A DNA stretch of 64,000 bases from the NCBI GenBank assembly GCA_040285855.1, contig JAUFOQ010000002.1:124001-188000 (forward strand), given 5' to 3'. This document shows positions 1-64,000 of the stretch, piece by piece; the stretch's first letter is position 1; each line of letters starts with the position of its first letter. The translations under genes were made by a program, and so were the position numbers. The DNA comes from Eukaryota sp. GEM-RC1. Lineage: Eukaryota. The notes beneath the pieces were generated by a model. The model made no database searches. It was not told where the DNA came from and saw only the letters and a list, made by a program, of their open reading frames with translations.

Positions 1-506
1 ATATTGAAAAGATCAATATAAATGAAACCTGTATGAGCATCATCTCGATGAGAAACTCTAGCGGCATATAGTGAAACAGAAAGAGTTGAAGTTATTGATA
101 TGAACAGAGCAGGAATGACGTGACGAGAAGGACTCATTCTAAGAAAATTGAAGGAGCTTAGTAGAAACAAGACGAAGAAGCAGATAAGTATGAATTGAAG
201 AGCTAAAGGGATTTCATTACAAACCAGTATGATTTTGAGGAACTCCGGCGGATCTGAGGGATCTGATACAGGAAAAATTATGGTATAGGCACGGATAAAC
301 ATTACAGAAGCACCGATCAACATAAAGAGAGTTTCATAAGATAAACGGCCAGACTTCGAAGGATATAGGAGAGTACGAAGTACGGTGTATAAGCCAAGCG
401 CAAAATACTCGAGAAATACAACGAGCAATATGATTCTATACTTGGAATCAGGAAAATAGGATAGAGATGGACATTCACCTCGTAGGAGAAGCGTTAAATC
501 AGACAT
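1..506 (-). CDS. Multi-pass membrane protein, 5' part (runs off window start)
   Basis: Manual translation from ATG 506 (MSDLTLLLRGECPSLSYFPDSKYRIILLVVFLEYFALGLY...) is open to position 1, with several hydrophobic segments. It is absent from the ORF track because its stop lies outside the window. Confidence 0.7.
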   Translation of the reverse strand, partial: MSDLTLLLRGECPSLSYFPDSKYRIILLVVFLEYFALGLYTVLRTLLYPSKSGRLSYETLFMLIGASVMFIRAYTIIFPVSDPSDPPEFLKIILVCNEIPLALQFILICFFVLFLLSSFNFLRMSPSRHVIPALFISITSTLSVSLYAARVSHRDDAHTGFIYIDLFN

Positions 507-634
507 CAGCTAATAGCTTATGGATAGTGTTGTAATTTGAGTCGACTGTGAAAACTCTTGACTTGACACAACTCATGAGTTTGTCATACATGTACTACAA
601 CTTTAATTAATTGTCGTTATTTTATTCATCTACA

Positions 635-1290
635 TGTAGTAATTCATGATAGTGTACGTGATTCTTGTTATTCCATGTTTAAAGCACATGGTTTTCACTC
701 TAAAGTTGAACCAGTTTTGAATCACCTTTCAGAAAATGAATTTACAGATCAAAAACAGGGGATCACCATACTCCGTGGCCTAAATCGAGTGAATCATAAA
801 TGTATTTTACTACAGTAGATGTTTGTAACAAATCTTTTGTTAGTAGGATATTAGATTCTTCTTTTAATCCGTTAACAGCTGCTGAAGAGCTCAAACACTC
901 CAAGTATGACTCTCAAGTAGAAGAATTAAATCGAAACTCATATTCCAAATTTGTGTTTCAACCTTTGCTGTTTCTCTTTTTGGATCGATTAGTCCTGTTG
1001 GTGATCAATATTTCAAGGATTTCGATGAACTGTGTAAAGAAAAGGAGCGTAAGTTTAGAATGGCTGAATGGAAAAACCGTATAGTGTTTTGCACACATCG
1101 GAATATGCATTTATATTTCTCTCGATTAATTGAGAAATTGTACAAGTTTGGTGTGAATGTTAATGTTGAAAAACGGAATCTCTTACCGGGTGGTGATGAA
1201 GTCGTTTGGATTTAATCTTAGTATTATTTGTTTGTTTTTGCAATTTCATAGATTTGTACGAAGGTTACCTTCTTGGGCACCGAATAAAAT
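635..1290 (+). mobile_element. Degenerate 3' fragment of CRE-like non-LTR retrotransposon (REL endonuclease region plus 3' UTR)
   Basis: Near-identical to 25960-26408 (HDxVRD...RGD...DxTTVD...FQPFA), with frameshifts. Confidence 0.8.
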
Positions 1291-1329
1291 TTAGGTTACA
1301 ACTCTATTTTTATTTGTAGATGTTAAATG

Positions 1330-1976
1330 ATAATTACCTGGCATTTCTGCAAACTACTCTAACACCATATCAGCCATCGGAAATAAATGGTGTGGTCAAT
1401 TTGTTTAAATTCCTTTTGTCTAGTAGAATGTCAGAATGTACTCTGCTGTGATAAATACAATTTGTTTCTATTCGAACAACTAACGCGCATGGATGAACAG
1501 TACTCCTCTAATAATCAAGATCCTATTTGTAAATTGTAAACTGCAGGAATTAGGGTTATATCATCAGGAAATCGATTAACAAACTCAAAAAGACAATTTA
1601 TTCCACCCACTAGAAATCAGACCTACAAAGAATGGCCGATTTGCTACGAACAAATACCAATGAAATGAGTTCAGATAGACAGGTGTTTTCCCAACAATGA
1701 ATCTGCCTCTACCAATGATTCGGATATATTAAACCTCGATTCATTTAAAGATCTACAAAAATCAGAGAAAATGATGGATCGACTTTAAACAGATTTTCGA
1801 CTTAAAACCTAGTAATGTTTTTCAATATAATACAAAATGTTGTTAATTTTCATTTGTCTCAGTTTAACACCGACTCAAATGTTTCAATAATAGCAGCAAC
1901 TTCCACTACTATTTTTTGAATAAATCTAGGAGACCTATAACGGAGATATCATCCATAAAACCACCCTCAATGCTGT
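1330..1976 (-). mobile_element. Degenerate non-LTR reverse transcriptase fragment
   Basis: Minus strand near 1935-1975 reads IEGGFMDDISVIG (YxDD-like); many stops. Confidence 0.55.
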
Positions 1977-1980
1977 AGGT

Positions 1981-2228
1981 TGTTACCACTAAGCTAATAG
2001 CGCTATTAGCTTAGTGGTAACAAAAGGTTTGCGGGTGCCCTTCGTCGGGTCTTTCTTACGCTACCAGCTTAGCAGTACCTCCAGGAAATAGCTCACCTCT
2101 GTGTGGTCCATGTTTTAGGACATACTATTACTTGTTCGACCTCACCCGGACTCGAACCTTCGACCTTCGAAGACCAGCAAACCTTTTGTTACCACTAAGC
2201 TAATAGCGCTATTAGTTTAGTGGTAACA
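1981..2228. mobile_element. 248-bp non-autonomous element with palindromic TG..CA termini, 52-bp TIRs, 4-bp TSD and tRNA-like A/B boxes
   Basis: TSD AGGT at 1977-1980 and 2229-2232. TIRs 1981-2032 and 2177-2228 (1 mismatch). 1981-2022 is a perfect 42-bp palindrome. Minus-strand TAGCTTAGTGG (2202-2192) and GGTTCGAGTCC (2158-2148). Confidence 0.85.
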
Positions 2229-2276
2229 AGGTCTGGATTTTTGTTTTTGTAACTTTACATCACTTACTTATATCGA

Positions 2277-3623
2277 ATGTATCCCGATTCTGTCCTTATC
2301 AGTTCTCACAGTTTGCCAACATGTCGAGAAACTGCTTCTCTCATGGCTGCTGTTAAGTCCAAGCGTGGAGCTTCTTTGTTTTCTGTAGTCACCAACCTGA
2401 CTAATACTGTTGTATGTTAGTCAATCTCAGCTAATATAAGGTAGGTGCTGGTGTTCTTACTCTACCACTTGCTTTTAGAAATGCTTCAGCTGGTCTCGCA
2501 ATAATTCTATTAGTTTACGTCTGTATATCTGCTTCGCTCTCCATGATCTTCCTAGCTTTCTGTTCTGCTCTTACTGGACACTATTCATACAAAAGAATCG
2601 CTCAAGAAGCTTATGGGCTCAAAGTTGGTGCTGTTTCGGAGATTGTAGTGAGCATAACTACTTGCGGAACTTGTACAATGTTTGTGGTCCTCTTAGGGGA
2701 TTTTTCTTCCTTCTCTAACAACTGAATTACTTCCACAATCTCTACCTTGGTTTTTCTTTAATAGAACATGTCTTTTGGTTGCAGTAGCTCTCCTTGTTCT
2801 CTATCCCCTCGCTTTATTACGCAAGATTGATGCCTTGAAGTTCTCATCCACTATCGCAATGACGTGCTTTCTTTATTTAGTTTTTGTAGTTACGTATAGA
2901 TTCATGACTAATACTTATCCAAAACCAGTTGATAATCATTTTGATTGGATTCGATTCTCGCATGATATTGCTTTGGCTATACCCTTAATGAGCGTATGTT
3001 TAATTGTCTTATAGATCTCAACTTAGGTGTCTTTTAATGGACATTACAACGTTCTAAACCTTTATAAGGAGCTGTCGAATCGTAGTATGAAGCGATTCAC
3101 AAAAGCTGTTGTTGCATCTTCAACGTTTTCTCTTTTGTTTTATACTTTAATAGGTTTTGTAGGTTATTATTGTTTTAGAGGAGATACTATGGGAAATATT
3201 GTGAATAATTATGCTCAGAATGATCTTCTAGCTATCATTGCTAGAGTTGGAGTGTCGATAACAGTGACGTTTAGTTTCCCAATGGCTTTCTTTGCCTTTA
3301 GGAAGAGTATGGAGAATAATATTTTCTCAAAGCCTTCCGATTCATTCAAAAGACAATGGTTCATGTCTACCGTTCTAGTCTCTGCATTGGTCTCTCTTGC
3401 TGTTCTTGAGGATCGTATAGAGAACGTTGTGAGATTGTCTGGGAGCTCAGGAGCGATGTTCGTTGTATTCATATTACCAGCGGTGTTTTACCTGAAACTT
3501 TCTAGAGTATTGGAGTTTACTTGGAAAATACGGTTGATGCGGTTCACAGCCTGGACCAACATTATAGCTGGTTTTGTGTTCATGATTTTTGGTATGAGGT
3601 ATGCACTGCAAGCATTTTGTTGA
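2277..3623 (+). CDS. Amino acid transporter (Aa_trans / AVT / SLC38-like)
   Basis: Spliced NLTNTV-VGAGVLTLPLAF motif and many TM helices. Introns at 2412-2440 and 2994-3026; one extra T in a T-run near 2703. Start is 2277 or 2343. Confidence 0.88.
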
Positions 3624-3819
3624 CAATTCTCTTAATTTATTGATTCTAAAAGATCGTTGAGAAAAGACTTTGTTTTTGTATTTCGACTGTTAGATGAATC
3701 TAAAAGAACAATACTAGTGTGCCTTCAGCATTTTCTTGATTAAACAGGGGTTTTATCAATATTAATATTTATTCATCGCCATTAAATCAAAGATGACGCT
3801 TACCTAAGACTATATGTAG

Positions 3820-4492
3820 CAGTGATGTACAAAAATAGTAGCCGTAAATACGGTACCTTTGTAAGTTTGCCGTAAATTATTTCCGTATTTTTACAGTTTC
3901 CGTATTTTACGGCAAGTTTGAAACGAAGTGAGAATACGCGAAATACGGAAAAATATTTTAATAATTGAAACTACAAAAACTAAGAGCAAATACAGATCAA
4001 AACCGTGATCCATCACTAATCAGAATCGGTATGTTAATGTTCCCTGAATGACTTGCATGCAGAACCGTTTCAACAGTGTCCAGCAGTTTCTATGTAGAGA
4101 AGAAAAAGTAGAAAGTTTAAGGGTAAGCTTAAAAGTCTCCACTTCAAACGATGACTATGATCAACATAATACGGTTTTTCAAGTTGGCTTAGCAGGATTA
4201 TCACATTTGATTAATAAAAACAATAAGGTTGTACCAACTTCTAAGTATTTCAGCTCTTGTCATGTATCGGACCCAGTCATTTTTCTTCTTTTTAAGTACT
4301 AGGGCAACATAGAATGGCGCAGTTTTTACAGAACTGATCAAAACGAACAAGAATGCGGGGTATACAAAAGAGTATTTTATATTCTCACTACGGTAACATT
4401 TGCCGTAAATAATCTCCGTATTTTTACATTTACCGTATTTTACGGTAGTGTACGGCAAATAGTATACGGTACGCTATTTTTGTACATCACTG
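3820..4492. mobile_element. Non-autonomous hAT-type element (MITE)
   Basis: Perfect 19-bp TIR CAGTGATGTACAAAAATAG; 8-bp TSD ATATGTAG (3812-3819, 4493-4500); dense subterminal CCGTA/TACGG motifs. Confidence 0.92.
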
Positions 4493-5099
4493 ATATGTAG
4501 TTTCGATTGAAACAAACACAATTGTCATGACAACTGATAAGTTCTCCCACTACTTCCTTGAACTTTACTGTTGATTATAGATTGTATGTTTAACTTCCTC
4601 TATAATCCTCTGCTCTACAAACTCACTAATATCAGTCATTGTGTAAGAGGTAAAGTCAACACTACTAGTACTTACGTTACAACAAATCTGTCCATCAGGA
4701 ATCACAGGAATCTCTAGAATTATGCTGGCTAAAGAGGGTCGTATTATTAGTAATTGAATGCTACAAAAAAACAAATAGAGAATCGCTCTTTCATTATCGC
4801 AACCCCCTTATTATTTACAAAGCATTGATTGTATTGAGGGAAACAATACAATCATACCACCTTCTGTGGTTGTAATGAAGCCATGTTTGTTACTACTCTT
4901 CCTACTAAACATAAACATGATTGTTGACACCGATAGAAGTTTTGAAATTGACAGTGTTAGAAAAAATAGACTGGATTTGTTTTTCAGTTTTACCCCTACA
5001 TGTACTACAGTAGTTTATATATCCTGTAAAAAGCGGAAAATAATAAAGCTAATTGAAATACATGTCATTGTCTTTGTAAGTTGAGATGCCAGAAACACA

Positions 5100-6000
5100 A
5101 CTTTATTCGCTTTCCAAAAACGTAACCTTTCTACAAAAATATGAATTTGTAAAAAGAAACAAATTAAACTAAGACTAAATCCAAACGACGTCATCCCTAT
5201 CCGGTAAAAGATTACGTTTTTCTACATTAACTTTCACACCAAACTTGTACAGTTTCTCAATTATTCGAGAGAAATAGAAAGGAATATTCCTATAAATAGA
5301 AAACACTATACGGTTTTTCCATTCAGACATTCTAAACTTACGCTTCTTTTCTTTGCAAAGTTCTTCAAAATCCTTGAAAAACTAGCAGGACTAATTGATC
5401 CAAGAAGAGAAACAGCAAAGGGTGAAACACAAATTTGGAATACGATTTTCACTTCAGTTCTTCTACTTGAGAGCATACCTGAATAGTACAATCTTATTAT
5501 AATTTTTTTTGCATCAAATAGTCTCATGTTTTTAATTTATTTGTTTTTGTATTATAAATGTATAAGATCAAACAACTCATGTTTTGTATTTTTAGTATTT
5601 TATATACTAGTAAGTTGTGTACTGCAACTGAAAGACTGATATATTGTAGTGTCAATGTTGCTGTTAGTTTCAACATACAATAAGCAACACATATGTGTTC
5701 TCTAAATAACAATGGCAGAAACATTAAACGAATAAACAAATTTAATCTATTGTTTTAAGTAAGTACTTTTTGTATTTTTTGTATTGTATTAGATCAGGTT
5801 GTATGTTTCAGGTATGCTTGAGAGTCATACTTGGAATGCTTGAGTTTTTCAGCAGCTGTTAACAGATTAAGACAAGAATCTGATATTCTACTAACACAAA
5901 ATTTGTTACAAACATCTGCTGTGGTAAAATCCATTACTGATTGACTCGGATTTAAGCCACGGAATATGATGGTCCTCCACTTTTGATGTGAAAATTCAAA
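5100..6000 (-). mobile_element. Degenerate CRE-like non-LTR 3' fragments
   Basis: 5815-6000 (MDFTTADVCNK...AAEKLKHSKYDSQ) and 5100-5440 (PFAVSLLGSISPA) match the 635-1290 and 25834-26408 copies; unrelated sequence separates the two pieces. Confidence 0.75.
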
Positions 6001-6336
6001 CCAGAAATAAGTCCAGTGATACGAGAACAAACTTTCAGCACATAGTGTTACCAAAACCACCACAAAAAAGAAATGAAAACCATAAGAAAACACAGGGCTG
6101 TGTCAAATTTGAGCCGCAACAACTCGTTCAATATGGCCGAATTATACATTAGTTGTCGTAAGAAACAACTCTATATTATCTGGTTGAATCGTATTGTCTT
6201 TACAGTCCGAAAATTCTGGTTTTGATTACTTTTAGCTCTAGCGATTCCGCAACTCTACTAGTATATATGTATAAATATTACTATACTATTCAATGGGCCT
6301 TCAAATATCAAACAGATTTACATTAGAAAAGTACAA

Positions 6337-7595
6337 TTAGAATGAAGTTTCTAAGATTGTAGCAATAACTTCATCAGTAACTTCGCAAGGGCATAAAGCT
6401 AACAAACCGTCCATTCCAGGACATTTACGAGTCATTTCGACCAACTCGGGAATTTGTTCTTTCTTAAATCCAACACTAGTGAGAGTTTCAGTCATTCCTA
6501 AGTTCTCCATCCAAGCTCTCAAGGCCTTAGAAGCAGCATCAGCTTCATCAGGAGCACCAGAAAAAGAATCACCGAGGATTGGCTTGAACACAAAAGAGAG
6601 AATTCCACCAGTGGCTGGCCAAATGTGCTTCATAACAGAAGGCATGATCAAACTGAGACCAAGTCCATGAGCTAAATCGGGAATCTTGGCAGACAGAGAA
6701 TGCTCGATTGCATGAGTAGCATGTAACAAAGACTCGTTGAAAGACATTCCAGCAGCAGCAGCTGAAAACATCAACCAATATCTGGCTTCAAGATTGGTGA
6801 GATCCTTAAGAGCAACGGGGAGATACTTAGCAGTAAGACGGACACAGTCTTGAGACAAAGAACCAGAGAAAGGAGTTCTAACAGTAGTTGTACAGGATTC
6901 CATGATGTGATTCAACAAATCAAGAGCAGTGTAAAGAGTCTGAGACCAGGGAAGAGTCGTCAATAAAGCGGGATCGTCAATCGAATAAATGGGATGGATT
7001 ACCTTGCTAGCCAGTGCAGGCTTGACTGGAGGATCTTGCTTCAAAAGAGAAACGACAGCGAACCTTTGGTGAGAGAATCATCTGAACATACATATCACAC
7101 TCAGTGCCGGTTCCTGAAGTGAGATTTACTGCAACAAGCTTGGCGGCTCGTTCGGCAGTGAACTCATGCATGTAGAGTTCTTCCACGGTCTTGTCATTGT
7201 GTTCAAGCAAAACAGCAATAGACTTCGCAGCATCAAGGGGGAGATCCTCCACCAATGCCAACAATAACAAAGTTTTCGTCGTAGACATCGGAAAACAATT
7301 TTACCGCATCAGTGACATTCGTTTCAGTGGGGTTAGCTACAACTTGGTCAAACATCTTGTAGGGGATATTTCTTTCCTGAATCATAGGTTCAATGGCAGC
7401 CCAACATCCACTGATCTTGTAAGCACCTTTAGAGCAAACAAAACCGATGCCAGAAGGCTTGAGATCATCGAGAATATCAGCAAACTTTTGGATTGCGCCT
7501 ACCCCTAGAAAACACCCTTTGGAAGTTCCATAAGTGAGAGTAACGACGTTGTTGATATCAAACTGACTTTCGTAAGTGTATTCAGAAACAGTCAT
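6337..7595 (-). CDS. Iron-containing (type III) alcohol dehydrogenase, prokaryote-like
   Basis: GGGSP(L)D and NLTSGTGTE motifs, D-x-x-N-H, HATHAIEH and HGLGL metal-ligand motifs. Intron 7064-7091 restores TECDMFAVVS; extra C in a C-run near 7240. Confidence 0.9.
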
Positions 7596-7864
7596 TGTTG
7601 GAGGATTGTACTTTTGTAAATCGCCACGAATTTAAGAGAGGGCTCGACCAAAAATCAAAATTTCTGATCAGAAACTGAATGTGCTTTTCATTGGGCAAGA
7701 ATGTCACCCCTAGATTTGTTCCCCGTGTTTCAACTGACTAACATAGTGCACAACTACTTCTCAACTACACTCTTCACAACAATTAGTCTGAATCACTTAT
7801 TAGTCTGAATCTTCTTTTTTGACTGACAAGTTTTATTGACAACAACACTACAGTATTCATACAT

Positions 7865-8890
7865 CTAATAATCAATATCCTCAAAGTCCAGATTGCCTAA
7901 CTGGAAATTTTCACCTACCTTATCCTCATAATGTCTGCCAAGAGATAATAAAGCGCTAGATACAGAAGTCACCATTCCTTTAAAGATAGCAAACACAATT
8001 CGACTTTTCCAAAATCTAAGATCAAAAGTCCTAGTTGTTTTTTCTTTAACAATCTTCACAAAGATTTCAAGTAATGATGATGCAGATTCACCTAAAGAAC
8101 CGTACAGTGAAAATACAAAAGGGTACAACAAGTAATTCGAGTGTGAAGCCGAATTCAATAATTTCAATTGAGCACAATGATATTGCATTTTAAATTTTTC
8201 ACCAATCAACAAGGGGTTTTGAGCATTAGATTTAGCAAGTTTCTTGTTGGAACCATTACAAACGTCGATAGACATAACATCAGCAATAATGAAAGAACCA
8301 TCGAGACCAGGAAATATGACATCACCACGGCTTTTTCCAAACGAATTGTCAACATCTGTATCATCAACCAAACCAGCCAAAACTGGTTCTAAAAAGGAAA
8401 CTATTCCATAAGATTTACACATACAATATAATTGATCCCTTACTGAATCATGAACCTTACTTTTAAAAGAAATACAACGGTTACAATTCAATAAATGTGT
8501 AGGTGTTACAGATTGTACACTTTGACATATCAAATTATATGGAAGGTTATCAGTCAAATATATGACCGTAAACGCATATTTAATGAACAATCATTATGAC
8601 CAAAAAAGAGACCGTAAAATTGAGGGATTTGAGTAATCAGACATGAATTATATGGAAGGTTATCAGTCAAATATATGACCGTAAACGCATGTTTAATGAA
8701 CAATAATTATGACCAAAAAAAGAGACCGTAAAATTGAGGGATTTGAGTAATCAGACATGAAGCAGAGCTATTAGAAACATCCATTAAAAAATCGCAAAAG
8801 CGGGATTGTTACCCTTGACCATGCTAAGTCGAACATTATAACCAAGCTTTCAAAATATTTCTTAGTTTCTATTGTAATTTGTTCAGAAAA
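7865..8890 (-). mobile_element. CRE-like non-LTR retrotransposon 3' fragment (zinc knuckle + REL endonuclease)
   Basis: C..C...HLLNC...HDSVRD...RGD...IADV...K motif set. Confidence 0.8.
8533..8760. repeat. About 113-bp tandem duplication inside non-LTR fragment
   Basis: 8533-8645 is repeated at 8646-8760 with a few differences. Confidence 0.9.
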
Positions 8891-9584
8891 TACTGAAGAT
8901 TAGTCATACCGTCAGTCATTCATCCTTCTAATTGAATATATGTATTCTCTGAATGAGTATTCAATTTAATTTGATAAGAAGACAGACATCCAGTTCCGTT
9001 TGATTCATGGGGGCGATAAGTGAATCAAATACTCACCCAATGAAGATCACCTCACCTGTCTCCCCCCAACAGAATATATCGGGTGACCGCGGGTGAAATT
9101 CTAATTTGGTTGGGTCACCCCACTCATCTCACGTGAACTTTTTGATGGAAAATGGATGAAATTTGTTCCTTTGTAGTCGGATTTTAAGTCTGGATAAAAA
9201 AGTCATTTAACAGTCTTGTAGTTTTGATAATAGATAGTACTAGTATCAACTGGAGCATTAACTTAAAAGCAAATTGTAGAAAATACCACTAACTTTGTAA
9301 CATGTTTCGAGTAATACAGGTCTTAATCAGGTGAGCATAAATCCGGGTCACAACAGGTGAAATTTGAAAAAGTCGAGTGAGGTGACGTTCAGTCGATGAA
9401 ACGGGAACTCTATTTTACAGTTCTACAATCAGATCACGGCAAAAGAAGTTTTTTAAGATGTTCTAATAGTCAATTTTTAAACCAAATATGAATTATATTG
9501 TTAGGCAGCTTCAAAACCACTTAAACCTATTTAATTCACAGTTCACCAATAGACCTACTACTTGATTCAGTCAATCAATTAAAA

Positions 9585-9980
9585 AGGGCTCAAGAACGTA
9601 AACAAATGTGACAAAAACTTGGTACAAAAAAGAATATCCATGTCAGATGATTTAAACTGTTTAACAACTTTGCAAAATTCCAACTTCAACTTGTTTACTT
9701 GAACTGTAGGTATTCTTCTTTCAAACACTGGTTTTGAATTTTAAAAAAATAAAAATTCAAATTCCATGGGAAGAGAATTCCAATAAATGAAGTTCCCAGA
9801 ACATTTCGAGAACTTTGAAAAATCATAACTAGTATAAAGAATGTTTGAAAATAGTTCAAAATTTGAAATATCGAGATTATTAGTATCCAAGCAGGCTATT
9901 ACCATTCATTTGACTCAGAAGTGAATGATATGCCAACACTAAGGATGTTTGTCCCCACATTGGGAGTGGTCGGTCAATCA
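9585..9980 (-). pseudogene. Diverged duplicate of the 3' coding part of the large gene (12736-13133)
   Basis: Direct-orientation alignment, e.g. agggctcaagaacgtaaacaaatgtg ... cattgggagtggtcggtcaatca. Confidence 0.9.
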
Positions 9981-9981
9981 C

Positions 9982-10539
9982 ATGTCCAACAGAAATTCTT
10001 GTTACGGTTGCCACAAAGTCTTGAGTCGCAAAACATCATTGGGCTATCACCTCAGAGTGTGCACAGAGCTGAATGACAGCCCTAACTACCGCTATCAGTG
10101 TGGTGTAGAAGGATGTGATTTCCTATCTTTCGGTATGTATTCATTTGTACTAACTACAGGAAAAGGACGCATGTGGGGTCACCTTGGCTTCCACCGTGTC
10201 ATCAAAGATCACGCTGACCTCCCACTTCACCAAAGAACCTGTATCGACCTCGATACAGGTCGGACATTGATGCATCCTTCTACCAAGCAAAAAGTCTACG
10301 AGTATAGATGCGAAGTGGAAGGATGTGAATACAAAGTAAGAGTATTGTACTTACTGCTGTTTTTACTTACTACAAAAATACACGAGATGTGGTATCACCT
10401 CGGCTTTTTCCCAAGCAATATCTACAAGAAACATGTTTCTTTGCGTGCTGATGAAAGAACGTGCATCAAGCTGGCTACGGGTGAGACAGTAGTCCATCGA
10501 ACTGCTTGGCTTGCTATGATGCAGAAGCAAATCCTATAA
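9982..10539 (+). CDS. C2H2-type zinc finger protein with an internal repeat
   Basis: CYGC-x12-H-x3-C finger plus two C-x4-C-x12-H repeats once intron 10133-10159 and insert 10342-10374 are removed. Confidence 0.7.
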   Translation: MSNRNSCYGCHKVLSRKTSLGYHLRVCTELNDSPNYRYQCGVEGCDFLSFGMYSFVLTTGKGRMWGHLGFHRVIKDHADLPLHQRTCIDLDTGRTLMHPSTKQKVYEYRCEVEGCEYKVRVLYLLLFLLTTKIHEMWYHLGFFPSNIYKKHVSLRADERTCIKLATGETVVHRTAWLAMMQKQIL

Positions 10540-11384
10540 TAGTCTTCTAGTTTAATTTTGAACTGTAATTCTCCATAAAAATAAAATCAAAAAGAGACCA
10601 TTTTTGAAATTGGATTGGAAAACACCATGTTGTTTATCTACAATACTTCTTTCAAATTTGAATTTTCATTTGGTTTTGACATCAAATCACGATAATGAAA
10701 GCAAAATATATTATTGACTTGGTATTTAGTTGATTTGGTAGTTGTTGTTAGTCAGATTCTAAGTAATGGAACTTTCTTCCACTACAATTCTGAATCAGCA
10801 GATATGACCAAAAAAATGGCATTGTCAAATTTGTACCAATAGGTCAAAATCTCGCAGATTTCTCTAGTAACAAGATGTCTGTTTTTGACAAACCTGCGAG
10901 GTCTACAGTGTATTTTGAGACAACAATAAAGACAATGTTGGATATACAACTTGTTGTTGATTGTATCGCATTCTAGAGGTGATTTACAAAACGAGAGTAG
11001 GCTCGTGATTGGATTCGCTTTCAAAAAAAACGTACATGTCGAGACCTTTTTCTTTGCACTAGTGCTGCTCTACACTGTTTATTTATTCAGCTAGTCTACA
11101 TCCCTACATTACCTTCAAACATTGTGATTTAAAATACAAATTGTATTTTAATGTATGGGGCGGGCTAAAAAGGTGAAATTATTGACACAAATTTCATTTG
11201 ACTAACTAGGTGAAATAAACTGCTAAAAAGGTCAAATCTGTGGACTGAATCTTGATCAGTTACTACATGCACTGCTACAACACATCACTCACAACTACAT
11301 TCATTTTTGAACTCTTTACATCTCTTACAATGCTTTGCAGCATTATGTCCATATAGTATTTTAAAAATACAGTAAAAAACGGGG

Positions 11385-11945
11385 TTTATGAGCAATCAGT
11401 AAATAACTAACAGACACTAACTAAAGCATCTAAACTATAATCCTTCTGTTTTGGAAATTGATCGTGAATTACAAGGATCAACAGTTGTGAAATCCATGAT
11501 AATTTCCTGACAAGCTAACCAAGGACCAATCAAATCACCACGACTTCTATCAACTTTTGGCTGATCAGAAAGATTAGCAAGTAAAGGTTCAATTTTTCCA
11601 TGAAAACCATTAGCCTTAAACATATCCAAACATGTATCCCGGATACTGTTGTGAATATTTGATTTAAAATGAATAAATTGATGACAGTCAACTAAATGAT
11701 GAAAATTTGAAGCCTTTGAACGACCACAAAGACATGGAGAATGCTTCAAAAGACCTAAAGGCCATAAACCTAACCTAAGTCTCATGTTTATAAGCCATTC
11801 ATGATCCTTAAGATTAAAACAAAATTTTCTTGGCAAACGAGAAACAAATGAAGACACAGTTCTTGAAGAAATACCATTCAAAAAAAGCACAAAAAGCGGG
11901 ACTCTTAGTCTTAGCCAAGCTAATACGGTTCTTAAAGTCCAAGCA
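11385..11945 (-). mobile_element. CRE-like non-LTR 3' fragment with internal deletion
   Basis: RLRLGL..CLC..HHLVDC..HNSIRD..RGD..MDFTTVD; its 3' end matches 27480-27570. Confidence 0.8.
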
Positions 11946-12086
11946 AAATACAGTAAAATACTATTATTCCAACCTCTCTATGATGTAGTCTTAACACTGC
12001 ATAGCGTTACCCTCTATATAGCGTTATTTTTCCACCCACACGACATTTTTTCCGGAACGACAATCTGTTTGTCTCTGTTATGAGTG

Positions 12087-12250
12087 TTGTACTTTTGTAA
12101 ATCGCCACGAATTTAAGAGAGAACTCGACCAAAAATCACAATTTCTGATCAGAAACTGAACGTGCTTTTCATTGGGACAAAAATGTCACCCCTAGATTTG
12201 TTCCCCGTGTTTCAACTGACTAACATAGTGCACAGCTACTTTCCAACTAC
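12087..12250 (-). repeat. Duplicate of the ADH upstream region (7606-7768)
   Basis: ttgtacttttgtaaatcgccacgaatttaagagag ... aacatagtgcaca is present at both loci. Confidence 0.9.
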
Positions 12251-12333
12251 TATATCCTGCCTAATAGAGCACCCATAAAACTAAGGGAAAGGGCTCTAGA
12301 ATAGAGCATGGTGCTCTATTATGCAGGCTATAG
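12250..12333. mobile_element. 84-bp TA-flanked MITE (Tc1/mariner-like)
   Basis: 24-bp TIR ctatatcctgcctaatagagcacc / ggtgctctattatgcaggctatag (2 mismatches); TA on both sides. Confidence 0.7.
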
Positions 12334-12624
12334 TATTTGAGTGACTTCATACTTCAGCCAGTTGCCACTGGTAGGAAAACAACGAATAAAGCATGTGAAA
12401 AGATCAATTAACAACTACTCTTCAGAACACTGGACAATGTACTACAGTACAATCTAAACTCAGTGGTCAGCCAAATTCTGGATTGGCATATATAAGGAAT
12501 TGGGGACTTAAATTGTGTGATGTAAGTATGCACTGTTGGTGATGATTATGTTAATAGAAGAACCAAGACGGTCTGTAAGATCAAATTTGTTAGATGTACA
12601 ATATAAAATGTATCGTACAGTTTA

Positions 12625-15600
12625 TCATACAGTTAATAAAGAAGAAAACATGCTAGCTTCATCATCATTCAGCAAACATGTTTTGAAATATTTAAAATTC
12701 AATAAGGTTTTACAACAATCTAAATCCAACTGACCAGGGCTCAAGAACGTAAACAAATGTGATAAAAACTTGGTACAAGAAAAGATATCCATTTCAGATG
12801 ATTTAAACTGTTTAACAACTTTGGAAAATTCCAACTTCAACTTGTTTACTTGAACTGTAGGTATTCTTCTTTCAAACACTGGATTTGAATTTAGAAAAAT
12901 GAAAAATTCAAATTCCATGGGAAGAGAATTCCAATAAATGAAGTTCCCAGAACATTTCGAGAATTTTGAAAAATCATAACTAGTACCAAGAATGTTTGAA
13001 AATAGTTCAAAATTTGAAATATCGAGATTATTAGTTAATCCAAGCAGGCTAATGCCATTCATTTGACTCAGAAGTGAATGATATGCCAACACTAATGATT
13101 TGTGTCCCCACATTGGGAGTGGTCGGTCAATCAAATGTGATTGATCGCTGACTTTTGACTGTTTAAAATCAACAATTTGAGCATCATTAAAAACCTTAAC
13201 ACAATCAGGAATTATGGTAATTGTGTCAAACTCATTTAATTGTTGACTTTTTGAAATTAAAACAAATGGAATAAAATTAAAAACAGGGAATAGCTTGAGT
13301 GCAACCTCCAGAGCTCTGTCAAAATCTTTTGAAAAAGTTAAAGCATAAACAGTAACATCAGAGAAGAATGATTGGACATCAAGAGGAAGGCAATTAATAA
13401 TAGAAAGAGCTGTGGTGGATAGAGTGGCAAAATTTTGGCAGAATCTAAATTGCTGTGGAAATAGATTTGAGAACGTCAATTGATTATTGTAGTTAAAAAT
13501 AAGTCGAGTAGTGATGAGAAACAGAATTTTTAAATTTTGATGATATCCTAGGGTAAATCCGTCAGTTGCTTGATAAAGAGGGAGTAGATAGTTAATAACC
13601 AATAATAAATATTTGATATTAAAACCGTCAATTTGGAACAGTCTTGTAGTTAGTGCGAGACAAATTTTACAATGAGAATCTGTAAACTTTGAGCTAGAAT
13701 TTAAAAATCTGTCCACTAAGTCGATATGTTCTTGGAAATTGAAAGAAAACAGAATGAAAGACAGTAATAAATCCGCATAAAAACTGGAATAACTTGAAAA
13801 TTCTTGCAAAAAGTTGAGGACGTCAAATTGGAATTAGTGAAATTGACTCTAATAGACGATACAACAAATAGATATTTTAAATAATCATTTTTGAAATTTT
13901 GAGGAAGATTAACAGTGTAGCTCAGCAGAGAGAGATTTTCAGTGTTGGTAACTTGGTTATTAATTAAATTTGATAGTTTTGATAATAATTCAACTAATTT
14001 CAAATATTTTCTACTCTTGGAAAGACATTTAGAAAGGACCAAACCATAGAGAGGAATCAAGCCAGGCTCACAATCAAAGTCAATCATCAATTCATTGACT
14101 TTGAGGGAATTTGACTCAGAAGAGATTAATGCAAACAGTCGAATAATTTTAAAAAGAGACACTATAAAATCAGTAGATTCGAGATCAGAATGTTCCAGAA
14201 TATTAGCAAATTCAGATTCATTGGCATGTGACTTACCAACAAGAAAGAGCAAATTTTTAAAACCTAATGAAAAATAACCATTATTGGAAACAAATTAGAG
14301 AAATAAACAGTCCAATCAAGTGATAATAATATTTTAAGGAATTAAAATTTTGAATAGATAAGGACAATCCAAGTGACAAAATTGGAAGGACAGCCACGTG
14401 ATCAATCAATCCTAAGACTGCCTTATAGCCAATTCTACAAATGAAGACTAGTAAATACTCAGCTGAAGGAGTGGAGAGTAAAAGCTCAGGATTGAATCCC
14501 ACAAACAAATTTTCAAAATATATTAAATTTTCAATATTCATACAATCCTGAAAATCGAGAATTGACGATCCCTTAGACAAAGAACATCCAAGTAACAAGG
14601 ATGAGCTCAACAAGGCTGAATTAGAGCTGAAATAGTAGTCATTAGATAGGGCTGAGTAATAGATACAAGCTCTAAGAACAAGTGGTGTCTCTTTAGAATA
14701 AGTGAAGTAAAACTGTTTGAGGGATTGGTACTTCAAATTAAAGTTTTCACGACAGGAAAGATCCAAGGAATAGCTGAAGGGAAGTTTAAAGGTTTTAAAC
14801 ACTTCAAACTGAGAAAACTGAGAATCTACGACAGATTCTAAATTAATTAGAATTTGTTTGAATAATTTAGCATTGATGGACTCATTCAGAGCTAATTGAG
14901 TGAGAGCCCAGTCACAAACAGCAAAACAAAAGAAATTAGGGGAATTATAGGATTTTGAATCCTTAATGCAGGCTAAAAGAGAATTGACAGAGGATTCGTC
15001 AATTATTCTAGCATTATTCAAATTTTGAATAAAAGAGGAAGATTCAGACGACTTGACCAAGGACAAAAAAGGAGAAGAATTGATTTCATTAGAGAAAGTG
15101 GAATTAAAAAAGTCTTGGAGAGATTCACTGTTGTTAACAATTTTAGAATTTTGGAAACTTTTAAGGAATCGATATAGTATGACCATGAATAATTGGTAAT
15201 GTTTTAAATTTCCAGAATACCTTTTGAAATAGTCTAAAGAGTGCTGGACAACTGTTCTCACCTGTGTCGGAGAAAACTTGTCAAATATTTTAATTTTTGA
15301 CACAATATTGATAAAAAGATCCGACTCATATCGAGAGAACAGAACAATTGATCTAACAAAGTAACTGTAATCATTGGAATTGCAGCAAAATTTTAAAAAA
15401 TTGAGAATTGACTTCGGATATAACAGACCTTGTAACAACTTACGATTTCGCAATTTTTGTTTAAATTGTCTAAAACAATTCAATATTTTGAGAGCAGAAG
15501 CAGACGTCTCATCGGTATCAGATTGTTGTGGGGTTTTTGATCTCTTTTCCTTCATTTTAGACTGTGACCTTGGAGCACTTTCCTGTTTCTTTTGGTTTTT

Positions 15601-18600
15601 GCCTTCTTTTCCGGAGCCTGATTGAGCTCTTTATCAATAGGCAACTGTGACTTACTTAGCAGGAAATCAACTGCAGTTGATAGTTTCCCAAAACAATCCG
15701 CTTGGGTTTCAGGACGAGGAAGTTTTTCAATTTTCTTGAAAATTTCAAAACAGAGATCAGCATAATGGGAAAGATCTTGAACGACAAGGCTATTATCGGA
15801 AAATTTTAAATTCTCTAACACCAATTCTTCATTAAATAAAATAAATCTGGTGAGCAAACTCATTGTTGCCAAGGATTTTGGAGCGAAATGAATTTGCAGA
15901 ATCTCAAGATATTGTTCAAATTTTTGATTATTTTCGAAAAGATTCTCCTTTGTACATATTTCAATAATTCTAACTACAACATCATTATACTGCTGAAGAA
16001 GAGGAAGTTTAGACAAAACAAACGAAGAGCACAGTGATTCAATTACAAAAGAAATACATTGCAAAAGAATATCACTGGACGTGTCAACAAGTTCAAACGC
16101 AACGGTTAAGCTGTGAATTAATTCAAAAAGGATCGAATATTGTGATTTTTAACAGCGACACTAACTTTCAGGCGCGTGTATTCCAGTAAAATTTTTAAAA
16201 TTTTAGTCAACGTATTCTTTGAACAAAGACTAATAACAGAGGAGTTAACCTCAGTCAAGGTAACTGATCCAGTACGAAGGTCAGCCGGGACACCGTATTT
16301 TTTAAAATATTGATCTGCAACGAATTGAAAACACTTCTTGATTGGTTGCAAATGACCAATCAGTGACGTCACCTCTACTGCCTTCAGTAGAATGTCGATG
16401 ATTGAGAGTGATTGAGTAGGAATCATCTTCCCTAGAGTAACAACGTCACCATTAAGACAATATCCAACTAGAAGGAATCGTGAAGGAGTGGCAGGTGCAT
16501 CAAGACTAAATATTTTAAAACTTGAAGAAGTTTTAAAAATTCTATAATCAACGCCAACACCTTTGATTCCTGATCCCTTGCCGACTTTAATGATGACGTG
16601 GAAAGCGTGGTAGAGACAGATCCGATTGCGGCAACTGGAAAGAGCTCTCCATCAATCTGATTGTTGACCTTCATGAGAATAACCCCATTCGACTTGCCTA
16701 ATATGGAAACTGGATGTAATGACTGATCCCTAATTGATTGTCTAGTAGAATCAAGTTCTACTTGGAAATAGTCAGTTAAATTATCAATTACTGATTCAAG
16801 AATAGTTTCTTGATGCTTCCAGTCATCATCACCAGGAACTAAAACTTTTGAAAAATTTAAAATATATGCTAAATCTAACAGCGACCTTCTATAACCATCA
16901 TCTGCCGTTTCAGTTAATAACCCCTTATATCTGGAGAGAGATAGTGATGGAGGAGAAGAAATGAAGAAAGAAAGATAGTAAGAGAAGAGGACAGAAGTGT
17001 GAAGAGCGGAAATATTTGAAAATTTAGAATATGAAGGCAGTTCTGTCATTTTTAAAAATTCAGGATTGCAAATCAAGGACAACACCGATTGATGTTGATT
17101 GTCGTCCTTTTGATTGATTGACGAATACAGCATCACGTAATGGTGACGAACTTGTTCTACAGCACCCAAAACATATGTAAAATATTCAGAATAACTTCCA
17201 TCACAAAAAGCGAAACAAAACAGAACTTTTCCTTCATTCCTAGAACCAAAAGGTGGTACATTAGTTCAACAACCAATTCAGTGAAGAAAAGAGATTCTAG
17301 AGAAAGTAAATACTCGCAGCAGATCAAGAAGAAATTAATTAAAAGCTTTTGAGTGGCTTTAGGTTTTCCTTCGAATAATGTTGATTTCTGAGTGTTTAGA
17401 ACTGTAACTAGAACTATATAAGCTGTCAGACTTAGCATTTGGTTGTTCAAGTTATCTTTGAAAAAATTTAAAATTTGGGAAAATAGTAAATCTGTGAAAT
17501 TTTCGATATTTTGGTCCAACATTACTTCAAAAACTGGCTGGAAAAGGTCAATAATCAAACAAGAATCATTATCATATTGGATTAAACCTGCTACTTTGAT
17601 TTCCCCAACATTAAAAACAGTCAAACATCTCCTCAATGTTTCCAAAATTCTTAGATATTTCAGTATTTGGGTCAGACTCTGAAGCTAAGCGATCGTAATA
17701 CAAAGAGAACAGTTTTAGAAAGTGACTGTCAATACTCTCCTGGGTACTTCTTTCAAGAGAATTAGGAGAGCACAACTTCTGAAATATGTGATTTTGGAAC
17801 AATTGAAAAAACAGTGAGTATTCCAGACTTGAAAAAGGTTGATTGATATCAAAATTTAATTGTTTCTCCAAAATCTTCCCTCGACCCTCATCAACACACA
17901 TGATTGCACGAAAGAGGAAGGACCTGTAAGACAGAAGCTTCGAATGAGCTCTTTCATAAACGTCATGATCCGACTGTGAAAGCCCATTCCCATCAGGTAA
18001 CGAGTACTTTCCTAAATCAAGACGTAGATCAATTTGAGTTTGAACAGAATTTAAAAAATCAAACATATTCTGAATATTGTCACCGGTCAATTCTTGATTT
18101 AGACAAAAGATTACTAAATTGCTAGCTCCAGACACAATTAATTCACAGAAAATTGGAGAATAAAAAGAAACACAAGAGTCAAAAACCTGTTGAACATCCC
18201 GTAAAATATTAAAAACAAGTGAAAATTTAGATTCAAAAACTTCCCGTGACTCTACACTTTTCATTATAAACGAGCAGATTTCAGTTAACAATGTCACAAT
18301 TTCCAGCAGCAACTGGGGTCTTTCCAACTCACAACAGACATTTAGAAGAGTATGTATTAGATTAGATTCAGTAGATAGAAAGAACGAGAAATGCGAGGAG
18401 CTAGAAAGGGAGTCTAGGGAGGAGATGAGTGTAAAAGAGGACTTGAGGAAAACAAAATAGCAATCACACCAGGAATTAGCATAATGTTGAGATTCAAAAT
18501 CAGAAGTAGTAGAAAAAGGAGCTCGTGGAATGACTAGAACAAGAGATGGAAGTATGAGGTAGTTCAAGATATTGACTGGGGGAAATCTACGAACAAGAAG

Positions 18601-18753
18601 GTCAGAAGAGAAGGTAGAAGCAAAGTTTGAGACAAGGAGCGGATGAGATGTAGAAAAGGTTTCAAAAAGTTGAACTACTGCAGGCCAATCATTGGAGGAA
18701 GATTGAAAGAAGGAGAGGATCTTCTTAGTGGCTGTATCAAAGGCAAGACTCAT
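12625..18753 (-). CDS. Large (about 2000 aa) Leu/Phe/Ser-rich protein of unknown function, split by frameshifts
   Basis: Eight abutting or overlapping minus-strand ORFs of uniform composition. The junction checked in detail (about 17670) fits a single-base homopolymer indel. Confidence 0.7.
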
Positions 18754-18814
18754 TCAGATGATTATTGTTGTTGCAGAAATAGAGACTGGAATTAAGATGT
18801 TTGAGTAGCTTTGG

Positions 18815-18915
18815 AAAAATAGTATACCGTGCACTATTTGCCGTAGACTACCGTGAAATACAGTACAGGACTATACTTGGTATCCGTAAAATACGGCAAC
18901 TGTAAAATACGAAAA
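18815..18915. mobile_element. Terminal remnant of the 3820-4492 hAT family
   Basis: aaaaatagtataccgtgcactatttgccgtagactaccgt matches the reverse complement of about 4441-4481. Confidence 0.7.
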
Positions 18916-19199
18916 TCGTCAGTTATTCGTTAACCGAGCCGGTACTACTATAATTGTCTCGTTCAAAATATTGTAATAAATCATTTTGGATTTTCTTTCA
19001 TGCAAATTAGAAGACACAATGTTTCGACAAGAAATTCTTTGATATCAGCAGGAAAACAAGATGACCAAAACTCAGGAGAAAGACTTCCTATTTCACAACG
19101 GAGATGGTTGAGATCAAAACTGCAAGTACTTTCAACAGGAGAAGTGCTTGATGGATAACGATTATAAAACTGGAAATTTTATCTTATCACCATTAATTT

Positions 19200-19810
19200 A
19201 TTTATGAGTGTCGGGATTTACTTACAGACAATATTTGACTAATTAACGTTGTCTCATTTGTTAACTTGTAATCGCTACATAACTTCTCGAACATGTATGC
19301 ATGATGCTGTAAGAAACTAAATTCATGCCATGTGTAAGTCTTACGAAATTGAATCACTTCTAAGATCTCTAGAATCAAATAATTGTAATGACGTGAAACA
19401 GAATCAATTTTTTGGTAAACGGAGAGCAGATGTTATTGTCCTTTCTTTTGCAGACAAGTTGTTTGTTGTTGATGTAGTGTCAGTGGATGTTTGTAAATAG
19501 ACATCTTTAAAGAATGCTACCTCTCAAACTTCCCCTTTAGACATTTCTGAACAAGCCAAGCAGGATAAGTACAAGAAATCATTGATGGCTTTAAAACATG
19601 TTTTAAACGATTTAGGCAAAATCATAAAAAGTAGAATGAACAAAAATTTTTTGATCATATGTTATGGTTGAATCGTATCGTTTTTACTATTTGTAAAACA
19701 ATTCCCCTAATCATCTCCAAAGCTTTACTAGCTGTGAGTTCCTTTTATGAGGACAAAGCCGTTGTAAGATTTGACAGCGACGGGTGTTGTTTTAATGATA
19801 TCAAATTTAA
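19200..19810 (+). mobile_element. Degenerate CRE-like non-LTR 3' fragment
   Basis: HLLTCNRY..HDAVR..KRRADV..VVDVVSVDVC..WLNRIVF, with stops. Confidence 0.75.
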
Positions 19811-20553
19811 GTTGTTTAGTTTATTATATCTACAATCAATAGATAAAACTGGTTCAAAAAAATATTTGACTGTACAATATACATGTTTAATGTACAAAAT
19901 ACTATCGCAGAATGAGCATCTTTTGCTCAAAAACAATTGCCGTGATACTTAAGGAGAGGTCCGAAAAGGGACATGCAGAAAACAATCACGCCAGAAGTCC
20001 TTGACTTATCTTCTGTGATACAATATATTAAATTGTAGATTCTTCAAGATTGATGTATTCTTTAGCGGTTCAAAATGTTAAGATAGCAATAATTGTAGAA
20101 AAATTACCAGGTGTTAATATACCATTTCAAAACTGATTATATCAGGACTACATGTATATGGCCCTACGCCATATAGATCTTCAGTTTCATTCTGTATACA
20201 GTTTTGGCTGTACTATTCCTGCTATTAAAATGATCTACAGAAATTGTATTTTACTGCTTTTATAGCCGTTCACTGTTATAGTTACCTCAATCTCAGGAGA
20301 CCATGTTGAACATTGGAAAGGGTATTTACATAATGTAATTGTGTATATTCAACTAAAACCAAATGCTTAATTAATCAGCTCGATGTAATACAACAGATCT
20401 GGAAGTCCCGATCATGTATACCGTAAACTTATTCACTAAATCCATAAGTGTGGGGTGACGACTTAATCATCGATAAAAAGTAGTTCATTAGAGATGATAG
20501 AAATGTATTAGCTTTATTGGTTGATCGCGCATTGAACAATTGAGGAATGATAC

Positions 20554-20925
20554 TTATTGTTGTTCAGTCAAGAAACGGAAAGGTTCACAACCCTCAGGTA
20601 GTCTGTTAATGACACAAACAGAAGTTTTAACAATATTGCGGGGATTACCTTCGACGTCAAGCTTGTACAAACCACAGAATTCACCGAGTTCTTCACGGGA
20701 ACAGTCACGGAAAATATGAATGTTGTTTTCCTTGCACAAAGCTTCAATAAGGGTGACGTATTCAGCGTGATCAGCATCGGATGCAAGACAGCACATAATA
20801 GCCTGTTGAGTGTCAAGTGCCTTAACACAGACACGGAGACCAGCTAAAAGTCCGTCAAGAACGCGGGCAGCCTTGATACATTGGCGAATAGCGGTAGTGT
20901 TATCCATTTGAGCTTCTCCTTCCAT
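20554..20925 (-). CDS. RPS12: 40S ribosomal protein S12 (eS12)
   Basis: DGLLAGLRVCVKALD..CLASDADHAEYVTLIEALCKE..REELGEFCGLYKLDVEGNPRNIV. The real start is probably ATG 20925, not 21210; putative 5' UTR intron at 20939-20967. Confidence 0.93.
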   Translation of the reverse strand: MEGEAQMDNTTAIRQCIKAARVLDGLLAGLRVCVKALDTQQAIMCCLASDADHAEYVTLIEALCKENNIHIFRDCSREELGEFCGLYKLDVEGNPRNIVKTSVCVINRLPEGCEPFRFLTEQQ

Positions 20926-21860
20926 GTGAAATCCTCGACTAAAATGAGTATGATATATGGAACATACAGCAGAAAAAAGGGATTTGTAATTTCTGAAACG
21001 AAGAAGTTCCTCATGCCTTACGTTCATTTTCATGTCTTCGAGTGGCATCTTCGCTGTCAGCATTGCTGAGGATCTTAACTTTGACTTGTTGTTTTCGATT
21101 GAGTCAGTCTTTTCTCTAATCAACTCTTCTCCATTAGTGTCTTGAGTCTTGCATCTTGTTTTTCTTTCGCACCAGTCTTTCGGTCTTGATACCCCCAAGG
21201 TGTGGTTCATTTATCATGTTTCCTTGATAATTATATTTTTCTGATCTCATATTGTATTTTTATTGTGGCGGATTCTCACCGGGGTTTCACTTGTTGTAAT
21301 GAAGTCACCTACATTGGTCAGCTCCATACTTGTGGAATCCTCCTTATATCACATTTTTACCAATGAACATTTTGTCTCAGTCTTATGATCCGACTGAAAA
21401 TTAGACTATTTCAGTCTATCTTGATGTGTTTATTTCTTCTACAATGACTTCTATCACCTAGTTTGCCCACAAAGTATATGTGATACACCACTTATGTAAA
21501 TCCATTGGTGCATATCAATATAGGCTAATATGTTGCTAGTGTTTCTCCTAGGACAGAAGTGTATGTTCGATATTAGTCCGAGTTTTTGTTGAATATTGAT
21601 GCTGTGCAATCTCAGAAGCTTTGTCGGTTTGTATACCCATATTTTTCCGTTGGGTCATGAATCTTCTCTAATAAATTTTTGGTGGGCATTGTTGTGGTGC
21701 CTGCATCGAGTGGAAGAAACTAACAATTCAAAGGTGATCAGAAATTTTCTGGAACTAAATACCTACCCCCATCCCGGGGTATGATCTTAAATTCTCACCA
21801 TCAATTCTATTTGATATCCTTTTCCTACACTGTTTGTCCCATCTTTGGGCTTATTTTAGA

Positions 21861-22469
21861 ATGCCTCCTGTTAAATGTTATAACTGCAACCTTTTTGGTC
21901 ACATGAAGGGAGACTGTCCTCATCCTGAAAGCTGTTGCTGGAACTGTTTACAAGGTGGACATTCTGTAAGAGAATGTCCCAACCCCCCTGTCTGCCGTCG
22001 TTGTCAACAACCTGGTCATATTAGCCGTGAATGTTCGCAACCCGCTCCTGAAAGAGAAGCTCCTTCCCGCTCCTCCCACTCTTCTGGATGTTTTGTGTGT
22101 GGATCTGACCAACACTTTGCCCGTGAATGTCCCAACAAGGACGAACAAGCTCCCCCTCAACGTGGTGGTGGTTACTCCTCAGGTGGTGGCAACTGCTACA
22201 TCTGCAGTAAGCCCGGTCATTTCGCCCGCGAATGTCCCGACAAGACTGAAGGATCCCGTGGTTCTTATGGTGACCGTGGTGGTCGCTCCTATGACCGTGG
22301 TTCTTATCAAGACCGTGGTGACCGAGGATCTTATGGTGACCGTGGTGGTCGCTCCTATGACCGTGGTGACCGTGGTTCTTATCAAGACCGTGGCCCCAGA
22401 CCTGAACGTGTGTGTTATAGCTGTAACCAACCTGGTCATATTGCTGCTCACTGTCCTTCCCAACAGTAA
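21861..22469 (+). CDS. CNBP/Gis2-like CCHC zinc knuckle RNA-binding protein with RGG repeats
   Basis: Six CX2CX4HX4C knuckles and a DRGGRSY repeat; putative 5' UTR intron at 21832-21859. Confidence 0.9.
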   Translation: MPPVKCYNCNLFGHMKGDCPHPESCCWNCLQGGHSVRECPNPPVCRRCQQPGHISRECSQPAPEREAPSRSSHSSGCFVCGSDQHFARECPNKDEQAPPQRGGGYSSGGGNCYICSKPGHFARECPDKTEGSRGSYGDRGGRSYDRGSYQDRGDRGSYGDRGGRSYDRGDRGSYQDRGPRPERVCYSCNQPGHIAAHCPSQQ

Positions 22470-22846
22470 TTCTCCTTCGTTTATTGTTTTTTAGTTTTAA
22501 GTTTATGGTGTGGTGAATGTTTTTAGTCCAATATAGTTTTTCTTTCGCATTTGTATACACTTTGGAATACTGTTCCTATTTGTCTCTTGTGTTTTCTTTT
22601 TTCCACTGTGGCAAAACGTTTGGATTTGCAATTCTATTACCAAAATAGTGACAATTAATTTTGCAATTGGACGTACATCTATTAAAGTCGATTAGAGATG
22701 ATGGGCTGCTGAAAATTGAATCCAAGTGAAAAATTGCGGAATAGAGACTTTGGTATACAAAAAAGACATTTCCAAAGTAAACATCAGTAAAATTAGTTTG
22801 TTTCATAAAAAGGATTTATATTCATAATCTCACAGTGAGATTCTCA

Positions 22847-23288
22847 CTAATCAAAAGTCCAATCATTATAAACAAACTCAAACAGAACAAACAACAAACT
22901 ACCTAAGATAAACAAAGTGACAGCAAAAAAGTACGCCAAATCAAAAGGTATCAGAAAAAGAAGACATCCGAGAATAAAGCAGAAATTGCTAAAATTGTTA
23001 AAAGGACATTCAGAAAGGGAGAAAAGACAGCCTGTTGCGAAAAGCAATGACCCAACATTATCTGTAGCATCGAAGAAAAAGAACACACTACCAAGAATAA
23101 AGCAACAGGGAGCTACAGTATCAATAACGGACACATTAGGAGAATGAAAGAGGGCGAAAAAAGGAGAACAGAACCAATTACAAGAGAGTACATCCGATTG
23201 TGACGTACATCGGAGGAAGAATTGGTAGGAACAAAATAGATCCAAAAAGATAACAGCACGAAGCTGTTGGAGTAAGAAGGTCCTTCAT
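22847..23288 (-). CDS. Small membrane protein with YrhK-like repeats (F-x-x-G-S-x-x-F)
   Basis: ATG 23288 gives MKDLLTPTASCCYLFGSILFL; repeated FILGS motifs; frameshifts in T-runs. Confidence 0.55.
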
Positions 23289-23384
23289 GATCTTGAACTA
23301 GCTGAAACCAGTGGTAAACATCAGTAAGAGCTTGTTTGATTTGATGTTCTGAGAGAAAACAGTTTCAGGTGAATTCTTCCTTAA

Positions 23385-24038
23385 ATGCGTATTCAACGTA
23401 ACAAAAAGAACAGAAAAATAGCCACTTTCTATCGGATTCACTTCAAGATCCAACCTAAGTATAAGGTTTTGGTTGATGGAACTGTTACCAAGCATTGTCT
23501 TGAAGCCAATATTGATCTCAAACAGGTCTTCAAAGATCTTCTTGGTGATGATACAAAATTCTATATGTCCCCATGTGTTCTATCAGAGCTCATCTCCTTT
23601 GGTCCGTCTTTTACTCAAATAGCAGCCACCTACAAAGAATTCAGTTCAATCAAATGCAAACACACTCCTGCAAAACCTCCACTTGAATGTTTCGACTCTC
23701 TACTCAATGTTCCCCACAATCACTACATTCTGGCAACTCAGGACTCTCATCTCATTAACCACTGTAATCGGTTTGCAGGGGTTCCAATAATTTCAGTTAA
23801 GGGAATGGTCCCAATGTTCTTGGAACCTTCACCTGCCAGCAAAGCAGTTGTTAACCAGAAAGAAGTTGATAAACTCAAACCTATTCCTACTGAAGTAGAC
23901 CAACCTATTGATGTAACAACTACTAGGAAAAGACGGGGGCCTAGACAACCAAATCCTTTGTCTTGTTTACCTCCAAAGAAGAAAAGTAAAGGTGATAATA
24001 CTCGTGTACGGTCACGTAAACCAAAAAGTGAGGAATAA
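23385..24038 (+). CDS. UTP23: rRNA-processing PIN protein UTP23/Fcf1 family
   Basis: YKVLVDGT, CVLSEL, CKH..C..HYILATQD and basic tail with PNPLSC. Confidence 0.88.
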   Translation: MRIQRNKKNRKIATFYRIHFKIQPKYKVLVDGTVTKHCLEANIDLKQVFKDLLGDDTKFYMSPCVLSELISFGPSFTQIAATYKEFSSIKCKHTPAKPPLECFDSLLNVPHNHYILATQDSHLINHCNRFAGVPIISVKGMVPMFLEPSPASKAVVNQKEVDKLKPIPTEVDQPIDVTTTRKRRGPRQPNPLSCLPPKKKSKGDNTRVRSRKPKSEE

Positions 24039-24614
24039 TACTGACAAATTATTAATTTGGAATTCATTATTTAAAAGTAGAAGTTCGTTTTTGAAAAGTT
24101 TCCTGCAAATGTGTCTTTTTATGGTTTATCGACAATCAAACTATTTCTTTTCAATGACCGCCCGTGTTTCTCTTGTCATTAGTAGTAGTATAGTTTGATT
24201 AGACATTTGATTCTCTTTTCATTTAGCAGACTTTTAGACTTTCTTTCAAGAAAAGTATTTTCAGTTTCAATACATTTTTATAATTCAAATCTCAAGCATA
24301 ACAGCTCTTTCTGCAAGAAAGAGTTTAATTCACCAAGAAATTGATGTTTTATTATCTCTTTGCAGGTATTATAACAATAAGGTAGACCAGAATTTGCAGA
24401 TAGGAAATTTTAATTTTAAGGGTATTGAGTACTGGAGATTTAGGATTCCCGTGCACAGTACGTGTGTTGTCCGAGCACTAATTTACAGGTATAAAGAAAG
24501 GAAATTGATCACGTGTACATCTTTAATTTAAGTATTACGACTAATTTGGGTATCTTAAACAAACTGATCGACATACATTGCATTTTAACCTCTGATTTTC
24601 TTTTTCATTCAGAA

Positions 24615-26408
24615 TGAGGAAAATGCAATTTTAAACATTGATTTTAAAAATGCATTTAATTGTGTTTTAAGAACAACTATATCTGACGAACTTTCTGAAT
24701 TTTTGACTCAGTTGATTGAGTATTTTAATATTTTTTATGGTAAAGCGTCGAATTTAATTTTTGACAAGTTTGATATTAAATCAACTAGAGGCGTTAAGCA
24801 AGGTGATCCTTTTGGTCCTTTATTGTTTTGTCTCGCTCTGCAAAAATTATTTAAAATCTTACAATTAGATTTTCCAACTGTTAAAATTTGTGCTTATGCT
24901 GATGATTCTTCGCTGATCGCTCCAGATGACGTTCTCAAAAAGTGTTTTTCACGTTTCATTGAACTTTCTTTGAGTATTGGTTTGGCAATTAATTTTGATA
25001 AGTGTTTTCTTGTTGTTAAGTCTTCGAATGTTTCTAATCTTGGTTTTTGTAATATTCCTATCATCGATTATTCTACTCAATGTTTTCGTTTTCTTGTCAC
25101 ATTTTTGGGAAATTATGAGAAAATTCATTCAGAATTGGAGGGTTCACTAACTACCATTGAAGAAAAACTAAATCAAATATTATCTTTAGATGTGAGTAAA
25201 CCTGTTTCTTTTGCTATGCTTCAGGTTTGTTTTTCCGGGAAAATTAATCATTTTTTCCGTTCATTAGACTATTCCCTTACTGGAAACATTTGCCAAGAAA
25301 TTTAATTCTATTACATGTAGAACAAATTCTCTCTCTAACTTGGCTGAAATTGATGAGTCTAAGATTCATGTTCATGCTTTTTATTCATCTGAATTTGCAG
25401 GGGTAGGTTTCACCCATGCAAAAATCATTAGAAAATCTGCTCTTTTAGGAGGTGTTAAGAATTTTATGTTTGAATTTTTGAAACGGTTTCCCTTGGATGG
25501 AATCAATCTGTTGAATTCCAGTAATTGCCGTTGGATTCAATCTGCTAAAGATTTGGTATCACCCTTGGCTCCTGAACTGTGGAAATCTTTGTTCCATGCT
25601 CACTTAAAGGAGACTCCTTTAAAAGATATTTCATCTCTACCGTCTGCTGTATGTAAACTGCAAAATTAAATGACAAAGGAGTTTGAACTCTTGGACTTTG
25701 ATAATCGTATTAGCTTGGCTAAAACTAATAGTCCCGAGTTCGCTGCTTTTTTAATTGACCTTTGTAATAGTGGACCGTCTGGATTTATTTCTCAAATTCC
25801 TAAAGTGTACTGATTACATCTATCTGATGAAGCTTGGATGATCAATGTGCGTCTTCGTTTGGCTATTTGGCCTGCAAATTTATTAAAACTTGCTCTTGTG
25901 GAGCTATTGGTGTTTTTCGTCATTTAATTAATTCTCGTTATTCTATTCATCTACGTGCAGTAATTCATGATGGTGTACGTGATTCTTGTTATTCCATGTT
26001 TAAAGCACATGGTTTTCACACTAAAGTTGAACCAGTTTTGAATCATCTTTCAGAAAATGAATTTACTGATCAACAAAGAGGGGATCTCCATACTCCGTGG
26101 CTTAAATCGAGTCAATCATTAATGGATGTTACCACAGTAGATGTTTGTAACAAATCTTGTGTTAGTAGGATATTAGATTCTTCTTTTAATCCGTTAACAG
26201 CTGCTGAAAAGCTCAAACACTCCAAGTATGACTCTCAAGTAGAAGAATTAAAGAGAAACTCATACTCCAAATTTGTGTTTCAACCTTTTGCTGTTTCTCT
26301 TTTTGGATCTATTAGTCCTGCTGGCGATCAATTTTTCAAGGATTTCGAAGAACTGTGTAAAGAAAAGAAGCGAAAGTTTAGAATGGCTGAATGGAAAAAC
26401 CGTATAGT
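24615..26408 (+). mobile_element. 5'-truncated, inactivated CRE-like non-LTR retrotransposon (RT + REL endonuclease)
   Basis: IDFKNAFN, GVKQGDPFGPLLF, AYADD, then CSC..H..HDGVRD..RGD..DVTTVD; stops and frameshifts. Confidence 0.88.
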
Positions 26409-26439
26409 TGTGGGAGAAAATTTATGGAACAAAAACACA

Positions 26440-27570
26440 AAAATAAACACAAATACTAAAACTCAATATCATTAAAGCAACAATCATTGCCATTAAAACT
26501 CACATCAGCTTTTTCTTCATAAAAAACACTGAGAGCTAATAGAGCTTTTGAAATCATGATGGGAATTGTTTTAAATATTGTAAAAACAATACGATTCAAC
26601 CCAAATTTGAAACCGTATATTGTTATCCATACATCGGAATATGCCTTTCTATTTCTCTCGATTAATTGAGAAATTGTACATGTTTGGTGTGATCCAATAC
26701 ATATTTTGATTGAGCTTAGCAACATATTTGGAATACAAATCAATTTTATCCTTTTCTGCTGTTACTAGGTGGTTGAAACCTTTTGAAGTTAGGCTGCTAA
26801 CATGAATTTGAGCACATGGATCTAATGTTATAGCATCAAGAATAGTTTGACTGATATGAGAAAAAGCATTATTCGGCACCCAATAAGGTAACCTTCCTAC
26901 ATAACTATGAAATTGTAAAAACAAACAAATAATGCTAAAATTAAATCCAAACGACTTCATCACCACCCGGTAAAAGATTAATTTGTATCCTGGATACCTG
27001 TTTGGATACGTTTAAAGCTAACGGTTTTCATGGAAAAATTAAACCTTTACTTGCTAATCTTTCTGATCAGCCAAAAGATGATAGAAACTGTGATAATTTG
27101 ATTGGTCTTTGGTTATCTTGTCAGGAAATTATCATGAATTTCACAACTGTTGATCTTTGTAATTCAAGATCAATTTGCAAAAAAATTAATGATTTTTCTG
27201 TTCTTGAAGTGGCTGAATAATTAATTCAGTTAAACCAATTAACCAATTGAATGTTGACCGGTACAATTCTTTTGTGTGTCAACCGTTTGCGATGTCGATA
27301 TACAGTAATATTGGACCAGCTGCACAAGGTTTTTTAACTTCCTTTGGTAAATTGTGTTCTGAGTACTGTAAAGTTTTCAATCAAAATTTTTGGTTGAGTA
27401 GGTTAACGTTTGGGTTGTTTCGTTCAATGCACAGATATTTTAATTCAATTTTAGGTAAGTTGTTCGGTGATGGACAGAAGGATTATAGTTTAGATGCTTT
27501 AGTTAGTGTCTGTTAGTTATTAACTTCTGCAAATGCATTATTTTACTGATTGATCATAAATCCCGATTTT
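26440..27570. mobile_element. Patchwork of non-LTR 3' fragments from several subfamilies in both orientations
   Basis: 26456-26600(-) resembles 19660-19810. 26630-26690 and 26870-26980(-) resemble 1090-1290. 26985-27570(+) resembles 11385-11650. Confidence 0.75.
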
Positions 27571-27648
27571 TAACATTGTACACAATAAGGAAATCTTCAA
27601 TAACTAAATTTAATATTACAATAACTAAGAAACTAAACCCAAGAAAAC

Positions 27649-28611
27649 TCAATCAATCTGAATCACATCATCATAATTATTATTCTTCGAGAAAAGAGTA
27701 GGTTGTTTGAAACTATCAGGCAAAACCATACCAGGATTCTTTGGTCGAGACTTCTTCACTGTTCTAGTTCTATCATCCCCAACTCTACGTTTACGGTCTA
27801 GACTAGTATCAGAGTGTTTAGTAGAAATCTCTTTTCCCACTGTTGAAATCACGTCATCAACACGAGCCATGTAATCGTCATCAAGAACAGTAGGATCCAA
27901 GGATGTGGATATAACTTCTTCTTCCTTTACATTAGTTTCAGCTGGAGAGACTACCTCACTCCTGGCACCAGAGAATTGAAGACTGTTCAACAACTTCATA
28001 CTTTCATCAGCATTAACTTTGTGCCATTCTAATGATTTTTTCAATTGAAGTATGGTGTTCTTTCGTTTTGACAAAGTGTCTTTCAACTTAATGATGGTGC
28101 CTGCCAGTACATCTGAAGGTTGTTTCTGTAGACGGACAAACTCCTCAGCTCCGGAGCCGAGGTTTCTCTGGGTGAACTTTGTAGCATAAGCAGTCTTAAG
28201 TTCTTGAGTTTCTTTCAGAGCAAGATGTTTTGCAGCAGAGAGTTGTTTGATTTCAGTGGTTTTTCTCTCAATATCAGCATTAACATTGGTGATCTGAAGG
28301 TTCAAGCGATCAATTTCGTTCTGATAGGCCTGATTCATTCGATTAAGATCATCAAGTTGCTTAGAGAGACTTTCTACTTCTAACTTGGCTTTGACAACGT
28401 CCTCGTCATTGGAGGAGGTAGGAATGAACAATTGAAAGACAGCGCTACATGGCTTTCGACACATTGGACATTCAAGTCTTCGAGCAATACAGGTTTGGAG
28501 ACATGATAAATGAGCAACATGTCCACATTGATTGTCAAATGTGGCAATGGGTTGACTGTAGAGATCATCATAGCAGATTGCACATGTTGGAAGACAATCC
28601 AATTCATTCAT
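27649..28611 (-). CDS. RING-H2 + coiled-coil E3 ligase (TRAIP-like architecture)
   Basis: CAIC..CGHVAHLSC..CPMC followed by heptad coiled coil; C-terminal QPTLFS resembles a PIP box. Confidence 0.8.
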   Translation of the reverse strand: MNELDCLPTCAICYDDLYSQPIATFDNQCGHVAHLSCLQTCIARRLECPMCRKPCSAVFQLFIPTSSNDEDVVKAKLEVESLSKQLDDLNRMNQAYQNEIDRLNLQITNVNADIERKTTEIKQLSAAKHLALKETQELKTAYATKFTQRNLGSGAEEFVRLQKQPSDVLAGTIIKLKDTLSKRKNTILQLKKSLEWHKVNADESMKLLNSLQFSGARSEVVSPAETNVKEEEVISTSLDPTVLDDDYMARVDDVISTVGKEISTKHSDTSLDRKRRVGDDRTRTVKKSRPKNPGMVLPDSFKQPTLFSKNNNYDDVIQID

Positions 28612-29119
28612 GGAAGAACGGAAAAGGGAAACACTTGTCTAGGTCATTGAAAAGAGAACTTTGTTGTAACGAACTTCGCGTTCAGAGAAATTTATTGTTC
28701 TATGAAAACATTAAGTTACTTAGTCTAGGTACTTCTTGTTGAATCCACCAGATTGTCTTCAATTTCTTCATCCATAAAAGCATAAGTGATCGCTTTAACT
28801 TAATCCAGATGACTATCTTGTTACTTCTGACAACAAGCAACGACCCACAAAAGTGCATGTCAAAACGGTTTGTGTTGTATGGTAGGTACGAAAGCACAAA
28901 ATCATCCTTAATGTGTCCATTATGTAATACAAACAGAGATTCAATGTTGCGAAAAAGGACCGTTCCATTAGTTATGGATCAATGACCACTCCATTTTTGG
29001 ATTGATTATCATTAATTACGTGTTCCCAGCAGAATTTCATTTCATCACAATACAATTAAAACATAAATGTACTGCACTTCCTGAATTAGTGTGTACAATG
29101 CAACAATAAATTAATACAT

Positions 29120-29407
29120 ACTAATTCAGAAAATGAAAGAAGTTAAATTATCCACATCAACACGAGAATTATTCTTATACAACTTGGAATAAGTGTAACT
29201 TAAATACTTGATAATGCTTCTATAAAGAGCAAACATAATTCGATTAATCCATACAGAATCATACAAAAATTTGCCATTAGAACGTCAAAAAGACTAAAAT
29301 CGCTGAACAATTTTAAACCTGCTGGACCAATGTTACCAAAATTTGAAATTGCAAATGGATCAAATGAAAACTGAGAATATATCAATTTTCGTTAAGCTTC
29401 TTCAAAA
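29120..29407 (-). mobile_element. Non-LTR REL fragment, 3' half (5' half at 36319-36430)
   Basis: YSQFSFDPFAISNFGNIGPAG continues the reading HLEKTEQRKCSNYMDALK from beyond 36318. Confidence 0.75.
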
Positions 29408-30178
29408 CAGTGGTGTTAAATAAATAGAATACACCGTAAAAATGTCCGTAAATACGAAACGCCAACATCGGGAAAATTTCCGCACGTACGGAAAGAAAAC
29501 AATGTCCGGATCGTATATACAGAATGGTTGACTCCGTATTAATACTGTTGCCACTTTTAGTGGCGTGTCATTGGTTGTTGTTGGTCTGATACAATTGTTA
29601 GCAATGTATATTGGTAATATGGATATCTTCTTCTAGGATGATATCTATCATAATAAATTTACTTTACCCCAACTTCATGACTTCACCCGCTAAACCAACA
29701 GTAATTACTGTGGATTCCTCCACGGTGACTCCCCATACTATAGTACATATACCTCCTTCCATGGAGCAAACACATATACCTGAAGATTCCGTCTCTTCAG
29801 CCTATAAAGTTCATCCAATGGGTTCCAATCCCATACAAAGCCAGAGTCCCGCTCTCTCCGCTTTCCCTTTTGATCAAGGTTTGACGGATTGTATATAACC
29901 AATCCTAAAGACCCTAGGTTAGAAACTTTGAGACCTCCACCTCCATTCGTTGGAATCCTGGAACCGTCCTCCGCTCCTCAATCTGAAGATGAGAATCCAA
30001 CAACAGAATTCTCCATCCTTCTGAAAGAGAGCATGAGAACTCGTCCAAAGAAGAAGATTCAAGGACTTGCTTCAAAAAGAGATCCAAGGACAAAACACCT
30101 GAGCAGAGTTTTGGTCAGCCAGGTCCGTTACAACCACCTGTCCTCTCTTCCAAGCCTGGCTTAGGTTTCTCACTACCT

Positions 30179-31363
30179 TTGCCTAACATAGATCCTGTCC
30201 CAGAACTCCCACATTCTCCGGACATCTTGAGTCCCCCAACAACTCATGGTAGTTCTCCTTGTACGGATTATACCTTTCCAGTTACTGGGAACAACACAAG
30301 ATCTGTATTATCTACTGATATATATGGTTCTTTTATGGCAGTTGATAACCCCGACCTTACTGAAGCTAGAAGATTGGACATGCGTTCAAAATTCAATCCA
30401 GACCTTCGTTCTTCCGTGGTTGAAACAACTACGCCTAAAGACTCAGAAACCAGAGCCCCAGAATTGTTTCCCATATACAATCATGACGGACGCTTGGTAG
30501 GATACGCTCCTAGAATAATTCCTGGTTTTATACCAGCATCCTCTGTGGATACCTCTTGTAGAGTGCAAACTGCTCCTTTACACTTGTCCGATCTCCACGA
30601 GTCGACAATCAGTACCTCCTACAGTGCCCTCGAAAGCGCAGGAGTCCAACGCACTAATCTTGTCCTACGTCCTAACGAACCCGACAAAATCGACACAAGT
30701 TCTCAAGATTCTATTTTGTCATTTGTTCTCGATTTCACTGGCTTCTTCAAGAAACCACGTAGATTAGATGGCAGTTCCATCGCCCACTCTAAAGATTTTC
30801 TTTTAGGTTTCCCACATCATGAACTTGATCTAGTCCGGGAAGCCATGGGTGAAGTCGACGTTACCCGACTCCAAGAATTTGTTCCTCTTGTAACCTCGTA
30901 CGGTTGGAAGATCAGCGGAGTCTGGGACGGTGCCAACAACAGCACATTATGGATGGTTATTCTATTGAAAACCCAACATAGCAACATGATTGATGCTACC
31001 AATGCCATAAACCGAATAAACATGGATTGGTCTATTGCCAACGATGATTTTCGTTGGTCCAATTACCTAGAGAGGTTTCAGAAAGCTGCGTACAAATGCT
31101 CCTTCATTTGTGAAGACGTCACGAACCCCACTTTCGGCCATTCTATTCGTATCAAAGAATTGATGAAAATCTTCTTAATACACATGGGATCCGCTCAACT
31201 ATGGTTCACTTTCAAGTCCAAAATCGAAGAAGGAAAATATGAAAACTTTTCTCAATTTTTCAAAGATCTCCGACCTGCATACATCACGTGGTGTACCAGT
31301 ATTGGTTCTTCAATCGAGCTTAAGAATAAAGCTCGGTTAGGTGCCTCGGAAGGAATTGCCTAA
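30179..31363 (+). CDS. gag: Gag-like ORF (upstream part broken by frameshifts from about 29677)
   Basis: Position in the element; Pro/Ser-rich N-terminus. Confidence 0.65.
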   Translation: MPNIDPVPELPHSPDILSPPTTHGSSPCTDYTFPVTGNNTRSVLSTDIYGSFMAVDNPDLTEARRLDMRSKFNPDLRSSVVETTTPKDSETRAPELFPIYNHDGRLVGYAPRIIPGFIPASSVDTSCRVQTAPLHLSDLHESTISTSYSALESAGVQRTNLVLRPNEPDKIDTSSQDSILSFVLDFTGFFKKPRRLDGSSIAHSKDFLLGFPHHELDLVREAMGEVDVTRLQEFVPLVTSYGWKISGVWDGANNSTLWMVILLKTQHSNMIDATNAINRINMDWSIANDDFRWSNYLERFQKAAYKCSFICEDVTNPTFGHSIRIKELMKIFLIHMGSAQLWFTFKSKIEEGKYENFSQFFKDLRPAYITWCTSIGSSIELKNKARLGASEGIA

Positions 31364-34300
31364 GGAATTAAAAAACCTCTGGCTTTCCAAAACCAAGCAT
31401 ACCTCTATCCATCACCCAGCCAATCCGAGTGGTTCTAAACGAAGAAGTAGTGAGACTCACCACACCGGTCCCAATCCACATAAGAAGATGTCTCGTTCCA
31501 AGCCTATCACAACGAACACCGGTGGCACTCCCAAATGTGCTTACTGTGGAAGCACCAAACATGTGTTATCTGAATGCACCGATGACGCATGTACCCGCAG
31601 TAAACTCTCCAAAGAAGAAAGAGCTGCACGCCGTGAACAAGGTGATGTCCCAGAACGAAAACCTGTCACCAAACCAGCCAAACCTAGATCTTTCCATAGT
31701 TCAAATAAAAAATCTAGTTACTCCGAGCAACATAATACTCCTAGTATCAACAACCTTAGCCAGTTGCAATCTATTTCAAACCCTCTGGGAAATATCAAAA
31801 CTAATCCCCAGATAAATTCCCTATCTGCTACACACGATCCCACTCCTGTGCCCAGTCCCGTGAAGACTCCTTCATCAAACGATTTTATCCACATATTCTT
31901 TGAGATCAATGGTATCAGTCTCGAAGGCATGTTCGATAGTGGTGCAGCCCTCTCTGTTATCACAAAAGATCTAGCAGATCAATGTTCAATGTTAGTCACA
32001 GACGACTTCATTCACTTCAAATCAGCCAATAATTCTGTTAGCCAAACCCTTGGTCGTGCCTCGGGTACTTTATCATTCCGTCTCGGTAGCATAGCTAACT
32101 TAGTTCATATCCAATACAGTCTCCCAATTATCCCTGGATGCAACAAAATGTTAATTGGTCTTGACCTTTTGGAGCGATTAGGGCTACGAACAGACACTGG
32201 ATTAGTCATCCAGTTAGATAAAGAACATAAAGTCCTACTGACAGACGATAGCGAGTTCGATCATAAACTCGTGTCAATTAGTTCACTTTCCAGTACCAAC
32301 CAACGTCCATTTGATGATTGGTGCGAATACGTTTCAACAACAGGATGTATGATCAACCTCGATTGCACACAACGAACTAAAACCATGCTTAACCTTTTTA
32401 TGGAATTTAAGGAAGTATTCGCAGAAGTTCCTCACCGTGATGGCATAGACTGTGCCCCAATGAGTATCCCATTCCACAACGAATCAGTCATAGTGAGAAA
32501 ACCTCCTCGAAGACTCAACCCAGTCAAACAAAGAATCGCTGAAGAGATCTTCGACGAACTCGTCCGTGCAGACTTTGCTGAATATACTGAACCCGTGTTC
32601 AGCTCCCCAATTGTCCTAGTCATTTACCCAGATCACCGCAAACCACGCCTGACTGGAGACTTCAGTGGCTCTGGCGGAGTCAACGACAACTCCATCCCGG
32701 TAGAAGCTCAGCTACCCAGAATATCGGAAGTGATTGAATTTCTTTCACAAGCAAAATTCATTGCCACCTTTGATTTACCAAAAGCCTTCTGGCAATTGAA
32801 AGTCACTGAAAAGGACCGCATCAAGACAACCTTAAGCATTCACGGGAAGTCTATAAAATTCAAGAGAGCCTGCTTTGGCCTCAAGAACGTTCCAGCCATT
32901 TTCCAAAACATCATGGTGGAAATATTTCAAGCCGAAGGGATATTCATCTACATAGATGATATCATTGTCATTGGCAACACGTTTGACCAATTCATTGAGA
33001 GAATACATTTCGTCCTAACCCAAAGTCATTCTCGTAGAGTCAACATTGGCCTACGTAAGACCAAAGTGGTTACCGACCAACATGAAATTCAAGTCTTGGG
33101 AACGAAATTCATGAACAGAAAACGATCAATTGCCCAATCAAGGATTGATGCCCTCATCAACCTTCCTAAACCAACCAACGTCAAGGAAGTGAGGAGCCTG
33201 ATCGGTTCCATCAACTTCATTCGTGACTGGTTACCAGGCATATCTGACCTGATACAACCAATCATCAACTTGATTAAGCAAGACTCCAAGTCAAAAGGCC
33301 CGCCCAAATCCATCAAATGGAATGACTCACATGATGCCTTACTTAACCAAATCAAACACCTGATCGCTAGCAATATCCCTCTGGCGCTGCCAGATCCCAA
33401 TAAACACATCCTAATAAGTTGTGATGCTTCAGATCTTGCAGTTGGAGGCACAGTTTGGATGGAAATTCCACCTAACTCCCCTACTGGTACCCCGCTTAGG
33501 GACAGAAAGGTTTTGCCTCTCTCCTTCTATAGCAAAATACTCTCTCCTTCACAACAACGATGGTCTACAATGCAGAAAGAACTGTATGCCATCCTCTTGA
33601 TTTTAACTGAATCAACCTTATCAAACTACTTATTGACTCGCCAAATTACCGTCTTTACAGACCACAAGAACTTGGCATACCTGATATCAGCACCCGAGAA
33701 GAACCGAATCGTCAAACGATGGATTCCCGTTCTATCTGAATTCCACATCGATGTAGTTCACACACCCGGTGAAGACAATCACTGGGCAGACATGTTATCC
33801 AGATTCATACCTAAAAGAGAACCTCATGACGAAGTCGACCAAGTGAACGCTCTGCGAGATGAAAGTTCAATACAGTTATTGTCCGGATTTTCACTCGACT
33901 TCACGGAAGATGACATGGAGTTCACTCAATACGATACCAATTCCATACTTAACCTGACACCGGTCGTCTTAGATGACCTTCCGATGTTCAGTTCATGGAT
34001 TTCCAAAATCCGACTGGAACAATTGACCGCCATAGAAAACAATGACCCATTACTATCTAACGTCTCAATTGACCCCAATAGTCAACTATACCTTTCCAAT
34101 AAAGGTAAAATAATCATACCAGAAGCTCTTAGGAATACTATCCTTTACAACCTTCACGGGCTAACACACGCCGGACACCCCAGTGCCAAAGACAGTCTCG
34201 ACCGTCTAGCCAAATCTGATTTCGTATGGCCTGGAATGCACAAAGACATGAAACGACATGTTGCCACGTGCCCCAGCTGTCAAAAAACAGCTCCTGTACC

Positions 34301-35486
34301 TAGAAAACAACTGCCATCCACCGGCAGCCTATGGGCAGACAAACCATTCGCTAAGATGCATGTAGACACAATTGGACCTCTACCTGCCGACAACTTGGAA
34401 AACAAATACCTTGTAGTGTTCATTGACGCTTTCACAAGATACTCCATACTGGTACCCTTGATTGACCTAAACGCTAATGAAACAGCTAATGCCTTAATCT
34501 GGAACGTTTGTTCCATCTTCGGCATTCCCTATAAGATTCACTCCGATAATGACCCTGAGTTCGCTAACGCCACTTTTATCGCCACATGTAATCTTCTAGA
34601 TATCGAAGTTTCAAAATCAATACCCATGCTCTCCCAAAGCAACGGTCTAGTCGAAAGACGACATCGTGACATCTTGCAATCCTTACGCAAGATACTAGTA
34701 GACTTTAACGATTTCGACAACTGGAGTTCTCACATTCCTCTTGTCCAATTAATAGTCAATACTAATCGTAGTAGAGTTACCGGCTTTACTCCCTTCGAAC
34801 TTATGTTTGGAACAAACACCGACCCTCGCGGTGACCCTAGTCGCTTATTAACATTTCTTAAATCTTCACAAACCTCAGAATTAGCCTTCCTCACGGATCT
34901 GAATTTGAAACTAAACAGACTGCAAACAAAAAGAGAAAAAGCAGAGTCATCTCAGCTTTCAATCCAACCTAAGACTTCCAGGTCGAAGAACCCCTTCCGC
35001 CTTGGAGACCTAGCCCTTAGAAGCACTAAGAAAGATAAACTCCATGGACGATACGAAGGACCCTTCAAGGTAATTGGTATTCCGTCAGATTCCTCACTGA
35101 CACTCAAGAACCTCATAACAGGTCATGAGTCCCGTTCCTCAGTAGCACTCTGCAAACCATATCACTCTGACTTCGGTCCAGATAATGAGTTCCACAAGTT
35201 TGTTGCTGCCAACGATTCCGAAGAATTGATTGTTGAGAAAATTCTCGATCAATCAATTTCCAATTCCCAAGTCGTGTGTTCAGTTTTATGGCATGATGGA
35301 AGTACTACCCAGGAACCATTAGCCAATGTTAAGAACACCAAGGCCTACTCCACTTTTATTAAAGACAACCCCAATCTCCGGGTCCAAAACAAGTCTTATA
35401 AATCCAATATATCGATTGCATCCCCTTTATCTCGTCGCACCCGATCCAGATCGAACTCGACTTCTAAGAAGAAAAGGCAGTGTTAG
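31341..35486 (+). CDS. pol: Gag-Pol polyprotein: CCHC, protease, RT, RNase H, integrase, GPY/F, chromodomain
   Basis: CAYCGSTKHVLSEC, FDSGA, YIDD, CDASD, HHCC, HVD..SDN..GLVER, YEGPFKV, VEKILD..VLW..EPLANV. Confidence 0.95.
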   Translation: MPRKELPKELKNLWLSKTKHTSIHHPANPSGSKRRSSETHHTGPNPHKKMSRSKPITTNTGGTPKCAYCGSTKHVLSECTDDACTRSKLSKEERAARREQGDVPERKPVTKPAKPRSFHSSNKKSSYSEQHNTPSINNLSQLQSISNPLGNIKTNPQINSLSATHDPTPVPSPVKTPSSNDFIHIFFEINGISLEGMFDSGAALSVITKDLADQCSMLVTDDFIHFKSANNSVSQTLGRASGTLSFRLGSIANLVHIQYSLPIIPGCNKMLIGLDLLERLGLRTDTGLVIQLDKEHKVLLTDDSEFDHKLVSISSLSSTNQRPFDDWCEYVSTTGCMINLDCTQRTKTMLNLFMEFKEVFAEVPHRDGIDCAPMSIPFHNESVIVRKPPRRLNPVKQRIAEEIFDELVRADFAEYTEPVFSSPIVLVIYPDHRKPRLTGDFSGSGGVNDNSIPVEAQLPRISEVIEFLSQAKFIATFDLPKAFWQLKVTEKDRIKTTLSIHGKSIKFKRACFGLKNVPAIFQNIMVEIFQAEGIFIYIDDIIVIGNTFDQFIERIHFVLTQSHSRRVNIGLRKTKVVTDQHEIQVLGTKFMNRKRSIAQSRIDALINLPKPTNVKEVRSLIGSINFIRDWLPGISDLIQPIINLIKQDSKSKGPPKSIKWNDSHDALLNQIKHLIASNIPLALPDPNKHILISCDASDLAVGGTVWMEIPPNSPTGTPLRDRKVLPLSFYSKILSPSQQRWSTMQKELYAILLILTESTLSNYLLTRQITVFTDHKNLAYLISAPEKNRIVKRWIPVLSEFHIDVVHTPGEDNHWADMLSRFIPKREPHDEVDQVNALRDESSIQLLSGFSLDFTEDDMEFTQYDTNSILNLTPVVLDDLPMFSSWISKIRLEQLTAIENNDPLLSNVSIDPNSQLYLSNKGKIIIPEALRNTILYNLHGLTHAGHPSAKDSLDRLAKSDFVWPGMHKDMKRHVATCPSCQKTAPVPRKQLPSTGSLWADKPFAKMHVDTIGPLPADNLENKYLVVFIDAFTRYSILVPLIDLNANETANALIWNVCSIFGIPYKIHSDNDPEFANATFIATCNLLDIEVSKSIPMLSQSNGLVERRHRDILQSLRKILVDFNDFDNWSSHIPLVQLIVNTNRSRVTGFTPFELMFGTNTDPRGDPSRLLTFLKSSQTSELAFLTDLNLKLNRLQTKREKAESSQLSIQPKTSRSKNPFRLGDLALRSTKKDKLHGRYEGPFKVIGIPSDSSLTLKNLITGHESRSSVALCKPYHSDFGPDNEFHKFVAANDSEELIVEKILDQSISNSQVVCSVLWHDGSTTQEPLANVKNTKAYSTFIKDNPNLRVQNKSYKSNISIASPLSRRTRSRSNSTSKKKRQC

Positions 35487-36440
35487 CAATGTATATTAGT
35501 AATATGGATATCTTCTTCTAGGATGATATCTATCATAATAAATTTACTTTACCCCAACTTCATGACTTCACCCGCTAAACCAACACAATTTAATTATTAA
35601 TCTGGAACAAGAGTTTTTGGAACTGCAACAAACAACTGTCTCACGTTCAACCTATCCTTTAATCCGCCAACTTCGAGCGATGCCAAGTGATTGTTTTCAA
35701 AGGCAAAATAACCATATGGTCCACCGCATATGATTGCCACCATTGTTTGAAGTGGACGTATCTTGAACGCCAAATGTTTTTTCTGTACAATAGAAGTTAA
35801 TAGTCTGCTAAAACAGTGCAAAAGACTTTGAAAAAGGGTTGACCAGAAGATTGTTATGACACACATTCAGATTGAGGATTAGTTCTTTCCGTTAGACTGT
35901 CATTTTACAAGGTTTCAAAGAAAATCTTTTATCTCGTAAAGATACATAAAGTCTAAAGACGTAAACAAAATTAACAATACTATTCCATGACATGGCCTTG
36001 AACCCTAAAGAGTTTCTTCAAAATTCCATCGAAATACTGGAAACATTGAACGAAATACAGAAAAACGCGACGATTTCTCCAAAAAAATAATGTTAAACTT
36101 CTTGCCAAATTCACAACACAATTGATTCAAAGATGACAAAAACGTTTGAGTTGCAATAAGAAGTTTTTTAATCTTAAGACATATTCTTCCGTATTTTGCA
36201 TATTTATACTCAATTGTTGTCGAATCTGTAAATACGGAAACACTTACGATATGATATTTTACACACGGAAAGTGTGAAATGGTGGCGTATTCTGAGTTAA
36301 TATTTTTCAACATCACTGCTTCAAAGCATCCATATAATTAGAACACTTTCGCTGTTCAGTCTTTTCAAGGTGACCATTAGAATCATTCAAAATGGAGTCC
36401 TTGTAGACTTTTGCCAACGATAGATGTACAATGTATTAAT

Positions 36441-36930
36441 TAAGGATGTTAAACGATATCAGGTCGATCAGGTCAAAGTCTTGACACTATCTTGACCTGA
36501 CCTTTGACCTGTTGCTTGATGTCCTGACCTGACCTTTGACCCGATAGATGAACTGTTGTGTTTTATAGCTGAACTAGTTGCTGTTAAGTTGTTTGTTATG
36601 GTTGAACTCAAAAACAGTAAAATATCTACTTTATAAATCTTCCAATTCAAAACCAAATTTTAACCATGCATTCAGACAGACAAGAGCTTGAGCATCGTAA
36701 ACTTGTAAAGCGTGTCATTCTCACCACTAGGAGATACACATTCCAGGATATTTAGTTAGTGTAGAACATTTTGATACATAATAATAGATCGGTGATGTCA
36801 ATCCAGCATGATTTTCAACTAGACCACAGACATTGAGCAGCTAAGACCGAATCTGAGATATCTTGACCTGACCCGAGACATGACCTGACCTGAGTTCCGA
36901 TGATCATATCTTAACTTTTTAACAGCCTTA
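36441..36930. mobile_element. Non-autonomous hAT-type element, second family
   Basis: 13-bp TIR TAAGG(A/C)TGTTAAA; perfect 8-bp TSD GTATTAAT (36433-36440, 36931-36938); TGACC subterminal repeats. Confidence 0.88.
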
Positions 36931-37372
36931 GTATTAATATATTGTTGCAATAAACTTGGTTCATGTCTTCTTGTATTTGGATTAAATATTGCCTATATTA
37001 GATGTACAGTCTACTCTGTTATTTGTACCACCCTTCGGACGCCTTGATGGGAGGGCAGACTGTAGTTCTTTGGTCTACAATTTGCTGTTGGATAATAGAA
37101 TTTACTGAAGTAAATAGAAGTTCGGTACTAATGGATGAGGTTGGAGAATACTGGAAGGAATCCTGCTATATGTACTAAAAAGAAACCCACAATTACGAAA
37201 AGCAGAATTAAGTTTGAAGAGGAATGTCAAACACTTGACTAGTATTAATTTATTGAGAGTACTTTAGTTTAAATTCAGCATTAATAATAAAAGACATAAT
37301 TACAATGTAGTTGATCATTAGACTGTGCTTTGATCTGTATATCCAATTAGTATACTAATTTATAATGTATCT

Positions 37373-37424
37373 TAGGTGTCCTAATACAATAATCAATATA
37401 CAGTTGCTTGTATTAGGACACCTA
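37373..37424. repeat. 17-bp perfect inverted repeat with 18-nt spacer (possible minimal MITE)
   Basis: taggtgtcctaatacaa ... ttgtattaggacaccta. Confidence 0.7.
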
Positions 37425-37750
37425 CATCATGTCCAAACATGATTTAAATTTGTCAACCATGCAGAGATGGTTAACGATGGAAGACTATTCATTCAATTTA
37501 TGAAATAGTATAATAATCAGAATCAAAAACGTCATTGGGTTATATCAATCCCCCAAGTACTTATTAACCAGTCACTTTTTTATTACTTAGCATATGATAT
37601 TACAAAAAGGAATGTAACATTGCAGACAAACCAACCAGAGAATTGGTGTTCAAATATCAGAGGTTGTCGTCGATTATAGATCATTTCGATGTTCAGATAT
37701 GACAGAAAGCTAGTATATTGATCTTTGGAACAGAGATAGCAATCATGGTA

Positions 37751-37824
37751 GCTCTGTTAGCTCAGTTGGTTAGAGCGTGGTGCTAATAACGCCAAGGTCA
37801 CAGGTTCGACCCCTGTACAGAGCA
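37751..37824 (+). tRNA. tRNA-Ile (AAT)
   Basis: Acceptor GCTCTGT/ACAGAGC; D arm; anticodon arm TGGTG-CTAATAA-CGCCA; GGTTCGACCC; followed by a TTTTT terminator. Confidence 0.97.
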
Positions 37825-38377
37825 TTTTTAATTCCGCCACCAACCAAACGCTGAGTTTTTCGTTGTTCTATCTGTATGTAGGTCAATTATCTGTTTTTAT
37901 CGATCTGTATACGGAGGTGTTCGTAGTGTATGCTTTTGTGAAATTCGTTGAATACTCTTACTTGGAATTTTGCAGTAAGTACAACAAGGCTTATTGGAAG
38001 ATCGGGATATCTTCTCCTCTTTTCGGTTTGTGATAACTATTTGTCAGAATTGGTTAGTTGGTTAAATTTGAAGTCCTTACATTAATAGTCATTTTTGAAT
38101 TAGGACTCTTGTACAGTTCTTGTTTCAACGAAAACTTCTCCAGTTCAGTATTGAGCCTATTTACCCTATATACAAGAATAATTACTCTAACTGATCCTAA
38201 AGAGCTGCAATGTTTTTGATGTCCCAGCAACATTATATAGTTCTTGAAAAAGTACACGTTGTCCCATTTTCCTCCTTCAGTATAATTAAGCACATTAAAC
38301 ATAGTATGAAAGAGCATGGATGTATTCATTGTTGCAAGATGCAATTGAAATAATTCAAGTTGATCACTTTTTCTGTA

Positions 38378-40867
38378 ATGTTTCAGTCTTCACCGAACAC
38401 TCTTTCCGATTTCTCCAGTCTCTCCACGGAGCCTAAGCCTCTTGAAGTGTGGTATGTCGTTCCTAAATCATTCCTGGACGGTTTTCGACGATCTTTACAG
38501 GGGGGAATTAGAGATGTGTCCAGAGTATGATGATAAGGAGATAAAGTTTCGCTCTAAAGCTGTTCGTCTTCCGGCTTCCGGTCAAGAAACTCTCTCCTTA
38601 AAGCCGGAATTGAGAATCGGAGAGTCCATTGAGACGATCAATCATCAACAACTTGATTTTATACGAAAGACGTGCCCAGGCTCTAAGGTCAACCCCATCG
38701 CTAGGGAGATGGTCCCCAAGACTGCAAACTCGATGGAATGCATGATCGATCTCTATCCCCTTTCCCTTAAAGTTAAGTCTCCTAAGGCATTCCTGGAGAA
38801 GGACTTGTCCATTTCTTCTGCTGAAACTGTGTCCACTCTCAAAACAAAGATCGGAGAACTCTGCAAAATTGACCCCAAATCCCACGAATTCGTAGTGAAG
38901 AGCAAGGGGGTCTCAAGAATCTATCTTCAGATCAAGACGATATCGCTCTAGGAGACATCCCTGTGCCCAATGAATCCACCATCACTGTTTCCATTACTTT
39001 TGGGAAAGGCAATGTATCAACAACAACAACCTCCTTTTCTCCTTCTACTCTTCATGGCTCCTCCCCCTCCCTTAACCCTCGATATCCTCTTCGATCATCT
39101 TCCAACTTCCTTGGCACTCGTACCAACCCCCGGGGTATCACGGGGCTCTCCAACATTGGAAACACGTGCTTTATGAACTCAATCATCCAATCCATCAGTC
39201 ATTGTGTTGATCTCACTGAGTTTGTTCTTTCTGAGGACTTCAAGAAAGACCTCAACAAGGATAACCCAATTGGAGCTAAAGGAAAGATAGCTCTAGCTTG
39301 GAGAGAAACTGTTCATAACCTTTGGAACGGCAAAGCTTCTGTTTACACTCCCACCAAACTTAAACATGAAGTTGGGATGATGGCAAGTCAGTTCTTGGGG
39401 TATAGACAGCATGATTCCCAAGAGTTTCTTTCATTTCTGTTGGACTATCTCCATGAAGATCTGAATAGAGTTAGAAACAAGCCTTATTTTGATACTGATA
39501 TTGATTCAGATCAAGAAGAGGTCAGTATTGCTGAGGAATCTATTCAGAGATTCAATGCACGTAATCAATCACGTGTGAGTGAGCTCTTTACGAGTTTGTA
39601 TAGGTCAAAATTGAAGTGCCCTACTTGTAAAAAAGATTGCAGTTACTTTTGATCCAACCAATCAAATTTCGGTTCCAATTCCTGACCGAGATAATCATGA
39701 TATTGAATTGTCATTGCAACTTTTAAATGTTGATGAGAAATCCGTCCGAACAATTGAGTTTAAGTTGCCTTGTCCAAAACTTCCTGAAGTTTGCTCAATC
39801 AAGGAAGAGATTTCCAAAAAGTTCAATCTGTCCACGAGCTCTATTTTCCTTTCAAAAGAACAATGTTGGGAACTTTCTCACCAAAGTCTGATGAAGATCA
39901 CATCAACATTCAATGGGAGAAGCCACTTGATGTATTGATTTGTTATGAACTGCAGGGAACGGTTTTAGCTCCCATTATCGATTTCAATCAAAAAAGATTG
40001 GTGATTGTATCTCATCAGGTTCCCAAACCGGCTATCTATCATTTTTCAACCCCTCAGTTTGAGACCACTCATAACTTCTTACTTGCTGTTTCTGAAGAAA
40101 ATAGCACTGCAGAAGAGATCAAATGTGCGATTAATGTCTACAATCAATCATTTTTGGTTAATGACTGGGAAAATCATTGTGAAATCAAAGTGGGTGTTGG
40201 TAACACTGCTTTCCATTTAACACCAATTGAAGAGTTGTCCGAAGCTTTCCTCAAGTCTAAAATACCTCATTACTATCACTCCTCAAACAGTTCTCCCATC
40301 AATGTTAAGTACCACTGGAAGACTAAGAAGGCAGTTTCTGAATACATTGAGATTAAGTTTTCAAAGGAAGTTCTTAAATCTGAAACTGTTGCCCATGTCA
40401 ATTCAAACATTCAGCTTTCTGAATGTTTTGATTTATTCTGTCAACCCGAAACCCTTGATGAAATGAATGAATGGTTTTGTCCTGATTGTAAGGAACACAA
40501 GAAAGCTGAAAAGAAGTTCGACATCTATCACGCTTCTGAGTATTTAATTGTTCATTTGAAAAGATTTAAGTACAATCAATGGTATCGTAATAAGATTGAA
40601 GACTTGGTGGAATTTCCTTTGAAAGGGCTAGATATCAGTGATTATGTTCTTGACCCTCAACAGAAAGGGTCCAATCAATTAATTTATGATTTGATTGCAG
40701 TTTCCAATCACATGGGAAACATGGGTGGGGGCCATTACATTGCCTACGTGTACAATCCTGAAGCTAAAGGTTGGTATGACATGGACGATTCAAGAGCTAC
40801 CCCCATGAGTCCTGACAGAGTTTGTAGTAGAATGGCTTATGTTTTGATTTATAAGAGAAGACAATAG
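38378..40867 (+). CDS. Ubiquitin carboxyl-terminal hydrolase (USP4/11/15-like)
   Basis: GLSNIGNTCFMNS Cys box, QHDSQEF, CPxC motifs and HMGNMGGGHY His box; UBL-like N-region; several homopolymer frameshifts. Confidence 0.92.
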
Positions 40868-41383
40868 TTTTAAGAGAAGACAATAGTATGAAATCCTTTG
40901 TTTTGTGATATAAAAATACTTTTCTAGATGTTTTTTGAGAGTTTTGTTTATATCAAACAGTTTTACTCTAGCTGATGCAAACAGAAATAGAAAAGATACA
41001 GGTCTACAATACACTGAAAAGAATTTGTTAAGAAGAAAAATGGCACTAGCAGTACTCGAACTGTCTCATACATCCATGGAAAGTTTGCTTACAACAATGT
41101 TTGTGAATGTGCACTCATGATGAAGTTCTGTTTTAGCCAAATGTTTTGTCTTTTGTTAGTACACAGCTCAGTATTGCGAATTAATAGAGTATTCCGGTAT
41201 CTATTGTTACAGTAGCAACACATTTGCACTATTAGTTTTCCAAATTACAACGTATTTTGCAGCGGTAATTGCCATGTAGAGATTATCCACTATTATTTCT
41301 AAAAGTTGACATAGAACTCCCCGAGATTGAGTTCAAGTTTGATTGAATTCTAACTTCACTTGACTTCACAACCTTCACTTTTA

Positions 41384-41965
41384 ATGAATGATGCCTTCTT
41401 CAACATTCTTTTTGAACTAAAGTTCACCACAAAACGGCTTGAAAAACTCAGTGCTAAACGGCAGAGAGAATCAGACAAAAAACAACGCATCATGCTGAAA
41501 TATCTACATGCAGGGGACTCGGATATTGCAAGAATCCATGCATCAGACGTTCTGCGTAAAAAGAACGAAAGTTTGAATGCACTGAGAATGGCTTCTCATG
41601 TGGATGCCATAAGAGGAAAGCTTGAATCTTATTCAGCTTCACGTTCAGCTATTAAGACTCTTGACAAAGCAACAAAGGCTCTCACAAGTTCAGGGTTGGC
41701 AAATCCTTCATCAATGTTTCAATCCATTGAACAGCTTAATGGTACCTTGGAAAAGTTGGGAATCCAAACAGAGTTTGTTAATTCAGCTCTATCCAGTACT
41801 TCCAATGTATCCACAACTGATGTTGAGTCTTACATTGCTAGTGTTGCTGAGTCTACTGAGTTTGACTCTGTTCTTTCATCTTTCCCTGATGTTCCTGTTG
41901 CTGATGATGAGGAGGAAGATAGCGAGGAGGAAGAAGTACAAGAACGAAATCCTGTGGCTTTGTAG
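41384..41965 (+). CDS. CHMP1: ESCRT-III protein CHMP1/Did2/Vps46
   Basis: LFELKFTTKRLEKLS..ARIHASDVLRKKNESLNALRMASHVDAI; acidic tail. Confidence 0.88.
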   Translation: MNDAFFNILFELKFTTKRLEKLSAKRQRESDKKQRIMLKYLHAGDSDIARIHASDVLRKKNESLNALRMASHVDAIRGKLESYSASRSAIKTLDKATKALTSSGLANPSSMFQSIEQLNGTLEKLGIQTEFVNSALSSTSNVSTTDVESYIASVAESTEFDSVLSSFPDVPVADDEEEDSEEEEVQERNPVAL

Positions 41966-42096
41966 ACAATCAATTATGATCAATGTCAATCGCCGCTCGG
42001 ACCTTTTTGTGTATATATTATTGTATCTTTTTGTTTTTTATAAAAATCTATCAGAAATTCAAAATGTCATTTATATTCAAATAAAAGTTTTGGTCT

Positions 42097-45000
42097 CTAT
42101 TCCACAAGTTTCATCGCTTCAAATGCTTCAAATATACCAAAAGCATCAGATCCTTGAAGAGGTGCAAGAACATCAGCAGATGCTTCGTCATCAATTGGAG
42201 AAACATCGTATTTGGAAAACTTATCCAACATAGAAGATATAGAATCAGTTAGAATATTTGAACAAAAAGGACAATCATTGACCTGGCAATAGTCATCAAT
42301 GTCTAAACAATCAAAATTGATTGGTTTTAATCGCAATCTCGAAAAAGTTTCCAAATTAGACTGCTTGCAACTAACTTGATTAGGATCAATATGAGCACGA
42401 TTGGAATTCAATTTTGGATAGATTGACATCAGATTTGAGCTGATATCTTCATACATCAATTCGATAGGAGAAAAATCAGATAAAGACAACATAATTCTAA
42501 GAGAATTTAAACATGGCAATACTTCAACTGGTAAAGCTTGAACAAGGTCTATAACAACACCATTCAAAAGAGTTACACTGCAAATAAAGGACTTGCATAT
42601 AGACAATCTGAACAACAGCTTGTTATTGTGGTTACTAATAGAAGCGAGGAAGACAAATATTGTTTGAAAGTCAGGGAACAAAGGGTGGATAGTACCAAGC
42701 TGAGGAGATTTCGAGGGAACTGTAGTCAAAAATAGAGATCCAAAGGGCTCAGCGATTGCCTTCTTGACTGCTGATTGTTTCTTCTTTGATTGGGTGAAAT
42801 CCAATTGGGAAGCTGCCGACATCACCGAATGTTCAGAGATCTTTACCTTATTATAAACAGGCTTCATATCGTACTTGTAATACAAAGGTCTGAAAGGGGT
42901 TTTAAGAGACAATACATAGGAGTTATCATCGTGAAGAGAAATGTCTGGTAGTGTGGTTGCTGAGATCTTGGTTTCCCCTCCTCCTCTTAGTTTCTTAATC
43001 TTTGCTGCCTTCACAGTTACTCCACCATTGTTCATGAGTTCAGCGGGAGATTGTAAACTGTCCTCAATTGACTTTACAAGCATGAACACGTGGCGGGGGA
43101 AACCAATAGAGATAGACTTGTTGTTGACAGTGTAGATTAAACTTTGAGCAATAACAGAGGACTTACACAGAATAAAGGCAAGAGATGACGTGTCATCAGT
43201 AAAGTACTCCAACTCGTGCGATTCAAGAATCTTATTGACTGATTGGTAACAAAGAGAAGATTTGTTAACTAGAACAATTCTAGCAAACACCGAGGGATCA
43301 AACCTATTACGTAAGAGCTGCTCAATGGTAGTTTTATCAGAATCTGATAGGTTAGAAGTGGCTTCACAATGGACAAAGAAGTCAGCACGACTTACAATTG
43401 AAAAGAACGAAAGAGAAGTTTCTGGAACGGAGTGGAAAGGCAATTCTCTAGTTGTAACAAAAGCTTTTAAAGAATCTAGTGAGTCTTCAGTCATATTTAA
43501 AAAATGAGCGGCATTAATCAATCGGTAGCTGATGTCGACAGCATTGGTAAGAACATGCTTTACTCTAGTTCTTTCCAAAATACCGTGTTTGATTCTCCTG
43601 CGACTGAAATCAAAAGAGCCCTAAACATCACGATCACGTCAGATGAGTTGGAAGCAAAACGAAGCCTCTCAGTCATTAAAGACAATCTACGAGTGAAGAA
43701 AGTGGAAGCTGTAGTGTAGAAGGTTGCCGGAACAAAGAAAATGTCTTTACATGTTATTAATGCCACCATAATGATTGAGCTCAACACGTCATCGGTCATT
43801 AATCCGACTTGAATGATCCTACACAGGTCAGCGTCAATAGGTAATAATTGAGCAAGGGTTCCAAAGTAAGTTAATCCACTCATTTCATCGTCTTCGAATA
43901 GGGCTCTATCGTGATACAAGGAAGTGATTGCATGTCTGAGTGTCGCCTGTGATGGTGATTGAGGAAGTTCCATCAAGAAAGAGCTCGGGCGACCAGGAAC
44001 TGTTGTCTTTACATCCAATAAAACCTTATTCAAAGGACAGGTTAGAATCTCTGGCGCTGTATGATGATCTCTTTTCTCGAAATCAGATGACGAGAACAAT
44101 CTAATACAGACCCCACGTGATAACCTTCCTGCTCTGCCAGTTCTTTGAGTGCAACAAGACTTACCAGCTTTCATCAAATTAAGTGACAACCTTCCTTGTT
44201 CATAGGACAACCTCTTGTGAAGCCCCGAGTCAATCACGACAGTAACCCCCTGTACAGTGAGTGATGACTCAGCAATGTCAGTGCTGAGGACTACCTTTGC
44301 AGTTCCAGAGGAGGGGGGAAGGAGGGCGGTCTTTTGGTCAGCAGAGGAGAGCAATGAGAAGATGACGGAGACTTCAAAGGGGACAGGGAAGGGGGTTGAG
44401 TTGAGAGATTCGAAAAGTTGTTCAATTTCAAATATTCCAGGTAGAAATACCAATATTGTTTCATCAGGACGGGCTAGGCTCAAAATGATGCCAACAATCA
44501 AATCACAATCAACCATTAATCGATCTGACTTGCTCTTACCTGCCGTTTTCGCTAAGGATTTTAAGGGAGGATATTTGGCAAACTCATCAACATGGTAAAT
44601 ATCAACTGGATAAAGAGTTGAACCACCATGAACAGTTGGAACTTTACCAAAATTTAAAATTTGAAAATATTCAGTGAAAAGATCGACTTGCAACGTGGCA
44701 CTGGTGACCACCAATCGAGCAGACATTACTCTACTCAACATCCGTCTAATCAGAGTCGAAACACAATCACAATCAATTGATCTCTCGTGAATCTCATCAA
44801 TAATCCAAAAATCAACTTTCATACACTTATGAGTAACGTGACAAAGACACTGAAAAGCATATCCAATTGTCTGCAACTCTATCAAAGTATTACTACTCAC
44901 CTTACTCTCTCCTCCAATCCTGTACCCAACTAGATCCCCCACAGGAGTCCCTAGAAGACTGGAAAGACGTTGAGCCATGGAAATGGCGGCAATTCGACGG

Positions 45001-47198
45001 GGTTGGGTAACAACGATCTTCTTTCCTGGGTACATTGCAAGAAGAAGAAGAGGGAGGATGGTGGTTTTACCAGACCCTGTTTGACCAGTGACCAGTGTTA
45101 CACGGTTGTTAGCGATAGTGTCAATCAAAACTGATTGTTTTTGGAATATGGGAAGATTATTGAGCTTATCAATAGCTCTCCAAGCTTTGTGACTGAGTTT
45201 GGAGGTTGTTGATTCCCTTGGCGTAAAAGGAAGGAAGAGATCAACAGTCGGAACTGATTGGGGTTCTTCCGCAGTCCAGGAAAGAGTTCCAGATGAGTAG
45301 AGATCACCGACTGACAAATGAAAGACCAAAGAAGTTAAATTCTTAAGATCATCAGAGCACTCACTTACATTTGCACAATTTGACTTAAAAAGGTCTAGCA
45401 GAAAATCATAAATTTCAGAAAAAGAAGTCAGATTTAAAGCCTGAGACTTAGTAACGGAAGACAAAGAAGCGAAAATCTCCAAATTTAAATTTGGTAAAAT
45501 CTCCAATGCTTCGTTAATTTCAAAAAGTGTGGATATTTGCATAATTCGACCAACAGTGGTCTTAAGAAGCTCACTCATAAAAACTGATTGGAAGCAGGGC
45601 AGTTTTCTATCGATCAAGGAAGGCAAGTCATCGTTTACACCAATCAAATCATCAGCCTCCCTGTGAAAATAGTGATAGCACGTCACCAAAGCAATCAAAA
45701 CAACATCAAAAACTGAGATAAAACTGCATTGATCCCTATTTTCTCCAATCATTGTTTTCTCAACTATAAACCTAACAACCGGAACTAACAACAAAAGACC
45801 AGGATATCTGTTGTTCACAAGAATCAACTGTTCAGAGAGAGCATCCTGGAAGAGAAGAGGAGGGGAAGAGGGAAGAGAAGAACCAGAGGAACATAGAAGG
45901 GAAAGCTCGAACAGAAGACGGAGTTTGTGAACAAAAGGGAGTTTGGGGGTGTTGACATCGATGGAAGACATAGAATAAGAGTCAATGTCAATTAAATAAT
46001 TTGAAATTATTGAAAATTCTTCGTTTGGTTCAAGCTGTCCACACAACAATACTTCAAATGGAACAATAGAACCTTCGCAGATTCTTCTATAAGAACAGAA
46101 CTCCGCAAACAGCAAGTCTCGCGTCATCAGTTCAATCGAAAATGATTGAAGAGATATTTGATTTTTGATTGCAAGGGAAGGATGAAGGACAATTCGATTC
46201 TCAGACAACTTCATTTTCAAATCAACAGCAAACACATCTAAGTGACCTGCAAGTTCGTGATCAAAGTCAATCAAATTCCAGACGTTAATTTCAGATAAAC
46301 TGTAGAAAGACTTACACAGCTGTCGAGCCTCTTCGATTTCAGGTTTAACTGCGACAACGTGTTGGTACAGAGGTGTTTCTTCAAGGCTTTTGTGAGCTTT
46401 CAACTGGTCAATGATAGCTTGAACTCTACTTTTTCCTCTTTTTGTGTAGATTGTGTGATTGACGTCAGCAATCACGTGCTTAGAGAAGTCACACCCTGCG
46501 ATTGTGGCAAAGTCAGTGAGATTGATCTTGAAGTGGTCACGGAAGGTAGAGGAAGAAACATAAGAGATTGTATGAGATAGGTTAGACTTGAGAGAAGTAA
46601 GAAGAGCAGACCAACTCCCTTTAAGAGTGTTTGATAGGATCCAAGTACAGTCAGGGAAGATGGCGAAGTCAGAGTCACCAGAGAGAACGCCAAAAGAGTT
46701 TCTTTCTTTGCAGTTGTTGGCCATGTACTGGTCACCTTCTCCACGAGCTATGGAGAAGTGAAACCCAGCAGCAACGGCGCATTTGATGATGAGAGATGTA
46801 AGGAGGCTGTTCTGAAGAAGAGAGTTTGATTTATGAGGAATACTTCCATCATTAAGGCAAGATTGAACGTATGTGATGGAGTCAATGGATTCATTGGCCC
46901 GAATTTCGTGTTCGGAAAGCTTTTCCTCAAGAGACTGGAGCGAAGAAGATTCAAGGAAGAAGTGAAAGATAATGTTTCTGGACTTGAGTTGTTCAAATAG
47001 TTCTTGTATAGAATGATAAAAGGATGGTAATGAGATGCCATAATACCATTCGTGAGCAAAGCTGGCTACACAGTCACAACAAAAATTTGCTGAATCAACA
47101 GTGATAAGAACAGGTTCTTCTTGCACTTTGTTGAAATCGAAACTGCGCAGCAGCTTCTTTTGAGACTGCAAGAAAGAGGACAAAAGAGCAACACCCAT
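42097..47198 (-). CDS. XPG/Asteroid-type PIN nuclease fused to DEAH/RHA helicase, with long C-terminal extension
   Basis: MGV start, VDS, GEGD, GDSDF, GCDF; then GQTGSGKT, QPRRIAA, DEIH, SAT, IAESSLT, QRTGRAGR; one frameshift near 43575. Confidence 0.85.
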
Positions 47199-47400
47199 TT
47201 TTGCAAGGTGATGTAATTTAAAAAAGTTTCGGCACAGCCCCCTTAAACATTCCCTCACCTTAAGCAGACTTATGCATTTTGTTTCTATTGTCCTGAATTT
47301 GACTTTTCACGGACAACTATAGGAATGTCAATCACATTACTAAAAGAGGATATCTGCTGTCTTTGTCACCACCATCTCATTTGTTTTTTACCAACTCTAC

Positions 47401-48090
47401 ATGGCTTTTTCACCCAAGGCCCGTGTCTCGATTTATGGTCCTCTAATCAACATATTTGTAACTGGTTTTTGCTGGCTAATGTATTCTTCCAAACATTCTC
47501 CTTCTCAATCCATACTTCCTCTAGAAACAATCGTTTCCCCTTCACCTGAGGTCTATGTATACATGATCTCCACATTCCTTAGTGGTGTTGTTATGTCTGA
47601 CTCAACTCTGCGGATGCATCGAATCTTAAGAAGGCGGTATATGGGTATTTCCTCTCCACATCGTCTCTTAAGTCTATTTGGAAATGCTCAAACCCTATTG
47701 TTTAGTTTAGTCTACATGGGGGCCTCTAGTAATCTCATTTTGCCTCTTTCAGTTGCCTTTCTAGTTGGTCCTTTCCAGTATCGTGTGTGGTACGCTTTCT
47801 GCATGATAAACTACATACTTGCTGGTGCGATCGAACTCTTTGTAGTTACTGTCACTCTGTGGGGTGTTCATTTCATAAGTAAACAGCAGGCAACTAGTTC
47901 TCCTTCTCATCTTGCGTCTCTTATAACAAAGACTTGGTTAGCAGCTATTTTCTATTCATCTGTTGCTACTTTCATGACAAGTAGCTTCTACACACAGGCC
48001 TCAGGAACTGCCGCATTGTCTCAATATTTGAATTTGTTCGCGCTCTGGATGTTTAGAGGCTCATATTGTGTAGAATTAGATAAAGAGTAA
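47401..48090 (+). CDS. Multi-pass membrane protein, possibly Frag1/DRAM/Sfk1-like
   Basis: 229 aa with about 6 hydrophobic helices; PE motif after TM1. Confidence 0.6.
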   Translation: MAFSPKARVSIYGPLINIFVTGFCWLMYSSKHSPSQSILPLETIVSPSPEVYVYMISTFLSGVVMSDSTLRMHRILRRRYMGISSPHRLLSLFGNAQTLLFSLVYMGASSNLILPLSVAFLVGPFQYRVWYAFCMINYILAGAIELFVVTVTLWGVHFISKQQATSSPSHLASLITKTWLAAIFYSSVATFMTSSFYTQASGTAALSQYLNLFALWMFRGSYCVELDKE

Positions 48091-50033
48091 ATTGCAGTAA
48101 ATAGTTTGGTTTACAGATTCAAAGGTCAATTATTAGATACCATAAAACTGATCATCGGTGAAAAACTCTTCGTTTTCAGAAATCCAACAGAAGCTACCAT
48201 CTTAGACTCTACTAGTAAAGGAGGGTTGGAGGTCACATCACGTATTTATCGATTGTAAAGACAATGAGGTTAAACTAATCCATGTGTAATTTAAAATTGT
48301 GCTAACATTCTACTTGGATTGAACGAAAGTATGTGACAACTAATTTGGAAACACCCTTAAATGAAACTTGTAGAACCTCGACTTTAGTTACACTAACCGT
48401 CATTTCTGGGTTTTATGGCTTAAACACACCACCTGTTGTGTTAGTAGTTTTGTTAAATGATTTTTGTTTTCAAATTTGAGATATATTTTTCAACTACCCT
48501 CTTTAACGGTAGAACAAGAAGCACAGACGAAGTGGTTACATTTGGATTTAGGATTTTAAATGATACCCTCAGAGTCAGAAACTGAGGATACCCGTCAGAA
48601 ACTGAGGATATCTCCTTGTTGATCATATATCCATTAGTTTTCTTTTCTAATCAACATGGTAGGTGAGATGAATCAAAGTTGACAACAGAATATTACCTTA
48701 GAGAATCATACGCAGGATACCTTTGTACTTTACGAGGTTCAAATTGAACCGCCGGGGTACTGTTTGAGACATAAATCTAACTATAGAGCGTTCATTGGTG
48801 CCCCTCAATCGATCGTTCTGCCAGGCCACCAAACTTCCTTTGCTACTAGTGAAAAAGTACCCTTTAAAGTGTCATACAGGTCATGTCATGAAAGTAAAAA
48901 TGTATGTACCCCTTTGCAGTACTGACCCCATGAAGACGCTGTTCAACTGATCTATAACCAGGAGCGTTACCAAACAAAGGAAGGATATCCGTGCTGTGTT
49001 GCATTATCTCTTCGAGGAGAGTTTGTTGATCTATGAAACTAACCATATATGTGTGTGTTATGCCGAACAGAAGTCAGACGAAGACGTTTCTTTCCTGATA
49101 TGGTCGAAGGAGAGCTTTTTGTACATGTCAATACATTCGGCAAAATAACAACAAATAAAGTTAATCACCACCTTGGAAGAAAACATGAAAAAGAAACTGT
49201 TAGGACAGCTCCTAGTTGTTTTCAAAGAGCTCACGTCATCCTTCTATTGTTCTTCCATTAGAGCGTAAGTTTCTGATTAAGAGTTTCAAATATCCACCGG
49301 TCGTTCATATGTTTGTATAAAAGCCTTGTTCAGAACTCTTCTAATATCGCCTCCAGTTCCAGTCCAAAATTAGAACTAGAGACGACAATACCAGTGTCTG
49401 TCTGACACAGATTTCCAGACCAACCATCATGTGCTATTTTTGGCGATCAAATTTCTTCCGGTTAGAATCCAGACATTCTGGCTGCAACGTGATCTTGGTT
49501 TCTTGTTGTCTTTGTTCTAGACTTCCAACGCATTCATTCTGAACAGCACACTGCCTGACTGTCAGTAGCATTTACGTCTGAACTCTTGACACTGACCGAC
49601 TGAAGTCCAGTAAGGATGTTACGTTGCTTTAATGATTTTGAGTTCTAGTTATTGTGCACTGTTTCTGTTCTATGAAATCCATGGTGATTTCAAGCAAAAG
49701 GTAAGGATGCTAGTAAGTCGTTGAAATATACTTCAACTGTTTTCGAACACCAAACATCTTTTGAGTTAATTTCTGTTCTCTCAGCATTAGGCATGTCAGT
49801 GGCTCCACTTATTGCTTGTGTTAAAAAAATGAGGAGTGTAAAAAGGATTGACTGTTGTTCTTGTGATAATACTTTTCTTCGCAATGCATTGCGTATACAT
49901 AATCGATGTATACAACTACCACTGTGGAACTTCTAGGTACCATCATCCAAAAGTAGCTCTCTTCCAATCCCTTTATAAGTATAAAATTTTTGTCAATTTT
50001 GTTTCTCCTTATAGAACAACCCCTTTGGATGAT

Positions 50034-51068
50034 ATGTCCAACACAACCTTTACCGACCGTACCTCTCTTATAACAAAGCTGTTGGAGGTATCTGAACACC
50101 TCCGTGCAGCGTCCTCACAACTATGTGACATGGTCAACCTCTTGGTGGGGATGGAACATGCACATGACTCAGACTCACCTCTTTCACCCACCAAAACCGA
50201 ATCAACGTCAGTGGCTAAGTCCTCCTCTTATATGTCCAGCCCCGTCGAAATCATGGCTGCTTCCTCAACTCCTGCTTCTCGTCCTAGGCGGAGCCCTGCT
50301 GCCACGTCAGACCCTGTAAGTCGAATCCTGAATGACGATCCCACTGAAATAGAAAACCTTCGCATTTGTATCTATGGACTCATTTCATCTTCCAAGAAGG
50401 GCCTAACATACAACCAACTCATCAGCACCTTCAGAGGTCGCAATTCTTCAACCGGGCTATTCGACCCTTCACATTTCGAGGCCAAACCAGCCATTGAGAA
50501 CTTCCCCCAGAACCATCAAGGACCCATAGGGTTTGGAATGATTCAGCACTTTGTAAACGACCAACGCTCTACGAAGGACATGGAAAGCTGCCTTCTACCA
50601 GTTCTAAACTATTTGATAGAGGAGGGTAAGATTGAAGAATACTTTAGTAGATTTACTGCTTTTTCAGTTCAAAGAGAACGTATAGATGCTATCAAACTAC
50701 ATAATTACACCACCGTTCCAGCAAATCAGCCTGCAAGTACGGAGGTGATACCAAGAGTGGAGCTAAGAAGGAGAACTGCCCGAGCTGTTGAGATTATTCT
50801 GAGTCACAAGCCCAACACAAGTGTCAATGCATTATTAGAGTTTCTACGGGGAACTCAAAGAAAGAAGAAGGTCATATCTGAATTGGAGCTAGACCCAGGG
50901 CAGATTGTTGTTCTTAAGAATCAGTTAACTAAACGTGCTTGTGAGGAATTAGTACAAGAGATTCTGGCTGAACGACAGCAACGTGCAAATTCCGGATTGA
51001 GTAATTTAAAAATGTTGTCAATGGTTGCCACACAAGAACCACCATTGAAAGCATCTCGCATTTATTAA
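50034..51068 (+). CDS. Hypothetical protein (Ser/Pro-rich linker, possible nuclear regulator)
   Basis: Long uninterrupted ORF from ATG 50034; no family recognised. Confidence 0.65.
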   Translation: MSNTTFTDRTSLITKLLEVSEHLRAASSQLCDMVNLLVGMEHAHDSDSPLSPTKTESTSVAKSSSYMSSPVEIMAASSTPASRPRRSPAATSDPVSRILNDDPTEIENLRICIYGLISSSKKGLTYNQLISTFRGRNSSTGLFDPSHFEAKPAIENFPQNHQGPIGFGMIQHFVNDQRSTKDMESCLLPVLNYLIEEGKIEEYFSRFTAFSVQRERIDAIKLHNYTTVPANQPASTEVIPRVELRRRTARAVEIILSHKPNTSVNALLEFLRGTQRKKKVISELELDPGQIVVLKNQLTKRACEELVQEILAERQQRANSGLSNLKMLSMVATQEPPLKASRIY

Positions 51069-51257
51069 GCCTCTGGTTTGCTATTGGGCTTTTCTGTTTG
51101 TATATCATAAATTATTTTCGTTAAAACACAGTGTATTCATTAGATGACAATATCACGGAGGCGGAAGAATTGGGCAAAACGCAGTCTTGGGGATGACAAG
51201 TTCTTTGTGAAGAGCCAACTAGAAACATGATGATGTTTCCAATTTGCAATTCTTGGA

Positions 51258-52832
51258 ATGTCGATGTTACGGCAACGTAGTCCATCATGTTCTCATTTGC
51301 ACTTGTCAAACTCACTGCTTTACAGCATTCTTCAGTATGTATCTATAAGACGACTTTTATGTTTCCGTCAACTGTCATCAAACTTGTCAATACTTGTCAT
51401 TCGTGTCTTAGCGAGAATGGAGGATATCTACATCAGCTGTGAACAGGATCTTTACCTACTGCCATTGTTTTCCAATGTAGAACGCCTCAGATTTGGCGGA
51501 CTTCTTACTCCTGCTCATATTAGATGCGCTCTATCACTAACGCCACCCACACTTCGCTACATCTCATTCATTGATTGCTCTGAACTTCCAAATGATCTTA
51601 GTTTCCTTCTTTTGAATCTTGACTTCCCTGAACTTCGAGTGATTGACCACCGTGAAACACAGTTCTTCACTGCTAGTTCCCTTCTAAGAAATCGTGCTCA
51701 CCTGTCTAGTCTACGACATCTATGTTTGTCGGTCGACTATTCAGGGATAGACAATCTTGCACACCACTTCAAGAATCTTTCATCCGTTAAGTTTTCTCCT
51801 GCTGTATCTATGAGCGAAGTCAAAGAGTTCCTCAAGATGTTGCAGCACCATGGTTGTAGGATTCTGTCTCTTCATGGTGTTAATGCTACGCCGAAAGAAC
51901 AACTGTTGGTTTGCCCATTACTGCAAACCATCTCAATTATTGACATACCCCATGACTATCGTTCACTATTCAATGAAATCCACCAGTCCAAAGTAGTCCA
52001 CCTCCTAGGACGACCCGTTCCTATCAGTTTCTTTCATTCTGCCCATCTGCTTTCCGTTTCTTTGTTCAACCCTTTTCCTTTAGAGACCCCACTTTATGAT
52101 TCTTCGAGTCTGTCTCAGACACTTCAAAACCTTTCAATAACTTCTGAACCTGGGTGTCACTGGGGTCCTTTCATCCGGTGTTGTAAGTCTCTTGTACGAC
52201 TGTCTTTACGTGGGGGAGCATATTCTGAACTCATGGAAATGATATCAAACGAACTCCCTCTGTCATTATTGAGATTTTCATGCATAGTTTCCGATTTTCC
52301 CATTGATCAAAGACATTGCCAATTTTTCAGTTCCTTTTTTAGGGCAAATCCTTCTGTTTCTCGACAGCTTACTAGCTTGGAGTTGGTTAGTGTTACTGGT
52401 TTTCCCAGACTCATGGTTTCCAACAAAGAACTTGATGTCCTTGCACAGTTTTCTTCTTTGCAGGAACTAGATCTCAGACATGTTGCTTTTCCACCACTGT
52501 CCTACAAACAAATATTCAAGTTCAAGGCTGGGATTCATCTGACCGATCACGTGTTGTATTCTCTGCACACACTGTCTCTGTGCGACTGTGATAACTTGGC
52601 CTCCTTTTCCGGAGCACTTGTTCGATCTAAGAAACTGAAGAAAGTAACTATTGTTGGAAGATGTACTTCATCTGATCTGAGAATTGCAAAAATCCTTCTC
52701 AACGAAGTTGTTCATGAGAATTGTATTGAACAATGTATTGTTTCACTTTCAACCTTCCAAGATACAACATTAAGAGTATTGTCTGTAATTTACTTTTTTA
52801 TTGTTAGTAGCTATATTTATCTCCAATCATAA
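51258..52832 (+). CDS. F-box / RNI-like LRR protein
   Basis: N-terminal LSNSLLYSILQYVSIRRLLCFRQLS, then LxxLxL repeats. Confidence 0.75.
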   Translation: MSMLRQRSPSCSHLHLSNSLLYSILQYVSIRRLLCFRQLSSNLSILVIRVLARMEDIYISCEQDLYLLPLFSNVERLRFGGLLTPAHIRCALSLTPPTLRYISFIDCSELPNDLSFLLLNLDFPELRVIDHRETQFFTASSLLRNRAHLSSLRHLCLSVDYSGIDNLAHHFKNLSSVKFSPAVSMSEVKEFLKMLQHHGCRILSLHGVNATPKEQLLVCPLLQTISIIDIPHDYRSLFNEIHQSKVVHLLGRPVPISFFHSAHLLSVSLFNPFPLETPLYDSSSLSQTLQNLSITSEPGCHWGPFIRCCKSLVRLSLRGGAYSELMEMISNELPLSLLRFSCIVSDFPIDQRHCQFFSSFFRANPSVSRQLTSLELVSVTGFPRLMVSNKELDVLAQFSSLQELDLRHVAFPPLSYKQIFKFKAGIHLTDHVLYSLHTLSLCDCDNLASFSGALVRSKKLKKVTIVGRCTSSDLRIAKILLNEVVHENCIEQCIVSLSTFQDTTLRVLSVIYFFIVSSYIYLQS

Positions 52833-53132
52833 ATTAATATTTAATTATCATAAAATATCAGTTTATCTGTTATCCCGCTCCAATAGAGAATATTCTGTCA
52901 ACGGCTCTTGGAGCAATCCAATCTTCGATACACAATCAGTCGTCAGAAAGAATGAACAAATCACATGATCATGGAAATACAGTAGCGTGGTTAAATCATC
53001 TTCCAAATGTCTATAGTGTTGAAATCGTGATAACGTGAGACAGTCAGCATCACAAACAAACGAAAGAATTCACTTTTGGCGGGTATCAACAATGATTATG
53101 TTCAAGAAACCCACTCTGCCTACATTTTCCAC

Positions 53133-54021
53133 ATGGGCTACTTTGGATCCGAATTTGATGACCTAGATGATTTCATTCCATTGGATGAACAAGATGATGG
53201 TCAGTACTCAATACTACCAACAATTGATGAAAACAAAACAACATGGCCATCGTGGACTGCTGTCTCCACCAGCAATGGCCACGTCCCACGTCAGTCCATG
53301 TTCCATCAATCCTTTGATGAAAATGTTCCCACCGTTGAGACACATTTTGATACATTTGATGATTCCACGATTCCCCTCGACCATGAACCTGGGTTCGTTA
53401 ATCAACATTTGTTCAACCCGTATCAGAGTTATTTTGGTTCAACTATAGATGGACATGACACAACGATCAACTCATTTGCATTTTCCCCTACAACAGCTAT
53501 TACTGGTTCACAGTATCAATTTGGACAACCTCCTCAACATAGTTTCATGCACCATCAACATCACATGATGGGATCAGAAGCATTTACCAACAGACATGGT
53601 CAAACAAGTCAACAAAACTTTACGTTACCCACATCGCTGTCACAGTCCACCAAGAACAAGTTCTGTAAGAACCGGGAATGTTTTGGCATTGTAAATAGAG
53701 TGGATGGAAAGTCTAGGTCACCGGTATGTTGCTTTCTACACTACACTCACCACAGTACTGTTGTAACAGTGTGTCTCAGCGTTAACAATAACTTTAGAAT
53801 GTCAAACGAGAGAACAGAACCTCCGTCAAGGAAGAGTAAGACCTAATAGGTCTCAAATAGCTCTGAAGAACACAATTCTGATTTTATCTCAACTTGCAAT
53901 TCCCAACTTACCTTCGTGTATTGCTCCGTGGATTGAAGATTATTTTAACCAATTGCCAGAGGAAGATCCAGATCCTCAAAAGATGGCAATAGCTGCCATG
54001 CATTGGCTTCAAACACAATGA
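53133..54021 (+). CDS. Low-complexity protein with C-terminal Cys4 motif (putative zinc-binding regulator)
   Basis: Introns 53724-53755 and 53769-53797 give FCKNREC...RSPYCCNKCQTREQNLRQGRV, open to TGA 54019-54021. Confidence 0.75.
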
Positions 54022-54067
54022 ATACATATATTTTAAGACACTATACAACCAAATAGTTTAAAGAATA

Positions 54068-57000
54068 TTAATAGTTTACACAGAGATCATTTGAACTATG
54101 TTTGCTTTTAAATCTAAGTCTATGCCAAGAACTAACAGAGCAAGACTCAATGATTAGTTCCGAGAGTTTATGTAACGACAAGAGCGGGAACAAATCCTTC
54201 ACTTTTGTTTTACTAATGTTCAACCTTTGGAGTGAACCAAGATTAGTCAAGGACTGAACAGATGTTATTCTGGTGTTGACAAGAGACAGTTCAGTCAAAT
54301 TAGAGAGATTTTGAAGAGGTGAGATATTTGCTACCCTTGTGTTTGAAAGACATAAAACTTTGAGGCTTGTGAGACCTTTAAGTGGACTAATGTCAACAAT
54401 ATCAGAATTGTTGGAGAGATACAATATCTCCAAATTCAAAGCACTAATTGGAACTAAATTTGAAACTCTCGTGAACTGGGCGTTTAACTCTTTTAAGTTG
54501 CAACAATACTGAAGAGGGGAGATGTCACGAACACAAACATGGCGCAAATTGAGATGATGTAGCGATGCAAGTGCTTGCTCAGTTATCGGAAGGTTCTCAG
54601 TGAGTTTAAAACGGGTTTTCAGAATGTGTTGCAGTGTGGGGTCAATGGGCACGGAAATTGGAGTTCCAGGAGATTGTTGTTGCGTAAGAGTTGCAAATGA
54701 AGGAACAAGTTCAGAGGAAAATGGCTGGATCTGTACAGGTTCTAACGGAACAACTGGGATCTCCTCGATTGAAGGATTTGGGTCTTCAGGCAACGTAAAG
54801 ACAGGAACATCAGAAGCAGCAGTGTTAAAGTGACGGAGGACCAAATACCGTTCCTTAAAGCGTGACAAGCCATTCATTTCAACAAGTTGTTCTAGTAGGT
54901 CATAACAGGTGTTCTTTAATTCCTCCACGAAGCTGAATTGAACAAAGTTCAGCAAGGCTTCACACATATCTGTAAGTTCATCTTCAGAGAAGAGGGTTAA
55001 ATCTGCCTCTGATAGCAAGTCAATAGCATAAGTGCCCAACGATGAGTTGAATGGGTTGAGGTAATTGAAAACTGGTTTGTTGTCTAACTGCGCCTGAAGA
55101 ACAGACACAACATCGGCCATCGATGGGCGCTCTAAAGGTTGAATAGTTAAACATGATTGAAGAGTTCTGACTAACGAACAAGGAATGGTTGACGGAAGAG
55201 GTGGAATATTGCCTTCATCAAGAGCTTGAATAATAAGTGCATCTCTAGAAGACCTTGAATCTAAATGACTCCACAGAGACTGACCAGAGAATACATAAAC
55301 ACAAATCAAAGCAAACGAGAAGACATCGGTCGATGCTGAATGAATAGCAACATCTTTGACCTGCTCAGGAGAAGCAAAACGAGGAGTAATGATGCGATTG
55401 TGTAGCAAACTAACTGAAGTATTGGAACTAGCAACATCTTTACCAGCACCCCAATCTATTATCACAGGTGCTTTATCTCTGAACAGAATGTTTTCAGGTT
55501 TTAAATCGCGATGAATAACGAAGTTTTCATGGCATATACACAGAGTGTTACCAATTTCGAGAAGAGTTCGAAGTTTTTGATTGTCCTTCATAGATGAAAC
55601 TCGATCAGTTAATGTTTCCTCAGATAGTCTTTCCATAACTATACCGAAATAAGCCAATTTTCTTTTGATCACCTTGCAAACACCAAAATAACGTGGAAGA
55701 CCAGGGAGGTCAATAATTTTCCTAATGGATGATATAATGTTGAACTCTTTGTTTAGAGCTACAGGGAATAGGTCATCAACATCTCCTTTGAAGAATTTCA
55801 CAGCAACCGATACAAGTCCATATTCTCCAAACACTACAAAGCCTTGGCCCCCCATAATGGTTTCACTCCAATCCAACTCCAATTCACTTTCACTGATGAC
55901 TAGAGGAGTCATTTGAGGACTGTCATCATTTAATAGCTCTCTGGAAAGCGTTAAGTTAGACAACTCCTCTTGAATGATATTTCTAAAAGATTGCTCAGAT
56001 TGTTGTTGATTTTCTATGGAAACTGACCGCAACTTAAGATCCAACTGACCTTCAAGATCCTGCAACCAATCTCTTGCTGAATCCCTGTCCATTGACGTGA
56101 TGGACTCTATCTGTTGAGAGGAAACCTTCTGCAATGAAGCACATGCGTTTGCTGTGAATCCAGTGTTGATTTCCAAAAGTAAGTCATTGAGCTCCTGATG
56201 ACATGCTTTAAAGTCTTCATTGAATCTTGGGTTAATTGTGTTGAAAACTACATACGATGAGCTGAACAAATTCCTCTTAAGCCACGATGCGCTGGAATAC
56301 CGCTTTAAGACCGTCAGAATCGTGGTACAACAACTTTCAAATGCGCAAAGAGAATCTTTCATTGCTATTAACTGACTACTAGACGATTCTCTTGCAAATG
56401 GACCCCATATAATGTTGGCTAATCGTAGTACTCTGGCAGATAACGCTGACGCTTGATACCGTGAGAATTTAGCCGTTCTAGTGAGGTTTATGATAGAAGC
56501 AACTAAGTAAGCGCCTTGGGACAATAATGGTATTGCTTGGAGTGACTTTATATAAGGTAAAACAGTAGAAACGAGTGGATCAAGAAACGAAGGAGTGACT
56601 GTCGATATGTCCAGATTAATTTTTTGGAAATGTTGACAAACTTCAGAAATCAATCGACAATCTAATTGTTCAAGTCTAAGCAAAGGAATTTGTGTACCAT
56701 TATCATTTGTGGAATTCATAGGAAAGGTTGCACTGAAATCCAGAGTAAACATATCGTCATTCATCATGTTATTGATGTGAACTTCTAATTGATTGAGAAA
56801 TCTAGAATAAGGAACATACAAAGAAGACGTACATGTCATACTGGTCGTGATGTTTAGATATCTGTTGAGTAGTAGCTGAGCACACTTGTTCAAACTTTGT
56901 CAAAGTACATTTCACTGACTCAGTATTTAAAAGAGTAAAGTCAGCAGAGATGGTGACAAAAACGTGTTCTAAGAAAGAAAAGAGACACGAAAAGGAAGGA

Positions 57001-57215
57001 AGAATTTGTAAGTGATGATCACAACACTCATATAAATTGTGCACAGCATGAATGAGGGGTAAAAGGGGAGTTACATGTTTAAGAGTATGAAGAAGAGATG
57101 AAAACAAGGATGCAAGATCTCTGGTTGAGAGTGATGAACCAACAAAAGAAGATTCTAGAGAATGATTTTGAAGCAACGATACTGCTTTCAAAACTTGATC
57201 AGGGGCCTCTGACAT
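54068..57215 (-). CDS. Helical (MLKL-NTD-like) domain + protein kinase + internalin-type LRRs
   Basis: GGQGFV, VAVK, HRDLKPEN, DWG, ASPE, DVFSF; 22-aa DISPLxxLxxLxxLxLxxT repeats; introns 56802-56832 and 56226-56255. Confidence 0.88.
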
Positions 57216-57429
57216 ATTTGATGATGATAGAGAGTGTTGCGAAATTTGGTTATCAAAGATCTACATGTACTAGTACCTACTTACAGTGTTCTTACACAGA
57301 ACTAAGACACAGAGCAACTGATCGGTTGCAACGAGATATCATGATAAGGCTCTGTCAAAGTCGTATTCTTCAACAATAATCATTTACTTATCCATTTTAG
57401 AAGAGTCGAAGTACAGTACGTGTACTGGT

Positions 57430-59722
57430 CACTTTTGCTATAATCTTGACAGAACTGACTATAATCTTGACAACTTCTTTTCACTTTCCCTCAAATATCT
57501 CTCTTTATTATTCATAAATATGAGCTTAAATCAAAACATCGTCTTAAATGAGGAGGACCCTACAATCAATCCAACAACACCAGTTCCAAATAATTTGATG
57601 TCTTTTGAATCCTATGAAGATGCTGTTAACTCTCTGCAAAAGTGGGCCGGTGATAAAGGTTTCTCTCTCCGTACCGATGGTGGTAATGAAGGCCGTGGAC
57701 GTGTTTATCTTTTATGCTCCTGTGCTTCTGTCCATAGACCTGGTCGTGTTAATGAGAACAATGACATTGCTCGACGTCGCTCAAAGACAAGAGTTAGGCA
57801 ATGTGCTTTTAAGCTGTACCTTAAACTTCAACGACGAACTTTGGAAGGTTGAATCAAGAAGTATAGTACACAAACATATGCTAGCAGCTGATAAAACTTC
57901 TACTTCTGAGTTGTATCACTCAATCAATTGGAAAGACTCATGTGTGCCCCGCTATCCACCACTCCGAAAAAAAATCCTGTTGCAACTCAGGAAAGAAGCA
58001 AGAACCAATAATGAAGCAGTTTTATTAACAGCCAAAGATATTTCAAATATCCGCTATAAAACGAAATTGGAATCACAGGAGGGCCGAGGGCCAATTGACA
58101 GTTTGATTGAAAAAACGCGGACGGGTACATCTTTCGAGTTAAGTCTGATGCCGAAAACCGACTTGAAGCCCTGTTTATTGTAAACCGGGAGGTACTGCCG
58201 ATTGCCAGAAGATTTCGGTATGTGTTCTGTCTTGACAGTACTTATAAGACAAATACATTTGGTATGCCAATGTTTCATATGGTTGGTTTTACGTGTTTAA
58301 ATTCATCGTTCAGTGCTGCCTGTGTCTTTATGGCGAAAGAAACTGAAGAATACTATCTTTGGACCTTGGAACAATTTAAAGATGTAATTAACATTAATCC
58401 AGGAGTTTTTCTTACAGATAAAGAAAAGGCATTGAATAATGCTGTCAGGCAAGTGTTTCCTACATCCGGTCACGTTTTATGCTTGTTCCATATCGTTCAA
58501 AATTTAATCCAAATTAAGAACGCTAAAGGAATTTCTGATCCAGCATGGAAAATATTTATGGAACATTTTTACTCCGTAATTCAAAGTGAAGCATTAGAAG
58601 AATTTTGTTGGAATTTGGACGTGATGACAGGCAAATATGAAAATGACCGAGAATGTGGTGATGCCTTCATCTATTTAATTAACAATTGGTTCGATATGAA
58701 GGAAAGTTTCTGTTATTACAATATTGATCAATTCACTCACTTTGAAACTTACACGAACAATCGAGCCGAGTCCGCCCACAATGCACTAAAATCCGGAGAT
58801 CGAATGTACAAAAGAGACTTGGAGAGTGCTATGGAAAATGTTATGGCTACTATGGAGCATCAAGTAATCGACTTAAGAAGAAACATTGATGTTGATAAGC
58901 AGAGAGTCGACCGAGAACTGATGAACACCCCTTTATTTGTGAACGTAATTCGACACGTGTCATCTTTTGCTTTGTTGAAGGTTTTACAAATTATTGCTTT
59001 TAGCCAAACGAATCATGTGGATTCAGTATATTCAGGTAGAACTGAGAGAATAACTGGAATTCCATGTATTCACAGCAGTAAAAGAACACAAAGACTTTCC
59101 AAAGATATGTTTCATCGACAGTGGTGGTTAGATGAGGAAGCAGAACCGAGTTTGACTATAATCTTGACAAATGACTAAAATCTTGACAAAAATGACTATG
59201 CTCTTGACAAAAATGACTAGAATCTTGACAGCTTCTCATTCTTGCTAGAATCTTGACAGAACTGACTAGATTCTTGACAAGTTGCTTTCTGATCCATTTT
59301 AGTGATATCATCATTTCTTCGTCACTGCCTCACTGTCTCCCTCTTTATGTTCTGGACCTGGGAGTTTCTGCTTTCGTTATCACATATACTTTAGTAGTTC
59401 AAATTCTACATTCTACAGTTCACTATTGCTCTAATGCTCACAATCACAATCTTTCTTGAATTTCTTACATCTTTGACAATGACTTCTGCTATCATGTCCT
59501 TCCTGGCGACACACTCTACATTTCCTTGCGGTTTTCTTCTTTTGAGTTCTTATCACCCTACCATTCTCCTCATGAACTTTTGGACCTTCGTATCGATGGG
59601 CAGACCTTGCTAAACCCACATTGGCAGCCTCTTCTAACCGTACCTTGTCTGCTGCTGACTCAGTAGACCGCCATTGATTGAACAGTTCTTCAACAGGATT
59701 AGAAATTTGACCTGGTTCTGCT
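57430..59722 (+). mobile_element. Rearranged Mutator/MULE element, tandem unit 1 (2293 bp)
   Basis: FAR1-like N-terminus; LDSTYKTN, FLTDKE, LCLFH, TNNRAESAH (DDE); ends built of about 21-bp TGACTATAATCTTGACA repeats; 3' part inverted. Confidence 0.92.
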
Positions 59723-62015
59723 CACTTTTGCTATAATCTTGACAGAACTGACTATAATCTTGACAACTTCTTTTCACTTTCCCTCAAATATCTCTCTTTA
59801 TTATTCATAAATATGAGCTTAAATCAAAACATCGTCTTAAATGAGGAGGACCCTACAATCAATATAACAACACCAGTTCCAAATAATTTGATGTCTTTTG
59901 AATCCTATGAAGATGCTGTTAACTCTCTGCAAAAGTGGGCCGGTGATAAAGGTTTCTCTCTCCGTACCGATGGTGGTAATGAAGGCCGTGGACGTGTTTA
60001 TCTTTTATGCTTTTGTGCTTCTGTCCATAGACCTGGTCGTGTTAATGAGAACAATGACATTGTTCGACGTCGCTCAAAGACAAGAGTTAGGCAATGTGCT
60101 TTTAAGCTGTACCTTAAACTTCAACGACGAACTTTGGAAGGTTGAATCAAGAAGTATAGTACACAACCATATGCTAGCAGCTGATAAAACTTCTACTTCT
60201 GAGTTGTATCACTCAATCAATTGGAAAGACTCATGTGTGCCCCGCTATCCACCACTCCGAAAAAAATCCTGTTGCAACTCAGGAAAGAAGCAAGAACCAA
60301 TAATGAAGCAGTTTTATTAACAGCCAAAGATATTTCAAATATCCGCTATAAAACGAAATTGGAATCACAGGAGGGCCGAGGGCCAATTGACAGTTTGATT
60401 GAAAAAAACGCGGACGGGTACATCTTTCGAGTTAAGTCTGATGCCGAAAACCGACTTGAAGCCCTGTTTATTGTAAACCGGGAGGTACTGCCGATTGCCA
60501 GAAGATTTCGGTGTGTGTTCTGTCTTGACAGTACTTATAAGACAAATACATTTGGTATGCCAATGTTTCATATGGTTGGTTTTACGTGTTTAAATTCATC
60601 GTTCAGTGCTGCCTGTGTCTTTATGGCGAAAGAAACTGAAGAATACTACCTTTGGACCTTGGAACAATTTAAAGATGTAATTAACATTAATCCAGGAGTT
60701 TTTCTTACAGATAAAGAAAAGGCATTGAATAATGCTGTCAGGCAAGTGTTTCCTACATCCGGTCACGTTTTATGCTTGTTCCATATCGTTCAAAATTTAA
60801 TCCAAATTAAGAACGCTAAAGGAATTTCTGATCCAGCATGGAAAATATTTATGGAACATTTTTACTCCGTAATTCAAAGTGAAGCATTAGAAGAATTTTG
60901 TTGGAATTTGGACGTGATGACAGGCAAATATGAAAATGACCGAGAATGTGGTGATGCCTTCATCTATTTAATTAACAATTGGTTCGATATGAAGGAAAGT
61001 TTCTGTTATTACAATATTGATCAATTCACTCACTTTGAAACTTACACGAACAATCGAGCCGAGTCCGCCCACAATGCACTAAAATCCGGAGATCGAATGT
61101 ACAAAAGAGACTTGGAGAGTGCTATGGAAAATGTTATGGCTACTATGGAGCATCAAGTAATCGACTTAAGAAGAAACATTGATGTTGATAAGCAGAGAGT
61201 CGACCGAGAACTGATGAACACCCCTTTATTTGTGAACGTAATTCGACACGTGTCATCTTTTGCTTTGTTGAAGGTTTTACAAATTATTGCTTTTAGCCAA
61301 ACGAATCATGTGGATTCAGTATATTCAGGTAGAACTGAGAGAATAACTGGAATTCCATGTATTCACAGCAGTAAAAGAACACAAAGACTTTCCAAAGATA
61401 TGTTTCATCGACAGTGGTGGTTAGATGAGGAAGCAGAACCGAGTTTGACTATAATCTTGACAAATGACTAAAATCTTGACAAAAATGACTATGCTCTTGA
61501 CAAAAATGACTAGAATCTTGACAGCTTCTCATTCTTGCTAGAATCTTGACAGAACTGACTAGATTCTTGACAAGTTGCTTTCTGATCCATTTTAGTGATA
61601 TCATCATTTCTTCGTCACTGCCTCACTGTCTCCCTCTTTATGTTCTGGACCTGGGAGTTTCTGCTTTCGTTATCACATATACTTTAGTAGTTCAAATTCT
61701 ACATTCTACAGTTCACTATTGCTCTAATGCTCACAATCACAATCTTTCTTGAATTTCTTACATCTTTGACAATGACTTCTGCTATCATGTCCTTCCTGGC
61801 GACACACTCTACATTTCCTTGCGGTTTTCTTCTTTTGAGTTCTTATCACCCTACCATTCTCCTCATGAACTTTTGGACCTTCGTATCGATGGGCAGACCT
61901 TGCTAAACCCACATTGGCAGCCTCTTCTAACCGTACCTTGTCTGCTGCTGACTCAGTAGACCGCCATTGATTGAACAGTTCTTCAACAGGATTAGAAATT
62001 TGACCTGGTTCTGCT
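59723..62015 (+). mobile_element. Rearranged MULE, tandem unit 2
   Basis: Repeat of unit 1 at +2293. Confidence 0.92.
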
Positions 62016-64000
62016 CACTTTTGCTATAATCTTGACAGAACTGACTATAATCTTGACAACTTCTTTTCACTTTCCCTCAAATATCTCTCTTTATTATTCA
62101 TAAATATGAGCTTAAATCAAAACATCGTCTTAAATGAGGAGGACCCTACAATCAATATAACAACACCAGTTCCAAATAATTTGATGTCTTTTGAATCCTA
62201 TGAAGATGCTGTTAACTCTCTGCAAAAGTGGGCCGGTGATAAAGGTTTCTCTCTCCGTACCGATGGTGGTAATGAAGGCCGTGGACGTGTTTATCTTTTA
62301 TGCTTTTGTGCTTCTGTCCATAGACCTGGTCGTGTTAATGAGAACAATGACATTGTTCGACGTCGCTCAAAGACAAGAGTTAGGCAATGTGCTTTTAAGC
62401 TGTACCTTAAACTTCAACGACGAACTTTGGAAGGTTGAATCAAGAAGTATAGTACACAACCATATGCTAGCAGCTGATAAAACTTCTACTTCTGAGTTGT
62501 ATCACTCAATCAATTGGAAAGACTCATGTGTGCCCCGCTATCCACCACTCCGAAAAAAATCCTGTTGCAACTCAGGAAAGAAGCAAGAACCAATAATGAA
62601 GCAGTTTTATTAACAGCCAAAGATATTTCAAATATCCGCTATAAAACGAAATTGGAATCACAGGAGGGCCAAGGGCCAATTGACAGTTTGATTGAAAAAA
62701 CGCGGACGGGTACATCTTTCGAGTTAAGTCTGATGCCGAAAACCGACTTGAAGCCCTGTTTATTGTAAACCGGGAGGTACTGCCGATTGCCAGAAGATTT
62801 CGGTATGTGTTCTGTCTTGACAGTACTTATAAGACAAATACATTTGGTATGCCAATGTTTCATATGGTTGGTTTTACGTGTTTAAATTCATCGTTCAGTG
62901 CTGCCTGTGTCTTTATGGCGAAAGAAACTGAAGAATACTATCTTTGGACCTTGGAACAATTTAAAGATGTAATTAACATTAATCCAGGAGTTTTTCTTAC
63001 AGATAAAGAAAAGGCATTGAATAATGCTGTCAGGCAAGTGTTTCCTACATCCGGTCACGTTTTATGCTTGTTCCATATCGTTCAAAATTTAATCCAAATT
63101 AAGAACGCTAAAGGAATTTCTGATCCAGCATGGAAAATATTTATGGAACATTTTTACTCCGTAATTCAAAGTGAAGCATTCGAAGAATTTTGTTGGAATT
63201 TGGACGTGATGACAGGCAAATATGAAAATGACCGAGAATGTGGTGATGCCTTCATCTATTTAATTAACAATTGGTTCGATATGAAGGAAAGTTTCTGTTA
63301 TTACAATATTGATCAATTCACTCACTTTGAAACTTACACGAACAATCGAGCCGAGTCCGCCCACAATGCACTAAAATCCGGAGATCGAATGTACAAAAGA
63401 GACTTGGAGAGTGCTATGGAAAATGTTATGGCTACTATGGAGCATCAAGTAATCGACTTAAGAAGAAACATTGATGTTGATAAGCAGAGAGTCGACCGAG
63501 AACTGATGAACACCCCTTTATTTGTGAACGTAATTCGACACGTGTCATCTTTTGCTTTGTTGAAGGTTTTACAAATTATTGCTTTTAGCCAAACGAATCA
63601 TGTGGATTCAGTATATTCAGGTAGAACTGAGAGAATAACTGGAATTCCATGTATTCACAGCAGTAAAAGAACACAAAGACTTTCCAAAGATATGTTTCAT
63701 CGACAGTGGTGGTTAGATGAGGAAGCAGAACCGAGTTTGACTATAATCTTGACAAAAATGACTAAAATCTTGACAAAAATGACTATGCTCTTGACAAAAA
63801 TGACTAGAATCTTGACAGCTTCTCATTCTTGCTAGAATCTTGACAGAACTGACTAGATTCTTGACAAGTTGCTTTCTGATCCATTTTAGTGATATCATCA
63901 TTTCTTCGTCACTGCCTCACTGTCTCCCTCTTTATGTTCTGGACCTGGGAGTTTCTGCTTTCGTTATCACATATACTTTAGTAGTTCAAATTCTACATTC
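62016..64000 (+). mobile_element. Rearranged MULE, tandem unit 3 (truncated by window end)
   Basis: Repeat of unit 2 at +2293. Confidence 0.92.

Follow-up and report, generated by a model that had tools for sequence, protein, structure and literature searches.

According to the available portions of PMC10886601, TRIMp3/Helenus elements are short and non-coding, possess two terminal repeats and tRNA-derived boxes, are flanked by 4-5-bp duplications, leave solo repeats and depend on Gypsy or Copia elements. Both boxes of a Helenus element reside in the LTR, the element carries a purine tract as well as a tRNA primer site, and the same portions report that no self-complementary priming was found (Kojima 2024, PMC10886601). 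The strings 'palindrom', 'inverted' and 'hairpin' are absent from the text of that paper, and its supplement has 41 occurrences of the forward A box and none of four strings for the reversed one, although line breaks could hide some (PMC10886601). Cassandra TRIMs, as far as these portions describe them, are 5S-derived, have ends that set Pol III start and stop, and produce an RNA with an 18-nt terminal redundancy (PMC10886601). Tf1/Tj1 elements use no tRNA primer, and their primer site pairs with their own RNA; the Tf1 primer is cleaved off the 5' part of its Pol II mRNA, and the purine tract is kept (available portions of PMC4600332). biv-TRIM/GalEa elements lack a canonical primer site and carry short inverted repeats in the inner domain; the terminal repeats of biv-TRIM are ordinary, its internal hairpins measure 9-10 bp, and the available portions of PMC6934838 mention no Pol III promoter.

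Here we analyse a 248-bp insertion, at positions 1981-2228 between two AGGT copies, in a 64-kb stretch of eukaryotic DNA (the window). Like a TRIM, it is shorter than 1 kb and non-coding, with two direct repeats, TG..CA ends and a duplication in the 4-6-bp range. In contrast to Helenus, only its A box lies within the terminal repeat, the B box being internal and single-copy, and it has neither a tRNA-3'-end primer site nor a polypurine tract before the 3' LTR. The element works like TRIMp3/Helenus but departs from it in these defining features, and it is not filed as Helenus. As in Cassandra, its ends are predicted to set Pol III start and stop, but its predicted RNA lacks terminal redundancy and its repeats are palindromic. 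As in Tf1/Tj1, the element would use no tRNA primer; however, the predicted primer is a Pol III 3' end, and the segment at the primer-site position (Y) pairs with this 3' end and not with the RNA 5' end (X). Palindromic termini set it apart from biv-TRIM. A terminal palindrome with a short inner inverted extension is also the arrangement of parvovirus (AAV-type) ITRs, but parvoviruses replicate as DNA with a nicking protein, whereas integrase-type duplications and a Pol III promoter mark the element. In the article listings and abstract openings searched, terminal repeats that are palindromic and carry A boxes are described nowhere; entries under other labels may exist, for instance in Repbase or Dfam, in subscription journals or among bioRxiv supplements.

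Anatomy of the element and its host window

The two terminal repeats are 98% alike (Table 1). The left one holds two A boxes reading outward, and the right one has a single mismatch, at 2216 in its outward-facing arm; elsewhere in the window the next-longest gapless palindrome is 18 bp. Beyond the palindromes, the inverted match continues perfectly for 10 bp and for 14 bp with one mismatch, yielding an inner inverted repeat with arms Y and Y'. The AGGT duplication is exactly 4 bp. On the minus strand, the GG of the B box follows the A box at 2202 after 44 nt, and the T of the A box (T8) lies 46 nt from T54, compared with 47 in the tRNA-Ile of the window. Dinucleotide shuffling produced an A and B pair at tRNA spacing 0 times in 20,000 trials, or 16 times in 20,000 when the ends were fixed; the head of the element was called a tRNA by neither ARAGORN nor Rfam. 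The layout on the B-box strand is X'X-Y-B box-body-Y'-X'X. A preliminary description of this DNA had already claimed the two 42-bp TG..CA palindromes, the 10-bp extension, the 4-bp duplication and the tRNA-like spacing of the boxes, all of which held up; the T4 run and the internal complement in Table 1 are additions to it.

Table 1. Positions of the element's features, its target site and a candidate helper within the 64-kb window (X and X', palindrome arms; Y and Y', arms of the inner inverted repeat)
Feature	Position	Strand	Remark
Target-site duplication, left copy	1977..1980	.	AGGT
3' terminal repeat of predicted RNA strand	1981..2022	.	42-bp palindrome X'X, perfect and gapless, TG..CA
T4 run at junction of internal region and repeat	2022..2025	-	Putative Pol III terminator, would form the 3' end of the primer
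Y', 3' arm of inner inverted repeat	2023..2036	-	Predicted self-primer
Internal complement of the first 18 nt of the RNA	2060..2077	-	18 pairs including 4 G-U
Pol III B box	2148..2158	-	Outside terminal repeat
Y, 5' arm of inner inverted repeat	2173..2186	-	Primer-binding-site position, no TGG
5' terminal repeat	2187..2228	.	42-bp palindrome, TG..CA, no loop
Pol III A box	2192..2202	-	Partner of the B box
Axis of 5' palindrome	2207/2208		Predicted RNA start at axis or just before
Target-site duplication, right copy	2229..2232	.	AGGT
Gypsy LTR retrotransposon	29596..35585	+	Candidate helper (putative role only)

Neither blastn nor model R1 detected a second copy of the element in the window. 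The insertion had also been thought to interrupt an RT relic, and this claim did not survive: just a four-residue DD-type motif reads across the site, and no match below E 0.5 came from Gypsy or Copia profiles built on fetched proteins, or from the non-LTR RT of the window as query. The element is located about 110 bp ahead of an amino-acid transporter frame (window 2229-2343), and an exon-intron junction may have been the AGGT target (GT at 2231, AG near 2290).

The Gypsy element of the window proved to have the TGTTA..AACA ends and 4-bp duplication (CAAT) ascribed to it earlier. Its LTRs (29596-29700 and 35481-35585) are 105 bp long and 99% alike, and protease, RT, RNase H and integrase are all encoded in one frame. 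The best 26 matches to its integrase region come from three unclassified eukaryote strains, with the top match at 97%. Such strains are described as skoliomonad metamonads in the available portions of 10.1101/2023.05.03.539051 and PMC11603281, and on the strength of these matches the host is taken to belong to that lineage. This Gypsy is a plausible helper of the element, with which it shares just 4-5 terminal bases. It appears young and its LTRs are very short; a purine tract is clearly present, a TGG primer site is not, and the C-terminus is chromodomain-like by eye; its primer-site region pairs poorly with its LTR, providing no sign of Tf1-type priming.

Further features of the window include a tRNA-Ile followed by T5, with an imperfect 52-bp inverted repeat about 330 bp upstream (37373-37424); an hAT-like MITE of about 670 bp (3820-4490) that has terminal inverted repeats and is flanked by an 8-bp duplication (ATATGTAG); and tandem 2,293-bp units, more than 99% alike and each with a MULE transposase frame (57422-64000). 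Non-LTR retrotransposon fragments are dispersed at 602-1290, 5099-5998 and 24589-26979 (RT at 24589-25302), and we take their C-terminal region to resemble the restriction-like endonucleases of CRE-type elements.

Relatives of unrelated sequence in metagenome contigs

The exact ends of the element had 0 matches in metagenome contigs and 0 in viral contigs. A pattern consisting of two head-to-head A boxes, with nothing else required, was found at 25 loci in prokaryote genomes and at least 116 in metagenome contigs, and at 0 loci in viral contigs; a second viral scan returned 28 loci, none with an upstream A box or a palindrome longer than 16 bp. A gapless near-perfect centre was present in 43 among the at least 116 metagenome loci listed and in 6 of the 25 prokaryote loci. 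Symmetric integrase-like ends were called in 31 among the at least 116 and in 1 of the 25 by a loose filter that lets in some false ends (e.g. L071 and L095). The 73 listed metagenome loci without a gapless centre were set aside as chance matches, terminator-like sequences or looped SINE/tRNA pairs, with L090, L108 and one L047 repeat kept from the gap-centred matches after reading; SINE or tRNA fragments in a looped head-to-head arrangement, lacking TG..CA ends, make up many of the at least 116 loci. The family head was absent by pattern from the 25 prokaryote loci, and absent by model R1 from the 6 gapless ones. Five of the 25 (L119, L129, L130, L132 and L141, four of them titled Parachlamydiaceae) contain a short gapless palindrome that is likely a REP-like repeat, no B box being seen.

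The layout of the window element recurs, in unrelated sequence, in family F1, L075 and L031, partly in L090, and in solo palindromes, the last having been predicted in the preliminary description. F1 comprises at least 26 loci, several of which are one site in different assemblies; its ends are identical across about 23 external flanks (24 distinct flanks in all), and there is no A tail. Complete elements of F1 (L017, L047, L048) and L075 span 306-395 bp. Their palindromes measure 72 bp, and each has a single internal B box, an inverted repeat inside the palindromes and TTT ahead of the far repeat. L031 has one truncated repeat and ends in TA..TA instead of TG..CA, and only the 5' end of L090 is visible. 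Outside the A and B boxes the sequences of the families differ, including the arms and Y.

Several spatial relations are preserved among them. The palindrome axis precedes the A box by 7 nt in 5 of 6 elements, as the tRNA start does in the tRNA-Ile of the window, and by 5 nt in the window element; overall the axis lies 5-7 nt ahead of the A box, at the place of tRNA +1. The sequence of Y varies by family and Y' tracks it (over 14, 20, 11 and 31 nt in the window element, F1, L075 and L031). T4 or T5 stands at the 3' junction between Y' and the repeat in all 4 families showing that end. Inside the element, T4 is absent from the B-box strand in 5 of 5 elements and present on the opposite strand in 3 of 5; the background, 239 of 780 window stretches of equal length without T4, is rough because these stretches are richer in AT than the elements. 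In none of five elements do the first 6 nt of either strand include the TGG of a tRNA-3'-end primer site, and none has a polypurine tract, the purine fraction of the last 12 nt being 0.25-0.5 in both orientations.

When the RNA from axis to T4 was folded, the pairing probability between its 3' end and Y was 1.0 in L047, L048 and L075, and 0.48 in the window element, where X in the lowest-energy fold pairs with the internal complement, in competition with Y:Y'. Equally stable internal complements arose in 0, 4 and 6 of 1000 shuffles for the window element, L047 and L107; the values for L017, L075, L031 and L090 (332, 382, 633 and 276 of 1000) were not significant, and with the first 20 nt only, significance was confined to the window element. 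We can only guess that this complement shields or releases X.

Exact 4- or 5-bp duplications flank 11 of the 15 insertions with both flanks visible. They measure 4 bp in the window element, L084 (uninformative, being palindromic), L101 and L105, and 5 bp in L017, L075, L107, L051, L060, L081 and L073. Duplications are absent in L047, L048 and L091, and L092, outside the 11, has one of 4 bp only if its end is shifted by one base (3 bp otherwise). The 4 bp reported for the window element stand, but not as a rule for the class, given the 5 bp of seven metagenome insertions. Solo repeats with duplications are seen in L051, L060, L073 and L081. The L060 solo, a copy of F1, interrupts a diatom-type Copia RT, and its removal together with 5 nt restores a frame of 320 codons, compared with 198 and 202 codons when 4 or 6 nt are removed instead; the restored RT matches an intact homologue, and the named homologues are from diatoms. 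For L073, an empty site is present on the same contig. The duplications, the restored frame and this empty site indicate that the ends are true insertion ends. As judged from sequence, the layout is present in at least two distant eukaryotic lineages.

A half-repeat of exactly 36 nt, which would end near the tRNA anticodon position, is found in four families with unrelated arms (L022, L073, L075, L090). L107 (284-799) is a head-to-head dimer with two different arms and a central half-repeat starting from the axis, with one 5-bp duplication around the whole. In a GC-rich host, L084, L092, L101, L105, L030 and L045 are 64-102-bp TGAGG..CCTCA palindromes containing a tRNA-like 5' half, with 4-bp duplications; seen as solos only, they are candidate members of the class.

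A proposed self-priming route and its alternatives

These features support the earlier view of a non-autonomous element, likely transcribed by Pol III and bearing integrase-type ends. We consider it probable, with moderate confidence, that it uses the RT and integrase of an LTR retrotransposon and that the 3' end of its RNA serves as its own primer. The preliminary description had raised self-priming by fold-back of the terminal palindrome; self-priming is retained here, in the form of a T4-ended 3' end annealed to the inner repeat, since fold-back of the terminal palindrome explains neither this repeat nor the T4.

The route that we infer would run as follows: 1) Pol III would begin transcription on the axis of the 5' palindrome, or slightly ahead of it, and stop at the T4, yielding X-Y-body-Y'-UUU(U); 2) the RNA 3' end would pair with Y at the primer-site position, and RT would copy X into X', the axis position being fixed because RT would run off the RNA 5' end; 3) X' would be extended to X'X, with either itself or the X' of a co-packaged molecule as template; 4) synthesis would then pass through the body, and the same events would rebuild X'X at the far end; and 5) integrase would insert the TG..CA ends, with a duplication whose length would be set by the helper (4 bp as in the window Gypsy, 5 bp in the diatom-associated family). 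The short X'X product could also prime the second strand, so that a palindromic end would act as both strong-stop DNAs and be used in both strand transfers; as X'X is its own complement, the same product could serve for this purpose, which would make a polypurine tract unneeded. The mirroring of X', with the rebuilding at the far end, and the priming of the second strand are the least constrained steps of the route.

In F1, seven distinct repeat variants are mirrored in both arms, and the differences among 13 distinct repeats comprise 15 mirrored versus 27 unmirrored. L075, L081, L107, L108 and L030 contain additional or fused half-repeats whose ends fall no more than 2 nt from the axis. G-U mismatches number 8 on the RNA strand versus 2 on the other, with 6 further mismatches of neither kind, under an extension rule that favoured G-U. 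Mirrored variants, axis-ending half-repeats and strand-biased G-U pairs are consistent with the proposed route but not decisive; solos, mirrored variants and axis breaks can also come from DNA hairpin repair or recombination.

An unlikely but still serious alternative is a Pol III-transcribed TRIM whose transcript would extend across the far palindrome, with a terminal hairpin or an unrecognised host RNA fragment as primer, and with Y/Y' and the T4 arising as by-products. TG..CA ends, solos and 4-5-bp duplications are all TRIM-like, and a T4 may be a leaky Pol III stop, as the window's own tRNA-Ile ends in T5. TRIMs without a recognisable primer site also exist, as biv-TRIM illustrates in the available portions of PMC6934838, and fungal Helenus is primed by a tRNA anticodon loop according to those of PMC10886601. 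Nevertheless, Y formed a weak duplex with the single host tRNA examined for such anticodon-loop priming, and this reading leaves unexplained why Y' tracks Y, why T4 marks the junction and why the purine tract is absent.

The self-priming route must also be weighed against DNA transposition. Ends that are true inverted repeats (52-92 bp) could belong to a MITE, Ginger-like or mobilised by another TG..CA DDE transposase, that captured a tRNA head. Ginger-type elements have TG..CA ends and 4-5-bp duplications, and the element shares both in combination with inverted termini; any direct repeat can yield solos, and the 102-bp TGAGG palindromes of L084, L092, L101 and L105, known as solos only, could themselves be MITEs. 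We regard this reading as improbable for the element: unrelated families keep both boxes, an axis at tRNA +1 and T4 avoidance on the B-box strand only, none of which a DNA-only route needs, and a scan of 27 window ORFs contained no Ginger-type gene.

A tRNA SINE (SINE2), inserted by target priming with a non-LTR RT and with ends folded back at insertion, would account for the head with A and B boxes, and non-LTR RT fragments are at hand in the window, but we judge it very improbable in view of the fixed 4- or 5-bp duplications, TG..CA ends, terminal repeats and the constant F1 termini, where a SINE would show an A-rich or repeat tail, variable duplications and no terminal repeats. A fold-back artefact of assembly or amplification at a tRNA-like sequence may lie behind many of the looped loci of the scan, and L047, L048 and the additional half-repeats may stem from short reads assembled across repeats, yet target duplications, a restored frame, an empty site on the same contig and the recurrence of the layout in independent data make it scarcely credible for the element.

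Implications for LTR-type reverse transcription

Priming by a folded-back RNA tail was not found in the literature searched, and the self-priming route is likely new. More tentatively, and with somewhat less confidence than doubt, we propose that the element may represent a class of eukaryotic retro-parasites that has gone undescribed although it is widespread, with members in metamonads, diatoms and further lineages. Such a class would build its LTR anew in each cycle through a mirrored copy of the 5' end, and a tRNA or SINE could by this route become an integrase substrate directly.

In the textbook account, LTR-type reverse transcription requires terminal redundancy, a polypurine tract and a primer that is either a tRNA or a cleaved RNA. 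An element of some 250 bases without all three, yet with integrase-type ends, would show a minimal alternative; if the proposed route is true, a single palindromic product would stand in for the tRNA primer, the R region and also the polypurine tract. This bears on how SINE-like RNAs may switch to LTR machinery. Such copies can easily be taken for MITEs, microRNA hairpins or tRNA pseudogenes, and neighbouring genes may be affected by their hairpins and outward A boxes.

Follow-up and report, generated by a model that had tools for sequence, protein, structure and literature searches.

A tandem array bearing the signature of MULE self-insertion in Eukaryota sp. GEM-RC1

Auto-integration, the insertion of a transposon into itself, is common for Sleeping Beauty (SB) and piggyBac (PMC3952818) and is treated as a dead end. 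Products of the inversion type keep both ends in changed orientation, duplicate the internal target and form a single circle. They have been described for Tc1/mariner and piggyBac elements on engineered plasmids, where the free circles are called suicidal, and inversion circles of Tn10 are cited in the same paper (PMC3952818). 

Arrays that repeat a whole DNA transposon head to tail have been described in Drosophila for Bari1, hobo, P and R1. Their units are collinear elements set end to end; where two meet there is a host duplication, or the TIRs are deleted. Whether they arose by rolling circle or from dimers by unequal exchange is debated (PMC5932611). Three routes to such tandems are distinguished, namely LTR recombination, rolling circle and double insertion; the rolling-circle origin of Bari1-type arrays is argued from indirect signs, and the means of circularization is unclear (PMC5932611). 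A 2025 review presents seven schemes in the first part of its mechanisms section, none of them with self-insertion, and the word "auto-integration" is absent from its main text (PMC12628747). Among the papers listed in our literature search, none reported inversion-type auto-integration units arrayed in a chromosome; the older genetics of P, Mu and Tn10 was thinly covered, and a precedent may exist. Circular forms of Mu occur in maize.

Ends from two molecules can also react together, duplicating adjoining sequence, as in hybrid element insertion of P, sister chromatid transposition of Ac/Ds (PMC3744419) and the reaction proposed for the MULE VANDAL21 (PMC12312487). VANDAL21 also forms circles (PMC10462705). 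Generally, MULEs have TIRs of 14–500 bp and target duplications of 8–11 bp (PMC6446971). The MULE Muta1 of Aedes aegypti makes 8–9 bp duplications and bears a short motif at its termini, with tandem repeats in subterminal position; a non-autonomous derivative carries unequal numbers of repeats, 3 and 7 (PMC5499845).

We describe an array that compares with each of these systems in part. It occupies the last 6.6 kb of the window (the whole stretch analysed, 64,000 nucleotides of contig JAUFOQ010000002.1) and comprises 2.87 head-to-tail units of 2293 bp each. Its features are as follows, read from the sequence unless another basis is given.

57421 to 57429, forward strand: host 9-mer, which may be the left copy of a duplicated host target; the right copy would lie beyond 64000.
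57430 to 59722, forward strand: unit 1, 2293 bp.
57430 to 57472, forward strand: left end; its 22-bp TIR is imperfect, and two 17-mers lie in subterminal position (57435, 57456).
57520 to 57852, forward strand: transposase N-terminus, 110 aa, truncated by frameshift in all three units; possibly FAR1-like, from below-cutoff matches in intact relatives.
58111 to 59147, forward strand: MULE DDE core of unit 1, as far as the inversion junction; the unit-2 equivalent (60203–61468) scores against PF10551.
59139 to 59147, forward strand: 9-bp self-target T, first copy.
59148 to 59279, forward strand: right end read inward, with TIR and six subterminal 17-mers, oriented like the left end.
59431 to 59713, reverse strand: inverted transposase C-terminus ending in a zinc-knuckle-like motif; based on identity to P0002, P0015 and P0026.
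59714 to 59722, reverse strand: 9-bp self-target, inverted copy, adjoining the next left end.
59723 to 62015, forward strand: unit 2, 2293 bp; target 61432–61440, right end from 61441, inverted target 62007–62015.
62016 to 64000, forward strand: unit 3, ending at the window edge; target 63724–63732, right end from 63733.

The left-end 21-mer is present at all three unit starts (57430, 59723 and 62016), and the right-end 21-mer lies at 59148, 61441 and 63733. The 9-bp self-target T, AGCAGAACC, lies at 59139, 61432 and 63724, and its inverse at 59714 and 62007. Units 1 and 2 are both 2293 bp long and unit 3 extends for 1985 bp up to the window end; identity to unit 1 is 99.56% for unit 2 and 99.45% for unit 3. 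With the collinear element written as LE-A-T-B-RE, where LE and RE are the left and right ends, each unit runs LE, A, T, then RE and B reverse-complemented, T reverse-complemented and the next LE. LE and RE are co-oriented within the unit and inverted relative to each other in the non-flipped arrangement. An earlier note on this DNA had proposed this geometry of array and inversion, and its coordinates and motifs were reproduced to the base.

The inverted duplication of T is exactly 9 bp, without extension at either side, and lies inside the 8–11 bp range for MULEs (PMC6446971). A 9-base inverted match at two fixed junctions has a chance of ~6e-6, and a chance repeat was rejected on this ground. 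We note that a duplication of 8 bp also fits the junctions, as host flank and self flank both have a thymine immediately before the left tip; the 9-bp register alone gives both ends an equal distance from tip to subterminal motif.

The geometry of the unit is that of a MULE auto-integration inversion product. A unit is a rotation of the inversion circle simulated from its own parts and shows all three features of the inversion products in PMC3952818, which bears out the match to inversion-type auto-integration made in the earlier note. Compared with the SB and piggyBac products, this is a natural MULE with a 9-bp target, in tandem and attached to host DNA in the assembly, and no free circle was seen here. 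Compared with the Drosophila arrays, which are likewise head to tail, the unit contains an inversion, has both of its ends intact and duplicates a 9-mer of the element's own. As described for P, Ac/Ds and VANDAL21, two-molecule reactions act on host sequence beside an element or on a pair of adjacent elements, rather than on a self-target with tandem growth to follow (PMC3744419, PMC12312487). At least four junctions are evidenced here (three sets in the window and one in the P0001 record), against 32–130 for Bari1 (PMC5932611). The term "satellite" overstates four units, although the three in the window are homogeneous at 99.4–99.6%.

The core of unit 2 (60203–61468) matched the full PF10551 model (MULE DDE) at 94.7 bits against a cutoff of 27.6 (E = 4.8e-27), confirming the MULE identity read earlier from the sequence. 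It carries D, D, CxxH and E motifs, which we take, by motif, to be the catalytic residues. The "proper TIRs" of the earlier reading are present but imperfect: the two tips match at 18 of 22 bases, and the subterminal 17-mer has two copies at the left end and six at the right. Set against Muta1 by description, the array element is alike in general plan and differs in its 17-bp repeat, present in 2 and 6 copies, and its poorly matching tips (PMC5499845).

A scripted flip of the inverted segment gave a 2284-bp element in which the frame continues across the junction to the CEH-stop. The proposal that flipping restores one ORF holds in that respect but fails upstream, where two frame-breaking lesions in the 5' quarter are common to all three units and the first ORF stops at 110 aa. 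Relative to P0017 and P0018, about 5 and about 7 bases (estimated from protein) are missing there in all three units; introns were ruled out as the cause of the frame breaks, as the relatives have extra residues at these places. The array copy is non-autonomous, its transposase ORF being broken by the two shared frameshifts plus the inversion. P0017 and P0018 matched FAR1 below cutoff (E = 1.7e-4 and 1.3e-3), and the window's broken ORF pieces gave no Pfam match for an N-terminal zinc domain. Since P0023 (three accessions) ends like the array's 110-aa ORF, it and the array probably form a small non-autonomous subfamily moved in trans. At the other end of the protein, the minus-strand peptide closes with C-X2-C-X4-H-X5-C. 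The usual CCHC knuckle is one residue shorter in its spacing, and the motif had no Pfam match at E 0.1; the "CCHC knuckle" claimed for it is better called knuckle-like.

Relatives of the transposase allow the inverted segment to be compared with its native form. A homologue search returned 10 proteins, three at 95–100% identity and the others at 25–37%, and cluster look-ups spread the close family records over contigs of seven different sizes. Nine family records reach the target region. Six of these (P0002, P0013, P0015, P0024, P0025 and P0026) are non-inverted and run straight from QWW into GQIS, and three (P0001, P0012 and P0014) turn into right-end sequence at the target; P0012 and P0014 are the window's own array proteins. 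The minus-strand peptide is 95.8% identical to P0002 (292–386), 96.8% to P0015 (294–388) and 91.6% to P0026. It is thus the native C-terminus, and the non-inverted copies for which a search had been proposed exist; the contrary case raised in the earlier note, with no native copy and a peptide other than the C-terminus, fails because six of the nine records are non-inverted.

P0001 is an inversion-junction protein that is not encoded in the window and differs from unit 3 by one residue. It is recorded on a contig of length 3,723,599, the same figure as for the window's own proteins, and represents a fourth inversion junction, most likely in the next array unit, with a second site also possible. 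The target variant of the array (AEP) occurs in none of the six non-inverted records, and no final non-inverted copy carrying it was found among them; gene calls for the subfamily are patchy, with P0011 the sole recorded downstream ORF outside the array. An exact 39-base pattern search for other holders found no stretch in metagenome contigs, none of 33 matches from a P0015 pattern search was confirmed, and four of six window ORF versions were without match in an exact protein look-up.

At the target (59139–59147), the six non-inverted records read E/D-E-E-E-S (or QS) and the array reads E-E-A-E-P, with both residue changes inside the 9 bp. These changes may have brought the site closer to a preferred target. 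The host 9-mer (57421–57429) matches the self-target before the second left end at six of nine positions, as do 56 of 4570 element 9-mers (1.2%). This agreement modestly favours a single enzyme that prefers certain targets, and it would be expected under the circle reading set out below if one transposase made both insertions. On the host side, a kinase fused to C-terminal leucine-rich repeats is encoded at 54068–56899 on the reverse strand, and the first left end lies 591 bases upstream of its first Met.

The array units are the only copies of the element within the 64-kb window, which also contains other repeats. A Ty3/gypsy-like LTR retrotransposon, identified by eye from motifs, lies at 29596–35585; it has 105-bp LTRs that are 99% alike, a 456-aa ORF and an unbroken 1381-aa ORF, and it looks recent. 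Five related fragments (602–1291, 5099–5998, 7606–7952, 11398–11943 and 24348–27525) are 76–98% alike and encode reverse-transcriptase-like and restriction-like endonuclease-like peptides, and by eye they probably belong to a non-LTR retrotransposon family. There is a 403-bp direct duplication (9585–9985 and 12736–13138, 94.5%), a 115-bp tandem pair (8533–8761, 97%) and a 57-bp inverted pair (1980–2229, 96%) around ~250 bp that is possibly a small non-autonomous element. An ORF at 6337–7077 on the reverse strand resembles iron-containing alcohol dehydrogenase, again by eye from motifs.

The explanation we favour, at a probability just under even, is that an excised auto-integration circle entered a resident copy of the subfamily, by copying or recombination and with several units going in together. 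Transposase supplied in trans by an intact copy would have excised the element, and both ends would then have attacked a 9-bp target inside the same element, on opposite strands. According to simulation and standard DDE chemistry, the product would be one covalently closed strand of 2293 nt, with the other strand in two pieces, each stopping at a 9-base gap with its 3'-OH exposed. This self-insertion chemistry should be open to MULEs, since Muta1 is cleaved in a way that frees the 3'-OH of the element end (PMC5499845). An unrepaired circle of this kind would be a primed rolling-circle template, in the cell or in a tube, and through the 1.7 kb of homology in the left part either the circle or its concatemer could enter a resident copy. 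A simulated entry by way of the 3' part gave the wrong order and was rejected. Once formed, a unit would be immobile by ordinary cut-and-paste, because both of its ends point the same way.

A route that needs no free circle is possible, although we consider it less probable than the circle. Here, after replication, the transposase would pair ends from two chromatids, a right end from one and a left end from its sister or homologue, and insert them together into the target inside the first copy. One step would give flank, unit, native copy and flank, and unequal exchange between the 1.7-kb direct repeats would add further units. The simulated product is letter-identical to that of circle plus recombination; it consists of a unit and a native copy, and the left part of the array alone is visible in the window. 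This route requires one transposition event and no surviving episome. There are precedents for two-molecule end reactions in P and Ac/Ds (PMC3744419), with VANDAL21 a proposed case (PMC12312487), and PMC5932611 argues for the expansion of transposon dimers by unequal exchange. However, the array would have needed at least two more expansions from a two-repeat start that is presumably as prone to collapse. With identical sisters, moreover, the changes shared by units 2 and 3 must postdate insertion and predate expansion, an objection that a homologue donor removes. We favour the excised circle mainly because a rolling circle gives four or more units in one event: a single such event would probably be enough, and a two-repeat start would have to expand repeatedly. 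Every route other than an artefact predicts that the array ends in a last non-inverted copy, its right end and then TGTACTGGT. Since the simulated products are letter-identical, the final native copy, a repeated host 9-mer and free 2293-bp circles cannot separate the two routes, and free circles can also pop out of an array.

It is unlikely, in our view, that the array was made in the tube or by the assembler, though the chemistry of the circle lends itself to this. With its closed strand and pair of 3' primers, a free, unrepaired circle could have been amplified by strand displacement and joined through the shared 1.7 kb. The polymerase phi29 is strand-displacing and turns a circle into a concatemer by rolling-circle synthesis. 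Alternatively, the assembler could have looped through a nested inverted self-insertion, which in simulation carries both junctions, one per strand. Three homopolymer differences among the units and a forward-to-reverse junction of fold-back type in P0011 are in line with an artefact. Against it, the units are non-identical, where an unrolled graph loop would give identical ones; the 3.7-Mb contig, with apparently hundreds of genes on both sides of P0001 judging by accession order, suggests that the assembly passed through; and long reads would span a single 2.3-kb element. Bases 1–57000 also speak against an artefact: inverted matches of at least 95% number only two there (57 and 52 bp), and no break interrupts the ORFs of 1381, 1248 and 943 aa. 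Far less probable still is an inversion in which transposase had no part and which arose through template switching, or through repair at a short inverted repeat, before the unit was duplicated. Short-homology inversions are common in general, but here both breakpoints fall on element tips, the duplication of 9 bp is within the 8–11 bp MULE range, and within the inverted piece the right end occupies the inner side instead of the outer one. Two further structures were considered and rejected. Double insertion at one host site does not fit a junction 9-mer that is element sequence or a unit that is inverted internally, and a nested inverted insertion, taken as the literal structure, holds no tandem units in simulation.

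Differences among the units were few, with eight substitution events and three homopolymer differences. Substitutions were polarized on relatives where the residue changes. Two dinucleotide changes, both derived, are common to units 2 and 3 and absent from unit 1 and from three dispersed P0023 copies; each unit has a further two changes of its own. The four differences of unit 1 cluster in the first 445 bp (post-hoc chance ~0.045), and the three P0023 copies show no change over the same 110 residues. The inverted part is without substitutions, which is not significant (0.14). The shared changes would fit a common template for the inner units and a different, flank-attached start, although the signal is weak, and consensus error inside the array, to which the homopolymer differences point, is a plausible source of the differences.

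P0011, which lies outside the window, is a near-identical subfamily protein with a rearrangement of its own. It matches 60572–61366 on the forward strand and then 61059–61042 on the reverse strand, where its last five residues and stop are read from the element's minus strand; the joint itself contains no TIR. In a control, none of 4651 host words of that form occurred in the unit. The joint could be a fold-back of the amplification type; it could also reflect an inverted repeat that was collapsed, or splicing in the gene model. A further reading, somewhat less probable than the excised circle itself, is that the circle served as a rolling-circle template and re-entered as a multimer more than once, with P0011 a second, collapsed product.

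The signature of MULE self-insertion in tandem is real at this locus, and the route from circle to satellite is plausible and unproven, as the array alone does not prove a circular intermediate. The array has no evident host function. What its unit preserves is the chemical signature of the reaction that formed it. If the array is real, it is a record of natural MULE self-insertion with a 9-bp stagger, and self-targeted transposition can seed tandem DNA. Re-entry of a circle multimer, if true, would add a fourth to the routes by which DNA transposons become tandem DNA. Co-oriented intact ends together with an inverted duplication of an internal target form a signature that should be recognizable in any assembly, in particular those from long reads.
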